In this document: piece by piece, positions 1 to 64,000 of the stretch | Layout: each line of letters starts with the position of its first letter | Position numbering within the stretch: the first letter of the stretch is position 1 | From: Zygnema circumcarinatum SAG 698-1b | Taxonomy: Eukaryota > Plantae > Zygnematophyceae | Reading direction: 5' to 3' | Length of the DNA stretch: 64,000 nt | Assembly: GCA_037447605.1 (NCBI GenBank) | Contig: CM074805.1 | Location: forward strand, 1,087,361 to 1,151,360 | Made by a program: the position numbers and the translations under genes | Notes under the pieces: generated by a model | The model's input: only the letters and a program-made list of their open reading frames with translations | Told to the model about the DNA's origin: nothing | Databases searched by the model: none

Positions 1-1272
1 CCCTTGCTGTGACCCCCCTCATGACCGCTGCTGCTGCGCGTGTCAATGGACCTCGCATCAGAAGAGAGGGCCCGCCCCATGGGGGGCATGGGGGCATCCG
101 TTTGCGAAGGGCCCTGGTCCATGGTCACTATTGTACGGCGAGGGTGGTTGTGGACGTGGGAATCTGTGATTCGCAGCTCAGCCGGGTTGCTCTTTCGGAA
201 GTCGACAGTTTTCTTTGCAGGGCAGCCGAGCACCTTGAACATGCTGCAGCGATAGTAATTCCTGAAGAAGCAAAGATGAGGACAGCAAAGCAAGGGTGTA
301 AGGGTTTGGAGATTTGCTTCAAACACACGAAGCCTCAACCTGGGAGACTTGGAGCCTATTGACGAGTGAAAACCTAACAATTGACTCAAGCAGCGAATTC
401 TCGCCAAGAATCCAATACCCGAAAGGAAGACAGAGTAGACATTCTGAAGCAGAAGGAGGTGCGCAAAAACTATTGCCGTACAAACAACAATATAAAGATA
501 GATGCACAACAGTAATGATCAAGCACTCGCAAGGCTGCCTATGCCTATCCCTAATCTGAGCCAACAGACCAATGGTCCAAACAGCTGACTCAACAAGATG
601 AACAAAATGAGGAGCTGTAAACAGAAGCCTATGAACGAACGCAAAGACAACAAGGCACCCACACAAAGTAAAGATTGCACACGGCAAATTGACAGTTATG
701 GTTGATGGTAGAATTCACCACATCGTTTGTGAACCACCCAACAAGCGAAACTCTGCTATTAGCACACTAATGCTGCCGTCTCGTCTGCTTAACAGAAGAG
801 TGCGGAGCTCTCACCGCTGATGTTGCGTTCCCCGAATGTGCTTCTGCCCATACTTGAGCCACATGAAACCATCATCTGGCACTTCCAAATTGCCTCCAAG
901 CTGCATCATCCGAGGTCTGCACATGCTTCGCGAAAAAAGATTAACACCATATGCGGTAAAAGCAATTAAAAGCCTTCAAGTGAATACGCGTTTATCTCAC
1001 ATGCGTGTTGAACAAGTGTTCAGAAAATAAACACATCCAGAATCGCCTTCATCAGAATAAAGTAGTACCGAAAATTACTCAGGCGATAAACAAGTCTCAA
1101 AAGAAGACGCTGCAGCCGCTAAAAGGCGCTCGCCATATTCATTGGACACGTTCAATTTAGCTTCACACCTTTTGGAGGGGCTGCCCTCTGACTCGCTTGG
1201 CAGTGCGCCACCTCCCTGCGCAGCGCAAGCTCTCTGCGGCCATTGCTGCATATCCAGCTCCGACGCGAGCAT
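1..1272 (-). CDS. WRKY transcription factor, divergent (WLKYGQK; C-X7-C-X23-H-X-H finger); 3' end beyond the window edge, start codon uncertain
   Basis: Hand-spliced exons ~1272-1169, 916-815 and 261-1 give ...SPSKRPRMMQLGGNLEVPDDGFMWLKYGQKHIRGTQHQRNYYRCSMFKVLGCPAKKTVDFRKSNPAELRITDSHVHNHP. The phase-2 intron inside the Arg codon before NYYRC is the conserved WRKY R-type intron. All junctions are GT-AG. Confidence 0.88.
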
Positions 1273-1809
1273 GCTGAAAAAAAGCCAGAGGGCCGACTTT
1301 GAATACCCTTCCTTGCTGCTTTCCGACTGCTCCGACTGCTGTAGGTATCAAAAAACTGATTGCAAAGGTGTGGCCTCAAATTTGTAACCCTAGAAGCTCT
1401 TGGTCGTCGTCGTCGTGAATAGGGACCAATATTGCATCTTGCGAGTTTCACAAGGACCGATGTTTGCAAATCTCTGCAAATTTAGAATCGATCCTGCGAA
1501 AGTAGATGAGACAAGTACAATATTTCCTCAAAAGCGTCGCAATTCTGCTTGCCCTATCTGCCGCTTGCCCCTCCTCAGTCGAATTCCTCCTTCCCCAAGC
1601 TTCAACCTGACCGGAAAACAGAAGAAGAGACATGGGAGACCACTACGCTCCCAGCATTAAAACTCACACAACCCCCAAAACTACTCGCCCGTAACCTAAC
1701 CTCCCTCCCCCCCACCGATACCCCCCCCTCTCCTCCCTCCCTCCCTCCCAGTAGCCTCAGCTTCCTCCCTCCCTCCCTTCCTCCCCTGCAGCTGTGCCTT
1801 CAAGGCTAA

Positions 1810-2580
1810 GCGGCGCCGCTTGACCAAGGTGGGTCGCCATTCAAGGTACAACCCTCCTCGACACCACCCAATCACAACCTGCCACGTTGGCATTTCTGTC
1901 TACGTGGTGGTCCCTGATTGGCCCATATCATTCCGGGCCCCGCCAAGGGGACCCGCTAAATCCAACCGGCCCATAAATGCGCAGTTACTTTGGCGCCGAC
2001 CCAACAGGCCCCAAAGGACGCTTCGCCGCGCCGTACGTGCGGGAATCATTTTTTTTGAAGCATTAATGTAAATAGTTTCCCGCAATCGGGGCCAATCAGG
2101 GCCGATTAGGCGTTGAAATCTGGAACTTTAGGGCGCCACGTGGCCCTGTCGGCGTCAGGCCGGGCGGCAGACAGTCCTGCGGGCCTAAGGACCGCCGACG
2201 GATGTTGTCGTTTTCCGGCGAGACCGCGGGGGCTGGCAGGGGGCGGGACGGCCCCTGGGCGGCTGAAAACGGGGACGGATTTTGCGGCCCGCGCTTTGAC
2301 TTTCGGGAAATCCCAACTTGAAGGGAGGGCCGGTGGGCCGTACGATGGGCCTCGCACGTGGGAGGTACGGCCAGGGCGATGAGGGGAGGGTTGCTTTTGG
2401 CAATAATGGGCCGGCCGACACTTTGAGGGACGAAATTGAATGGAATTGGGTTGGGGCAGAATGTGCATTGACCGGACGATGGCGACCGCGCAATAATAAT
2501 AATAATTATGACGGGCTGGGCTGGCTAATTTAATTGCTTTTAAAGTTTTAGAGAGGAGGTGTTGCTAGGGTCAAGGGTTA
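1810..2580 (-). promoter_or_regulatory. Probable WRKY promoter: G-boxes, CCAAT boxes, site II-like GGCCC motifs, E2F-like sites and W-boxes
   Basis: Non-coding GC-rich stretch between the BIG 3' end and WRKY. CACGTG at 2137 and 2355; TTTCCCGC at 2076; W-box TTGACY at 1820, 2296 and 2468, plus GGTCAA at 2569; TTTAGGG at 2127. Confidence 0.45.
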
Positions 2581-2809
2581 GTTTTTTTTTAAGCCGAAGG
2601 ATTCATGCCAATGGTGGTGACTATACAAAAACAAAATGGCATGAGCGTTCATATGAACAAACAAGCGAAGCGAAGCGCACACACGAAGTCGACGGACGAC
2701 CAAAGGGACCCTTTAAACATATAGTAATGGGCAAACCAACAACCGCATGGAGCTACTAAAACTACAAGCAGCGGGGACGGGAGGGTCCAGACCATGGAGG
2801 GGACTTGGC

Positions 2810-2838
2810 CAGCAGCAGCAGCAGCAGCAGCAGCAGCA
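2810..2838. repeat. (CAG)n trinucleotide microsatellite downstream of the BIG stop
   Basis: Visible uninterrupted cagcagcag run about 110 nt past the BIG stop codon. Confidence 0.9.
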
Positions 2839-2944
2839 TCAGTATACAGCAAATGTACAGAATTAATAACAGGGTCGAGCCTAGACTAAAGCCTAGAGTT
2901 CAACAAACAAAGTCAAGGAGCAGAGTGCCCTCTGTTTTCTTCAC

Positions 2945-5900
2945 TTAGTCACACTCTCTATCGATCGCTGCCCAAACAAACTCTTCGCAGGAAGTGCAGC
3001 CATTGGAAAGCGCGACCCCAAGGAACCCGGCCAGATCCATGGCCTCCTGCAGGTCTGCCGCCCCCTGCACATCCTCCAGCCACTCGAGCAGATTCCCTGC
3101 AAACTTGAGCATCCTATCAATGTCCAATAGCTGACGCCTCATAGCAACTTCCCAAGGCTCCAACTGCTGAGCTTTCTCCTCCGCAGCACCTCCCGTCCCT
3201 CTTCCTCCGGACTCCATACCTCCGTCTCTTCCAACCTCGTTTCCAACGGACCTCCCCTCCGCATCTACAGTCCAATCCCCCCCTGCCGTCCTCATTGCAG
3301 GGTCCTTCAAAAGCCTCTGAAGTTGATCAACAATACCAATGAACACCAACATCGGCTTCACGGCAGCGAAGAGAGCCTTTTCATTGGATCCTTGACCTTC
3401 CCCTGCAGAGGCGGAGGGAGGAGGAGTCTCCGACAGCGAAGTGGCAGAGGGAGAGAGGTGCGATGAACTCGACTGTGAAGGGGATGAAGCCGATACTCCC
3501 GCAGGCAGTCGCGGCAAAGAGCTGCTCCCAGACAGCCCTGCTGCCAAAACTCCACTTCCCACAGCCCCTGTTCCGTACGCTTGATATGCTTGGGCTAATG
3601 CTCGCCGCAAGAAGACAGGTTTTTGCTGCTCCCACTGCTCCCACGACTGAAGAAGAAGTGACCACATGAGCATAAACTGACCAGACTCATCTGGGTTCCT
3701 TGTGAAAGCGAGTCCTTGCAAACGCGAACCCAGATGGGAAGGTAAAGGCAATCCATGGTTTCCCCTCAAGCCGCTCATCTCCCTCAGAGGGGACCCTCCT
3801 GCAACTGCAGGACTGCTGCCACTCCCGGAGGAGGCAGGTGTGCCTCCATCAGGATTTGAAGATTGAAGGAAGGAGGAGAGGTTGCCCTCATATATGCGGC
3901 GTTGGGTTGGTCCAGCCTGATCCAACAAAAAGGTGGCCATCTGCAGTTGAAAGGGTAGCAGTTTGGCATTGCTATCACGCCCTCCGCCTTTGCTGTCTGC
4001 ACTGAAGGAGGTGTTTGTAGCGAAACGGCCGATCAGCTGTTGGCCCACCCACAGACCCCCCCACTGCAGTTAGCATTGCTCTTGGCTAAGGGACCCTTCT
4101 CTCTCCGATTCAGAAGCAACCTAACATACAAGCGTAGTATCTCGTCACTCCAAAATCCCGTCCTGAACCACCCATGCGTTTCTCGTTTGTTGAGGGTGTA
4201 CTCACTGTGGCAACATCATGAAGAAGCAGACGAAGGCGGCTGCCATCTGCCCTTCCCAATGCAGAGGTTTGTTCCCACCATAGGTCACAGCAGCGCACGT
4301 ACGGAGCAGAGGGCACTTCTGGACCACGCAGGGGGAACAGTCCATTGCAGAGTGTTTCGCTGTTCCGGAGAGCAGCTCCCTCCCACTCCCTCTTCGGTGT
4401 CTGCAGAGGTCGACAATAAACTACTTCAGTAGTGCAGGGGATGGGGATGGATCTTTCCGTTTTTGAACGTTTGGACACAGAGTTGGAAGCTGATGAAGTT
4501 AGAAATGACACTGGCAAGGTCGTCTGCTAAAGCCCTGCCTTCATGTTTCACTTTAAGCCTTAATACCGGCATATCAAGCTTAACGTAAGTCTGCATTCAC
4601 TAAAGCTGAACGCGAGTGAGAGAATAGGGGCATCAAGAACAGAGCAGCATACAATTCATTTTCTTCCCCTAGGCAGACGGGAGAAACATATCCCCAAAAA
4701 TTCTCGAAAAAAATCAAGCAAATGCACATCCCTTGAGAGAGTGAGCTACCTTAAGCGCCGAGTCAGCTCTCTTGGCCTCTAAATGGCATTGAAAATGAAT
4801 CACGTTGAAGTGTGTCACCGTGCTGTACGCCCATTCAATGCGTGCTGCATATATTTTCCAGTGTCCTTGAGCCCACATCAGGTCTTGTTGGCAGCTAAGC
4901 AGGCCCTTACACATTTGCAATTCTCCCAATACCCCTGAATGGGGTTGTTCACCTCCTAAGTTAAGTGACTTAAGTCCTGCAAAGCAATAGTTTGCATTTA
5001 CCACCATGGAATATCATCATCAGCGGACAGACAAATTGCTGCACTCACCAGACGAAGCAGAGGTGACACTGAATCTTTTGCCAAAGCAATAGGCCCCAAG
5101 CATCTCCTGCGGGCGGAGACGATAACCTTCACGACAGACCATGCATGATAGAGCATCTTTCTCCTCCTCCTCCACCAGCTCCAATCCCTCCAACCGGGCC
5201 ATACCCATCCCCTGAACACATCTCCCAACAACAAACAATACAGCCAACGTCCTTAAATGCTTCCCAGGTAGATCATTTACGCAGGAAAGACACAGCTTCG
5301 TGCTTCTCTGATATCATTTACTCTACAAGAAAACCAACATCAGAAGAGGAGCTACGTGCCAACAACAGCACAGAAGTCTGTCCATGTCGTAATTCAGACT
5401 CGTCATAGCATAGCCCCCCACCTTGAGCAGCTCTTCCCGCCGTTGAAGAGCCCTCCTCTTCATCTCTCTTTGAGTGGCTTCCCTCAAACCCTCCACCATA
5501 TCCTTGAGCTGCTGCTCCCCTGCTGCTGCCAACGTATCTAAGAGACTCTCTGCCTGAGCCCCAATGTTGTTCTCCCCCGGCACTCCCTCCAGTGCATGCA
5601 GGAGAGGCAGAATTCCCTCCTCCAGAAGGCAGACCTGTGTGGGGGGGTGCCCCTTACAGAGCCCTTCCAGCAAAGGAAGGAGGAGGGGAATGGAGGTAAG
5701 GCGCAATGCCTCCGTCCATTTCGATTGAGATTTGTACTCCATGGCAGCATCTATCTCTGGAAAAGCGCTCATCATGTAACGAACAGCCCCTGCAATCGTC
5801 CACACAACGGCAGCCGGTCACACTTACGGCAAGGATATTAGACTTGTTATGCACATTATGGTAAAGAAATAAAACCCAGATTCCGATACGGCACCTACCG

Positions 5901-8900
5901 CTCAGGGACATTAATTCATGCAGAAGGTAATGAGAACCGATAGGAGAAAGCAGCAAAAGAAAGTAGTGCGATGTTCGGATCTTGGAACAGTCTTCTCTTT
6001 CCCTGCTTCCCACCCACTGTCGTAAATTGCAGACAAAACGCACCTGCTGGAATACCCCTTTCCAGGATGAGAGAGCGCAGCCGGTTTCCACTCGCGTCCG
6101 TTCGGATGGCCTCTCCCACCCTCACGAAATTGCTGACTGCTCGCCGATGTTCAGCAGCCATGCGGACAACATCCTCCTTCTGAATTTAAAAATAAAATAA
6201 AAATAAAGAACACTCAATCGACTTTACCAATTAAGCGGCTTCTCAGCTGAGTGCTTCCAACAACAGACGCAAAACTGTCGGCAACAGCGATGACATGACA
6301 TGTCTGGACCAAGGCACAATCACAAGTGCGTGCAAGAAGGACCATGGGTTCACCACGGAGACTTAGCCTTTGTCACATGTAAAAAACCCACTGAATCCCA
6401 AGCTAAAAAAAAAAACACAATTGCTCACAGCCTTCGAGAGATTTCAGAAACCAACATCACCTATCCTTACCTGAGCTTCTTCCTTTGCACGCTCTTGCAG
6501 ACGATCGAACTCTGGCCAGTCATTAAGGAACGGCACGAAGTGATCCACCAATACCTCCATTGCCTGCAGCTCACCAAATGTGAGGTATGGGAGAATACGA
6601 GCTACAGTCTCTGCACTTTTTGCCTCTCTGTTCCTCTTGCGAGGAGCACTGCGTCCCGGCTGAGCACTTGGCCCTGCTTGAGAAGTTGAAAGCTTGTCCA
6701 AAAACATGCGAACTGCCTCCACTCCCAAACCAGCCCCCCCAGCAGCACTCCAACCGGCCTCCTGACCCCTCTCTCTCTCTGTGCGAGAGAGAGAGGGGTC
6801 AGGGGAAGCATCGCTTGCGTTGGCTTCAGCCACAAGACTTTCGACTGTAAGGAGAAGAGATTCAAGAGCTTCCTCTCCTGCAGATGAACCGTCCAATGAG
6901 AGGATAACAGCCCTTCTTGCTTGGTCGAGAAGGATGGGCAGCGCTCCCAGACGGAGGAGGGCAAGTCGGTTGGCACGCAGTTTGCAGCAATGCAAGAGAA
7001 GCTTGAGAAGGAGAGAGACTTCTTGTTGTCCAGACTTTATTTCAACCTCGCTCATCTCCTGCAGTCATGCAAAGAACTCACCAGTAAGTCCACATAACGA
7101 CCACACTCTCACGACAGGACAACGGCATTAACAGCCAAACTATCCATGCTTGGCCATTCGTGCGACTCCTTCAGAATTTCAACGCATTTTGGGGGAAGTA
7201 TTGAAGGCTAACCTGCACCATGTGCAGCAGCACAGCAAGACCGCCACATTCTGCCATCACCCCTGCCACTGCAAACTCAACTTCAGGGTCCAATGCCTCC
7301 TCCTGCTCATCCTCTAATTCCTTAATGATCGGCTCCGTAGCTTCTCCGTCGAGCCCCTGAAGAAGTCACAAATTCATGCCACACCACACCACATTGATCC
7401 CCATAAGCACACATGATTTTCAGGCTGGCAACACGGTCTATCCTCTATTTCAGGGTGAATGCTAGAATCCTGCCTATCGAACTTGAAGCTGTGAGACGAG
7501 AGCGAGCACATGATGATGATGATGAGACTTTACTTGAAGCCGGAAGGTGACAGTCATCGGCGGGCAGTCTTGTAGGGGGGGGAGTTGCCCTCCTTGATGG
7601 GGAGTCTGTGCCTTCCTCCAGACAAGCTCAAAGACATTCCTCACACACAAGTCAAGGCTAATGATGTTCCCAGCCACAAGCAGCTCCATTCCGTAGTCAT
7701 CCTCCACTAGACCGGCCAGCTCGAGCTGCTGACAGATTTTGTTCTTCACATCGCGCATAAGAGGCCCCACCTGCAGCAGTTACACAAAGTTTTATGGAGC
7801 AGTCAGCAAACAGGACTCAGTACGCACGCATGTGATGCAAAATCCTGTCACTCTTAGTGTCGGTCACTTGCGTTGTCGTGCAAGTCAGTCTTCCATTGTC
7901 ATGGGAAAGGCCAACAAAAAAAAAAAGGGGGGCAGCGCAAAAGCCATGTAGCCTTCTATCTCATTCGTCGTCATACGATATAAGGCAACAAAACTCTGAA
8001 CCCAAAACAAAACTCGAACATACCTCAGCTGACGAATAGGGATTCTTAGTCATTGTCCCCCGGATGAACTCTTCTTGCGTGTGTGCCTTTGTGAGGACAA
8101 GTTGGTACACGGGCTCCGCTCTGCTTGGGCATACAATGCCACAGAGCTGCTCCAAAACATACTGCAGCTCAAACCAACTTCTTATTCAGAGAACTCCCAA
8201 GTATTTTCACAGCAGCGGCAACGAGCATTTAGAAGACACTCTCAGGCAGCCACTCTACCTTCCAGCATGATACTTTACTCTTATGAATTCACCCATACAG
8301 AAGGGAGTGAACAGAGGGTGATTGACGAGAAGAGGAAGAGGGGGGGGGGTGGGTGCTCACCAGGGGCGTTCGCCCAGGCTTGCTCTGAATCCCTTGCAAG
8401 CAACGCACACATGCAGCAAGGAACACGCGTTTACTGCTTGCGTTGTCTTTCAAGAGACTGTCCAACAGCTCTACAAGGAGTCGGCGGCAGTCTTCTGTCA
8501 GCTTTGTCTTTTGCACCACAAGGCCCCGAAGGGCCAACACAGCCTCCAGAATGCGTGAGAGCAGCTTCTCTTCCAGAAACCTGAAAACGATCGAAAAAAG
8601 CACATTCAGTTGCATGCTTGTGATCATCATAGCATGATGATCCTGCAGAAACGTTAACAAAAAAGTTTCTGCAGTTTCCACGATTAAAGGAGCAACAAGA
8701 TCTGTATCAGCACGAAGAGATGAGGATTGCGAGGGCTCCAAAAGTTGGTAGAATCCCTATCGTAACAGGTTATGCTGAGCTCACCTTTTGCTTATGTTTG
8801 GGACTTGAAGAAACTTGAACAGCAGCAATCCAAGCTTGTAGGCTGAGTAACCTTGCGCAATGTTTGTATGAAAACTGCGTTCCTGTGCTTCAATGCCTGT

Positions 8901-11900
8901 GACATCCTCCACCATGAGTGAACAAATTGTGGGCAAAGCCCCCCTCACAGTGAGAAACAGTCTCCAGTCTTCCGCGTCCACCATCGTCGAGAAAAGCTCA
9001 AAGTACTCGGCTGCGCTTTCACCTGCACCGACATAGGAGGGGGCCAAAAGTACACTCTACACCGTCATTTTTTATCAAAGCAGAAGGAAATAAAAAAAAA
9101 AAACCCCTCCAACAGAAAACATCCACCCTAGTCTCCGCATAATGGACTGCAAACTGGCATACAGGAACAACTGCTCTGCCAAGTTCGGCCTGTTCCACCA
9201 GAAGACCAGTGTTAAACCCCACTCTCAGCAATTCGAGTTAATCAAAAACCTTAAGTTCAACACAGACCTGCGAGCCTTGCAGCCGGTAACAAGGAATAGA
9301 CAAGCTCCAAGAAGCGAGCATGGCGTGCAGAGCTTGTTGCAGAGAGGACTTGTATGAGTGAGCAAGCTTCAGCCCTGATGGTCTGAGAGCACGCACTTAG
9401 CACCAAATCCTTTACCCAGCTTGCCTGTTCAAGCATTGTCAGACCCAACAATCCTGAACTTCGCTTTCCATGTTCCTTCGCTTTCACTGCCACCTTCCTT
9501 CGCCACTTCAAAAGACATCTCAATGCAGACTGTTCAGACCTTGAAATATTGGTCGAATGTCGCTCTCTGTCTTTATGAATCGACGAGAATCTCGATGGTA
9601 AAGGCGGCTTTCCTGATTGGCCTGCTACTGAAAGCAGTAGGTGCCTTCTCTCGTAATCGTCATAGCCCACACCACTTGTCCATTCTGCGTAGCTTATGAT
9701 GCTGATCTCATCACCTACAGCTGCTTTTCCTTTCCCCTTGCTGCGAATGATGTTGCTTCCAACCACACCTACAGGCTTTGAGTTGCTTGAACCTAACATT
9801 TTCACTGCAGAGCTACGACTACTACTACGAGTATCGGAGATCGAAGTAGAAGAGTCCCTACTAGCAGACATGAGTGATGATGGCAGGCCACCTCCACCCA
9901 CATGACTACTTCGTGAGCCCAAAACAGCTGGGCTTGCTTGAGAGCTTTCAGTGGGTGGTAGACATGCCTGAGCCACAATCTCAAGGCAGGGAAGAATGAT
10001 CTGTTCGCAGATTACAGGATGTCGTGCTCCCACCTCAATAGCTTTGAACAGTAATGAAAAGACGGCACGCAACCTAGCTTCCCAGCAATTATCTGCTAAA
10101 GCACAGATTTCTGAAAGCAGGTGCATCTCATCTCGAATGCATGCGGCTACATCTAGGGATCGATGATGCTCTAAGCAGTATGCAACCTGCACACCCAAAC
10201 ATATCCAGAGCAACAAGAATGGACGTCAGATTGAACATGACGATTGACTTGATTGCTAGATTCCTTCTAGCAACTCATCGCGCTGATCTGGCTGCCTCTC
10301 ACACTCTTTGCCTATTTCCAAACGTTTGAATACTTCACGGTCGGTCTTTGCAGGAGTATCAATCGCATGTGCAGTTCAGAAATTTCACAAACAGTCTCAG
10401 TTACCAAGATGAGGGAATTACTGCCAACCTTTGCATAGATAAGGGAGTTAAGTTCAGCTGCTGCAGCTGCATCCCCCTCTGTGAAGAGGCAAAGAACCGA
10501 GCGAGCGTGAGTTCGAGCAGAGCGTGGCCCATGATGAATGTTACTTTCAAACAGATCGCGCAGAATTCCACCTGCCACCAATTGCTTTCTGCAGTCGGAA
10601 TCACGAGCCAACACCTGTAGGATGAACACCCGACTCTCACCAGCCTCTTAGTCCTAGTCAACATGTATTAGAGTGGCAGCAGAGTTGTCAAATTATTGCC
10701 CTACATGCAAAAGAAATCACGACACGAATAATTAAGTAGTTAGTACGACATGTCGATTAGATTTACAACCATTCTCACCTGAAGCCACTCCAGAAGGTAA
10801 CCCACAGAGGTATTGGCACAGCCGAAACATTTGTTCGGAGGCCGGGGAGCCAACCGAGGTGGCACTACTTGTACGGTAACCTCCTTTTCGCCACCGGCCA
10901 TCGCCCCTTTATGTTCTAGATAAGCCATCAGCACCTTCTGAAGACCCAACAGCGTTTGAGCTGATTTGCTAACAGAGTCAAATGCAGATTTACACTTTTC
11001 ACCATAAAGAATTCCGAGCAAAGCAATCTTTCGACTAATCTTGAAGCTTGATGATGCTGGGAGTGACACCATTGCTTGTTGGACAGCTTCAGCCCCACTT
11101 GAAGTTGACCCCCCTGATGGAAGTGAGGTAGTCTGCATGGCAGAACTCCCTAAGCCAGTGCCACCTGGCATGCCTGCATTGGCCCAAGTGGATGCATCTG
11201 AATCCGCATCTCCTACAGAGGAAATCAATTTGAGCAGCGGTTTTTTGAAACCAAGGAGCTGCTGATACTTTTTGTGCGCATTTTCTGCCTCCGCTTCAAT
11301 GGCTGACAACCCCTTGCGCATGTCCTCATCGCTCTCCATGGGATCAAAAACAAAGCTGGGCTTTGCAATGAACGAGAAGTCGAACCGGCCGTATTTTGAG
11401 TAGCCACACTCGATGCAAAGAAATGCGTCAAGTTTTTCATAGTTGATGTTGCGGCACTGCCGGCACTGGTAGGCATTTTCGTGGCAGTTACTGCAGATTC
11501 CGTGCTTGTCGGTGACATATCGACTACACCTGGGACATTGTAGAGACTCCAATGACGAAGCCTGAACAAACGTTGCACAAGAAGGTGGTTATGTCTCGTA
11601 CAACATTGCAGATGCGCAGTCTCCAAGACCAAACGGATAGATCCTTATCTCCCTCTCTCTCGCAACCCTCGTCTCCTAAACGCCCATTAAACTACGAAAC
11701 AAACTCCTCGTACTTGTTGAGCTACAAGTACTGTCCATGATCCAAAAGATTGCATAACAAAACAATCAAATGACAACTGCATAATGAGCGACTTCGACAG
11801 CCAAAGCTGCCAGTGAACACATACATACAGTATGCAATCTTCTCCTAGTTAGTCAAACGTTTGTTTGTTTCCTTCCTATACTGAGCCAGCTTACTAAGCA

Positions 11901-14900
11901 ACAAAGCATAACCTGGTAGATCCTGGATAGGAGAAAGCAGGTATTTGTGAAAATCACATGCCATTTAAGGATCCTCCTCTTATTCATCCTGTTGCCCAAA
12001 TCGGCGATTTTGCACTAAATCAGAGTTCGCCAGTAAACAAAAAGGACGAGAGATAAGGGACTTTTGCTGTGGTTGATGAAGTAAAGGGGACACACCTGCA
12101 GGTTTTCATAGAACGACTCGAACTCTATCATGAAGTTGCAGGCAGTGATAGGAATAGCGAAGTCCACCCGCAGTTCTGTTTGGCCCTGCCCTAGCTGACA
12201 CGTTCTGGCCTTCTTCCATAAGGACCAATTGTTCTTCAATTCTGCAAGGTCTGCTACAGCTCTGTTGTTGTAGTACATCTTCACGCATTTCACCGCCTTT
12301 GAACGTCGTGCATCCAAAACACTCATACTCACACTCTGCCAGGACATGAAAAAGCAGCTAAACTGCTTGGTTATGGTCAGGCTAAAGGATGCTATCATGG
12401 CAGATGATGCAGCACACTAGCGTGACAATTGAATTCCTCTACTCCGCTCTCTATTGCGGGCTCGTAAAGAGAAACAGCAAGCACAATAAGATCACGTCTG
12501 AGTAATGGTCACACCTGTATGGTGTGACTGCCCGTGCACTTCACCAGAATACGGTTGTCAGTGTACTTTGTTTCCAGTTTTAGTCCATCCAACTTCATAC
12601 GTGAATAGGCGACCTCGGGACTGCTGCAGGCAAGGCACGGTTCGCTCTCCAAATAGTACCCATCAAACTCAACCAAACTTCTCAGAATGTTGTAGAGACG
12701 TGAATTGGGATGGTTGGCGAGAAGTTCGTTCTGCCCCCGAAGCGTTGTGAGAATACTATCCAGGACAGGCCCATTCAGGCTGCTGTGTATCAAGGAACTT
12801 TCTTCAGTCAATTTGCTGTCCAAGGTATTTGCAGGAGATTCCTGAGCAGGCACTGCCTTGACAATCAGCCATGATAGAAGTTCCGAGAATTTATCTACAT
12901 TGTGGCCGTAGGATGGGAGGAAAGGTACACGACTTAGCAGCAGAGTAAGAAGAAGCGACCGAAAGCTCTTGTTCCCGTGATGCCACGCTCCCTGAGACAA
13001 TCAGTAGGGCAGCAATGGATTTGGGAGGTCAGAGAACAGTAGAAGCTGTAAACAACAAAACCCCAAAACAAGCCCTGGGAAGACATACAAGTGAGAGTGG
13101 ACATCATAGGGTACGATGTCACATAAGCGTTCCTGGAGTGGAATTGTCTTGTTTTCTTTGTCCACTCCTCACTGGGATCCCAACAAGCTGGTTTCCGAAC
13201 ACTCAAACTCTCTTTCGCAACTTTTAGTAACCATCTTGAAGGCAGTTCAATGACTCACCTGCAGAACGGCTTTTGCTTCAGCCCTTATAGAGAACGCACT
13301 CCACTCGAGCAAGAAGTGATTAATGAATGACAGAGTTTGTCCATCACTATTGCCCAACAAAAGCGTCACTTGCGGCTCCATATCCAATGTCCCTTTTTCA
13401 CTCCTTTCACCCCCCTGTCCGTCCTCTCCGCTCCGCCTCCTCCTCGACCTCTTCTCTTTACTTACTTCACCTGCAGGGCTACTGCCTGCATCTCCATCAG
13501 AGCCAAGACTGTGCCGTCCTGAGCCATACCGCAGTTTGGCTGATGAACTTAGCCCTGCACTTCCAGAATCCGCACCTTCAGCCTTATCTTGGTGAGTGGC
13601 AGAAGATGCAGACTGTGCAGTAGAGTGGTGAAATGCCAAGCCAATGAGCTTAAGGGCAATAAGAGCCGATTCTTCATCCCAAAAAGCTGCTGAATCAAGC
13701 AGGAAAGGCAGTGTGTCATGGTTGCGAAGACAATGCTTTTGCCAATTTCGAGGTCGTGAAGTCGCCACTTCCGCAGCAGCTGCCAAGCATCTCACTAGCT
13801 TCACTCGCCGTTCATAAGGCATAGGTTTCCGGAAACTCCCTGACTTTCTGGACAGCTTGTGTAGACGCTGTAAGGTTGACAACATTCACAAGTAATACAG
13901 AGTTATAAAGCAGCATCGACAAGAAAAGATAGATTTCCTTCTGTGAACTCCTGCCAAATGTCTGTAATGCTAGTGACATACAAATCAAAAAATCCTTTTA
14001 CAATTCCTTGTGCACCAGTATGTTCGATTGCTTGCAAGTTAGCTTTAGGACAGACACAATAACATCAGCACCCCTTGCGACTCGCGGAGCTCAAACTGCA
14101 TACCACGCTAAGAAGAGATGCAGTTGCAGCAATGCTCCATATCACAGACTTACCTTCACTTCTGCTGAAAGCTGCCATGCATCACGGACAGCATAGTACT
14201 GGCCTTTGCTCCCGCACACATGCAGCAGAAGTTGTCGAACATACTTCCGGATGAATGAGGCATGTGTGTTGCTCATGTAACTACAAAGAATATCTTGCCA
14301 ACCTTCCAACTTCACCTCCTCTGCTCCCTTGATATTGTCAAATACCTCAGTAGCTTCAGTTCCATCTCCATTGTCTCCTGTTCTGCTCGATGCCCTCTGC
14401 CGAATCAAGCTGTAAGCTAGACGAAATGCACTTTCCAATAGAAGTTTATGGAACTCCTCAAACAGATCTCCTCTATGAGCCTTGGCGTATGAGTTGGAAA
14501 AGAAAGGAGCAAAGGAACCCGATGCTAATTCGCTTCTAGACGCTGAAAAACCTACGTAGCCAGAAAGTCCTCCAGGGGCACCAATCTGAGTGGGCAGGCT
14601 ATCTCCTCCCCCCCCGGAGGATGCAGCCTTGAAGTGAGGACTGAGCCGTGTCACAATGTCAAGCAAGTAAGGGAGAAGCGGTCCTTTCCTTAACAATGCG
14701 CAGGCAGATTCAAGTTGCCGCATAGCTTCTTCATGAGTACCCATAGATTCATTCGTCAAAAGTTCTTTATTACTTTGGCCCTCGGGTTCAGCGATTGACA
14801 GACTCGCACCCACCTCTAGGGCTGTGTCAGTGCCAGGTTGCCGCCAATTGCGGAGAACAAGCGCAAGAAACATGAAGGTAAGCATTGCTACCTCCCCCCT

Positions 14901-17900
14901 CTCCGTCCTCATATCCAGTGGGAGAGGGGCAGACAGGTCAAGTTCATGCAGCAGCATGATTACAAGTCTCTCTAGATTAAGACCACGAGATTCCACTTCC
15001 CTCGTTCCAACTGTGTTGACCACTTTATTGTTACCACCCTCCGCCGGAGGAGGAACTCTTCCCTCTGGAACAGCGGCTAACGGCCCTGATCCTCGTGCAG
15101 ATGCTACTCCCAATCTATAGAACAATTGGAAAACTGGCAGAGCATCCATGCCTGAACATCTTTTCATCCAACCACCCATGCCATTCATCAGCTGCTGAAG
15201 AAGCAGACGACCCACGACAAAGCTCATCTCACCATCACTGCGCGATTGAACCGCACTTGTGTGACCTTGGACCTGCTGCCACGACGGTCCAATGGTTTCT
15301 AGAAAACTATCGGTGTTCACTTCTGCTATGGTCTGAAGGCCGGCCGCTGTTTCTTCTCTAACAGACCCCAACTGAGATTCTTGCTCTTGTAAGCTCATTT
15401 CCTTGGCCAGCTCCACGAGAGCTTCCTCTGACATGTCTTCCATCAACTCGTAAGCTCGCCTCCAAGCCTCTGGAATGTCAAGTCTATCCGCCTGCCCTTC
15501 TACTTCACCGTCGTCCACATCCATATAATCTTCCCGATCTTCCTCTGTTCCAATCCTTTCCACGTGTTCATCTTCATGCAGCCTCTCTTCATGCTGAACA
15601 ATACTCTCCCTCGGATGCCTATTCACATCCTCTCCTGAGCTTACACCAACTGCAAAAGCTGGCCATTCTGCAACCCCATCACCATCGATGGGTATGGCAG
15701 TCATCGGATGCGTCAGAGTGTGGGACACAGGCAAGCTTCCTGCAAACATGGCCTGATAGCAGTCTTCACAGAGGTCGAAATCAGGACACACTGTACAGTG
15801 CCAACGATGATGAACAATAGGGCACTTCTTGCAGCCGTCGCAGCAATACTGCACAGCCGTTTCCGGAAGGAGAGTTTCCACGTTATCCATAGCTGGCTTC
15901 GTGGGTGGTAGTTGCAACAGATGTGATGACAATGCAAGGCTGCAAGTAAACAAACACAAGCTTCTCAGCCGACCAGAACTCAGATTCAGTTAAGAGTTAA
16001 GAGAGTTCAGTTAAGAGGTTGTCAAAGTCCAGAAAGTTTCCTTCATTCTTGACTTTAGCTGCAACAGCATGCCTGATGCGAATGAAATAGAATCCTCAGG
16101 TAAGCCAATACCACTCCTCTATGTTCTGAAATCAGCGCTGCTTCAGCAACGTTCAACCACCTCAGTCCATGCTTGAACTCAATTACATGAGGAATCAATC
16201 TGCCTCAGGAAATATTCCAATTAAAGACTAGCATAGCATCAGACCTAAGTCAGAGCTGACAGGAAGCCTACATCAGTTTACTTATAGCGCTATGATAACG
16301 GCCCACCTGCAAGCACTGCTGACAGACTCCGCTTGCGCAAACAGCAGCGCACGAATTAGAGTTACCGCCGGCTCCAACTGAGCCGCTATGGCCTCCGTAG
16401 GGGCTTCCCCGACTGCGACAGCTTTCTTCACTAGATACTGTGCAAATGCACATAGAATATTGACCATCAGAAACACCAATTGGTTGCTCATATGGCCCTC
16501 AAGCTGACCGGCCTCCTCAACAGCCCACATAGCGTCTACCAACATTTGCATAATTTCCACACCTGCACAAGAAGCGGAAGTGGCATCAAAGGGTAACCAC
16601 TCAGAAGTGATCTTAATAGCGTTGACAAGAACAAAAGATTGTGGTACCCTTGAAACCACATGAAGCATAACGAGTTAGTTGCCACAACCTATAAGTGACA
16701 AAAAAAAAAAAAAAACAAGCGTGCAAAAGTATAGGTGCGTTATCAGGAACACTTCAAATCGTTTCTGTTTGTGTGTTGAAACGTACCATGCTTGTCTAAG
16801 AATGCAGCAAAGTTGGGAAAGCGCACAGTTGCAATCCTGCATGCTGCTTGCAGGTGCTCCATATAGTCCAAGACAGCAGCAGGGCGGCTGCGCCCCCCTC
16901 TCAGCATTCTCTGCCGAATGCCGCCTATGCTCCTTGCAATTCCAGCCAATCTCATCCCATCCTTCACCTGCAAGAGTGAAAAAGATAGTGTTAACAGATT
17001 TTTCACATGAGTCTTGACGTTTGGACCACGAGACCATACTCCACTACAGCTTTTTTTCATTACAAAAGTTGAAGTACAAGGAAGCAAGTGGAGCAAGAGC
17101 CGGCTCCTTCACCGGAAAACGACTTTCGCAGAACAGCAATGACCAAGTTCTAGTTTCATAGGGAGCAATCAAGCTTGCCATATCTTTGGCCTCGTACGTG
17201 CTGGTTGATTTCATCAAGCCAGATGTATTTCATCTTTAGCAAGCCATCTGTTTGTGTGATAGTATGTTCAGGCGTTTCACATGCAGAAAAGTGCATTTCA
17301 CCATTTCCTTCGCACACGGAGAGCAATTGATACCTGAAAGTAGCTTTCATTTGAGGGGTAAAGTGCTCGTAAAACTCCTCGAGCAGCAACCTGTAGACCC
17401 TGCCGTATTCCAGTTTCCAGTATAGGACGGACTAAAGCCAAAACCCCTTTATGTCGCACACTCTCTTGAATGTGAGGAGATTGCCCGCCCTGCCCCTTTC
17501 CACTAACATCTGTTCTCTCTATAGCGGCCTTGGACCCTCCAAAGGAATCATTCGCTGCTGAAGCCTTGTAAAATAGACGCAATGCATGAAGTCCGCAGCA
17601 AAGGGCTTGCTCCAATGGGGTTTCACTCTCTACTCGAACTGCACTGTTGCTCCTACTGGCAGATGATGTACCACCAGAAACAGCCCCTCCCTGAAGGTCT
17701 TGCTCAAGAACAGCCTCTACCCTGTCCTTGTATCCGAAATCTTCTTTGGTGCGTGCGTACACATCAAGGTTGTCGATTCGAGGGAGTGCAGTCCCATTGA
17801 AGGTAGGCCCGACGGTTAGAGTGAACTCTTTATCAGCAACGAGGGATTCTAAGTTAGTGAAAGGGATTTCATACCAGCGGCGGAGTCCTTCCTCCAACCG

Positions 17901-20900
17901 AACAGTCCGATTAAAAACTGTAATGGATACTGGAATGTGACTCGCCGAAGTGTTTCCCACGTGAACACGGCACCCCACCATCACGAGATCGGCATTTGAA
18001 TTGAAGACCATAAGCTGCAGATTAAGGAACAGTTAGGAGCTGCTAAAAGAACAGGATGCAAGTACTTAATTCTCAGGTAAATCCTCAAACCTGGTAGCAA
18101 ATGCAAAAAAATCAGCCTCTAAAAACTATTCTCTCTACTATATCCGGATGTGATGACGCACCTTAAAGCCTGACGCACTCGGACTCTCCAAAAATCCATC
18201 TTCCGCTGTGACACTAAGCTTAGCAGCTTCTGCATCTGTGTTGCGCAGGATATCACCACCTAGCTTTATATCTGGAGTAATGCACGTTGCTCTCTCGAAA
18301 AAATCGAAAGGGAAAGTTGGGACATCAGAAGTGCGGAGCCCAGCAAGGGCTGTACCAAGTCGACGTGCCTGATCTGCTTCACTCAACTGCGAGCCCCTAG
18401 ATGCAACTCCTGAACCATTTGCTCCAAGTTTCTTGGCTTCCTCTTCGCCTCCTCGTGGGGCATAAGAGAATATCTGCAAAGAATCCAATGTCTGCTCAGT
18501 TGTTGCATGGACTAGATCGGACAAGTGGGTTGATCTTCAAGAGGTTGTAATAAACCCACCCATCGGGTTGGTCTCGGATAATCTAGTGCAAAGTTTGTAT
18601 CGAATTCATTCTGCATTTACTGTACGGACTGTGAGGGGCTGACTTTCGATGAACTAAGTCGACAACAGGGGGTCAAAAGACTGCTCAGGAAAATGCAGCC
18701 TGACCTGAAGACTGCCATCATCATTAAGCAGAAATACAGCACTTCGGTCCCCAGAAGGGGGCTGATATGCTCCAACGCCATCCAATCGCAATGAAGACGA
18801 GCTTGGGACCATCCTCAACTGCTGCATCTCTAGATGGTCCTTTCGAACCTGCAGGGAAGGGGATCACCAGTTAAGTCCATCCCAATATGCACAGTTTCAA
18901 GGCACATGAAGCACAGCTTTAGATAGCTCACGATATAGACTCCATCACAACTATTCACTAACAATCCCATTGTAGTTGGACAGAACATTTACAAACGCCG
19001 AGAAGCAAAGACGAACTGAGAGTATGATTCACAGAACAAGGAAATGGACGCATCTGCGGGGTTCTAGTCTCTTCTAGCCATCTAAAGATACAATTGTGTA
19101 AAAAAGCTAACGCAAAGAAAAAAGTCAGTAGAATCTTTCAACGACATGTGTGTGTTGCATACCTGAACTGCAAAAACAGAGCCGGATTGTGTCCAGACGA
19201 AAAGCCCCGACCCTGGCAGGACTTCGTGCCATTTGTGTAAGGCAACAGACCGTCCCCGAGCCTGGGATTCCTGCTCCACCTCTACGACTGCAGCACCTTT
19301 AAATGCCTGCGGAACAATCGGCACCAACAGTTGGAACTCTTTCAGCAAACAGCTTAAGCGGAAAGGTTTTCATCTGAAGGCCAGAAATGGAACCCTCGAT
19401 GCAAAAGGAAGAACTTGTAGTTTACTGTCTGTTGACCCACAGTAACAAGGTCATGCATAGTACTTTGCAAGAAGTGCTGCCCGAGATTGGAAAGGTGGAC
19501 AAGATAGTCATCTAGTTCCAAACGAGCACCAATAGCGTGCGAATGCCACATTGCCTTCTCAACAGCCAACTGGGGAAAAGTATTAAACCATCATGCACCA
19601 TATGCCGATCACTTTAATAACGACTTCGCTCATATGGAGTCTGAAGCCTCCCCAAATGACAAGCTATACACCTCCTAGGTAGTATGAGTAAAATTTCTTT
19701 TGCATGAAACAATCACTTGAGTTTACAGAAGATAGCAACCAAGATTCAGCTAGTCGTAGGCCAGGATAGTCCATGTTGGCTAACTGCCTTGAAATGAGAA
19801 ATATCTTTCAGCTCAGTTCAAAAGCTTCACATGTCATTCCCAATCACACAAAAAAATGCACCCAGTGTCTGTCAAATTGTTTACGAACTTTAATGAACGA
19901 ATGGGACCCATCGGCATAACCAAAGCAATGTAGACTCACCGTTGCATCAGCGTTCAACCGGCCAAACAAGCAGCGACCCTCCTCAAAAGCCACTACAAGG
20001 AAGCGCAATGCTGTTGAGTAGCACAGAGACGCGCCATTTCCCAGCGATTGGAGGGCCTCGGGAAAACGAATGACTGACTTGAGGACAATCAGACTGGTGT
20101 TCTCCTTCCGCGGGTTCAATGGCTCAGAGTAAAGCATCCCCTGCAACGTTTTTGGCAAGCTCAACATCAATCATCGTACCCTCGCAATCAATCAGATTCA
20201 CAGGCTTGACCACAAATAGCAATTTAAGTTTGGTTGGCACCTCCACCTAACACATCCACAACGATGGCAATAAACGATGTCAATGCGTCGGATTTGAATT
20301 ATGCCGACTACCTTTCCCCCCCTCACCCAGCTAAGGGAACATACCTGCTGGGTTAGCACAACAGCCGCGAGATGACGGCCGGTGATTGGCACTAGCACGG
20401 CATCTTGGATTGTGTCTCCATCTACCTCAAGACGCATACAGGGGCTCATGTGATCTACCGAATGGACAAAAAACTCCACAGATCGGCTGGTTACCACCAT
20501 TAGTCGAATCTGCTCCACTCCCGACGAAAGCCCACCTTGCACAGTCAAATGTTACTCCATGCTCCATGCTCCATTCTCCATGCTTAAGCTTCTGATCCCT
20601 TAAGAGCAAGGAAGTCTCACCCTTCGGTTTTGTCAGCTGCGAATGTGTCTCATTCAATTTTTCTCTTGCGAGGAGTAAAACTGACCTGTGAGTTTGGGAC
20701 CCACTGAATCCGCCGTATGTGGGCCACACCATGCAAAGCCAACTCCACTGCAAGCCGGTCGATAACCTCTCCTCCCGTGTTCAATGTAAACACTTGGCAG
20801 TCTTCAAAGCCGGCGACAGCAAGGAAGGACTCATTTGAGGGATTAAACTCCACATGTACCACTCCAAAGCGGACTGCATTTCTGCTCAACGCTTTAACAG

Positions 20901-23900
20901 TGGTTTTATCAACAGTTACTGGTGCTGCAGTAGACTGTCCAATCAACTGTCCCACATCCAACACTGTGACCTTATCTCCTTCCCCTGCTGCCATTCTGCC
21001 TCGACTGCTCACGCTCACGATAGATTTAGCCAGCGCACCATTGCTAAGACAAGCTTTCAAATCACGGTCACTAGAATACTCTGTTTTTGTTTTCATATCC
21101 AGTGAGCCACTCTTAAATGCTCGTTTTAACCGCAAAATCTCGCCATGAACAGCTGTCAGTGTATCGGCACTGAAGTCAAGATCGTCATCATCCTCCACTC
21201 CTGCTGGCTGTGTTTCCAGCAAAGCAAGAAGCCTCTGACAAGTATGAAGCAGCTTTCTCTCAACATCCATCTTCCTCAGCCACGACAACAATTGTCCATC
21301 CATCGCTATCACTCCCATTGGCAACCGTTCAACATCTGCGTCAAGCTCTGCTTCCTCTTCTTCCTCATCCATTTCCTCTGCATCAGCCCGCTTTAGGGCC
21401 TGTCTATGTGCAGACGTTTCTGCCGAAACCGATGGCCCACCCGATGAGGTAACACCAGGCAATGGTGGAGGTGCTCTAGTTGGCTGTCCTGGAAGTCTAA
21501 ATTTTCTCGGCTTTAAGGAAATACAATTTCCGGCACGAATGCCACCACTTGCTCCCGCACCACAGTCACAGAAAAACCTGCTATGGCGTGAATAAACGAC
21601 CTTATGCCCCTTATGGCAGACAGCAGCACACACAGAGCAACAGCCCTTCGATACCGTGAGATCACAGGAATAACAGAAGTACCAATGTTGCTCCATGAAG
21701 TTGTTTCCACTAGACGTATACGTACAGATTCGAGACGCTAATGCTCTCTCCCCACCTCCCAAGCCCTCTTCATCCTCAACTTCTCCATCGGTGAGGTCAT
21801 CATCTTCTTCCTCGTCAGCAGAATCTGCTAATAGAATCTGACCACCACTATTCACTGAATTAGCTGTGGTTGTTGATGCGTTCAACATGCCTGCCTCTCT
21901 CCCACGCATGCCTTGCCCAGCTGCGGTCTCATTCAGCTCTTTCTGCCAGTGACGTTCGGCAGGACCACTTTTCCCAACTCTCCCCTGCCGACCACCGGAA
22001 TCATCTCCCACTCCCTCTTGGCATCCAAGGAGTGCGGAATTGAGGACTACTAAAACTGTCTCGAGTCCTTCCAGGTGTCTATGGGACGAAGCCCTTTGCA
22101 CTTCCCTCTGTTCGGTACTCCCTCTGCTCTCAAATTCAAGATGCCCCTGTTCCGGAGCATCCAGCTGAAATTCTTCCATCAACCCCAATAGAGTTTCCAG
22201 CACTTTGGGTACAGACTCGCCTCGAGCCAATCTCGCAAGCAGAAGGAGGTAATCTCTTGCTGCCTCAGAATTATGAACAGTGAAGGCTTTTCTTACGTTT
22301 TGCAGAAGTGCATCGACCAAACACATCCGTAAGTCATCCGTCCGCCCTTGCCCTGTATCCAATCTGCTGTTTTCCTGAACAATAGCTTCTAAGATCTGCG
22401 ATGCCAATGACCGCACTTCTGGTGGGGCTTTCCAGTCAATAGGAGGTGACGACACGCGTCCAAAAGGGACTCCTCCAGAGCCAAGCAATCTGTGCTCTAA
22501 CCAAATAGCAAGTGTAGTTGAGTCCATAGTCTGAAAAACCCTTCCAATACTTCTTCTAAATATAGAGTTCGCTACACTGTCACGACCTTGTAACATCGCC
22601 ACGAGGAGTCGAAGCACCGAAACATTGGCAGCCTGACTGAAGTTGTTGTTCAGTAAACAAATTAGAAAAGAAATGTTGCCAGAACCATTGGATGGTACTG
22701 CTACAGTCATATCTTTACCAACTGGACCTGCCGTGGACTGAGCCGAACCCTCAAAATACTGCAGAAATGCAGACTGGGAGTTTGTCCAAGCTGCCTCTAT
22801 GCAGGCCATGCACTTCACCAGAACTGGATCGAATTCTTTGTTTGTAACTGCTTGTTTCTCCACCAGTTCTCGTGATAAAAGCTCAACACAACGAACGGAG
22901 TGCATATCCATGGATTGGAGAAGTTCAGCCTGTGATGCAAATAAGCGTTCCAAAATTGTTCTACTTTGCAGCCGGAGCTTCGCGAAAGGAGCTTCCTGGT
23001 ATATCTCCATGAGACTTGACAACATGCCACCATACTCAGCACTGAACATTTCCCTGAGCTCGCTTGGCCCAGAAGAAAGGCCATCTGCAGTTTCCGGATC
23101 AAATTTTCTGCGGTTACTCGATAAAAAATCAAAGGATGACTCGATTGCTCTTAACAGCAGGCTGACAGTCATTTGACATACAAGAACCAGTAATGCCTCG
23201 GAGCCTCCAGAGGAAGGGACTGCCTTGAGCAAAACATACATGAGTGACTTCCCAAGGTAACTCCGTGATTCTCCTGCAAGGGGATGTCCTGCCCCTCCAA
23301 TAACAACCCTTAAAGCGTCTGCTTGTGCCGCCTCCAGGCCACCTGGCCATAAGAGAGTCTCCACCAATCTCTCTTCTATTCCAAGTTTCTGAAACTCACC
23401 TGCAAGCCTACTTGAATCCTGTCCGGGGCATCGCAGTAGCAACATTGTAACCGCCGATTGGTCCTGTTGGCTGCCAGGAATAGCAGAGACAAGGACTCTG
23501 CCCACAGCGGATTGCCAAGCTTTGACATGCCATCTCAAAAAGCGAGAGAATAGTTGTAATAACTCCGAGCCACCCCCATGTTCAAGATACCCTTGAACAG
23601 CTCCGGCAAATTGATGACCCTGATCATCCAACTGCTGCGAACGAGGAAGTTGCAGCAGAAAGTCTGCTGCACTCTTATTATTAAGGCCAACTCCTAAAGA
23701 GTCACGTGCAATGGGAGCCTCTGAAAATAGTCTTCTATTGGCAGCACCATCATCTGATTCAGAATCTTCAGAGGCACTACCTGGGGCAGAGGTCCGAGAA
23801 TGGGATATTACCGAAGGCGATGTCGCAGAGCGACTTGTGACTGAGAGGTGCTCCTGTGTGTGGGCTTGTCGTGTGCCAATTAACAACAGATCCAAGCAGC

Positions 23901-26900
23901 ACTGCAAAACAGCTTCTAAGCGAAAATATTCGAAGGAGCCCACAATAACTTGTCCACTTTGCAGCTTCTCCAACACTGTGTGCAGGAACTTCAAAACTGT
24001 GTGCTCGAAGGAAAGGGCAGACCCTCCCTTGCTTTCACAGCTCTGCAAACAGCACGTGTAACTTGATATCATCAGGAAGGTACGTATTGCCAATGTACAT
24101 CTTGATTCTAGACCCTGGCAGTCATACAACTAGGGCTAAAACATATGGTCATAGGCATCACAATCATAACAAACGTCCAATAGTCCAATTTTACCAAATC
24201 AATAATAGTTTGAAAGTCAGACACCTGAAAACCAATACTTCATAACTGTCTCAACGAGACGTGTCTTCCTAAGAAAATGCCCTTTGTCAGGCAATTTCTC
24301 CTATAGCACAGACTTTCTGTCACCAGTAGTGAACTATTGTTATCTCACAAAGGAAATTCCTACAACCCAGTTCAACCTACAGTGGGGCGGAACTCGAGTC
24401 AGAAGGCGCACTTAATCATGCGACAGTGCCATTCTCTTGGTTAGTGCAACAATTCAATATTAATAATTCAATAATTCAATAATTTTTAATAATTCAATTC
24501 AATTCATGCAATACATTCACGGTCGTAAATCATATTGTGGCAGTTGCAACCATAAGTCACTAAGTAGGATGAGAACAGTGCATGTTAAGCACACTCTTTC
24601 GAAGCTAAAAAAACAAAATGTAGTTACTTGCCCATATATTCAATACAACTGTAAGGCAGGGTTCACAGAGATGCTGCAAAGTGCGTAATGAATAAAGGAG
24701 GCCGTTACTCGCCTGCCTCAGGATGGTAAGTTGACAGAGCATGGAAAACGACGATGAAGGATCCTGTTGTACTGTATGAGGTTCAATAAGCATCAAGCTT
24801 GTTGTCAGTTGCCAACAAATATGATGCACATATCGTTCGACCAGAATCTCTTCCTGTACATTTGGAACGAAGCTGCCAGCCAATTCCATCAGCCTCAGAA
24901 TGAGGCGTATCACATCGTTCAAGTCTCGTGCTAAGAACTTAGCAGGCAAAATGCGAGCCATAACTTCTGGTAAAGGCTCATCCATAGGATCTGCCAGCTC
25001 CACCAAAGCTTCCTCCCATTCTCCTATCCCTGATCGATCTGAGTAATTGCTGGCCCATTGGGAACTCGAGTCGTATTGCCGTAAACAGTGCTGCAAATGC
25101 CTCGGAAGCCACGCAGGGAAAGAGTCCGCATAACAGGCCATGTGTTTAATTACCAACACAAGCCTTGAAACTGGTAAGAGCCATGCTGCTAAAACTGCAC
25201 TGGACGCAGTGCCTTGTTCTTGTTCTCCATTTGCACTGACGCCTTCTCCAGAATCTGGGGCAGTGTTGGAAACAATGTTCTTTAAACAGGAAGTGACACA
25301 TGTCCAAACCTGAGTCTTCCCATCTACACTGAGAATGTGAAATGCCATAAGCAAAACCTCCAGAAGAAGCACCGAAGGAATTTTGGCAAGGGTGCCTTTC
25401 AGCCCTGTCACGAGTGCTGCTTCAGCAATTTGCAGCATGGACTGACAGTATTTCTGCCATAGCTCAACTATGAGAGGATCGTCCTTGTTGCCTGAAGGGT
25501 CTGTAGGATGTTTGGGAGAGTTATGGGAAACATATCCCCGAGCAGACCTCTGAATGAGGAGTCTAGCAAGAAGAATTAAAGCTGCTGACGGCCTTTGAGA
25601 AAAACGCTCGTCGCTGCAATACTTCAACCCACAAGATAAGAGTTTCTGAGCCAGGTGAGCTTCCAGAACATCAGTCAAAGCACACCTAACCAGGAGTGCT
25701 TCCAGAAAATGGAAGGAAGCAGAAACTAAACCCGCTACTTGGTTATCCGCCGGAGTCTCTCCACAGTCTTCTGCAGGATGAGCGTCAGGTTCCACTCTCT
25801 GCTCTGCAGATTCAGAACGTTTCCTTTTTACTGACTCTAGAAAAGTAAAAGGAGTGGTTGCCAGTTGAAGAATGGCATCCAAATGACGTGCTTGGATCTG
25901 CTGTTTAGCAGCAAGAAAAACATCTTGTTCCGAATCTGGTGCCGAAATGAACTCGCTGAAGAATACAAGGATCTGCTGAGCAGCCTGAAGATATCCGACC
26001 TCAGCTCCATGCTGGCTACAGCTTCCTCTTTTCTTTGGAGATGTCCCCTCCTCTGAATGCCGACTAGGTTCCGCAAAAAGATCCCCAAACCAGAGATCGT
26101 CTTCCTCACTTCCATGAGAGCCGACAGATCCTTCCTGAGAACGACTGCTAGAGTCCTCACTATCTGGTTGCTCTCTGTCCGCAACCCTGTATTCAAACCC
26201 GATTTGCTGCTTCCAATCCTCATAAAACAACAAGGAAGTTGATATCAAATTGTCTAGCCACGGTCTTTCAGGAGGAAACAACAGCCTGACTTGTTCCTCC
26301 ATGGTCTTCGGCACCTGAAGCTGCTCAAGCCTACTGTGAAGGGAGTGTGTACTGGGCACAACTATCCCTCTTTCAGCTGGATTAGCAGAAACCAGCACCC
26401 CCTTCATTGTCCGAGTGACTGCATATATATCCTGTAGAAGGTCTAAGAGGTGTGACACTGCATAAGGCGTACATATTATAGGTCGAGATTTAAGCATTGT
26501 GCCGTCCACATCTTCGGGAATCTGCCTATTCATCTGGTTTTCCAGGGCATCATGTGATAACCCCAATTTGACCAAAATGGCCATTACAAGTTCCACACGC
26601 ATGTTCTGGAATGTGCTCATGTTAGGCAGGCATAACTCCATCATCCTTAGCACGTCGTCAAGTAGGGTTGGAACTGAAGACAGATTATGAGCAGCAGCCA
26701 TCGGCAGCCCATATAGTGGAGGAACTGCGTCCATAAGGGCTAGAAGCTGCGACATAGTTTCAACATCTCCTGCCCAAAGACTCCCTGATGCTACACTTAC
26801 TAACAACTTCAAAATGCTAGAGCATAAATCCAGTGCCGTGTTAGGTAATGAACCATCCTTTGAAACGTCACCATCAGAAAACTTGGAAAATTCCTTGTCA

Positions 26901-28873
26901 TCTGCCACCTGCTGTGCAAGCTGGACACAAACCGCAAGCAATCGGGGAACAAGTCGTAGCTGTGTGATTGCATAGTGCTGGCCCAAAAAAAACGAGCAGA
27001 AGGAATCACTCAGTATTTGCTTCGTCTATATCGATCGGAAATTCATAGTTGAAATACACTGGAAATTGCAAAATCATGTATTTGCTATCAAGCGAAGTTG
27101 TCAGGACGAGCGCAAGGGGAGGGTCCCAGTTGAGCGTTCCCAGTTTCCAGTATGTATTGTCCTAGAAACAAGACAAAAGTAGAAGGTTGCTGTTAAACCA
27201 GCCTGGCCTTCAACCAGAATCTTGGAAGCCCGTACCTGTAAAGCAGACGCGCCCCAGCAAGGAAGGAGGATATCCTTGGCAAGTCCACTTTCGAGGGTAC
27301 GGTTGTTTGATCGAGCACCAAATGCATCTCCAGCAAGGAGAGCCAACATGTGTGCTTGTTCAGAGACAGCATCGCCAGACGAACCTGCACATATGTTAAT
27401 GCAGATAATTTCTTACGGGTACATTCAAAACAAAATCCACCCAGATAAACATGGCTGATTGGAACTTCTACGAGACACATGGACTTCTACAAACTATCAA
27501 AGGCCAGCAGGGCTCCGCGAAAATGGGTTGATAGGTCCCCAGAAAAGGTTGATTATCATTATGTAGACAGATTGGACAACTGCTTACTTGTTGCCAAAAC
27601 TCCTGTGGGGCTCACATGGGCTGTTGCTCCTGTGAAAAATGGAAAGTCATCCCTTGAAAGGTCCAGCAAGACCTTTGTTGCTGCATCTCCCCGTTCAGCT
27701 GCTCGTCCATCCAGGACCAAAGTAGCAAGGAGCAATACAGCTCGAAACTGTAGCTGCACGGAGGCAGGTCGAGTATAAGGGCCTAGTATACAACCTTCAA
27801 AAGTTCGATTCATTAACTTGAAAACGGATTTATTTTAGCGAACCTCAGTAATGGCTGAAATTTGAGAAATGGCCGTTTATTTCACGAAAATATTCTACGA
27901 TTCTTTAAAGAGATCCCAATATAAAACAAAGTCTCATCGATAAGGCAGTTGTATTTTCTCATGAAGCACTTCAACCGTGCCGATTGGAAGCTTGAGCTAA
28001 AAACAAATAGTACTCAATTATCTTCAAGTTCTGCTGCGGAATTAATGTCAGCTGTATGCCGTAGCATTTTGCGGGGACGGACACTTCCTTGCAAGCCACC
28101 CCTTGACGCAACCGATGCATAACTCAAGGCATCAAGAGGTGGGAGGACTTCATACCTGCTGTTCGTATAGACCTTGCTTCAGCAAAAAGTCAGTGGAAGG
28201 AGAAGGCTTTTCGAGAATAGTAAGACACAAGTTCACACCAGCTCTGAAAACCTTGAAAAGCAATTCTCTTTGTGAACAAGGTCCTGTGAAATAAAAAATT
28301 GCAAAAGAAGAGAATAATTACATAAAAGAGTCGGAATGCTTTCGAAACTAGAAGTGCACCAAGGATATGACTTGAAACATGGAAAAAAAAATATTTTTTC
28401 TCCTTATTGATTCGTTAAGAATTCTTCTCGCTTTTCAATTTCCCTAGGTGGTTCTCTGAATCTACCGCAAGCTCCAACCCAATGCAACGGACGACGAGGC
28501 CAGCGGTGTTATCCATAAAGACATTAAAAAAGTGCCTCCAGCTAATTTTCTAATTAACCCTTACAACGCTTTGCTTACTGCATATTATCCTGTATCAGCT
28601 GCCGAGTTTGGAAAAACTTATCCATTTTGAGAAAGGTAGAGACCATAAATCCGGTTTAAGTGCCAATATTCACGTACCTGTCTCCAATTGTAAGGATTTA
28701 CAGGCCAGAGCGTCTGTAATCGCAACCGGATATTTCAACCGTTGAGAATCCGCATCCTTGTCTTCCAGTAAGGATACAAGAACCTCGAGCCCTCCATCGA
28801 ATTCACACCCATGCAGTTGGAACCGGCCCTGCCTCAGCGCTTCAAACAGGTGCAGCAGCGCTGTCTCAGCCAT
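2945..28873 (-). CDS. BIG: Auxin transport protein BIG / E3 ligase UBR4 orthologue; about 33 exons, roughly 5,700 aa by hand estimate
   Basis: Recognisable motifs: UBR box ([23 protein letters not shown]...RFFCDCGAG), ZZ finger (CCDGCKKCP...[13 protein letters not shown]), Cys-rich domain ([34 protein letters not shown]), [20 protein letters not shown]-terminal hemiRING region (CMVCREGY...[10 protein letters not shown]...[12 protein letters not shown]) and the end [11 protein letters not shown]. Exon phases join consistently from [10 protein letters not shown] at 28873 to the stop at 2945. Confidence 0.97.
11385..11540 (-). other. BIG cysteine-rich domain
   Basis: [52 protein letters not shown], close to the land-plant BIG sequence as recalled. 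Confidence 0.9.
15745..15850 (-). other. BIG ZZ-type zinc finger
   Basis: [32 protein letters not shown] fits the ZZ consensus. Confidence 0.9.
21553..21728 (-). other. BIG UBR-box zinc finger
   Basis: [59 protein letters not shown]. Confidence 0.92.
24449..24506. repeat. AT-rich degenerate AATAATTC/AATTC tandem repeat in a BIG intron
   Basis: caattcaatattaataattcaataattcaataatttttaataattcaattcaattc. Confidence 0.75.
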
Positions 28874-29525
28874 GGCTACGACTGAGACATACCTCAACAA
28901 ACGGCTTCCTACTCACAGTGCCTCCTCCCCTCCTCCCTTCCTCCCCTCCTCCCCTCCTCCCCTGCCGCAGAATTCTGTGTCTTCCAGTCCTCCAAAAACT
29001 CCCACGACTCCTGTTTCCAATACGGTAGAAGAAGGGATGCTATCTTTTCTTCTGCAGCACCCCCACGGAAGGATGGTATATATATCTTGCTCGTGGTTTG
29101 TATCAACCTCAGAATACAATACTCGGCCCGAGGAAAAAGCGCTCCTCTGGTCACTCCGGTCTCTCGCCACGAAGGAGCTTGGGAGCCCTCTTTTCTTTTG
29201 GCAAAAGTAACTTCTACTACTCAACTATTGTCCAATGGCGACCCGCCACGTATACAAAATTGTACACGTGGCATGTCGACATTGGCAGATGCTTGTATAT
29301 AGGGCTGTTCACGGTTTAAGGCTCGTCTGAGAGGCCTGCGTGAGGGCGCCAGCTGTGGTCGTCCCAGCAGCAAATCGGAGCTCACATCTTCTGTATGCGA
29401 AAGCTTTGCGGAAGAAGAAAAATAAAAAACATAATAAAAAGTTTTATGACGTTTGCGCCATAAGACTGTATTTTCCTCTAGTAGGGCGGCGATAGGAGAG
29501 AGAGGCACACATAGAACAAGTGAGG
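28874..29525. promoter_or_regulatory. Bidirectional promoter between BIG and SYTF
   Basis: Only ~650 nt separate the divergent ATGs. G-box CACGTG at 29265; CCT-rich 5' UTR on the BIG side. Confidence 0.6.
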
Positions 29526-32500
29526 ATGTCGCTAGTGCGAGGAAACAAGGCAAGGAAGCTGAAGATCGAATATGAAAGCTCGGTTTTGCAGAGTAGAGAT
29601 GGGAAGAATGAGTCGCTGCTTGCAGACAGCTCTGTCTTGCAATACGTGGCGCTTATAATGCTCATCTCTTGGGGATTGGAGCACTGGCTGGGACGTTTTG
29701 CTTACACCTGGGCCGTCCTGGGAGCTGCATTTTGGATCACTTCTCTGGTACTGAATGGTTTTTGCGCCGTAGTTTTCCTTTTTTTATTTTTCGCTGTGCT
29801 TTATAAAGTTTCTCCCCGCAAGAAGAGTGGCTTGTTGGCTACCATTGTGCGAAATCATGGTCAGTTTGATAGAGTATTTTGGTTGGGCGATCACTTTCTC
29901 TTTTTAAACAACTTAGTGTAATGAAGAAGGTCAGGCAGTTGTTATCTGTAACCTCGCCGATCAATGCGCCGTCCGACGAGAGCCTTTACATGGCTTGACG
30001 TGGTCGGGACTGATTTAAGCCACAGGATGGCATGGGGTTGTTACGCAGCATGCACAGCGGCGAAGGCACCAGGAGCTTGAGAAACAGAGAATTCAGCTGA
30101 ACAGTTATTGGAAGCAAGAACTTATAAGAAACCAGGTCTTTTGCTCATCTATCCTGGAGATCGTATGAAGCCTGTGCTTGAGTGTAAGCTGCAATATTCT
30201 GTCCTTTGTCGGACTTAGCTAGTGGATACGTTTCTGTTTTCAGCAAAGCCAGCCTGTCGTGATTGCTTCCCGGTAGGCGTGTAAGAAAGTGGGTTTTTCT
30301 ATCAGCATCCCCGTTCAGTCGAGTCCCTAGATTTTACAAAATAAAGTTTCATAACGCCATCTGGTCATTCACTATACTCAGCTCGTTCCCGACAACGTGG
30401 GGTTCTTTTCGCGAAGAGTTTTAAGCAGTTTCCAATCTCCTTAGAGCCTGGACGAGATCTGCTTTATTGTGCGGTTGACTTCAGGTGATTTTAGAAAAAT
30501 ATCATTAATGATCTGATGACTTTCTAGAAGTGATATTGACAGTTTGGATAAACGTGGACAGCCAATTACAGGCAAGGAAGCAACAGAATGGCTGAGCAAA
30601 TTGTTGCTGAAGTTGTGGCCCAATGTTGTGGAACCTCGACTCTTCCAAAAGGCACAACGATGGGCTGAGGTAGGCCGAACTCGATTCTGAAATGTAACCC
30701 TGGAAACCTTCAAAACCTGTGGAAGAAGTCAATGCTGGGTACGTTTTTTCTAAGGAATGCACTGCAAGGACCCATCGTGGGGAAATCAGGCTGCACTTTA
30801 TTGTCACAATAACTGATATCCTGACATCGCAATCCAATATACTTTTAGATAGTCTCCGAGAGCGTCTGTTCCAAAAATGTCACAGAGATGAACTTCTGGC
30901 TCCCTAATGACACGTTGACCGATGAATTGCTTAGTGAGATCTTTCCTATCATTTTCTCCCTCTCACACTTTTTAGCTTTTTGGAAGCTCTGAGGCAGATA
31001 TTGTGATCAATAGCATTTCCAATTAAATACTTCTTGCATTGATAAAAATATTCATGTTCAATGGCAAGGTAGAATTCATTTGAAGCATCATAAATTTGGT
31101 GAAATTTATTGAGAAGTATGACAATGGAAGAATCACCCAAAATTGCAATTGGGGGCCCCAGTATTTCCTCTAATCTGGAGACGTGATGAGACATTGGAAG
31201 AGCATGTGAAACTTACTTATTTTGGATAGCATGTCAGGGCTAGGGGTCAGCAGCCACTCAAACACAAAACTTTTTGCTGAGTCAACACCTATATAACTAA
31301 AAATTCTAACATATGAATGAAAGCTGAAGCCGGTTTATGATCTCCATCTCGCTTAAGCAACTGTCTCAATGGGTGAGTCCTGCTAACAACTTTTTTTACA
31401 ACTTTAATTGGACTGCGTGTTTCCTTTGTCATCTGTTGGAGTTACCGGTTAACTTGAATTCTGCTGAGAGCGGTTGGGATGCAGAGAAACGTAGCGAGTG
31501 GGAAACCGCGGAGTATCGTAAGTTATTGCATCTTCCACAGAACCTCTACCTGATGTTGCAAGGGCTACCTTGATCTGGCCTGCAGCTGCAAAAGGCATTA
31601 AATCGTGCAAGTTTTGTTATCATGGGCGTTGCAGAGAAGGATTGAATTGAAGGACTTCACGCTCGGAAATGCAGCACCCGAAATAGGGTTAGGCCGGACA
31701 TTTTGGTCTACCGACCAGGCTGGACAGGTCTGCAAACAAAGTGTTCATTCACATTAACCTGCTTTTGTGAACCAAGGGAACCGTCCCCTACCCAATGTGA
31801 TTGTCGACTGTTTTGACAATAGTGAAACTTATGTGCTTACGTCCAGCCAGCGAAACAATATGAAGAACCAATACTCATAGCCAGCAAAATCGGCTTAGAA
31901 CCTTGTTCGATTTCACCTTGATGTAAGCTTCAAGCCTTTACGTACGAAGCCGTCAAGGCTCAGTACCAAGCTTGTTTTGGGCACAAAGTCCCTCCTATGT
32001 TATCTGCTCAATGATGCAGGAGGTCCTCAATACTGGCTTAAAGTGGGTGAGCCATGGGTTACAAGTGACTTTGGCCTTGCATCGGGGAGGCTTGCAATCG
32101 AGTGAAGTGGCCGATGTAATCATCAGCAGCATACAAATTCATGGAGATGTGAGTGGTAAATCATGGTTCATTCCTCGTGCTACTGAGGGTCGGAACTATG
32201 CTATTTCAGCTTGGCTACTGGGTTTCTTTGCCCTCCAGCTGAATGGGTTGTAACGGCGGATAAATTACTTGCTGCTCCCAATAGGATATCAACCTGCTTA
32301 GACTAGTATGACGCATGAATGCTGGATACTATGGGAAGCCACAAATCCGTGTTGACGGAAAGCAGCTGAATAGGACGGTAACAGTTGTAACTTTTGCTTG
32401 TTTAGAGACCTGGTGTGAAGTGGGACAATGTCCTTCTGGCTTTGCCGTCTCCAGTTTATCTGCGTACAAGAGAAATAGAGGGACATTTGAGCAGCGGGTT

Positions 32501-35500
32501 TTTGCTTCCCTACGCAGCTGCGGATCTTGCCCATTCTGGACGGCCAGGGCCTGCTTTACAGCTTTGCCAGCATGCCTGAGGTCAACATTTCTTTGGCTCT
32601 TTCTCCTGAAAGTCAATTCCTTCCCACGGATGTCACAGGGATTCAATTATGGCTGGTAGGCTCCCTTTTTCCATCCACTTCATGGTTACAACCTCGTCAG
32701 ACTACACCAGTCATTGTTCGCTATTCGTTTTTTTTTACTTTTTTGCTTGTCGTCAGAAAATCTTCCTCAGATTCTACACGTAGCTATACTTACTGATTTG
32801 CTGGTTGGTCTTTGCTTATCATCGGGAGCAAAGTTTTGCTATAATCCATGAGGGACTTGACAATCCTGTCGTTGTTTGGTCAACCCTAGTCAGACTCCTT
32901 CCAATAAAATGCTGAGCCTTTTTCTCTCTTGATTTATTCTAACTTTAAACTCGTCCTTCCCTGTTGGCGTCCCTGTTTTTATCGGCCTTTGCAACCCTAA
33001 TATTTGCAGGAGAATCTATTATCCGAATCTCTTCATTTCGCTATTGAAGCCCCTGGTCATCATTTGTGGACTCTTGTCCCGGTGAACCTTAACAAGACAG
33101 CCATTGGTGGCTCACTTACTGTGACTGTGCTCTCGGCCAGCAATCTAAGCCGTCTCTCCCGCGACTCTGCTGCTACTTCCGTGGGGGAAAATCTGGGCAA
33201 TCACAATGTGCAGAGAGGACGGCAGCTTGAAAACATGAGAGTCGTGGGACCTACCTTTGTGGAGGTAGTATTTGAAAATGTGCAAAGGAAAACGTCGGTG
33301 GCAACTAAGAGCGGGCCGAATCCGGAGTGGGGAGATTCTCTGAGCCTGGTCATGCACGACAGTGAGGGGCTGCTGCAACTTTCTGTTTATGAACAGAGTC
33401 AAGATGGAGGTGTTTATGAATTTCTTGGAAGTTGCAATATCAAGGTGGGTTGCCGAGACAGTACATCTCGTTAGGGCAGTCGTTGGAGCGGTGAAAGAGG
33501 TTCTTGGCTTGGCCGCCTTCTACAATGATAGGTGCACTTTCATAGATTGTCTATTTCTATGACTTGTTTTCCTTCGTTCACATTCTAGCAACAGCACCAT
33601 GCCATAGGGTATGGTAAGATGGTTGTCTTGTTACTTATCAATTGGAACATCATGCAGGCATTGAACATGCTCTCGTATACAGTCTTTACTAGTAGAGGTT
33701 GTGAACCCAGCTATTACAATTAAAACGTCCGGGCCCTTCGGAAGGGCAGTTATGCTTGAAGTTCTCAGTAGAGACTCTCCCGTCTGTTTGATACCGTAAA
33801 TATTGTCGTCTGAATGGGCGACACAGTTAGTGACTGAAGTTTTTCTGCTCAATTGAACGTTGTCATACTTGACCTCATAAGGCATGCCAATGCAGGTGAA
33901 GTATGCGGAGGATGACTCGACCTTCTACTGGGCAGTTGGGTCTGGAGAGAGAGTGATTGCAGCAAGAAGTGAACGAGCAGGACTTCCAGTGGAGCTCGCG
34001 GTGCCGTTGCAGCATGCCCCTACAGGAATTGTATGTCCTTACTGTGAACACCCATTGCCCTCTTTGTATACCACTCGTTTTGAGCACAGTTCATCTGATT
34101 CTGAGGTACTCTGATCCAGTCGCTCCTGTCCTTACAAGCTTTGGGAATCTTGGTGTAAGAATCAGGTGGGCTCTGAGTTTTTTCCAGCCAGTATGGTTTG
34201 TTGATTTGTACTGTTTGGACCATTGCCCACAACAACTGTTCAGTCGTTAATTGAAGGTAGATCATTCTTGAATGTGCCCAACCTCAGAGACTGCCTCGTC
34301 GGGGAGTACGTAATATTGCTGCAATTTGGCTTCCCATTTTGAAATGGCGCTTGTTGACCCCATCCTCGCCGGTTTTTCTGGCCACGATTTTCTTGCTTGC
34401 GCAGATTACTGTGCGAATAACCCTTGGAGAGTGGCTGTTTGCACACGATGCGAGTGGAGTGGTGCCTCTTTCAAAGCCTGTGAATGTACTAGAAGAACAG
34501 TTCCCCCAGTTGTGGCCACCCTTGAGGACAATGACAGGCCGCACGTTACGCATCACAGTTTTGGAAGGCAGAGGTCTGGGAGAGGCAGGGGTCGCATCTC
34601 ACATCAAGCCGTATGTCAGGCTGGAGTACGGGAAGGTGAGGATTGAGGGAGCACTTTACTCTGCTGACAAACAAGTAATGCATGAGTCTAGTGCTTTAAT
34701 TCTCGTTAACTTAGCCAATGGAGCTTTGAAGCCTAGTTGGAGAGGGACTAGAATAGAATACTAGAATATACTAGAATGTTTAGTGCCTCAAGAAACTCTC
34801 AAAGCTAGACAGGTCATGGTCGATCCATGGAAGAAATCACTCAGAGAGCGCCACGCTCACATTTTCGAGCTTCTCCACTTTGCAGCATTCTATGCGAACA
34901 AAGGCAGTCGGCGACATAAATCCTGTATGGCAGCAGGAGTTCAACTTTGCTGAACTCACTGGAGGCGAGGAGCTGCGGCTCAGCTGCTGGAATGCTGCAA
35001 CGTGGCAGCATCACAGCCTTGGAACCGCCCGAATAAACACTCAAGTGAGCAGTTAAACTCCATCTCCAACTTTCTTTCTGTATGTGTGGTTGCTTTTAGA
35101 AGCGTTCAAGCTGGCATTCCCTCACTGATCGCTCCTTGGAAGGGCTGATGGTGGGCCTACTTCAGGTGCTGGCTGAGGGTTCCCCAAAAAAGTTGCGATT
35201 GCAGCTTGAAAGGGTTGAGAGTGGAGAGATATGGATTAGTGCAGAAATCGGAAAGCGGGATCGGTCAGCAGCCGTTACACCCAGCAACAAAGAAGCCAAT
35301 GTTTCGGTGAGAAGAACAGGCACTGTCACAGGCAATTCACACAGTTCACGTCTTGACAATTTTTATCATGGTTGTTGTCAGGATGACGAGTGGCTGAAGG
35401 CTCCTCTATGTCATGGCCTTGTTGGAATGCAATATAGGGTTCAGAATATTAATAATTTGTTAATCTTAAGTTTCAAAAGAAATGAGTGTGGTTCTGGATT

Positions 35501-37761
35501 ACCTAGAGGAACGGAAAGCGCGAAATGTCTGAGTTCCCTTGCATCTACGTTCAGAACCTTCTTGGATGCTGCCTCTGATATCATAGAAGTACCTTGCGCT
35601 TCGGACACTGTTGAAATGTTTGTCCTCAGATCGTTGCCGATGCCTTTGCCTCAGCTTTGCTGAACCTAGAAAATTGCATGTTCTTTAACTCTAACGGAGA
35701 GGGGCTTCATATGAACTTCTTAGAGTCTTTTTGAGACATTAGAGCTTGTCAAGGTTTTCACTGAGTGGATTTTCTCTGTTAGGCAATGTGTGGTGTCCTT
35801 AGCTGTCCTTTGCATCCATCACTAGCAATTGTTTTCTTTCTCGTCGTGTCCTCTTTTACATGCAATCTATGTGTGAACTTGGAAGCGATCTTTCCTCAGT
35901 GCTTATCCATCTGTTGCAGGCAAATGCAGAACCAATCAGCAGCAGCAGCAGGGCGGAGGGCAAAGGCCATGGCGGGGAAAGCCTGCGCTTAGTGGTTTTG
36001 GAGGGTCGAAACTTGAAGAATGCAGACCGTAATGGAGAGCTGGATGCATACGTCAGCCTGCACTATGGCAACCTTAAACGAAAAACAAAGGTGAGCGTGC
36101 CTTCTTTCTCGTGAAGTTTAGGCCATATGAGAGTCTGCGAGTTGTAGAAATCTCTTTGATTTCAATTTTTTCAACCCTCGTTGGGCATGCGCTGCCCACT
36201 CTTCGTTGTGAACTACTATATGGAAAGATGTCCTTGCCAAGCCCCAGTGTCAGTAGATCGCAGTAGGTCGCGTTTTCGAAGTAGTTTTCAAAGTGAACCG
36301 GGGCTTGGTATAGACCCGCCGGAGGTATTCAGTCGCGTTCCATGTCACAGGATGGCGATCTCGATTAAGCTTCACATCTCACTGCTGGGATGAATGTGGT
36401 CTTTTTCAGTGAATGTGAGAATGTTCTGTCATCTTTTCTGTAAGCCTTGTACAATGTATACCACTTGAGTTTCCCTATTCTTGAGCATTTTTATATCATT
36501 TTTGTGCGTAATGACCTGTCCTTATCGATGCCTCCTGTTCTATTTTCTTTTGCTGATGTATGGCTGGCAGGTAGTGCAGCGCAGCCGCTCGCCTCAGTGG
36601 AATCAGACCTTTGTCTTTCCTCTTAATTCAGGGCCACTGCTGCTCCGTGTTAAGGACCACCAGTCTATGTTGACCACTCAATCTATTGGCCAGCTGGAGA
36701 TCGATCCGCACAGTTTTGCTCCCAATGAAACAGACGACAGGTGAGGGAGGGTACATGTGCTCCTCGCTGACTTGTGAAATTGTTTGACAAGTTCAATCAG
36801 GCTGGCGAGGGATCGGTTTTGCTTCATGGAGTGGCTGTTTGTTCCTTATATGAGCAGTTGACTAGAGCCACCAGTCAAGCTTGAGGACAAGGGTCGTCGT
36901 TCATGCATGTGGCCCACATTACACCCATTTTTTTTGTTGGATTATGTAAAGGGGGAATGTTAAAGGCATTACTAATTCTGAAAGAAAAGCACCAGGTGGC
37001 ATGCTATGAAGGAGACCGGTGGAGGTGAGGTCCGACTCCAAGTCACTCGCGTGAAGTCAGAAACTGAGATAAAGCCCCCCCCGGTTCACACTTCTGACGC
37101 TTCTACGAGTATGAAACTGCAAAAAACTTCCCAAAAGGTGAGCAGCTGTGGAAAATGCATGAAAATGTCTCTTTGAATTTTTATACAAGTCGCAGTTTTT
37201 TGCTCAGTCAAATCGCAAAAACTGTGCGTACTGTACTGCCCTTACTTTCAAGAGTCGTTTCCTATCAGATGATTCTAACAGCATGCTTTTTGTATAATTG
37301 AGTGGTCTTGTCGTCGATGGGCATTGTTAAGGCACATTTTCCTTAATTGCATTGGCAGTACTACAACCAACCATCTCCCAAGGCATCTTAGTTGTCTGAT
37401 GGATGGGCTTTTATGAACTGTGCTAGTTCAGGCAATCTATTGCCAATTCTGTCTGTATTGTATATCCTTTCTTTATGCACCAAGACAGTTTTTTCATGTG
37501 ATGATAATTCTTTCGACCTTAGAAGTTGTGGTTAGAGACTTAAGTCCTCGCCCTTGTTGCTGTATGCAGTTGCGGCGGCTTTTGCAGGAAGGGCTCTCTC
37601 TGGTGGAAGGCACGGAATTCAATGATGTGCAGCGAATGATCGAAGACGTGGCATGGCATGAAGATGAACGGGAGAGCCTCATCGCGCAGCTTCAGAAGGA
37701 CCGAGACCTCCTCATTTTTAAAGTGAAGCAGCTGGAACAGGCCGTTGCCGATTTTCTGTGA
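29526..37761 (+). CDS. SYTF: Extended synaptotagmin-like protein (N-terminal TM, SMP domain, three C2 domains, C-terminal coiled coil), SYTF/NTMC2T3-like
   Basis: Exons read WGLEHWLGRFAYTWAVLGAAFW, EATEWLSKLLLKLWPNVVEPRL, ERIELKDFTLG, KTAIGGSLTVTVLSASNL, VKYAEDDSTFYWAVGSG, GRTLRITVLEGRGL, LRLVVLEGRNLKNADRNGELDAYV and SPQWNQTFVFP...HSFAPNETDD, collinear with Arabidopsis SYTF as recalled. The exons just after the TM and one junction (31518-31634) are unresolved. Confidence 0.88.
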
Positions 37762-39029
37762 CACGTGAGCGTGCACAGCAACAGATGTGCTGATCCGACT
37801 GTGCTGCTCAAATCAGGTCAAATTTTGATAGACATTTGGCAGATTATTGCTGTGTGGAATGGACTCCTGAAGGTGCGGGTGCAACTTCCTTCCTATGTCT
37901 GTCTATATTGTAAAGAAACGATGGAAGAGGTGCCTGTGTGGAGTCTGTTTATTTATGTTGGCCCATGGCCTCATGGGGCCAAAAGGTTATGTCATGTGTC
38001 GTTGGACTGTACCTGAAGCTGAGATCATCGGAACATCAAATAGCGGGCGAAATGAATTCGCCTCCATTCTTCTTGTTTGCTTCTGCATTTTGTGTCGTCG
38101 AAAGCCGGGTTCAACAGGGGATTCCATTTTGCCGAGTTCCATATGGCTTTAGTGGCGAACAAGCGAGCAATTCTGTTAGTTCACCACGTTAGTTACTATA
38201 TGATGGTTGTGTAGTTGGGTTCTGGAAGGATGCCTGATCCAAGAGGATACTACTTTTAGAGAAAACAGGCAGATGAGTCCCACGCGTTGCCTCCAGGCGT
38301 GTGTGCAGAGCTGGCAAGACCGCTTGAGCATCAAACGCAGTAGTAGTGCCTGGAGCAGTGAGAGCAGAATCAGATTGGCAGTGCTCGCAGGAACAGCAGG
38401 AACAGCGTCAGCAGCATATTCATGGCGGCAGCAGCAGCAGAAGGAGCCAGAAACGGCAACAGTGTGATCGATATAAAAAAACGTTGTTGGTATTCGCGCC
38501 TTACAAAAGTGTATTCAATTTCACTTTGGAAAATCTGGAAAGCCCACCCTTGGAAGGGTTTTGCGACCGCCTCTGACCATCGTGTGGTTGCAAATGCAAA
38601 CCCTAAATTCACAATTTCGATCTTTCCTTTTTGTCCTTGGTCCTTTGTGACCGTTTCCTTTGGTTCCCTATGTTGATTTCATCCATGTACACTTGACTTG
38701 ATGGCCTCGCCATCGTCAGATCAATGCAAGTTCTCCTCTCTGAAAATAAAAAGAGAAGGGAAAGCTCATGGGCGGGTGAAAGGCGAACCGGGACGTCCTG
38801 TCACGATAGTACCGGTTCCATGTTGGCTGTGACATCCCGTTCAACAATAAGATTTTGTTCTCGTTAACGGAGGTAAGAATAGCGTTCATTTTCTCACATG
38901 TGAATGCATCGCAAGTGACACGACCAGTCCTGACTTTCTTAAAGTCACGTCGTGTCGGTACCGTACAGATTTGTTTTCCAACAGCCAATAGGAGAGCGAG
39001 CTGTAACCCACGTGACCAGCCGCAGATTC

Positions 39030-39600
39030 TTCTTAAAATTCGACCAATCAGATCCACGCAGAAATTAATTTTGGCCAATCAGAGTCATGCTGTGGCTTTT
39101 TCGGAGCTGACCGCCTACCCGACAAAAATTCTGAACAGTAACGACAAAAAATAAATCAGGTCTTTTGTCTCCTTGTGGAGCCTCGGAAGATCCGCACTGT
39201 TGACAGCCGACCAGAAATAAGCGACGTGGCATGATCTTGTGGTGCCACGTGGCAGGTCGAGGCGGCGGTGGACCAGGCGGTGGGCAGGCGCGTACTGTAC
39301 TCTCCGCCGGCCAACCGCCAGCGCTGCTGACGTGGAAGGCGGGCAGAAAATACAAAACTCACTTTTTCGGGCAGATGAAACATCATTGGAGAGCCGCTGA
39401 AAGTTTTCCAATGTCAGACTAAAAATTTAATCTGTGCCCCTCGGCAGGTGATTAAATCGGATTTGTAGCCAATCACGTCAGCTCTACCGGTGTGAGAAGA
39501 GCCGATTTGAAATCGGACATGGCATAAAATAAACTTGTTGCTCATGAAAGAAACTTTACTTTCAGAAACGTTTCAAATATAATTCATCAACGAATCAGCG
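39030..39600 (+). promoter_or_regulatory. Probable CTPA3 promoter with G-box and CCAAT elements
   Basis: Perfect 12-bp palindrome TGCCACGTGGCA at 39243-39254, further ACGTGG cores and repeated CCAATCA boxes upstream of a plastid-targeted gene. Confidence 0.5.
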
Positions 39601-39832
39601 GCCACCGGTCAGGCCTCCAAAATGTTTCTAAGTTCCCCTGTCCACTTTCTCGGGCAACGCAAAAAATGTTTCCCTACCGCCCAACCTGCCCGTCGCTGCC
39701 CGCTCAGCGGCTCCCCCGCGTTCCCTCCCCCTCCCCGCATATGAAGACCCTCCCATCCCCTCCCTCGCTCTCTCTCAATCCTTCTCCCTCTCCGTCCCTC
39801 CCCCCTCGTCTCCCTCTCCCTCCCACTTATCC

Positions 39833-42800
39833 ATGGCGTCCAGCAGCCTCCACCCTCTTTCCCTCCGCCTACTCCAGAGATCTTCTCCTCTCCCTCTCCC
39901 TTTCCCTCTCCCTCTCCCGGCCCCAAGCCGTCCCCTCTCTCTCAGCTTCAATGCCAAATCTACGCCCAGATCGCTTCCACGTGGCGCTGAATTCCGTACA
40001 ACTGCCACGTGTGCGGACAGCGGCTCCTCTAGGAGTAATGTGGCAGCAGTCAATGCAGAAGAGGAGACTTCTCCCTTTAGGGCACCGCCATGGCAGGCCG
40101 CTGCGGCTGCCTTTGCAGGCCTCGCCTGGTCAGCCCTCCTCCTTATGGGGCCTCCCGCGGCCTTAGCGGAGGATGAGAGCAGCAACATCACCATCACCTT
40201 CCCGGCCTCGCCCATTCCGGAGGCATGCTCGCTCTCTATCCGCATCCACGGCTTCCTGGAATTATGAATTTTCGTGCTCATTTTGGCGTGAATACTTGGG
40301 GTGTGGTGGAGAAGTGCGTAGCATTGCAGGTCACATTGTAGGTGGCTGGCATTGCGTGGGAAACTGAAGGACAGTCTGCTCGAGTGTTGTCGGCAAAAGA
40401 GGGGCGGGAGAGGGGCAGAGAGGGGGAGGGAGGGAGGGAAGGAAGAGGCGCTGAATCGGCAGCTGACGTTATCCATATGAAAGAGCCAGCTTCGGGGTTG
40501 AATTCCGTGTTGAATTCTCCTGACACGTGGCACTAGGTCTATTCCATGCTGTAATTGCTGGGGATCAAAACGCTGCGTGGTTTCGTTGGAATCTTGGTGC
40601 CAATTTTGTGAATTAAGGCCACAATTTAGATTGAACTCCTTCGGATTTCTATTTGGTGGGTCTCTAGGGCCCCGGATCCTCCTGATCTGCTTGCAGGAGC
40701 AGAGCATTTTTAGACAGTGCTGGCTGACGCCAACAATGTGCTTTTTGGGAAATCTCTTTTATGGAATTCTTAACCGTTTTGTGACATTATAACCAATGCT
40801 AATTGCGTGGTGTACTGTATGCACCGACTCTTGCAGGTGAGCAGAGTCCAAAAGACTCTCGTGGAGGCTTGGGGCATTGTGGAGGAGACTTACTGGGATT
40901 CAACATTCAATAACCAAGGTTACACCAGACCTCTCTCTCTCTCTTGCAACTTGAACCTCTGCAACTTTGAACCATAACTCAATAAATATCATAATGTAAT
41001 TCACGTGGTACGCCTGCACTGGGTCCTGAAGAGGCTCTTCCTAAGCAGCGCTGATGTTCGGTGCAGACTGGGAGGAGCAGCTACGGAAGGGGCTCTCTGA
41101 AACTGTTTTCTTGCAATCAGCCGACGAAGCATACTCCAAAATTCGCGGAATGCTCGCCACTCTTGGCGATCCCTTTACACGCATTGTTCCTCCACAGGTA
41201 TCTGCAGCCCCACTCGTTAAACATATGGAATAAAATTCAATTCTGTGTGCAACTTTTGGCTTGTTGAAGAGGCATGGACGCTTTCAAAAATTTCGGCGTA
41301 CAACGAGAAGTGTGTCAGGTTAACTGAGGGTGACGAAACGATGCTGCCGAACTAAATTCTAAAAAGCAAATGTGGTGAGGTGACAGGAATACCAAAACTT
41401 CCGAATCAGCAGTGATGGTGCTCTTCAAGGTGTGGGCCTACTAATTGGATCGGAGCCGGACACAGGCCGTGTGGTAAGTTGAGGGAGAAGATGATCCTTT
41501 CTGCCTCCACTGACATTGAGATTGATTTCTGTGGGTATGTGCTTTGGGCAGAAAGCTGAAGAGAAAGTGTTTGCATAGGTTATCTTTTAAGATTTTCGTC
41601 TTCTGAACATGCCCTAATGTATTGGCAGTTTGTACTTTCACCAATTGAGGGCGGCCCTGCTGCCCGAGCTGGTATTCAGTCAGGGGATGAGATCGTGCAG
41701 ATAAACGGTGAGCAGAGGAACTGCTGCTCTCCCTCTTTAAAGCTCTTCTCCATGAATGATCATTTTTTGAGCTCTTTCAACAAGAACTGAGCGGTTTACA
41801 TGCAGTATAGACAGGTAGCGATTGATGCTCATTATTTGATTAATCGTTGACGAACTTTGTCACTGGGAAACGGATCTGCAGATGAGGATTTGACCGGACT
41901 CACCGGCGAGCAGGCGGCGACCAAGCTCCGTGGAAGGGCAGGCACTTCTGTGGACCTCACAGTCAAACGTGTTTCAGTAAGTCTCTCCCTCATTCAAATT
42001 GACGAATTGTACGCTGCCGCTGTAAACAACTCCAAGGATCAGTTAGTTAGTAGTACTCAGTTTTTAAATGGTTTTTGTAGAAGTGTGCCCTTTTGTGGCC
42101 TTGTGGACACTTGTATTCTGTGACGCAATTCGTGAATTTTATTGCGGTGCTGACTTTGAGGATCGCTGATGCTGGCCCTTAACAGGAGAACCCTTTTGAT
42201 GAGGCTGTGTCCTCAGAAGACCAGGTGACACATGTAAGTTCACGCATTTCATCGAAAAGTCGCATTATTAACAGGATATATGTCTCGTCGTTAGGGCTTG
42301 TGAATGCAATTTTACTGTGGTTCTGTACAGTTTGAAACGAATACCCGTCGAGAACGTGAACGCTTGAAGTATAAAGCTATTCCGCTGCTTGGAAAAATGG
42401 CTGGCAGCTGCCAGTAGTCATCGCACCAGAGAGAGGCCTTCAGTTAGCCTTGCACATGCTTTTGAAGGCTGAAGTTATTCTTTGCCACTGTACCAGTCAG
42501 CGTGCTGATATGGCCTTGTTATGTAACGTCTTTAGGGCTCATATGCGAAGGCTATTTCCACAGTCCTATCAGTTTCCAGTGCTTTTAGATGCATCTCAGA
42601 TGCATCAGATAATCATTGATGCAGCCTCATGGAGCTATCCGTGGTTGTGCCGCAGGTTCGTATCCAGCGAGAGACCATCACACTTTCTCCAATTTTTGCA
42701 GTCATGTTGCAACATACGGACAATAACGGCAATGATGTCCAAACGGGCTACATTCGACTTACTGCATTCTCGCAGGTACGTTGAAGCTCTGCTAGGGCTT

Positions 42801-44130
42801 CCAAGCCTTCGAAATTTTAAATTGCAGGGGATTCATGAAATTCGCAATCTTAATACTTTCTTGTAAGGCGATAAGGTATGGATTACAGATGTAATTCGCA
42901 TGAGACTTCTCTTTTGCCAATTATTGCACGACTCTGACCTGGAGCACGGAGCACTTTCATGCAGAATGCTGCAACAGATATGCAAAAGGCAATAACGCGT
43001 TTGGAAAACGCAGGAGCCAGCGGTTACATCCTGGACTTGCGCAACAATCCTGTAAGTGAACAAGATTATCATCTGCTTAAAGAGTTTTTCCACTTCCAAG
43101 CAAGTTAAAAACGGTATTTCGCCATGAAACGTGCTCTAGAGAAGACAGGCATTTGAAATGATCGCTTCCATCATCGTAGTAGGTACCGGTATACGATGGC
43201 AGAGCAAGTTCATGAGGTATCATGTGATGACTAAAGTCTATCCTCTGGGTGACACGATTCGACCACATCTTGGTACACAGGGAGGCCTTGTGAAGGCTGG
43301 CCTGGATGTTGCTCAAATATGGCTGGATGGAGACGAAACTTTGGTGAACACCATTGACAGGGCGGGTAATCTGCAAGCCGTGAATCTTGTCCACGGCCAA
43401 GCTTTGACTCATCAACCGCTAGTCGTACTGGTACGAATCATTCTCAAGTCCATTCTTAAAAGTATCTGTTGGGGATTAGGTACTAGATAACGGATTGGCT
43501 TTTGTGGTCCTGAGCTTTCACTCTCAGTGGACGTTCCTTGCAGTGAATTTCGTGCACTTTCAGATTATTACACGTGATTGAATATATGACTTGTTCTCTC
43601 CCTGCAGGTAAATCAGGGTAGCGCCAGTGCCAGCGAGATTCTAGCTGGAGCCCTCCGTGATAATGGTCGAGCACTGCTTGTAGGCGAAAACACTTACGGC
43701 AAAGGAAAAATTCAGGTATGGGCAAACCATAGACCATAACTTTGCCAGCCAGTCGCAAAAACACTCGTAAAAAGCTGCTGTTGTAAGCAGCTCAACAAAT
43801 CTGGGCCGTCTTTAATTCGATCAAAACCCTTCCCCGGAGTGCTTGCAGAGCGTGTTTGAGCTAGACGATGGCGCGGCATTATTCGTGACTGTGGCTAAAT
43901 ACCTCTCTCCAAACCTAAAGCCCATCGATAGGGTCGGACTCGCTCCCGACTTGCGATGCACTGTCGAAATTCCCGTCACAGCCACAGTCGCCCCCGGCCC
44001 TGCCTCCCCCCAGCCCGGCTCCTCTGCGCGCCCCTTGCGGCAGGCGGTCATGGCGGAGCCCAACCCTGCCGCGCAGCTGCAGGCCGACTCCTGCGTGCTC
44101 ACCGCCGAGCAGCAGCTCCAGGGCAAGTGA
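39833..44130 (+). CDS. CTPA3: Carboxyl-terminal-processing peptidase 3, chloroplastic (S41 family, PDZ domain)
   Basis: Transit peptide ending in ALA-E, then [68 protein letters not shown], catalytic [22 protein letters not shown] and TYGKGKIQ, and the end [12 protein letters not shown]. About 11 exons; the first intron needs a GC donor. Confidence 0.93.
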
Positions 44131-44582
44131 CGGCCCTTGTAGGCGGCCGGGCGGGCGCGCTGTGTACAGGGCAGGGCACAGAGGCCGCTGCAGGGCACCA
44201 ACTGCTGATTGGACGGTGCAGATTTCGCTGAGATGAAGGGAAGGGGATGATCCGACGTCGGCGGTTTCGCCGAGCTCAAAATGGACGGCCTCAATTGCAA
44301 GGTACCAACATTCATTTGGACGATTCATTTGAGTGGGGGAGCTCTATAGGTTTTGTGTTGTGTGATTTATGAGACACTCCCCTGAAATAAGTTTCCATCA
44401 AACATTTGTGAATATAGCTTTATTTGTTTGTTTGTTTGTTTGGTAGCGGTTTGTACATACGCAAGTGTAGGTAGTAGGGTCGGCAGTGCACCCCATTGGT
44501 TCTCCCATTATTGCAGGGACTCGTCCCTGCCTTTAAGTATACGAACAAGTTCATTGATTTGTGTTGGCCAGCCATTGTTAGG

Positions 44583-44934
44583 TCATTTAGAGAGACTAGA
44601 ACGCGAGCTCGATCCTCGAGCTTGCGCGTAAGCAGCGTAGAAATATACATGTTAGAAGAAAGGGGCAGGATACGGGGCACGGAACTATTTTATTGGAGCA
44701 TGTTATTGAAAAATATTGATTTATAATTTTATACGTGAGAATACCGTTGAATCGAATTTTGCGTGGCTCGTACTTTGTCTTTGGTGTGGTGGACAATGGC
44801 CCCGTTTCCCCGATGTCTACGCGCGCACCTGTTGTTGGTCTTTGATGCATGCGAACCCCAAAGTTTGTTGGCGGGGCGGCCTTTCTGACGTCTAAAAGGC
44901 GATCGTCCCAGTAAGAGCCCGCCTCACGAACCAT
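44583..44934 (-). CDS. Candidate small protein gene (MVREAGSYWDDRLLDVRKAAPPTNFG...), unknown function
   Basis: ATG in gcaATGg context, open frame, plausible donors (ACAG/gtgcgc, AACG/gtattc) and a phase-compatible AAG acceptor near 44613. It diverges from the PPase-like gene and has AATAAA at ~44420. No homology recognised. Confidence 0.3.
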
Positions 44935-45201
44935 TGCAACCCGTACGGACCTACCTAGACTGGGCGAACTGAGTTAATGTCAATGCGCCCACTTCTTGGT
45001 ACTATATGAGACACCGCCCTCATTCAAGCCCCGCGTTTGTTAAACAAGTCCAGGCATGAACAGCCCTTGAATGCGCAATCCCTGTTGGCAGTCCAATCGC
45101 CCTAGCCTTGAACGCCACATTCGGTGGCGCCTCCACGTCCTCCTCCCTCCCCACCCCCCATGGGCTACATCAACATCGGCCCCTCCCAAGGCCGTACCGT
45201 G

Positions 45202-45421
45202 CCATCCGTCCATCCATCCATCCATCCCCATTCATCCATCCATCCCCATCCATCCATCCATCCTCATTCATCCATCCATCCTCATTCATCCATCCATCCT
45301 CATTCATCCATCCATCCTCATTCATCCATCCATCCCTCCCCATCCATCCATCCATCCCTCCCCATCCATCCATCCATCCCTCCCCATCCATCCATCCATC
45401 CCTCCCCATCCATCCATCCAT
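45202..45421. repeat. Compound (CATC)n microsatellite with 18-nt and 22-nt higher-order units
   Basis: [(CATC)3-CTCATT]x4 followed by [CCTCCC-(CATC)4]x~4, preceded by degenerate units. Confidence 0.95.
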
Positions 45422-46150
45422 GTCCCCCCCGGTCCCACCGCCCCCTCCTCCCGAGGTCGGGCGGGCGGTCCCAGTTTTGGAGCCGTTGGCCGGCCCCCCC
45501 CCGCCGACACGCCTCCGCCGCCGCCGCTTTTCAAACGGGGACGGCGCCGGCCGGCCACAAAAGGCACCTGCCCGCCCGCCCGCTTTCAAAAATCGAAGGC
45601 CCCGTCTTCCGCGGCCGTACTAAAAATCAAGCTGGGCCAATGAGCAGGAGGTCGGTTCTATGCTCGAAATCCGTTGAAATAGGTCTCAACTGGATTTGGA
45701 ACAGGGGCAAGTGCGTTTGTCGGTAGCGGGCCGGTACGGAAAGAGCGCGCGCGGGACCTTCTTGAATGCCGCAGCGCAGAGGGAGAGCGCTGCAGGCGGC
45801 AGGCGGCAGGCGGCAGAGGGGCCCTATGGCGGCTGGGAGCAGGGCGTGGGTCAGGTATAATGCGGTCTTTGGGGGCTTTTTCAGGGGCAAAGGACGCAGA
45901 ATCCTGGCTTTCTGCTGATGTGGGATACGCGGGTGAAGGACGCTACTTCTTTGGCAAGCTCGTCAGTGGAGGCCTGGCAGGGAAAGAACCAGAAACGCGG
46001 CTATTGGAGTTTTTTCGCAGTGTTAAATTTCTGAACTGGCTGGTTTCTTCATGCTCAGCGTCTCTTGTTCTTGCTGCTTCTTCTGCATCCCCGACGGCCA
46101 GCCATGAGACTCACCGCAGAAGTGGCTAATGGAGCAGTGAGGGGCCAGCT

Positions 46151-49100
46151 ATGGAGACCGAGAGTGTCGTGTCTGCGGAGGATGCCCACGACAGCCCTGC
46201 CTCAGAGTTTGCTGGATTTCCGACTGCACAATTGTCTACCGGCCATGGCGACTCTGACTCGACCTCGTCTGTCGTTAAGACAAGGGAGCGTCCCCTTCCA
46301 CCGCTTCCTCCCATTCCTGAGCTGCCGACCTGGCAGATGGTTGAGTCTGGCAAACCCGGAAGTTTGAGCTACCGTGCACGCATCTTTGAATGGAAGAACC
46401 GCAGAGAAGTCTCCCCGTGGCATGGCATACCTCTATACACGGGAAGTAGTGCATTGCATGTTGTTTGCAAGACCCCTCGCGACTCAGGCTTCATCTTTGA
46501 AGTGGCTCGAGATGAGAACTTCACTCCGTTGAAGTTGAGAAAGCTGCCTCAACAACCGGCTTATTACACTTGTAATGCCCCCTGCCATGTTGGGCTTCTC
46601 CCACAGACATGGGCTGACCCGGGTGCAGCCTCTGATGGCATGCAGCAAGATGGCAACCCCTTCGAAGTTTTAGACATAAGCAGGCGTGCGGCACGAACGG
46701 GTCAAGTGTATGCGGCAAAACCGCTTGCAGCATTTGCTGTGATTCATGGCGGCACAACTCTTTCATGGAAGATCATTGTGATTGCTCTTGATGATCCGTT
46801 GGCTGGCGAACTGAAGAACGTGAATGATGTACAGGAGAGAATGCCTGATGCTCTTGCAGAAGTGCGGGAATGGCTGCGCACTTGCATGTGGAGAAACTCG
46901 GGTATACCCCTCAACTTCTTTGAAACAATCCTTCGATCATGACTTTGTCGTGTCTCGTGATCTCGACTGCTTGATTTTTTTTTTGTTTGCATTTTAAATT
47001 GAACACACAGGGGAGCCCAACCGGTAGAATTGCAGGCCAATCCTCCCGTTGGTTTTTGTTTTTCAATAAATACCTTTCATTGTTGAAAATAGAATGTGAA
47101 ACGCAGCATGCCATATCTGTCCTAGACACAGCGTCGTGATCGTTCCCTCGTTCATTGGCGTGAGCAGGCGATCCAGATGTATACTTTGGCCTCGATGGCA
47201 CTGTTGGAGACTGTCAGCTGGCAGTGACAGTGATTGCAAAAGCGCACAAAGCCTGGCTGCGGAAGTTTGGAGATAAAGAAGGGCATCGAAGCCGGGGGGA
47301 TCAGCAGTTGAACAGCATCAAGTCGTCCAAGGGACGTCCCCAGGACACGTTACAGCGTGCATACTCTGTTCACCAGAGCCAAATTGGACTATCGAAAGTA
47401 TCCTGCTGTGAGCCCAAGAAGCCGAACTCCGAGTCGCAGTGTGGCTTGCTTTGGGTTGAGGGCTCGGAAAGGCCATCATGTCTTTCGGGAGTTCCACCTC
47501 CAGTGAACCCCACGCCTACAAGTTCACAGTCTCCCGCTTCACATATGCTTGTTGAAGCTGGAGTTGGGCCAGGTCCAGGCGGAATAGGCTGCTGGAAAGG
47601 CATCATAGGGAAGCTTGTCGGGGGAATCCGGTTGGACTCAGACTTGTGCTCCTCGTCGATCAGTGAAGGTCCACACTCACCAAAGGCGACGGCAGCGTCC
47701 CATATCCACCAGCGTAGAAGGCCTCCACCGCCTCCAAGGCTAAACCCTGAGATAGCAAAGCAGGAGCCTGCAGGACGCGTGAGTGAGATGCAAGAGCCGG
47801 CTGTTCGACTGAGTTCACGCCACCAAAGTTTACGGATCCATGCCGGCTCTGACTTTGTGGGTGACTCCCTTCCAACCCCAACTTTAAGTAGGAGCAAAAC
47901 TTTCTCTGAAGGTCAGTTTGCAGCTCAAAAAAGATCGAGGGCACCACTTGGCATGGGAGTTACAGGCTTTGCCTTGCCAGAAGATGCTGACACGAATGAC
48001 GGTGTCAAACATCAAGGTCTGCAAGGACTTTCTGGGCCGAGCCAAACAGTAGCGAGCAGGAACAAGGTAGGGACTTTTGATCCAAGGGCAGTTATTAAAG
48101 ACGAGAATGAAATAGGTCCCAGTTTAGATCGCAGTCAAACGATCTCCGAAGGTCAGTACGCTGCTCAAAAACAGGCAAGGGGGAAAGGGAGCATGGATGA
48201 ACCTCATAGTTTTACTAAAAACCTGACAGGTGGTACATCAAGGGAGAATAAGTTATTGATGCAGACTACAGCTGGGATATCTTTCTCTGCTGCTGATGCG
48301 TCCGAGCGGAGGCTATCAACTCGATCCGGTACACTAGGTAAAATAGAAAATAGTCCGGGCAGGGTAAGGCCAAGTCTGGACCGGAGTCAGACCATATCTG
48401 AAGGACAGTTTGTCAATCAGAAGCAGTCGACGACGAAGAGGTTTGACTTAGACCTGCCTGGTGGAGTTGTGGTCACTGAGGAGACGGGGGCATACGTTGA
48501 AGATTCAGAATCCGCACAATTTTATTTCATGACATCCCAGCCACAGCCGTTTGACCAGGCCACATTCCCAGCGAGCAACAACAGCCTTCCGCCATTTCCT
48601 CGACAGAATAATACAGGGCATTCCTATGACAGCAGCAAACTCAAGCCTAGTCTAAGTAGAAGCCAGAGCTTTTCAGAGGGTCAATCTGCAGCAGCAAGGC
48701 AGTCGAGGATTAGTTACAGTATGGGATTGATGGGAGAAGCTTCCAGTTCAAGTATAGGAGGTATGAATGAGGGAGATCTAGTTGTTCTGGAATCTATGCC
48801 TACAGCTTCAGAAGCTCGTCGAGGGCCTACGGCTGGGGGAAGGGAAGTGCCATATGCATCACGATTACATGCGGATGAAAGCCCTCGTGATAGTCCGACT
48901 GAGTGGAAATTTGTTGCACAGCAGTCTGTTCGAAGAGTGGATCGTGAACAGGCAGGTCGACGCCAGCGAATACAAGAGGATGGACCTGATGGGGGAGAGC
49001 CTGCTTGGGACGAGAGGCGATACGCAGGAACATCGGGAAAGCAGAAAGTGACAGGGAGTCTGCAGGGGCCCCCAGCAGTGTTGCCCTTGACACAGACTAC

Positions 49101-49833
49101 AGAGGCCATCTTGCGGCAAAGAGAGAACCTCACCCGAAAATTGGAGGAGAGTGCACGGCGGCTGGCGGCAGAGGAAGATTCAGAAAGGATTGGAGCACGT
49201 TCTCGGGTGAGAGCAGGTGACTATGCATCCGTAGGAAGGCAACTTCATGACAGAGCGGAGGGTTCAGGGAGTTCAGTTAGCATGTATGCACCAGAATTCA
49301 AGGACGCCGAGAGCAGCAGGCCAGTCGACTGGGCTACCTGGTTGGGACGAGGAGAAGGGCGAGCTGCCGAAGCTCAGAGCTCTCTTATTTCACATCGCTC
49401 TTTACAGGCGATGATACGGGAGAGTGCATGGTCACAGCATCAGCCAGCAGGCGCAAGCCTGTACAGATCAGGAGCAACCCAGGACTTGTTCAACTCTTCT
49501 CGGCAAGCTAGTCATCCCGCGGAATCGCTGAGAACGGGGGGGGAAGCTATGGACATAAGATGGGAAGCCGATGATTGGAAGGGAGGGGGTGAAGGAGGGG
49601 TCAGGTATGCTGAAAGCGGGGAAATGGGTGTAGGAATGGCCAGTCAGAATGGCCCTCGAAGCGGGCACGTGCCCGCAAGAGAAGGGATGATTAGTGATAA
49701 ATCAGCTGATGAAGAAGTCACTCTGTCTATAAAAGAAGATGATAGTGCGAGTAGTGTGTCAGGGGTAAGGCTTAGTCTTGGAAGGCCCGCAGCGTTTCTT
49801 AGTGTACCAAGAGAAGTTTTGAGAAGGCTATGA
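46151..49833 (+). CDS. Family I inorganic pyrophosphatase-like protein, probably catalytically dead, with a long repeat-containing C-terminal tail
   Basis: Exon 46151-46901 plus exon 47168-49833 (phase-1 GT-AG intron). PPase scaffold motifs: VSPWHGIPL, FEVARDENFTPL, GLLPQTWADP, KPLAAFA, WKIIVIALDDPLA, EVREWLR, YFGLDG...AVTVIAKAHKAW. The 3' end could alternatively splice at 49765. Confidence 0.85.
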
Positions 49834-50864
49834 GGCGTGGCTTGTAAGATTTCTTTAAGCGGATTAGAAAGACTAGGAAAGTGCTAGAAGTCATTGTAGA
49901 ATAAGGTTGATATTTGTGTTCATTCATTGTTCCAGATTTACCACAGAGAGATAAACGATACCTGGGCTTTTCCCAGGGCTGTTTTTTTTTCCTTGCAGCC
50001 ACATCAATGTAAGTAAGCTGGCGGTGGTACGAATCAAGTAACAAACTGAGCATGGTCAACTGGTCGTGAGTTTGAGTTAAATGAATGGTCAAACAGTCAT
50101 GGGTCTTTTTATCCGTGCGTTTTTTAAACCCTCTAAGTGAAAGCCCCCCTTCTGTGTTGCTTCTGAACGCGTCCTTTCGCTGCAAGTCATTGCACAGAAT
50201 GGCATTTGTTGCCGAGTACTTGACAAGGGCAATCTGGGTCCATACATGAGAACCTATTGAAGCAAAGTGTGGCATTCAAGAGGGGACGGCTTAGAAGGCA
50301 TGCTTGTGGCAGCCATTGCTGGGAGAAGTAGAGTCAAAACACTGTAGCATAATAGAATGGCCCTTACGATATTGGGCCTAGTTTGCCGAGTTCCACCATT
50401 TTCTATATTGACGTATAGACCACATGCATGCAGGATCAAGTTTTGCACACACACACATCCTGTTGCCGCATGCGTGGTTGCGTGCTGGCAGGCGGACTCA
50501 ACCTTCAAGCGAATGTGATATTCAGCGTACCACGGTCGTCTCCTGTCAAAGAACATGGAAAAGTACACGCCGTATATATATAAAGTACAATTTCGTACAT
50601 TCAACCTGTACTTTCAGGTACGTGACGATGTACGATCATCGTCCAGTTGACAGGAGCACTTGAGTTGCGGGCACCACCTACCGTGCAGGAGCAGGAGCAG
50701 CAGGAAGAGGGCCTCCTTGGCTGCTTCAGATGTCAGCCTGAATTCTGAGTCCATTTGGGCGCCTCTTCACCGTCGTTTCTCGCTGTATTGGGCTAAGAGT
50801 GCATGAATTCTGACAATACTATCATTATTCTTCACAGAAGCGCTTTACCCGAGCGGGCGCCAGT

Positions 50865-53800
50865 ATGATTTCACAGATCTTCATGCTGTCGCCTCGTGGC
50901 GACAACATCATCTTTCGTGACTGTATGTTTGCGGTCTCGCTCTCTCTGCTTCTCTGCATCGTCTCTTCCTCGCTCAATTCTTTTTTGATTTACTTTTTCT
51001 TACTCTCCTTCTCTCCATCCTACTCCTTTGCCTCTCGAAACGCAAGCAAGTGCTGCAAAGTTGGATTCGTAAAGATAGAAGTTTAAAGAAGTGAACGCTT
51101 TCGGCTTCCCTAGGCGCTTTGTCATGGAACATTAGTCGAGCCTGAAGCGGTTTCTATAGGTCTCTTCCGTCTGCGAGCAGTTGCAATACATAATGATGAT
51201 GCTGCGGGGGCATTCTGGCTGTCAATTACCTTTTTATTATTTATTAATTTCTTCCTAGAACAGGATATATTCTGAAGAGCTTTGTTACTGGCGTAAGAGT
51301 TTCAAACGCAACATTTTCCACTGGTCAGGTTATTAGAAAGCTAGTATGCAAAATGAGAAGATCCAATTGGATTGGTTGAATTATTTACACCCCTTGCATA
51401 CGCTCGCCTTATGATGAAACACCTAGTGCTTGCCATCTGCGAGGTCGCAATCACCGTCCTGTTTTTGGACTGCAACTTACATCTAGCCTGACAACGAAAC
51501 CAGTTATGCAGGGCAAGTACATGGAATAATGCGATCACAAATAGGAGGAAGGAATGTAGTTGTTGCTGGAACGGCAACTAAACTCATGTGGCATGCATGT
51601 CATCCCATGGCCTATTTCATCGGAACCTTGAAAACTCCAGCTTGATGCTTACTTGTCTCTTGTTTGCAGACCGGGGAGATGTGCCTAAATCGAGTGCAGA
51701 AGTATTCTTTCGTAAATTTAGGTTCTGGAAAAGTGACGAAGGCGAGGATGCTCCTCCCGTTTTCGTGAGTATTTCTTTTTTGTTTGTTTGTTTGTTTGTT
51801 TGTTTGTTTGTGTGTTCGATCTTCTTCGTGGAGATCTCCTTATGTGGATGGTTTGGCGGACAATAGCTGACGTGTATTTGTTCAATAATTGCTAATGCAA
51901 AGGTAATAAGCTGTTTTATCCTGTTCACAAGGACCACGCCTGCACTACTCAAGCTGGCGTTTTTGAAGGCTCCGGTTGGGTATCAAATGGGCTGGTAGTT
52001 TACCCAGACATCGTGTCCTCATTTTCTCCCCGTTTGTTTTTCACCGTTTGCTGCAGAATGTGGATGGAGTAAACTACTTGCATGTGAAAGGAGCTGGCCT
52101 TTTGTTCGTGGCCACAACTCGTTACAACGTTTCACCTTCTTTGATTCTGGAGCTTCTTCAACGCATTGCCCGGGTGGCAAAGGATTACCTCGGCATTCTT
52201 AATGAAGATTCCCTCCGAAAAAACTTTGTTTTAGTGTACGAGCTCTTGGATGAGATGTTGGTAAGTGCAGCCCGACATTGGTTGTCATTTTGGCATCACG
52301 ACTTGCAAGTGTTCAGAAGTGTTCATACTGGGTAATCATCTACCTATTTAATTCATCGTGCCTTAAATTGATTGTGCTTGACTTGGGATAGGATTTTGGC
52401 TATCCTCAAAGCACCTCTACAGAGGCATTGAAGTCGTTTGTCTTCAACGAGCCTGTGTCTGTGGATTCTTCAAGGGTGCTTCCTGCTTCGCTAGCTGCTG
52501 CCTCAATATTCATGGTATTTAGTTCGATCCCAAAAACCTCTGTTTACAATAGCCAACGAAGCGTTTTCATGGCTGTCTACGTTCATCATCCCAAATAGAG
52601 GTGGCCTCTGTTTCGTCGGTCCAGTTTTTGCTTCGTGACCATTCTTATCCCGTCCACGGCTGAGCTGTCCTTAGGCTCTTCTGCTGCATTCTGCGAAAAA
52701 AACAGCATGAAGGTGCTGACTTCTGGAAAGCAGAATGAAAACATGCTGTGGCAGCATGGAGCCAAGCGTGTTCCCGGAACTGCTGTCACCAAGTCGGTGG
52801 TGGCCAATGACCCTCCGGGCCGCAAGCGGGAGGAGGTGTTTGTGGACGTTATTGAGCGCATCAGTGTCACCTTCAATTCTAGTGTACGTGTCTGTTACTG
52901 TTTCTATCTCTTTCTCTTCGCTTTGCCTCTCCCTCTCATTCTTTTTGTCATTATCTCTTTCAATGGCTTGTTATCTCTGCTCTCTTTTTTTTTCTTTCTA
53001 TTTCTGTTTCTGTTTCACTCCCCCCCCCCCCCCCTTTTTTTACTCTCCCTTTCTAATTATTCCTTGCTTTAGTACCTGGTTCTCTATCAGATGGCAGACA
53101 CAGGCTGGAGGTTCTATGATTGAATGGGAAATTCAGAGCGTTCTGCTGGTTTGTGGGTGCTTCAAGCAGGGATACATATTAACATCAGAAATAGATGGTA
53201 CTATTCAAATGAAGAGCTATCTGACCGCCAATCCAGAGATCCGATTGGCCCTAAATGAGGACCTTGGGATTGGCCCAAATGGATCGTCAGGTTTTGGTAT
53301 GTTCAAGCTCAAATCCCAAATGAGACATATTGTCGTAACTGAAGCTGATCTTTTGGAGTCTACTAGAGCTGACCTTGCAGCCTAATTACGTATTGTCTAG
53401 GCTTAGTAATATACGTTTTTCTTCCTTTGCAGCTCCTGGAGACAGTAGGATGAAGCTCTTAGATATGGACGGAATAAATTAATCAAGTGGGTAATGTTGC
53501 AGGGAGTGTTGGAACGGTGCTTTTGGACGATTGCAATTTTCACGAGAGTGTGCGATTGGACGAATTCGACTTGGATCGCACATTGACTCTGGTGAAAGAT
53601 TTACTTTGATTACATTGTGGTCTCACTCCTCTTATGGATTATGCAAGGAATGGCTGCGTTACTCTTGCAGCAAGAGTTGAAGACTTTCTAGATCCATTGA
53701 CATATATATTGGCATATAAGGAGGCCAGAGGGTCCTCCAAGCAGGAGAGGCAATCAAAATGGGAAAGGTAGTTTTTATATTTTTGGTATCCAAATGACAT

Positions 53801-55720
53801 GACACTTTACTCTACCTTAGCTTTTTCAAAATAATCTCGAATTTTATGGAACATATCACATGTCATGCTTTGGAACAGGTACCGCCAGATGGTGAATTTC
53901 CAGTCATGAATTACCGAATGACTCAGGAGTTCAAGCCGCCATTTAAGGTTTATCCCATAGTGGAGGATGCTGGTCCTTTTAAGGTGTGTTTTTACTCTGA
54001 GTGAAAGGGGAAAGTCACGGTTCTTAGTATGTGTTACAGCATATGTGATTCGAAAAACTCACAGCCACTTGGTTCAGGTTTCCCGTTTAACGGATGTGTT
54101 TCAACAACACATCCTTAACGATCCTTCCATCAGTTTATGTCTTCCATCTTGTGCCCTTGTGAAGGAGTGTAAGCTGAAACTCCCACTTCTCTAGGCATTC
54201 AGCAAATACTTTCATGACGGGCTGCTTAATTCTGCTATTCTTGCTATTTGATGGTTGGGACGGGGAGGCGCTTGGAGGCATTCGCAGGTTGAGGTGGTAT
54301 TGAAGGTTCGAGCTGACTTTCCGCCCGCAACCAACGCAAATAGCGTTGTTCTCAGACTGCCTGTACCAAAGTCCACAATCAGGTACTGCTGAGTTTTGTT
54401 ACTTTCAGGCTCTGACAGGAAGGCTATGTCCATTTGTGGTTATAAATAACTACAAAAGAATTGCCTTATGGCAGCCACGCCTCTGAGCTGGAGGCTATGT
54501 ACAGGCGGCTGTAATGTCAAAGTGGCACTTCTTGTGTGAGAAGAGTTTTTCCATGTGTTTTTGGCTGCCTCGCGCTCTCTTGTGTGACTTCCAGACGAGC
54601 CATCGTTGTGTTTAGCTTGGATCCATTTTGAGTCTCTCTTGCCCGTTGAGAGATTTGCGGCGGGGTTGGGGGGACCATGTTGTGAGTACAGAGTGAGTTG
54701 CGAGTTGGAGCAGGGTGCCGTCGGACAATCCACGGATTTTCGAGAGGCAGCCAAAACGCTGGAATGGTCTTTGAAAAAGGTTCGTATGCTAAGGAAAGCA
54801 TCAGATATAGATGTAGAATGCATGCTGCCCTGTTTGTTTTTCAAGCCTTTGATGCATATCTGGTCTATAGAATGACAATGCATGCATTTTGGGGGATCCA
54901 TTGGGTTGAGCAGGTTGCTGGTGGAGCAGAGCATGTGCTTCGTGCAAAGCTCACTCTGTCTCAGGAGCGACTAGGTGAGTGCTCCAATATTCCCTCTCCT
55001 TCAACCCCTCCTTCCCGGAAGCCAATAACTGGGATCCGTATAGCTTTTGCCAGCAGCTGCATTTTTAGGATTGTCAGGCTGGCAAAAGATCTTGTTTGCA
55101 GAGCTGACTCTTCTGCTGTCACATGTATGCGGCAGGGAGGGAGGGTTTTTATCGGAGTCTTACATTGAGTGAGCATTTACACTTGTGTGCAGCAAATGTG
55201 CGGAAGGAAACAGGACCTGTGAATATGACATTTTCCATCCCTATGTACAATTCCTCCCGCTTACAGGTGGGTGGTGTCACATTCCACCCGGGAAGGTAGT
55301 GCTCTGTTGCTTGTCAATTGCCTGGAGATCTGCTCTGTCTAGCGGTAGAGAACAGCAGGTGTTGATTGGAGTTCGTTGGTTCAGACTGGCTTAGGGCATC
55401 ATGAATGGATTCTGTAACTTTAAATGTTTAGGTTTACAATGGAACCATGGTGACAGTCACATTGGTTTAGTGATTGATCATTGATGCATGTGTTACTCAT
55501 CGATGGCTCCATGTATCCAAGAGTTTGAAAGAGTCAAGTCCAGAATCAAAGTCGGGAGCCTCATGTTCCACCATTTGGTGTTTGGCCTTTAACTAAGAAC
55601 ACGATTGGTGTGTTTGAACAGGTGCGATATCTGCAAATAATGAAGAAATCAAAATCGTACAATCCCTATCGCTGGGTGAGATATGTAACACACGCGAATT
55701 CCTATGTCATAAGATTATAG
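50865..55720 (+). CDS. AP4M: AP-4 complex subunit mu
   Basis: [109 protein letters not shown] and YNPYRWVRYVTHANSYVIRL*; GT-AG junctions in consistent phase. Confidence 0.96.
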
Positions 55721-55734
55721 TCATCTTATAGACT

Positions 55735-55797
55735 GTAGGGGAGTTTACCAGGGTTTGGTTTAGGGAGTTTCAGGCTTTAGAGCTTTGTTTAAGGATT
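55735..55797 (+). repeat. Degenerate telomere-like TTTAGGG tract just after the AP4M stop
   Basis: gtaggggagtttaccagggtttggtttagggagtttcaggctttagagctttgtttaaggattt: one perfect TTTAGGG (55759-55765) among variant units about 7-9 nt apart. Confidence 0.45.
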
Positions 55798-56408
55798 TAA
55801 AATGTGAGCCGGCGGGTTATGATAGTTCACTTCAATTGTCTGCACAGCCTGTTCGGTGTTGTCCATTAACATAGTCTTTGCCAAATGTTGAGTTTGAGCG
55901 CAAAGGAACTTTTGTCTGTGGCGTGTGGAGATTCTTACAAATGGCAATAAGGAGCGTTAAAGAAATTTCGTCAATGTCCCATCTGGTAGCTTTAAACAAA
56001 GTAAAACGAGAGAGGGGAGAGTGAGAGAAGGGGGGTGGGAAAAATCTCCTTTCTTGTTTAATAACTTCGGTTGACATCTGCACGTTTTCAACTACCAACA
56101 GCGGTGGTCAATGAATTGAGTGAGAGCGACAGGGGGAGGGGGAGGGGGAGGGCGCTTCTAGTCTGTCGTTTGACAACAACTTTGGTTCACATCGGCAAAT
56201 TTTTAACTACCACACTGTCTACGCAGCAATGTTTCACTCCAGTGTCCAAATATGCCTTTTTTCCTTGACTGGATCAGCCGGATCTGTGCATTAACCCTGA
56301 AATGATAAAAGACACCCAGGAACACGTCAGGACAAAAGCTCGATGTCAAATAGTCGGTCCTCGTGGCCCCACTGCTGTTTCGGACTGGTAGGGTTTGAGG
56401 GAGATTAG

Positions 56409-59400
56409 TCAGAGCCGATCGGCTTTCAAAACCCTCGCCATCCAATCTGCTGGATATGGGTGGCCTTTCTTCTTTGCTGAGGGACATTTGGCTGTTCGCA
56501 CCAACGATCGCCACTTGTCCTGCAACGTGCATGCATGTATTTAGTAAAAGAAGAAAAGCTGCACATGTAGCTGAAGATTTCGTCACCATGAAGGAATTCC
56601 ATGGTTCCTATGACCACCGAACTTTCAGCTTGCAACAGTGGTATATTTGGCTCAGCAGAGAGGCAACCAAGTTAGCAGGTTTCTCACCTTAAGGTCGACC
56701 GGTGTCCTGTGTCGATCGTGAAGGAACCAATTGCGCTTCAATTCCTTCCACCTGTGGTCCACAGCATGCCTTGCATTAGAGAAAACAAGAGATTTTAAAG
56801 CCAGCAGGAGACGAATGCCCATATCCAAGTGTTCCTGAATTTTACAAATAAGCCTTAGATGGCGTGAAAAGTCATACTTCTCCTATCACTGAACCCAACG
56901 TGTGCATTACCGTCCTTTTCCAAGTTGCTCGACCCCTGCAATGAGTGTTTCAACATCTCTTTCCCTGAAATGTTGCATTGCGCGCCTCTTTTCCGTGTCT
57001 GAATTTCGTACGCGTTCCCGTTCTCCACGCGAATAATCGGCTGCGTTCACCTCTCCGTCCAACCTTTGGCGAGTAGGCTTTTTTGGAAGTCGAGTTACAC
57101 CGCACGTAGCTTTCTCTTTCACAGTGTCTGCAACAGTTTCTACAATTTTACCTTTCACAGGATCGCCAAGCGGGCTCGCACTATCACAGGCAGTGGTCTT
57201 TCGGCCTGGGGATTTAGAAGCACTGCCACATTTCCGGCCAGCTTTCTCTGCACGATCTGACTTTTCTGCTCGATTGCCATCATTGTCAACCATTGAGGCG
57301 AGGTGGGAACCGCCTAAGCTGATGTCTTCAGTTTCTATGTCAAAACGAAATTGATATCCATAACTTGATTCGCTGCCTTCTTCAGCTGCACAGATTTGAC
57401 ATAAAGACAAAGGAGCAGCAGCTCAAGTCACAGGTCAAACGAGTCACTTGTTTATCTTGTGCATATATTTTACCAGAAGGTTCAGCAAAGCATATCTTGA
57501 AAAGGATAGCTGGTGATGCTTCACTGACAACAAGCACGTTGGATAGTTGCAAATGACAGACGTGGACTTCTGACGAGATCTGGAATTTGTGACTTACAAT
57601 GTATGACAGGCGCGTGTCCGTTACACGTTGTGTAATTGTCACCTGGTAACTCTCTGGTGTCATCTTCGTTTTCAGGACGCTTTCCTTTGACCTTTATGAT
57701 ATCCTCATCTGCAACAAACATGGCTTCGAGATCAGCCATTTGAAAGGTTTGCCTATTGAGAAAAGACGCTCATCTCAGCATTATTGCCAAAAGACAGAAA
57801 CTCAGAGATGAGAGGCCATCACGCTGAAAAGAGCGAGGTGGACCGTACCTACAGGTGTTGACTGCACTGGACTCTTTAGTCGTGAAGGTTTCTTGGTGAT
57901 ATCTTTCTTCCCTGCACTTTTAGCCTGGTTATGGACTGCATCCAAAGGATGCGGAAAACCTTGTGCGTCTGCATCGTGAAACTCATTGAGATCATTGCCA
58001 CGATTTCCGTGCAGCAGGCAAGGGTGTCCTTCTTGCATTTTTGTTGTTTCTTCACCATGTTGGAAGTTCGAGGGTGGAGGACGCTCAGCATTTGGATGAC
58101 ACGAGCATCTGTTATTCAGGCGAATGGTATCATGATGACAATTCTGCTCGGATAAGAGCCCCGTCTCCATGGTTTCTTTTGACTTCAGTGCTTCTCGAGT
58201 CGCCAGAAGTTGCGCTTGAAATAAATCATTCCACAAATCCTGACCAGACTGCTCGTAGTTGTAACGTGAATCGCTTACCAGCCTATTTCTTCGATTTTCT
58301 ATTGCAACCTCAGCTTCTTGCAGGGCCGTTGGTAACGGATTACCGTGAAGGGTACCGTTTAGTTTGTGTTCGCTCATACAACATGCTTGCATCGAATCCA
58401 GATTCTTCTCCGGCTCTGTTGCAGGCTCGTCACTGCTGAACACGGAAGTCAGTGAATCAAGTGGCAAGTTTCATGCACTTGCCTGGTCTTATTCCATGAT
58501 AGATCAACTCAAATGCATGTGAAGGACAAATACTCTGCATTTCCCTAAGAGTTTTTTGCACTAAATAATTACGAGCTGGAGCATAGCAACGAGCTGATGC
58601 CGGCACAAAAACCCTAAACCAGTTGCATTGGAGGACAGTTTTCGAAAGCAGGCCGAAGCATTGACTTCGAGACGGTCATATGAAGCAAACGAATCTGGCA
58701 AAAGCTTACCGCGTGCTTTGACATTTCTCTGTATTCGTAGGCACTGAGGCATCAAAGCTGGTGGTTTTGTTGACTGGCAGTTCCGCTGATAGTTCATCAG
58801 TATTTATTGTGTCCTCTCGTCGGTCCGTACTCGTATCACGCCCTCTTGAAGTGCACTCACTGATGTGCTGGCGTGGAGTTGGAGAAGCCAGAGAGAGAAG
58901 GTCAAGGCGATCGCAATGCCAAACAACTTTTATGAGAACTAGAGTTCTTACGCCAAGTTACAAGTTCCAAATCATGTCGCAGGGGAGTCTTTGAAGTCGT
59001 AAGGTAAACATAGACGAATCGAAAAACTTTCTGTGTATTTATTGCGTTTCAGATACTCTTAACAGAGTAGGTCATTGTACCTGAATCTGTTTTTTCAAGT
59101 CAAATATTTCATTGAGAAGCTCTCTGTGATCCGTCAGCTGAGCATCTGCCTCTGCCTGCTGCCGCTGACCGATGCTGTTCACAGTTTCAAAATGTCCTGC
59201 ATCATGGAAAGCACGAAAATAGTTACGGTGCATGGAAGGATTGCTTGCTCCTCACTGCCGGGATCACATTTTTCCAAAATTGACTCCAGGATTTGGTACA
59301 GCATTTGTATTGATACTCTTTCATCTCAAAGTTCCGTCCTGAACTCACTTTGCATGTCTAACTCCAGTTTTTCCAGCCTCCCGTTGAACTGCAAGCTGTA

Positions 59401-59938
59401 ACATGGAAATGCCAGCAGTTTCAATTAGCTGAGCCCCATGCAAGTCCTTCCAATTGCAGCGCGTCGAGGGAAACATTGAAAGTGAGCAGATAGTACCTCG
59501 CAAAATAAATTCTTCCAGCGGAAGAATTCTGCATGAAATTCCGGCCAATGCACCATAATGCTATAGACAAGGAATACCATCGGCACTACTAGCTTACATG
59601 CATGCCTTCAGATTGTCTTCAGTACTCCTCAACTCTTGCTTGAAAGTCGCTGCCATCTCCGAAAAGAGCTCCTGAATCGGCAGCATATGAGAACGGAGAG
59701 GGCAATGCACCTTCTTCTTGAATTCAGCCAGCATTTTTCCAATGGTCTTCAGGTCGCTGCATTTTTCAAAGATTGGCAGTTCATCGTCAATCAAAACAAC
59801 AGAAGATTGCGATATGAAGCGATTTTGAGCAGCAAGGATTCCATCTCTTCAACCAAATGAGATCACCACATCAATAGGAGTTTTCGAACCTTACCTGGTT
59901 ATGCCAATGCCTTCATCGTCGTCAATCCAAAGATCCAT
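56409..59938 (-). CDS. Telomere repeat-binding protein, TRFL/TRP1-like (C-terminal telobox Myb plus Myb-extension, N-terminal coiled coil)
   Basis: The last three exons (..56911; 56751-56688; 56519-56409) splice to QHFRERDVETLIAGVEQLGKGRWKELKRNWFLHDRHRTPVDLKDKWRSLVRTAKCPSAKKKGHPYPADWMARVLKADRL*, i.e. telobox VDLKDKW plus Myb-ext. Upstream exons splice in phase back to MDLWIDDDEG at 59938; the 5' model is less certain. Confidence 0.88.
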
Positions 59939-60654
59939 CCTTGTGAACACTAGTTAATTTAAATCCCCGTTATGATATCAGTGTAGCTATGGATATTGTA
60001 GGCGTTCTCCGCTCAACGCACATGAATCATAGGAAAATCCTGCAACGTTCAGCTTCAAGCAGCTCTGTAGGGAAGGGGTCAGGCTGCTCCTGAAGCTCCC
60101 CTCCAAAAGCGACCAGCGACCTACCCCCCTGCAAAGCCGAAGTTCCAAGTTCCCTTTCCCTGCAAGCGCCGCAAAAATATGATTGGTTCGGCGCCGTCGG
60201 GCTGCCCTGGTCAGAAAAAAAACAAAACGCGCATAAAAAACCTTTCAGCGAATCAAAGTTTACCACGTTGCGAACAGAATCACTTTTTCCATGGAACAGG
60301 GAACAGGGAAAGTTTTTTAGGCGGGAATTTTTGCCCGCGGCCGTTTTTTGAGACTGCGGACCGGCCACTTGCGGAGGACCTGCAGTCGACCGGCCTGCCC
60401 TGTTTGCTCCAAGCTGCTGCATATGATTCAAGGAGAGGCGAGAGCGGGCAGATGTGCGGATCATATATCGGAGAAAATTCGCATTCTAACCCTGAAGGTG
60501 CGTTCATCGAATGTCTGTGTTTCTCCTGCTTCAACGAACGATGTCCAAACCTTGGCAACTGACTGAAAGAATGATGTGTGGATTGCTGGCTTGGAAAATG
60601 GTGCGAAGTCTCCGGTTAAAGTAGCAGGCAAGGACCAGGGCGACTAGGGCGAGT
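59939..60654. promoter_or_regulatory. Bidirectional promoter between the telobox-Myb gene and the SYCP2/ASY3-like gene
   Basis: 716 nt between divergent ATGs; E2F-like ATTCCCGCC (reverse strand) at 60320-60328; short GAACAGG tandem near 60295-60310. Confidence 0.6.
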
Positions 60655-63600
60655 ATGGAGAAAAGTGCTCCTTGTGCAGAGGACAGCCAGAAGCTGAGTG
60701 GGATTAAGGTATCTGCCGACCAGTCAAATGAGGAAGATCAGGGTCATGAGATCTACAAAAAGTTCAAGGAGGTGAGAAAGATCTTGGTTTATACGCCAAA
60801 ACGAGAAATTCCATTGCATTTTTGTGTACTTTTACTTCTTTATCTGTTTTGCTTCAAGGATGCAATTGACACATGCAGTAATCCTTCGTTGCAGCTCCTA
60901 TGGGGAAGTTCGTTGGACTATGCAGCGCTTCAACAGAATCTGAAGTTGCTTCGCAGGCGTTTGACAAAGTCTGATCATCAGCCGGAAGAACTTCATCATC
61001 TATGTAGGGTAGTGCCTCTGCTTGGAAATGTTTATGATATTCTCTTGCAGAAGGATTGCAAGTCCAGCGAGTATGTTGAATCTATGGTTCAACTCTGCAT
61101 GACTATTGAAGATCTGAGTGAAAATAAAGAAGGTGAGAAATTTCTTACAACTGTAAAATGATAATTCTGTGATGTTTGCACAGTTTTCGTGATGCAAGTT
61201 TTTTCTAGTTCCAGAAACACGCATGAAATAGGATGCTCAATTAACAGAGGCAGAAAGAAATAAACAATATGTGACCGCTTGCAATCTTAGTCAATGTGAC
61301 AGGAATCCAGCCACTGAAATGCAATTATTTTCATTGCAGGAAAAGCACAATGCGGAGACGTATTCATCTCCAGACTAAGTGCATTAGCCGTCTCTAAAGT
61401 TACCGATTTGAAGCTTCAACGTACAATTATAGAAACCCTTTGCTGTCTCGTGACACAGTCAATCAAGAATCAGCGAGCTTTGCTAGCGAACATGAAGCAA
61501 TGGTGAGTTGATGAAGCTTTTTAAGTATGAAAAGGACAAAGCAGGGAATTATCTTTCATCGTTGGCCTGCTTTTAATTGAACAAAATAGCTCCTGTCTGG
61601 GTGACGAGTACGCGGGAAGCTTCTGTCCCTTGGGCTAACGTCGTAAGGTTTCCCCTTTCTGGCTTGCAGTGAATCGATGATCAAGGTTTTGCTGCCAGGT
61701 GCAGGAGATTACCTGATCCAGGCTACCATCTTCGAGATCTTGTACAGGTGAGTGTATCTGAGAATTCTTATCATTCGCTTTACAGCCTTGGCAGGAAGAC
61801 GGTTGGGGCGCAATCGGGAAAGGGACAATGGGTCAAGGAGATAGAAACAACGTGCACAGCCTATAGGTCGAAAAGCTGTGCGCTCGATGTCATGGAGGGA
61901 CTATTGCACCTCTACAGGAAAAGCTGCTGTTTCTCAAATTGTATACGGAGTACAAGAGTGAGCGCATGAAATCTGTCCTTTAGAACACAACTGTCTCTAC
62001 AGATTGAAAGTTTCTGCTTCTTTGCTTCGAACTGGTTAGGAACTTTGGATTCTCCCGTGTCTGAGGCAGGAATCAAGTTCTCATCAATTATAGAAAGGAT
62101 GTCCATGGAAATGAACATAAAAGTACTGCTGAGGAACAGCGTATTGGCCGCTTATAAACAATCGTTGTTCTACCAACAGAGTATCGAGGAAAACACCCCA
62201 GCTCGTCGAGGACATGTTTCAAGATGGCCCTGTGAAAGCAGCTTTGCGATCCTTACACAAGCAAAAGAAACCAGATTTGCTTGAAGAGATTCGGAATCTA
62301 GTGATATTGTTGAACGAAAGCCAAGGCCCGCTGCGTAGGTGAGGACGGCCTTGCTTTGCTGCCTCGTTTCTGAATAGACAGCAAATTTCTAGATGTGCGT
62401 GTATTGGTCCTACGCTTTAAAGAAGACCCGAGTCCCTCATCCAACTACTGCGCTCTGTTTTTTTCCAAAAAGGCAATAACCGACGGCCTTGAACTGCGCG
62501 TTGTGACTTGGGCAGCGTATACTCGTTTCTTTTGTCGAAAGTTACCATCAACGGGCGAGACGCCACTTGTGCCAGGGAGAAGTGGGTGGATTTTACAAGC
62601 GGACTCACTACAAGTCACAATCATGTCAGCTTCTATGCAAGATTGGAGGATCCTTCGTCTGAAGCTGTAAGCGTCCAAAATTTTTTCCCTGCTATTAAGA
62701 AATCGGTATAAACCAACTTTTCTAAATTTGCATCAAGACGAGGTTGATTCCTTTTTAATAAAAAACACGTCTTTTTATTCTTGCAGGCTGACGACGGAGC
62801 TTCATTAATTGACATTCCTTACTACCAAATTCATCAGATTGGCAGTAAGCTTTGACCTTACAAAAAGAAAATAGAAAGGACTGCAGTCATTGAGATATTG
62901 GACAATCCTGGTAGCGAGTTGTCCTTAAGCAGGCTGCATCTATTGATGAGTGATCTATGAATTTATTTTGCATTTGACAGTCAACTGTTATTTCCTCCAA
63001 AGAAATCATGACTGTGACCTACATGAGTAACTGCCGCCTGGGAGCTGAAACTACTCAGCACAAATATGACTGATTTGCGGTTCTCGTTTTGATAAGCCTT
63101 GACATTGTTGCCAACAACATTTTTTCTGACGGTAACTCGTTTTTGCCACAGGATATTCAACTCGGAATTTAGAAATTGTGACCTACGAGCCCATTCTCGA
63201 CGAGTTGACTTCAAGGGTACGCACGCAGAATAGTCTTGATCCTGTCTTATACTTTCTGGACACGAGACCTCTCGTTTCACTTGTCTTGTTTTCTTTGTTA
63301 CTACTACTGAATTTGTTTTAGAAACTGAAACATGCTAAGCTGACAGTACGAGACCTTCCGTCTGAGTACAGGCCCCTGCTAATGACAAAACTGAAATCCA
63401 CATCTTGATGGAGTTTGCTACTGAAGGTATGGCGGAACATCGGTGAAGCTGATTGCCATTTGAAAATAGAAGTCGTTTTAAGATGTAGGTTGGATTTTTC
63501 TGCTCAAGCACACTAGCAACATTCCCGTTAAACAGTCTGGTATCCGGCACTGATTCGTTCACAGTTTTTTCAATTTGCAGATTTAAAAATTATCGAAAGC

Positions 63601-64000
63601 CGCCTACTTTGCCGAATCAAGAACCAAATGCGTCAGGTGTGGCATCACATCCCAGGTGCTGTCCTTAGGACAAGTTGCCCTTTTGGGTTACCTTGAATCT
63701 CAAAGATCCGAAATGATCATGCCTGTTCAATGACGTCGGTTCCCCTGGATTGTGTACAGATTAACGATATTAATTCATCTCAGAAAGGTTCATTAAATTC
63801 CTCAGAAACAGGAGGTTCTGATAGGCCTACGAGGAAAGCGTCCATTGGCATCATGCCGGACTTCAACAGAAGTTATCCAAGGCCCCAGCAAGTACAGAAT
63901 ACGCCTCAAGCCACAGCGACACAGGCTGTCAATTTGGGTTACCCAGTGCCAAAAACACGCAATGCTAAAGCTGGAACAAATACCGATGTGGAAAACGGCA
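60655..64000 (+). CDS. SYCP2/Red1/ASY3-family meiotic chromosome axis protein (ARM-like + PH/Spt16M-like + closure motif); 3' end beyond the window
   Basis: Eleven in-phase GT-AG exons give ...LLPGAGDYLIQATIFEILYRVSRKTPQLVEDMFQDGPVKAALRSLHKQKKPDLLEEIRNLVILLNESQGPLRSVYSFLL...EKWVDFTSG...HVSFY... This parallels recalled SYCP2 segments (DAGDYDLQVGITEALCRM...RVFTFP...FWIDFN...LSFY). It is followed by TRKASIGIMPD, resembling the ASY3 N-terminal SRKISIGVMAD. Confidence 0.82.

Follow-up and report, generated by a model that had tools for sequence, protein, structure and literature searches.

A transcribed Zygnema gene joins a pyrophosphatase fold with a dismantled active site to a long disordered tail

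The gene described here lies within a 64,000–nucleotide (nt) stretch of Zygnema circumcarinatum SAG 698-1b DNA (contig CM074805.1, positions 1,087,361 to 1,151,360), hereafter the window, to which all coordinates refer. Mismatch-free RNA contigs from four runs of three studies span positions 45706–50018 and, together with translation, define a two-exon gene with coding parts at 46151–46901 and 47168–49833 (+) and a protein product of 1138 amino acids. The transcript begins with a 5′ leader (45706–46150, +; individual RNA contigs start between 45706 and 45831), which contains an upstream open reading frame (ORF) of 89 codons (45860–46129) that shares the frame of the main ORF and stops seven codons 5′ of its ATG. 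The coding part of exon 1 (46151–46901, +), supported by the ORF, a match to Pfam PF00719, and the RNA contig joint, ends in codon phase 1. It encodes 58 acidic, proline-rich N-terminal residues and then residues 59 to 250, which belong to a pyrophosphatase (PPase)–like fold. A 266-nt GT..AG intron follows (46902–47167, +), and its splice joint is present in at least one contig of each of the four runs. Intron retention is weak, being seen in some low-depth RNA contigs (a depth of 8.9 for the unspliced contig compared to 57 for the spliced one). The coding part of exon 2, including the stop codon (47168–49833, +), adds 887 residues past the split glycine codon. The 3′ untranslated region (49834–50018, +) is defined by the longest RNA contigs, with contig pieces ending between 49903 and 50018. 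A splice acceptor at 47224 was also considered and was rejected, as the RNA contigs put the acceptor at 47167/47168.

Upstream of the gene, Tandem Repeats Finder detects a (CCAT)n microsatellite (45202–45421, no strand assigned; period 4, 60 copies) about 300 nt 5′ of the first RNA contig start. The repeat is the source of mechanically called “IHPS” ORFs and is probably a promoter-proximal element outside the protein. A plastid transit peptide seems unlikely when the N terminus is judged by eye, because the first 58 residues contain 10 Asp/Glu.

The 263–amino acid ORF at 46151–46942 (+) matches PF00719 over residues 106 to 244 (E = 2.7e-15), scoring 56.9 bits where the gathering cut-off is 23.5. 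In the Protein Data Bank (PDB), phmmer matches the same ORF to human PPase 6c45 (E = 3.8e-23) and yeast PPase 1huj (E = 5.3e-22). The main part of the domain, residues 59 to 250 (46325–46901, +), is supported by HMMER alignment, column analysis, AlphaFold2, and Foldseek. It is completed beyond the intron by ~35 residues (47168–47270, +) that represent, in the exon 2 translation, the last strand of the fold and its C-terminal helix (DPDVYFGLDG...VIAKAHKAWLRKF). In BLASTP, the translation of this stretch weakly matches the equivalent part of other family members and canonical PPases, and we take it to correspond to the IPDGKPENQFAF...IIKETHDSWKQL region of yeast PPase. The head of the protein, residues ~59 to 285 of 1138, thus has a family I inorganic pyrophosphatase fold. 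The AlphaFold2 model, a check proposed when the domain was first noticed, has a pLDDT of 95.8 and a pTM of 0.91, and Foldseek superimposes it on human, yeast, and Toxoplasma PPases (6c45, 1wgi, and 5wrt) with TM scores of 0.89 to 0.90 and an rmsd of 1.4 to 1.5 Å. Homology to the eukaryote-type family I soluble PPases (yeast Ipp1 and human PPA1; the plant counterpart is presumably the plastid PPa6 type) extends over ~230 residues at TM 0.9 and ~29% identity, with the structural motifs SPWH, PQTW, SWK, DDP, and EW(L/F)R shared.

The original prediction had placed a PPase unit at 46330–47270 and described ~230 amino acids free of stop codons. The fold is indeed there, but it is just the head of a 1138–amino acid protein; the absence of stops holds for the spliced message only, because the intron interrupts the interval, and the genomic sequence runs into a stop at 46940–46942. 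The same prediction had reported that the scaffold is intact and that DNDPID has become DGNPFE. Both can be read directly in the ORF translation, where SPWHGIPL, GLLPQTWADP, WKIIVIALDDP, and EWLR are all kept. The intron, the three catalytic residues that survive (E58, D115, and K154), the ~850–amino acid tail with four motifs, and the expansion of the family had been left out of it.

The active site of family I pyrophosphatases, a textbook case of housekeeping enzymes, is among the most invariant known. To describe its state in the head, 13 catalytic residues were scored in yeast numbering (E48, K56, E58, R78, Y93, D115, D117, D120, D147, D152, K154, Y192, and K193). HMMER alignment to yeast PPase and column analysis revealed that 10 of them are replaced and just E58, D115, and K154 are kept, which confirms the replacements listed earlier: E48K, K56I, Y93V, D117N, D120E, D147H, E148G, and D152S, with Y192 and K193, also listed as replaced, reading C and M. 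For R78, the loss stands, while the alanine named as its replacement is one of two candidates (A137 or P133), according to how the gapped loop is aligned. The catalytic positions are occupied by K107, I115, E117, V147, D167, N169, E172, H199, S205, K207, C245, and M246 of the protein. Across 14 key columns, the head reads K I E P V D N E H G S K C M, while ~60 canonical sequences read E K E x Y D D D D E D K Y K; E48, K56, R78, Y93, D117, D120, and D152 are present in 44 of 44 canonical sequences in the column analysis. All four residues that contact the leaving phosphate (K56, R78, Y192, and K193) are lost, as is Y93. Of the seven carboxylates at the metal sites, five are missing as well (E48, D117, D120 as Asp, D147, and D152). 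The D-x-D-P-x-D motif of the eukaryote-type enzymes reads D-G-N-P-F-E, and against what we take to be the PROSITE-type signature, D-[SGDN]-D-[PE]-[LIVMF]-D-[LIVMGAC], the head reads D-G-N-P-F-E-V, with mismatches at positions three and six. The remnant of the pocket (E58, D115, Glu at 120, Ser at 152, and K154) would provide at most one metal site next to one lysine. Judging by these residues, canonical PPi hydrolysis is probably no longer possible for the head, which would therefore be predicted to lack activity.

An exhaustive profile search, followed by a maximum-likelihood tree that included canonical PPases, placed the head inside a clade of 56 sequence-cluster representatives with an ultrafast bootstrap of 100 and an SH-aLRT of 99.9 (99 in a quick tree). 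The PF00719 alignment and phylogeny that had been suggested as a check thus put the domain in a noncanonical clade: The canonical catalytic site is present in none of the 56 representatives. The stem of the clade measures 0.42, and branch lengths within it are ordinary. Derived states recur across the clade, with T at position 49 in 49 of 56 representatives, E at 120 in 42, S at 152 in 34, and C at 192 in most. The head carries each of these as T108 (I49T), E172 (D120E), S205 (D152S), and C245 (Y192C), and its K207 is the kept K154. Cys at 47, like Cys at 192, is clade-typical. Domain identity across the clade is 30 to 49%, and tails are unalignable. A tail of at least 80 amino acids is found in 31 of the 55 other representatives and reaches 1836 amino acids; the layout is mostly that of an N-terminal dead domain and then a low-complexity tail, as in the Zygnema protein, although the other representatives do not have the literal fourfold L-x-R-S-x-T-x-S-E-G-Q repeat described below.

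The clade adjoins canonical enzymes, among them Mesotaenium’s own PPase, ME000198S02736. Its named members are all zygnematophyte and include at least five Mesotaenium paralogues (ME000124S00201, ME000420S07042, ME000565S08349, ME000311S05214, and ME000191S02480), Closterium CAI7752324.1, and Netrium digitus EP00270_P008978. Going by these named members, the family is confined to zygnematophytes. A word-based search with the 263–amino acid ORF within a restricted length window found three relatives, and the profile-based version found at least seven proteins among the matches listed. The ESM Atlas, queried both by features and by shape, returned ordinary PPase clusters alone. The family was not described in the literature that we searched on inactive or pseudoenzyme family I PPases, zygnematophyte soluble PPases, and the Mesotaenium gene identifiers, in agreement with the original prediction that no such plant or algal family had been reported, and we know of no natural pseudoenzyme case among family I PPases. 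The head probably belongs to an ancient side lineage that arose by duplication of the eukaryote-type soluble PPase, lost its catalytic set a single time, at its origin, and was then conserved and much expanded in zygnematophytes.

Enzymes with rebuilt sites occasionally still work. The head could accordingly be an enzyme with altered chemistry, in which a pocket composed of E58, D115, E120, S152, K154, C192, and T49 supports slow PPi hydrolysis or the turnover of a different phospho-substrate. Parts of this pocket show conservation, not drift, among clade members, three of its residues are the catalytic ones that survive, and D120E is a conservative change. In addition, human PPA1 reportedly acts on phospho-JNK1 (PMC3633968), and therefore the PPase fold can meet phosphoproteins. 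We nevertheless consider retained catalysis distinctly unlikely. The P1 phosphate site has been replaced in its entirety, as have the majority of the metal ligands. In yeast PPase mutagenesis, single conservative changes at catalytic positions cost large kcat factors; the yeast variants in the PDB include E48D, Y93F, D115E, D117E, D120E/N, D152E, and R78K. The replacing residues also vary within the clade (K/T/L/S at 48 and R/S/G/N/K at 117), which disfavors a new common catalytic mechanism.

A second alternative, which takes up the pairing with active PPases suggested in the original prediction, is that the dead head heterodimerizes with the alga’s canonical PPase through a kept dimer surface and so tunes or relocates PPi hydrolysis. 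Eukaryotic family I PPases are homodimers, a zygnematophyte enzyme (ME000198S02736) is among the canonical neighbors in the tree, and the head is closely superimposable on known PPase structures, all of which is consistent with such pairing. However, in the P-R-W stretch of the head, the conserved Arg is followed by Asp instead of the Trp that we take to be part of the yeast dimer contact, and where yeast PPase has its C-terminal extension, the Zygnema protein has the tail. The number of paralogues, at least five per genome, also seems too large for the regulation of one or two enzymes. We regard heterodimerization as rather unlikely.

The remaining ~850 amino acids of the protein form a disordered tail that is rich in S, G, A, and R and matches no Pfam family. 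A word search of a protein collection that apparently does not contain this genome’s proteins detected no relatives of the tail. Within it are four repeats on the plus strand, at 47878–47934 (core PTLSRSKTFSEGQFAAQKR), 48118–48174 (core PSLDRSQTISEGQYAAQKQ), 48370–48426 (core PSLDRSQTISEGQFVNQKQ), and 48646–48702 (core PSLSRSQSFSEGQSAAARQ), which have the motif L-x-R-S-x-(T/S)-(I/F)-S-E-G-Q in common. Repeats 2 and 3 are identical at 16 of 19 residues, while their codons differ at 11 of these 16. The tail motifs are thus under selection at the amino acid level: Residues were kept while codons diverged.

The optimal target of the SnRK2/OST1 kinase is [LIVMF](−5) x [RK](−3) x x [ST](0) [LFIM](+1) (PMC2978106). 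All four repeats match this optimum (LSRSKTF, LDRSQTI, LDRSQTI, and LSRSQSF), and they are the sole matches in the tail. Four matches compare to 0.52 expected, and 5 of 2000 shuffles reach four, although the copies are not independent. None of the other 150 proteins contains the tail motif in its literal form. A looser motif, basic-S/T-x-S/T-hydrophobic-S/T, which was sought after the tail motif was known, has matches in 5 of the 30 other tails of the family compared to 0.4 expected. A close analogy is provided by the ABF/AREB bZIP factors, SnRK2 substrates whose LXRXX(S/T) sites create 14-3-3 sites (PMC2978106). Like the tail, they contain several [LIVMF]x[RK]xx[ST][LFIM] copies in a disordered region; the resemblance is one of predicted motifs, not of homology. 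All four repeats have R at −3 and S at −2, as in 14-3-3 mode I (R-S-x-pS/T-x-P), with Ser at +2 instead of the Pro that is usual there. Phosphorylation of the tail by a basophilic kinase would fit these short consensus matches. A Mesotaenium phosphoproteomics preprint makes no mention of pyrophosphatase, and neither do its available supplements.

Loss of catalytic residues would also be expected in a decaying duplicate, that is, a pseudogene with leftover PPase resemblance. This explanation is highly improbable given that the 1138-codon frame is intact over a correctly spliced intron and is transcribed in three studies, that the deep clade has common derived residues, that the core of the fold is conserved in full and modeled confidently (pLDDT 95.8), and that the tail repeats diverge synonymously while their amino acids stay. 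The claim of the original prediction that the domain is maintained under selection is borne out by the intact transcribed and spliced frame, the strongly supported 56-member clade with its derived residues, and the pLDDT of 95.8. The closest relative with DNA is ~50% identical in protein, and at that distance synonymous sites are saturated for a dN/dS estimate.

Compared to the eukaryote-type PPases, the Zygnema protein has gained the disordered tail and the acidic, proline-rich N terminus. Its logic is that of pseudophosphatases and other pseudoenzymes such as STYX, the inactive myotubularins, and PTPRU D1 (the last is reported as a pseudophosphatase in 10.1101/805119), in which the fold is kept, catalysis is lost, and the domain is reused in binding or scaffolding, often for the former substrate class; the folds are unrelated. 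PPase folds are also found as modules of larger assemblies: with an EF-hand domain in the trypanosomatid acidocalcisomal PPase (5cuy, a PDB match), in diatom ATP-sulfurylase–PPase fusions (ESM Atlas), and as NURF-38 within a larger complex in Drosophila. In contrast to the head described here, these three modules keep their catalytic set and are active, and the partner of the Zygnema head is a disordered tail.

The protein has an established fold and clade membership, its two-exon gene is expressed, and its catalytic set is lost. The explanation we favor, and consider probable, is that of a selected, nonhydrolytic binding or scaffold head joined to a phospho-regulated tail. The head would bind, without catalysis, either a ligand that bears phosphate or a partner protein. 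The tail motifs would be putative targets of basophilic kinases of stress or calcium signaling (SnRK2, CDPK, or SnRK1 type) and, once phosphorylated, might become binding sites for 14-3-3 proteins, so that the whole protein may act as a phospho-regulated adaptor. A more specific version, in which the one-metal pocket either serves as the docking site of a phosphoprotein or senses a phosphate-bearing metabolite (PPi, Pi, polyP, or an inositol pyrophosphate) while SnRK2/CDPK-type kinases write the tails and 14-3-3 proteins read them, is speculative and, as a whole, doubtful. If true, it would define a lineage-specific class of signaling adaptors that connects phosphate or energy status to stress signaling in the sister lineage of land plants.

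The head would offer a clean model for the conversion of a metal-dependent hydrolase pocket into a binding site. The family to which it belongs is a dead-PPase family expanded in the very algae from which the land-plant ancestor is being reconstructed, and if its tails are substrates of stress kinases, they would represent an unexplored layer of zygnematophyte signaling.

Read straight through the genome, the frame of the pyrophosphatase (PPase)-like head, originally predicted to run without stops, ends at a stop codon at 46940–46942, and an intron lies inside the stretch, but a frame of 1138 residues is obtained after splicing. ORF 1 (46151–46942, + strand, 263 aa) and a long ORF 2 (47224–49833, + strand) are in different registers. 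Three studies contributed four public runs, whose Logan contigs were compared with positions 45400–51300; the contigs covered 45706–50018 with zero differing letters, and a contig from each run skipped 266 nt with GT..AG ends. Since their contigs are spliced, the four runs are taken to be RNA, on which the run records are silent. According to these contigs, exon 1 ends at 46901, the intron spans 46902–47167, and exon 2 starts at 47168, all on the + strand; an intron-retaining contig had a low depth of 8.9 versus 57 for the spliced one. Exon 1 provides 250 codons and one base, the split codon (G/GC) encodes Gly, and exon 2 encodes 887 residues before the stop at 49831–49833.

The 5′ leader (45706–46150, + strand) contains an 89-codon, ATG-initiated upstream ORF (45860–46129) in the frame of the main ORF; its TAA, confirmed by the RNA contigs, lies 7 codons ahead of the main ATG, and it may control translation. 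A (CCAT)n microsatellite of ~60 units (45202–45421), lying ~300 nt before the start of the transcript, gives rise to repetitive “IHPS” ORFs on either strand, which are spurious. On the other side of the gene, RNA contigs of very high depth (134 to 369) cover an exon-like block at 50690–50922 and continue at 50922 into sequence outside the window; the block looks like a highly expressed neighboring gene spliced to a distant exon.

The head belongs to the PF00719 homologous family by both profile and fold, with the two exons used as separate queries. ORF 1 matched the Pfam inorganic pyrophosphatase profile with an E value of 2.7e-15 (56.9 bits; gathering score, 23.5) and 30 distinct PPase sequences among solved structures, the best being human PPA1 (6c45; E 3.8e-23); yeast Ipp1 (1huj) was matched at 5.3e-22. 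The beginning of exon 2 (DPDVYFGLDG ... VIAKAHKAWLRKF) supplies the last strand and the C-terminal helix, and the fold therefore spans residues ~59–285. The AlphaFold2 model of residues 59–250, for which 100 family and canonical sequences were aligned, has a mean pLDDT of 95.8 and a pTM of 0.91. In Foldseek, the model superimposes on the PPases of human, yeast, Toxoplasma, and trypanosomes with TM scores of 0.87 to 0.90 and an rmsd of 1.4 to 2.3 Å at ~29% identity. Modeling thus agrees with the proposal that the PPase fold is kept, and every scaffold motif named in it is present. A Pro-rich stretch, RPLPPLPPIPELP (46267–46320, residues ~40–57), immediately precedes the domain.

Catalytic positions were compared, in yeast numbering, using the HMMER alignment to the yeast enzyme and family alignments, and the replacements listed in the original prediction were borne out. 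Replacement affects ten of the 13 residues that classically make up the active site. The window protein has K at E48, I at K56, V at Y93, N at D117, E at D120, H at D147, G at E148, S at D152, C at Y192, and M at K193, while R78 corresponds to A137 or P133, depending on the placement of a gapped loop. The three kept residues, E58, D115, and K154, had gone unmentioned. E48, K56, R78, Y93, D117, D120, and D152 are invariant in the 44 canonical sequences aligned alongside, and structures have been solved for the yeast variants E48D, Y93F, D115E, D117E, D120E/N, D152E, and R78K, these positions having been studied for their role in catalysis. Judged from its sequence, the protein lacks the defining features of EC 3.6.1.1, with 3 of 13 catalytic residues retained and the D-x-D-P-x-D signature broken at two positions. 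In the yeast and E. coli enzymes, canonical catalysis requires both a set of three to four Mg ions, coordinated by seven carboxylates, and a cradle of basic groups that accommodates the leaving phosphate. In the window protein, this cradle is wholly lost and the pocket goes from a strongly negative net charge to an about neutral one, which makes canonical PPi hydrolysis by the head very unlikely.

Such a domain could be a decaying copy of an active enzyme or a pseudoenzyme maintained by selection. A word-based search yielded three relatives with the same odd motifs, one of them from Closterium sp. NIES-54. A profile built from these and the window protein was run exhaustively with HMMER against 1.84 billion cluster representatives, giving 2370 matches at E ≤ 1e-3 and 210 at E ≤ 1e-30. 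The catalytic columns of the best 150 of the 2370 matches split cleanly into ~60 canonical (E-K-E-x-Y-D-D-D-D-E-D-K-Y-K) and ~60 dismantled sequences. Maximum-likelihood analysis of 129 domains places the head inside a clade of 56 cluster representatives, 56 of 56 non-canonical, with an SH-aLRT support of 99 in a quick run and, in a careful run, an SH-aLRT of 99.9 and an ultrafast bootstrap of 100, a rough value as the bootstrap stopped short of full convergence. The clade has a long stem (0.42 changes per column) with ordinary branches within; the adjoining canonical group contains Mesotaenium endlicherianum ME000198S02736. Members have several replacements in common: I49 is T in 49/56, D120 is E in 42/56, D152 is S in 34/56 (Ala in 10), and Y192 is Cys in most; K154 is retained in 48/56. 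Other positions vary (K/T/L/S at 48; R/S/G/N/K at 117). This pattern indicates that catalysis was lost once, long ago, and that the clade has been conserved since; it does not resemble ongoing decay. The chance that the head is a decaying copy is slight, and the proposed pseudoenzyme under selection is supported.

Named members among the looked-up clusters are all zygnematophyte: five genes of M. endlicherianum (ME000124S00201, ME000420S07042, ME000565S08349, ME000311S05214, and ME000191S02480), Closterium strains NIES-53, NIES-54, NIES-68, and Yama58-4, and Netrium digitus. The remaining ones are transcriptome or metagenome sequences, including one from run ERR2041121 and one from assembly GCA_948144035.1. 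No land-plant member was found among the looked-up representatives. The family is likely confined to Zygnematophyceae, a grading that reflects the ~26 representatives outside the look-up. The shortest members, of ~200 aa, are fragments, and the longest has 2006 aa; the dead domain mostly lies toward the N terminus, and a C-terminal tail of 80 aa or more is present in 31 of the 55 members other than the window protein.

The ~850-residue tail of the window protein is rich in S, G, A, R, E, and P, and searches with ORF 2 and the tail matched no Pfam family and detected no relatives. It contains four copies, spaced 80 to 92 residues apart, of P-(S/T)-L-(S/D)-R-S-(K/Q)-(T/S)-(F/I)-S-E-G-Q. Repeats 2 and 3 are identical at 16 of 19 residues, 11 of these 16 being encoded by different codons, and nucleotide identity between repeats is 56 to 70%; the copies are, by this divergence, old, and since residues are kept despite codon change, selection acts on the amino acid motif itself. 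All four copies, and nothing else in the tail, fit the optimum of the SnRK2 kinase OST1, [LIVMF]-x-[RK]-x-x-[S/T]-[LFIM] (PMC2978106); shuffled tails gave 0.52 matches on average and reached four in 5 of 2000 trials. The copies resemble 14-3-3 mode I sites in R at −3 and S at −2 but differ from them in having no Pro at +2. A loosened motif (basic-S/T-Q/N/K/R-S/T-hydrophobic-S/T), framed post hoc with the motif already seen, is present in the tails of 5 of 30 other family members versus 0.4 expected. A second Pro-rich stretch, RRRPPPPPR, lies near 47740; it and RPLPPLPPIPELP are possible SH3-, WW-, or profilin-type ligands. The sole helix-like element noticed by eye, the charged heptad-like ILRQRENLTRKLEESARRLAAEED (49240–49330, ~170 to 200 residues ahead of the stop), may form a short coiled coil.

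Conservation of E58, D115, E120, S152, and K154 across the clade suggests that the pocket still does something; this argues, most simply, for binding of one metal and/or one phosphate group. The head might instead be an enzyme with new chemistry, which we consider improbable, or pair with an active PPase as a heterodimer, which is unlikely though slightly less so. We have good confidence in a selected, non-hydrolytic head. A non-catalytic binding or scaffold head bearing a disordered tail that would be switched by basophilic stress or calcium kinases, the whole acting as a phospho-regulated adaptor, is the reading we favor as reasonably likely; any specific ligand or partner of the head would be doubtful.

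Pseudophosphatases follow the same logic as the window protein on an unrelated fold. PPase modules of larger proteins, such as the trypanosome acidocalcisomal PPase and diatom ATP-sulfurylase fusions, are active enzymes, in contrast to the dismantled site described here; NURF-38 is another active module of this kind. Among proteins outside the window, P0004 (NCBI, 5113 aa) is a giant with ~20 tandem degenerate PPase-like domains and no canonical site; since its repeats form a clade apart from the zygnematophyte family in the tree, it may represent an independent loss of catalysis. P0005, P0014, P0020, P0100, P0010, and P0011 carry two to four tandem PPase domains with the full canonical signature. 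The tandem pairs of P0027, P0046, and P0098, whose sites are partly degraded, are further, independent steps toward dead PPase domains. In the papers and preprints searched, a coverage that leaves out most subscription journals, neither a natural dead family I PPase nor the zygnematophyte family is described. As read here, the window protein represents a pseudoenzyme branch of the family I PPases whose architecture would be new and which has expanded in the lineage sister to land plants.

Follow-up and report, generated by a model that had tools for sequence, protein, structure and literature searches.

The window, by which the whole 64-kb stretch of analysed DNA is meant, ends within a putative ASY3 gene on the plus strand. 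The gene model was built by joining open stretches at GT..AG borders. Exons 1–10 lie between positions 60655 and 63636 (+) and comprise 1140 nt, or 380 codons, which run in phase with no stop codon. All ten introns start with GT and end with CAG, and their lengths range from 120 to 432 nt. Their 5′ ends read GTGAG in five cases and GTAAG in two, with GTACG, GTATG and GTGTG occurring once each. The first-pass annotation had described ten short exons that splice in phase to a domain of ~370 amino acids; the exons and their phase stand, whereas the size is corrected to 380 amino acids. The end point it gave, 63714, falls within intron 10, and the domain in fact ends at 63636. It had also named five motifs in a particular order, all of which were located in that order on the plus strand by translating the three plus frames from 60600 to 64000: GAGDYLIQATIFEILYR at 61698, EEIRNLVILLNESQG at 62283, SVYSF at 62514, KWVDF at 62580 and VSFY at 62625.

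The products of the exons were set against the published ARM-PH region of ASY3. The reference was ASY3_Archaeplastida.fasta, the curated alignment in File S3 of Tromer et al. 2021 (bioRxiv 10.1101/2021.02.06.430040; Open Biol 11:210049). It consists of full-length ASY3 proteins, including those of Chara braunii, Klebsormidium nitens, Marchantia, Physcomitrella, Selaginella, Azolla and many chlorophytes. The ASY3 of Spirogloea muscicola was taken from File S2 of the same study. Identity figures were counted by eye from the printed alignment as opposed to being computed. Read by eye in this way, the exons fall in order along the ARM-PH region of the published proteins, and the identities to Physcomitrella in successive blocks are 12/16, 10/17, 15/27, 14/27 and 27/51.

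Exon 1 (60655..60771, +) contributes 39 codons, made up of the start codon and a weakly conserved acidic N-terminal tail. Its ATG is found at 60655, an in-frame stop lies just upstream of 60625, and the exon closes on the donor GTGAGA. Exon 2 (60895..61132, +; 79 codons plus 1 nt), bordered by the acceptor TTGCAG and the donor GTGAGA, would supply the first helices of the ARM-like subdomain and contains VVPLLGNVYDILLQKD and IEDLS. The first of these sequences corresponds to Physcomitrella VVPVLAKVYDTLLQKD, with 12 of the 16 residues identical by eye. Among the long exons, exon 2 is the least conserved. The central ARM-like repeat is assigned to exon 3 (61340..61502, +; 163 nt), in which GKAQCGDVFISRL ... 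IETLCCLVTQSIKNQRALL matches Physcomitrella GKEACGTYFISRL ... VETLCVLITRCPANQRALL. Within the same exon, GKAQCGDVFISRLSAL is aligned with GKEACGTYFISRLLAV of published ASY3 and LQRTIIETLCCLVTQSIKNQRALL with LRRATVETLCVLITRCPANQRALL. Exon 4 (61670..61747, +; 78 nt) carries the last ARM-like helix, LLPGAGDYLIQATIFEILYR, and aligns with Physcomitrella LLSRCGDFQLQASIVEISYR and Klebsormidium LPSCGDFLTQASILEILYR; its LLPGAGDYLIQATIFEILYRVSR is placed opposite LLSRCGDFQLQASIVEISYRLSR of published ASY3. The end of the ARM part is identical to that of Spirogloea at ~18 of 26 residues (by eye). Exons 2–4 therefore follow the ARM part of ASY3 in order by eye, as is expected of an ARM-like helical subdomain.

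The PH/Spt16M-like subdomain is spread over exons 5–10, which can be matched one after another to the PH part of the Marchantia, Physcomitrella and Chara proteins. Exon 5 (62180..62338, +; 159 nt) holds a linker and a helix leading into this subdomain, KKPDLLEEIRNLVILLNESQGPLR, and aligns with Marchantia QKPDLLSEIKEIVFLLNESMGPNR. Exon 6 (62516..62666, +; 151 nt) encodes the first strands, which include SVYSF, KWVDF and NHVSFYA. Together, the end of exon 5 and exon 6 form an ungapped block of 51 residues by eye, running from KKPDLL to KWVDF. The identities over this block are 27/51 for both Marchantia and Physcomitrella (53%), 26/51 for Chara, 24/51 for Selaginella and 19/51 for Klebsormidium. 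Single PH-like strands are assigned to the next three exons. Exon 7 (62787..62844, +; 58 nt) contains SLIDIPYYQI and aligns with Klebsormidium ALVDLPYGRIL and Physcomitrella EIFDILYIDV. Exon 8 (63152..63216, +; 65 nt) begins its strand with LEIVTYEP and aligns with Marchantia LEMVVQD and Physcomitrella LEITVNG, and exon 9 (63372..63426, +; 55 nt) contributes TEIHILMEFATE. The C-terminal helix of the subdomain, DLKIIESRLLCRIKNQMRQ, lies in exon 10 (63581..63636, +; 56 nt; flanked by the donor GTGTGG and the acceptor TTGCAG), which aligns with Marchantia FLERVLPSLLNSHITGR and ends the folded module. The stretch that starts with LEIV in exon 8 and closes with exon 10 has 53 residues; by eye, the same number separates LEMV in Marchantia from the conserved R that precedes the closure motif.

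The positions of the introns provide a further check on the model. Introns 2, 3 and 5 each interrupt a codon, and the restored residues are G, C and S, which are conserved in ASY3 within ‘GK..CG’, ‘.C..LF’ and ‘RSVYS’, respectively. At the border of exons 3 and 4, for example, the restored residue is the conserved C of Physcomitrella AHCLHLF and Marchantia VSCLKLF. Given that the order of the exons follows the published ARM-PH region and that the split codons fall on conserved residues, the exon model is not a product of chance. The reading is also continuous from exon 4 to exon 5 (ILYR|VSRKTPQ, compared with Physcomitrella ISYRLSRQDPE), and so the intron of 432 nt hides no exon.

Exon 11 (63760..64000, +) starts in phase 0, and its reading frame continues without a stop up to the final base of the window. 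The first 80 codons of the exon represent the start of a disordered middle region enriched in S/T/P/Q, with 75% of the residues being polar or disorder-prone. The core of a candidate closure motif for the HORMA domain of ASY1, RKASIGIM, is located 24 residues into this exon, at 63832–63855 (+), and a linker of about 27 residues separates it from the end of the PH-like subdomain. The pattern RK.SIG has a single match in the six frames of the 64-kb window, which is the one at this site, and 0.14 matches are expected per shuffled window. The Arabidopsis protein starts MSDYRSFGSNYHPSSQSRKISIGVMAD and reads RKISIGVM where the window has RKASIGIM, and the consensus of seed-plant ASY3 at the closure motif is rKISIGImVd. 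In the same alignment columns, just past the PH domain, Azolla has RKASIGFIP, Selaginella KTSIGIVP and Marchantia KSSMGIIP. In the Arabidopsis protein, the HORMA domain of ASY1 is bound by residues 2–50, and the stretch treated as the closure motif in alignments spans residues 8–35 (West et al. 2019). RKASIGIM thus lies right after the folded head, the place at which a closure motif is expected, and is a candidate ASY1-binding motif.

The order of parts in the window gene, namely ARM-like helices, a PH-like domain and a closure motif of the form [RK]K.S.G[IV], is common to the ASY3 proteins of non-seed streptophytes, including Marchantia polymorpha, Physcomitrella patens, Chara braunii, Spirogloea muscicola, Selaginella, Azolla and Klebsormidium. 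Segment lengths agree with those in these proteins, and sequence identity in the best blocks is about one half. Over the blocks compared, the sequence is nearer to Chara, Spirogloea and the land plants Marchantia and Physcomitrella than to Klebsormidium. Mammalian SYCP2 (5IWZ) and yeast Red1 likewise have an ARM and PH/Spt16M-like head, with the closure motif directly after it and a disordered middle. The similarity of SYCP2 to the window protein is too low for a single exon to find it in Pfam or the PDB. The link is instead made through published profile comparisons, and it was by this means that Tromer et al. 2021 linked the ASY3 ARM-PH region to the SYCP2 head (PDB 5IWZ) as a homologue.

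In light of these comparisons, the window gene is very probably an ASY3, which belongs to the SYCP2/Red1 family of axis cores, with its ARM-PH head kept; about the 5′ two-fifths of the gene is in view. This agrees with the original proposal of an ASY3 bearing a SYCP2-type ARM-PH module, in that the exons align to the ARM-PH region of ASY3 and a closure motif of the ASY3 type comes right after it. Tromer et al. 2021 define a SYCP2-type axis core by the ARM-PH head together with a C-terminal coiled coil; the present gene is known from its 5′ part, up to position 64000. As far as the sequence goes, the layout of ARM-PH head, then closure motif, then disordered region is the ancestral one, as in Red1 and SYCP2.

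It is very improbable that the gene is instead a SYCP2-type paralogue with a non-meiotic or altered job. Precedents for this are the KKT17/18 proteins at the kinetochores of kinetoplastids and the short second copy of ASY3 in Chlamydomonas. The family has duplicated repeatedly, with ASY3 I–II in Chlamydomonas among the cases (Tromer et al. 2021), and only one locus is in view here. Against this, the ASY3-type closure motif is kept nearly letter for letter, and the conserved blocks are as near to the ASY3 of land plants and Chara as those proteins are to one another. Moreover, a second copy is not known from the same genome.

Searches of public collections were performed exon by exon. With queries of 25–79 residues, too short to reach kin so remote, eight exons returned no SYCP2_ARLD or SYCP2_SLD match and nothing relevant from Pfam at E <= 10. 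Exons 2, 3, 5 and 6, likewise short as single queries, found no SYCP2 chain, 5IWZ included, when searched against the sequences of the PDB. For exon 2, a word search gave no candidates, and phmmer against 1.84 billion proteins gave no true homologue. The two spurious phmmer matches, one to a TPR protein of bacterial origin and the other to a junk tandem repeat, were discarded as repeat artefacts on the basis of Pfam and inspection. The 168-residue open reading frame over exons 1 and 2 corresponds to no recorded gene with that product, and the collections searched contained neither a transcript nor a protein of the window ASY3 gene. As the exon-wise sequence searches yielded no match, the gene is apparently absent from the available public protein sets.

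Some hints as to the fold were obtained from single exons. In the ESM Atlas, the entries nearest to exon 3 were KAP, Arm, ARMC9_ARM, V-ATPase_H_N and CFA69_ARM, all of the ARM type, at 0.93–0.96, a recognition above the mark set by the tool; exon 6 gave no usable match there. AlphaFold2 predicted three helices for exon 2 alone and three strands for exon 6 alone, both at low confidence (pLDDT 63 and 61, respectively). Chou–Fasman averages taken exon by exon were uninformative. These predicted folds agree with a layout of helices followed by strands, which is weak evidence for it.

The lack of any match in the public protein collections searched could suggest that the gene is unannotated and little expressed, as might be the case for a decaying relic in an alga without meiosis in which selection has gone. 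Such a relic is very unlikely, as the 380 codons in ten exons contain no stop or frameshift, all 20 of the splice signals are intact and the conserved residues of the family have been retained. That an unrelated protein with helical repeats and a beta domain should resemble SYCP2/ASY3 by chance is barely credible: the single exons have no Pfam or PDB match, but the ungapped block of 51 residues is 53% identical, more blocks follow in the same order, the segment lengths match and the closure motif is where it is expected.

Taken as ASY3, the window protein would be a member of the plant SYCP2/Red1 axis cores, which act as scaffolds of meiotic chromosomes, and would itself be placed on the meiotic axis. 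From what is known of the family, the HORMA domain of ASY1 would wrap around the closure motif in the manner of a safety belt, and ASY1 would thereby be captured. Further downstream, a short hydrophobic motif may bind the C-terminal winged helix of REC8 on the head of SMC1. In Arabidopsis ASY3, this REC8/SMC1-binding motif (CIM) occupies residues 196–204 and has the form L..L..IL. The CIM is expected ~170 residues past the closure motif, and the window stops 46 residues past it. The C-terminal coiled coil would form 2:2 tetramers with ASY4, which would stack into the filament of the axis. Arabidopsis ASY3 and rice PAIR3 have a similar closure-motif core, and ASY1, REC8 and ASY4 are the partners expected to be common to these proteins and the window protein.

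These seed-plant proteins differ in the head. Seed-plant ASY3, as in Arabidopsis ASY3 and rice PAIR3, is without the 380-residue ARM-PH module encoded by exons 1–10 of the window gene and starts about 17 residues ahead of the closure motif; across seed-plant proteins this distance is about 15–30 residues. The background on which the first-pass annotation had relied, with Arabidopsis ASY3 lacking the module and beginning just before the closure motif and with Red1 and SYCP2 possessing it, is thus correct. It is conceivable, though on balance doubtful, that the loss in seed plants was a clean cut in which the ten 5′ exons were dropped and translation came to start from the counterpart of exon 11, in place of a gradual decay. 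This reading is drawn from the head coinciding with exons 1–10, from exon 11 opening 24 residues before the motif and from seed-plant proteins starting at a similar distance from it.

The timing of the loss has been described previously. Tromer et al. 2021 reported that ARM-PH was lost in Spermatophyta only, and these authors kept a separate profile, ‘ASY3_Spermatophyta_loss_ARM_PH’. The same survey already contains ASY3 proteins that bear ARM-PH, namely those of Chara, Klebsormidium, Spirogloea, Marchantia, Physcomitrella, Selaginella and Azolla. In its Table S2, Chlorokybus and Mesostigma are scored as having no SYCP2-type gene; as the window sequence is nearer to Chara, Spirogloea and land plants than to Klebsormidium, it is doubtful that the present alga fills this gap. 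ASY3 has since been detected throughout Viridiplantae, charophytes included (Thangavel et al. 2023). The suggestion that the head was lost later in plant evolution is therefore right, but it is not novel. Its novelty had been said to fall if a published survey listed this orthologue, which has happened in substance as the layout is published; the exact orthologue is not in the files. Six peptides from the window had no occurrences in 200 files of Tromer et al. 2021, amounting to 21.8 million characters. Since the peptides are absent from these files and ARM-PH-bearing ASY3 is reported there, the orthologue is new but of a published layout. The gene is real but ordinary, being the older form of ASY3 that the 2021 survey had previously seen in other algae, mosses and ferns.

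The presence of the gene had also been taken to imply meiotic capacity, which is suggestive only, as one intact gene is no proof. An intact gene of ten exons that has kept the conserved residues of its family argues for selection and hence suggests a working meiotic axis. The intact ASY3 gene can accordingly be regarded as a modest sign of the capacity of the alga for meiosis. With it, the green organisms that have a SYCP2/Red1-type head on ASY3 include a further streptophyte alga, and a gene seemingly missing from public protein sets now has a checked exon model. The occurrence of ARM-PH in the ASY3 of non-seed plants is worth restating, as recent papers still call the head ‘missing in plant ASY3’. 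An alga or bryophyte with an ARM-PH-bearing ASY3 may be a possible system in which to ask what the head does.

The minus strand of the window carries a series of very long ORFs between positions 2945 and 27000. These ORFs are parts of a single giant gene for an E3 ubiquitin ligase of the BIG/UBR4 type. Pfam domains are recognized at three points along this strand: an E3_UbLigase_R4 domain (2948-4048, 1e-33), a ZZ finger (14145-15959) and a UBR box (20653-24129). The GC skew is negative across positions 1-30000, with which a long minus-strand gene is consistent.

On the plus strand, a gene of two exons occupies positions 46151-49833. The first exon matches the Pfam Pyrophosphatase family (2.7e-15), and the second ORF is a low-complexity sequence of 869 residues, for which a word search returned no matches at E <= 1e-20 among 8000 candidates. 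Further along the same strand, intron-split ORF pieces at 51976-53385 resemble, by eye, the mu subunit of an adaptor complex. The mu-like stretches include …VNYLHVKGAGLLFVATTRYNVSPSL… and …GYILTSEIDGTIQMKSYLTANPEIRLALNEDL…, and a Pfam scan of a single piece (51976-52332) gave no match.

A minus-strand gene at 56409-59938, the two largest ORFs of which have no Pfam match, lies beside the meiotic axis gene ASY3. The start positions of the two genes (59938 and 60655) are approximately 716 nt apart on opposite strands, and thus the genes are arranged head to head.

Chlorokybus and Mesostigma have been scored as being without any SYCP2-type gene (Table S2 of Tromer et al. 2021). In the supplement of the preprint of that survey (files 12 and 199), the Mesotaenium ASY3 model begins near a closure-like motif, …GGRKRKSGTIG…, resembling the type bound by the ASY1 HORMA domain, and is without the ARM-PH head, the SYCP2/Red1-type N-terminal module. 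By contrast, the ASY3 of Spirogloea possesses this head; the model for Mesotaenium could be a truncated one.
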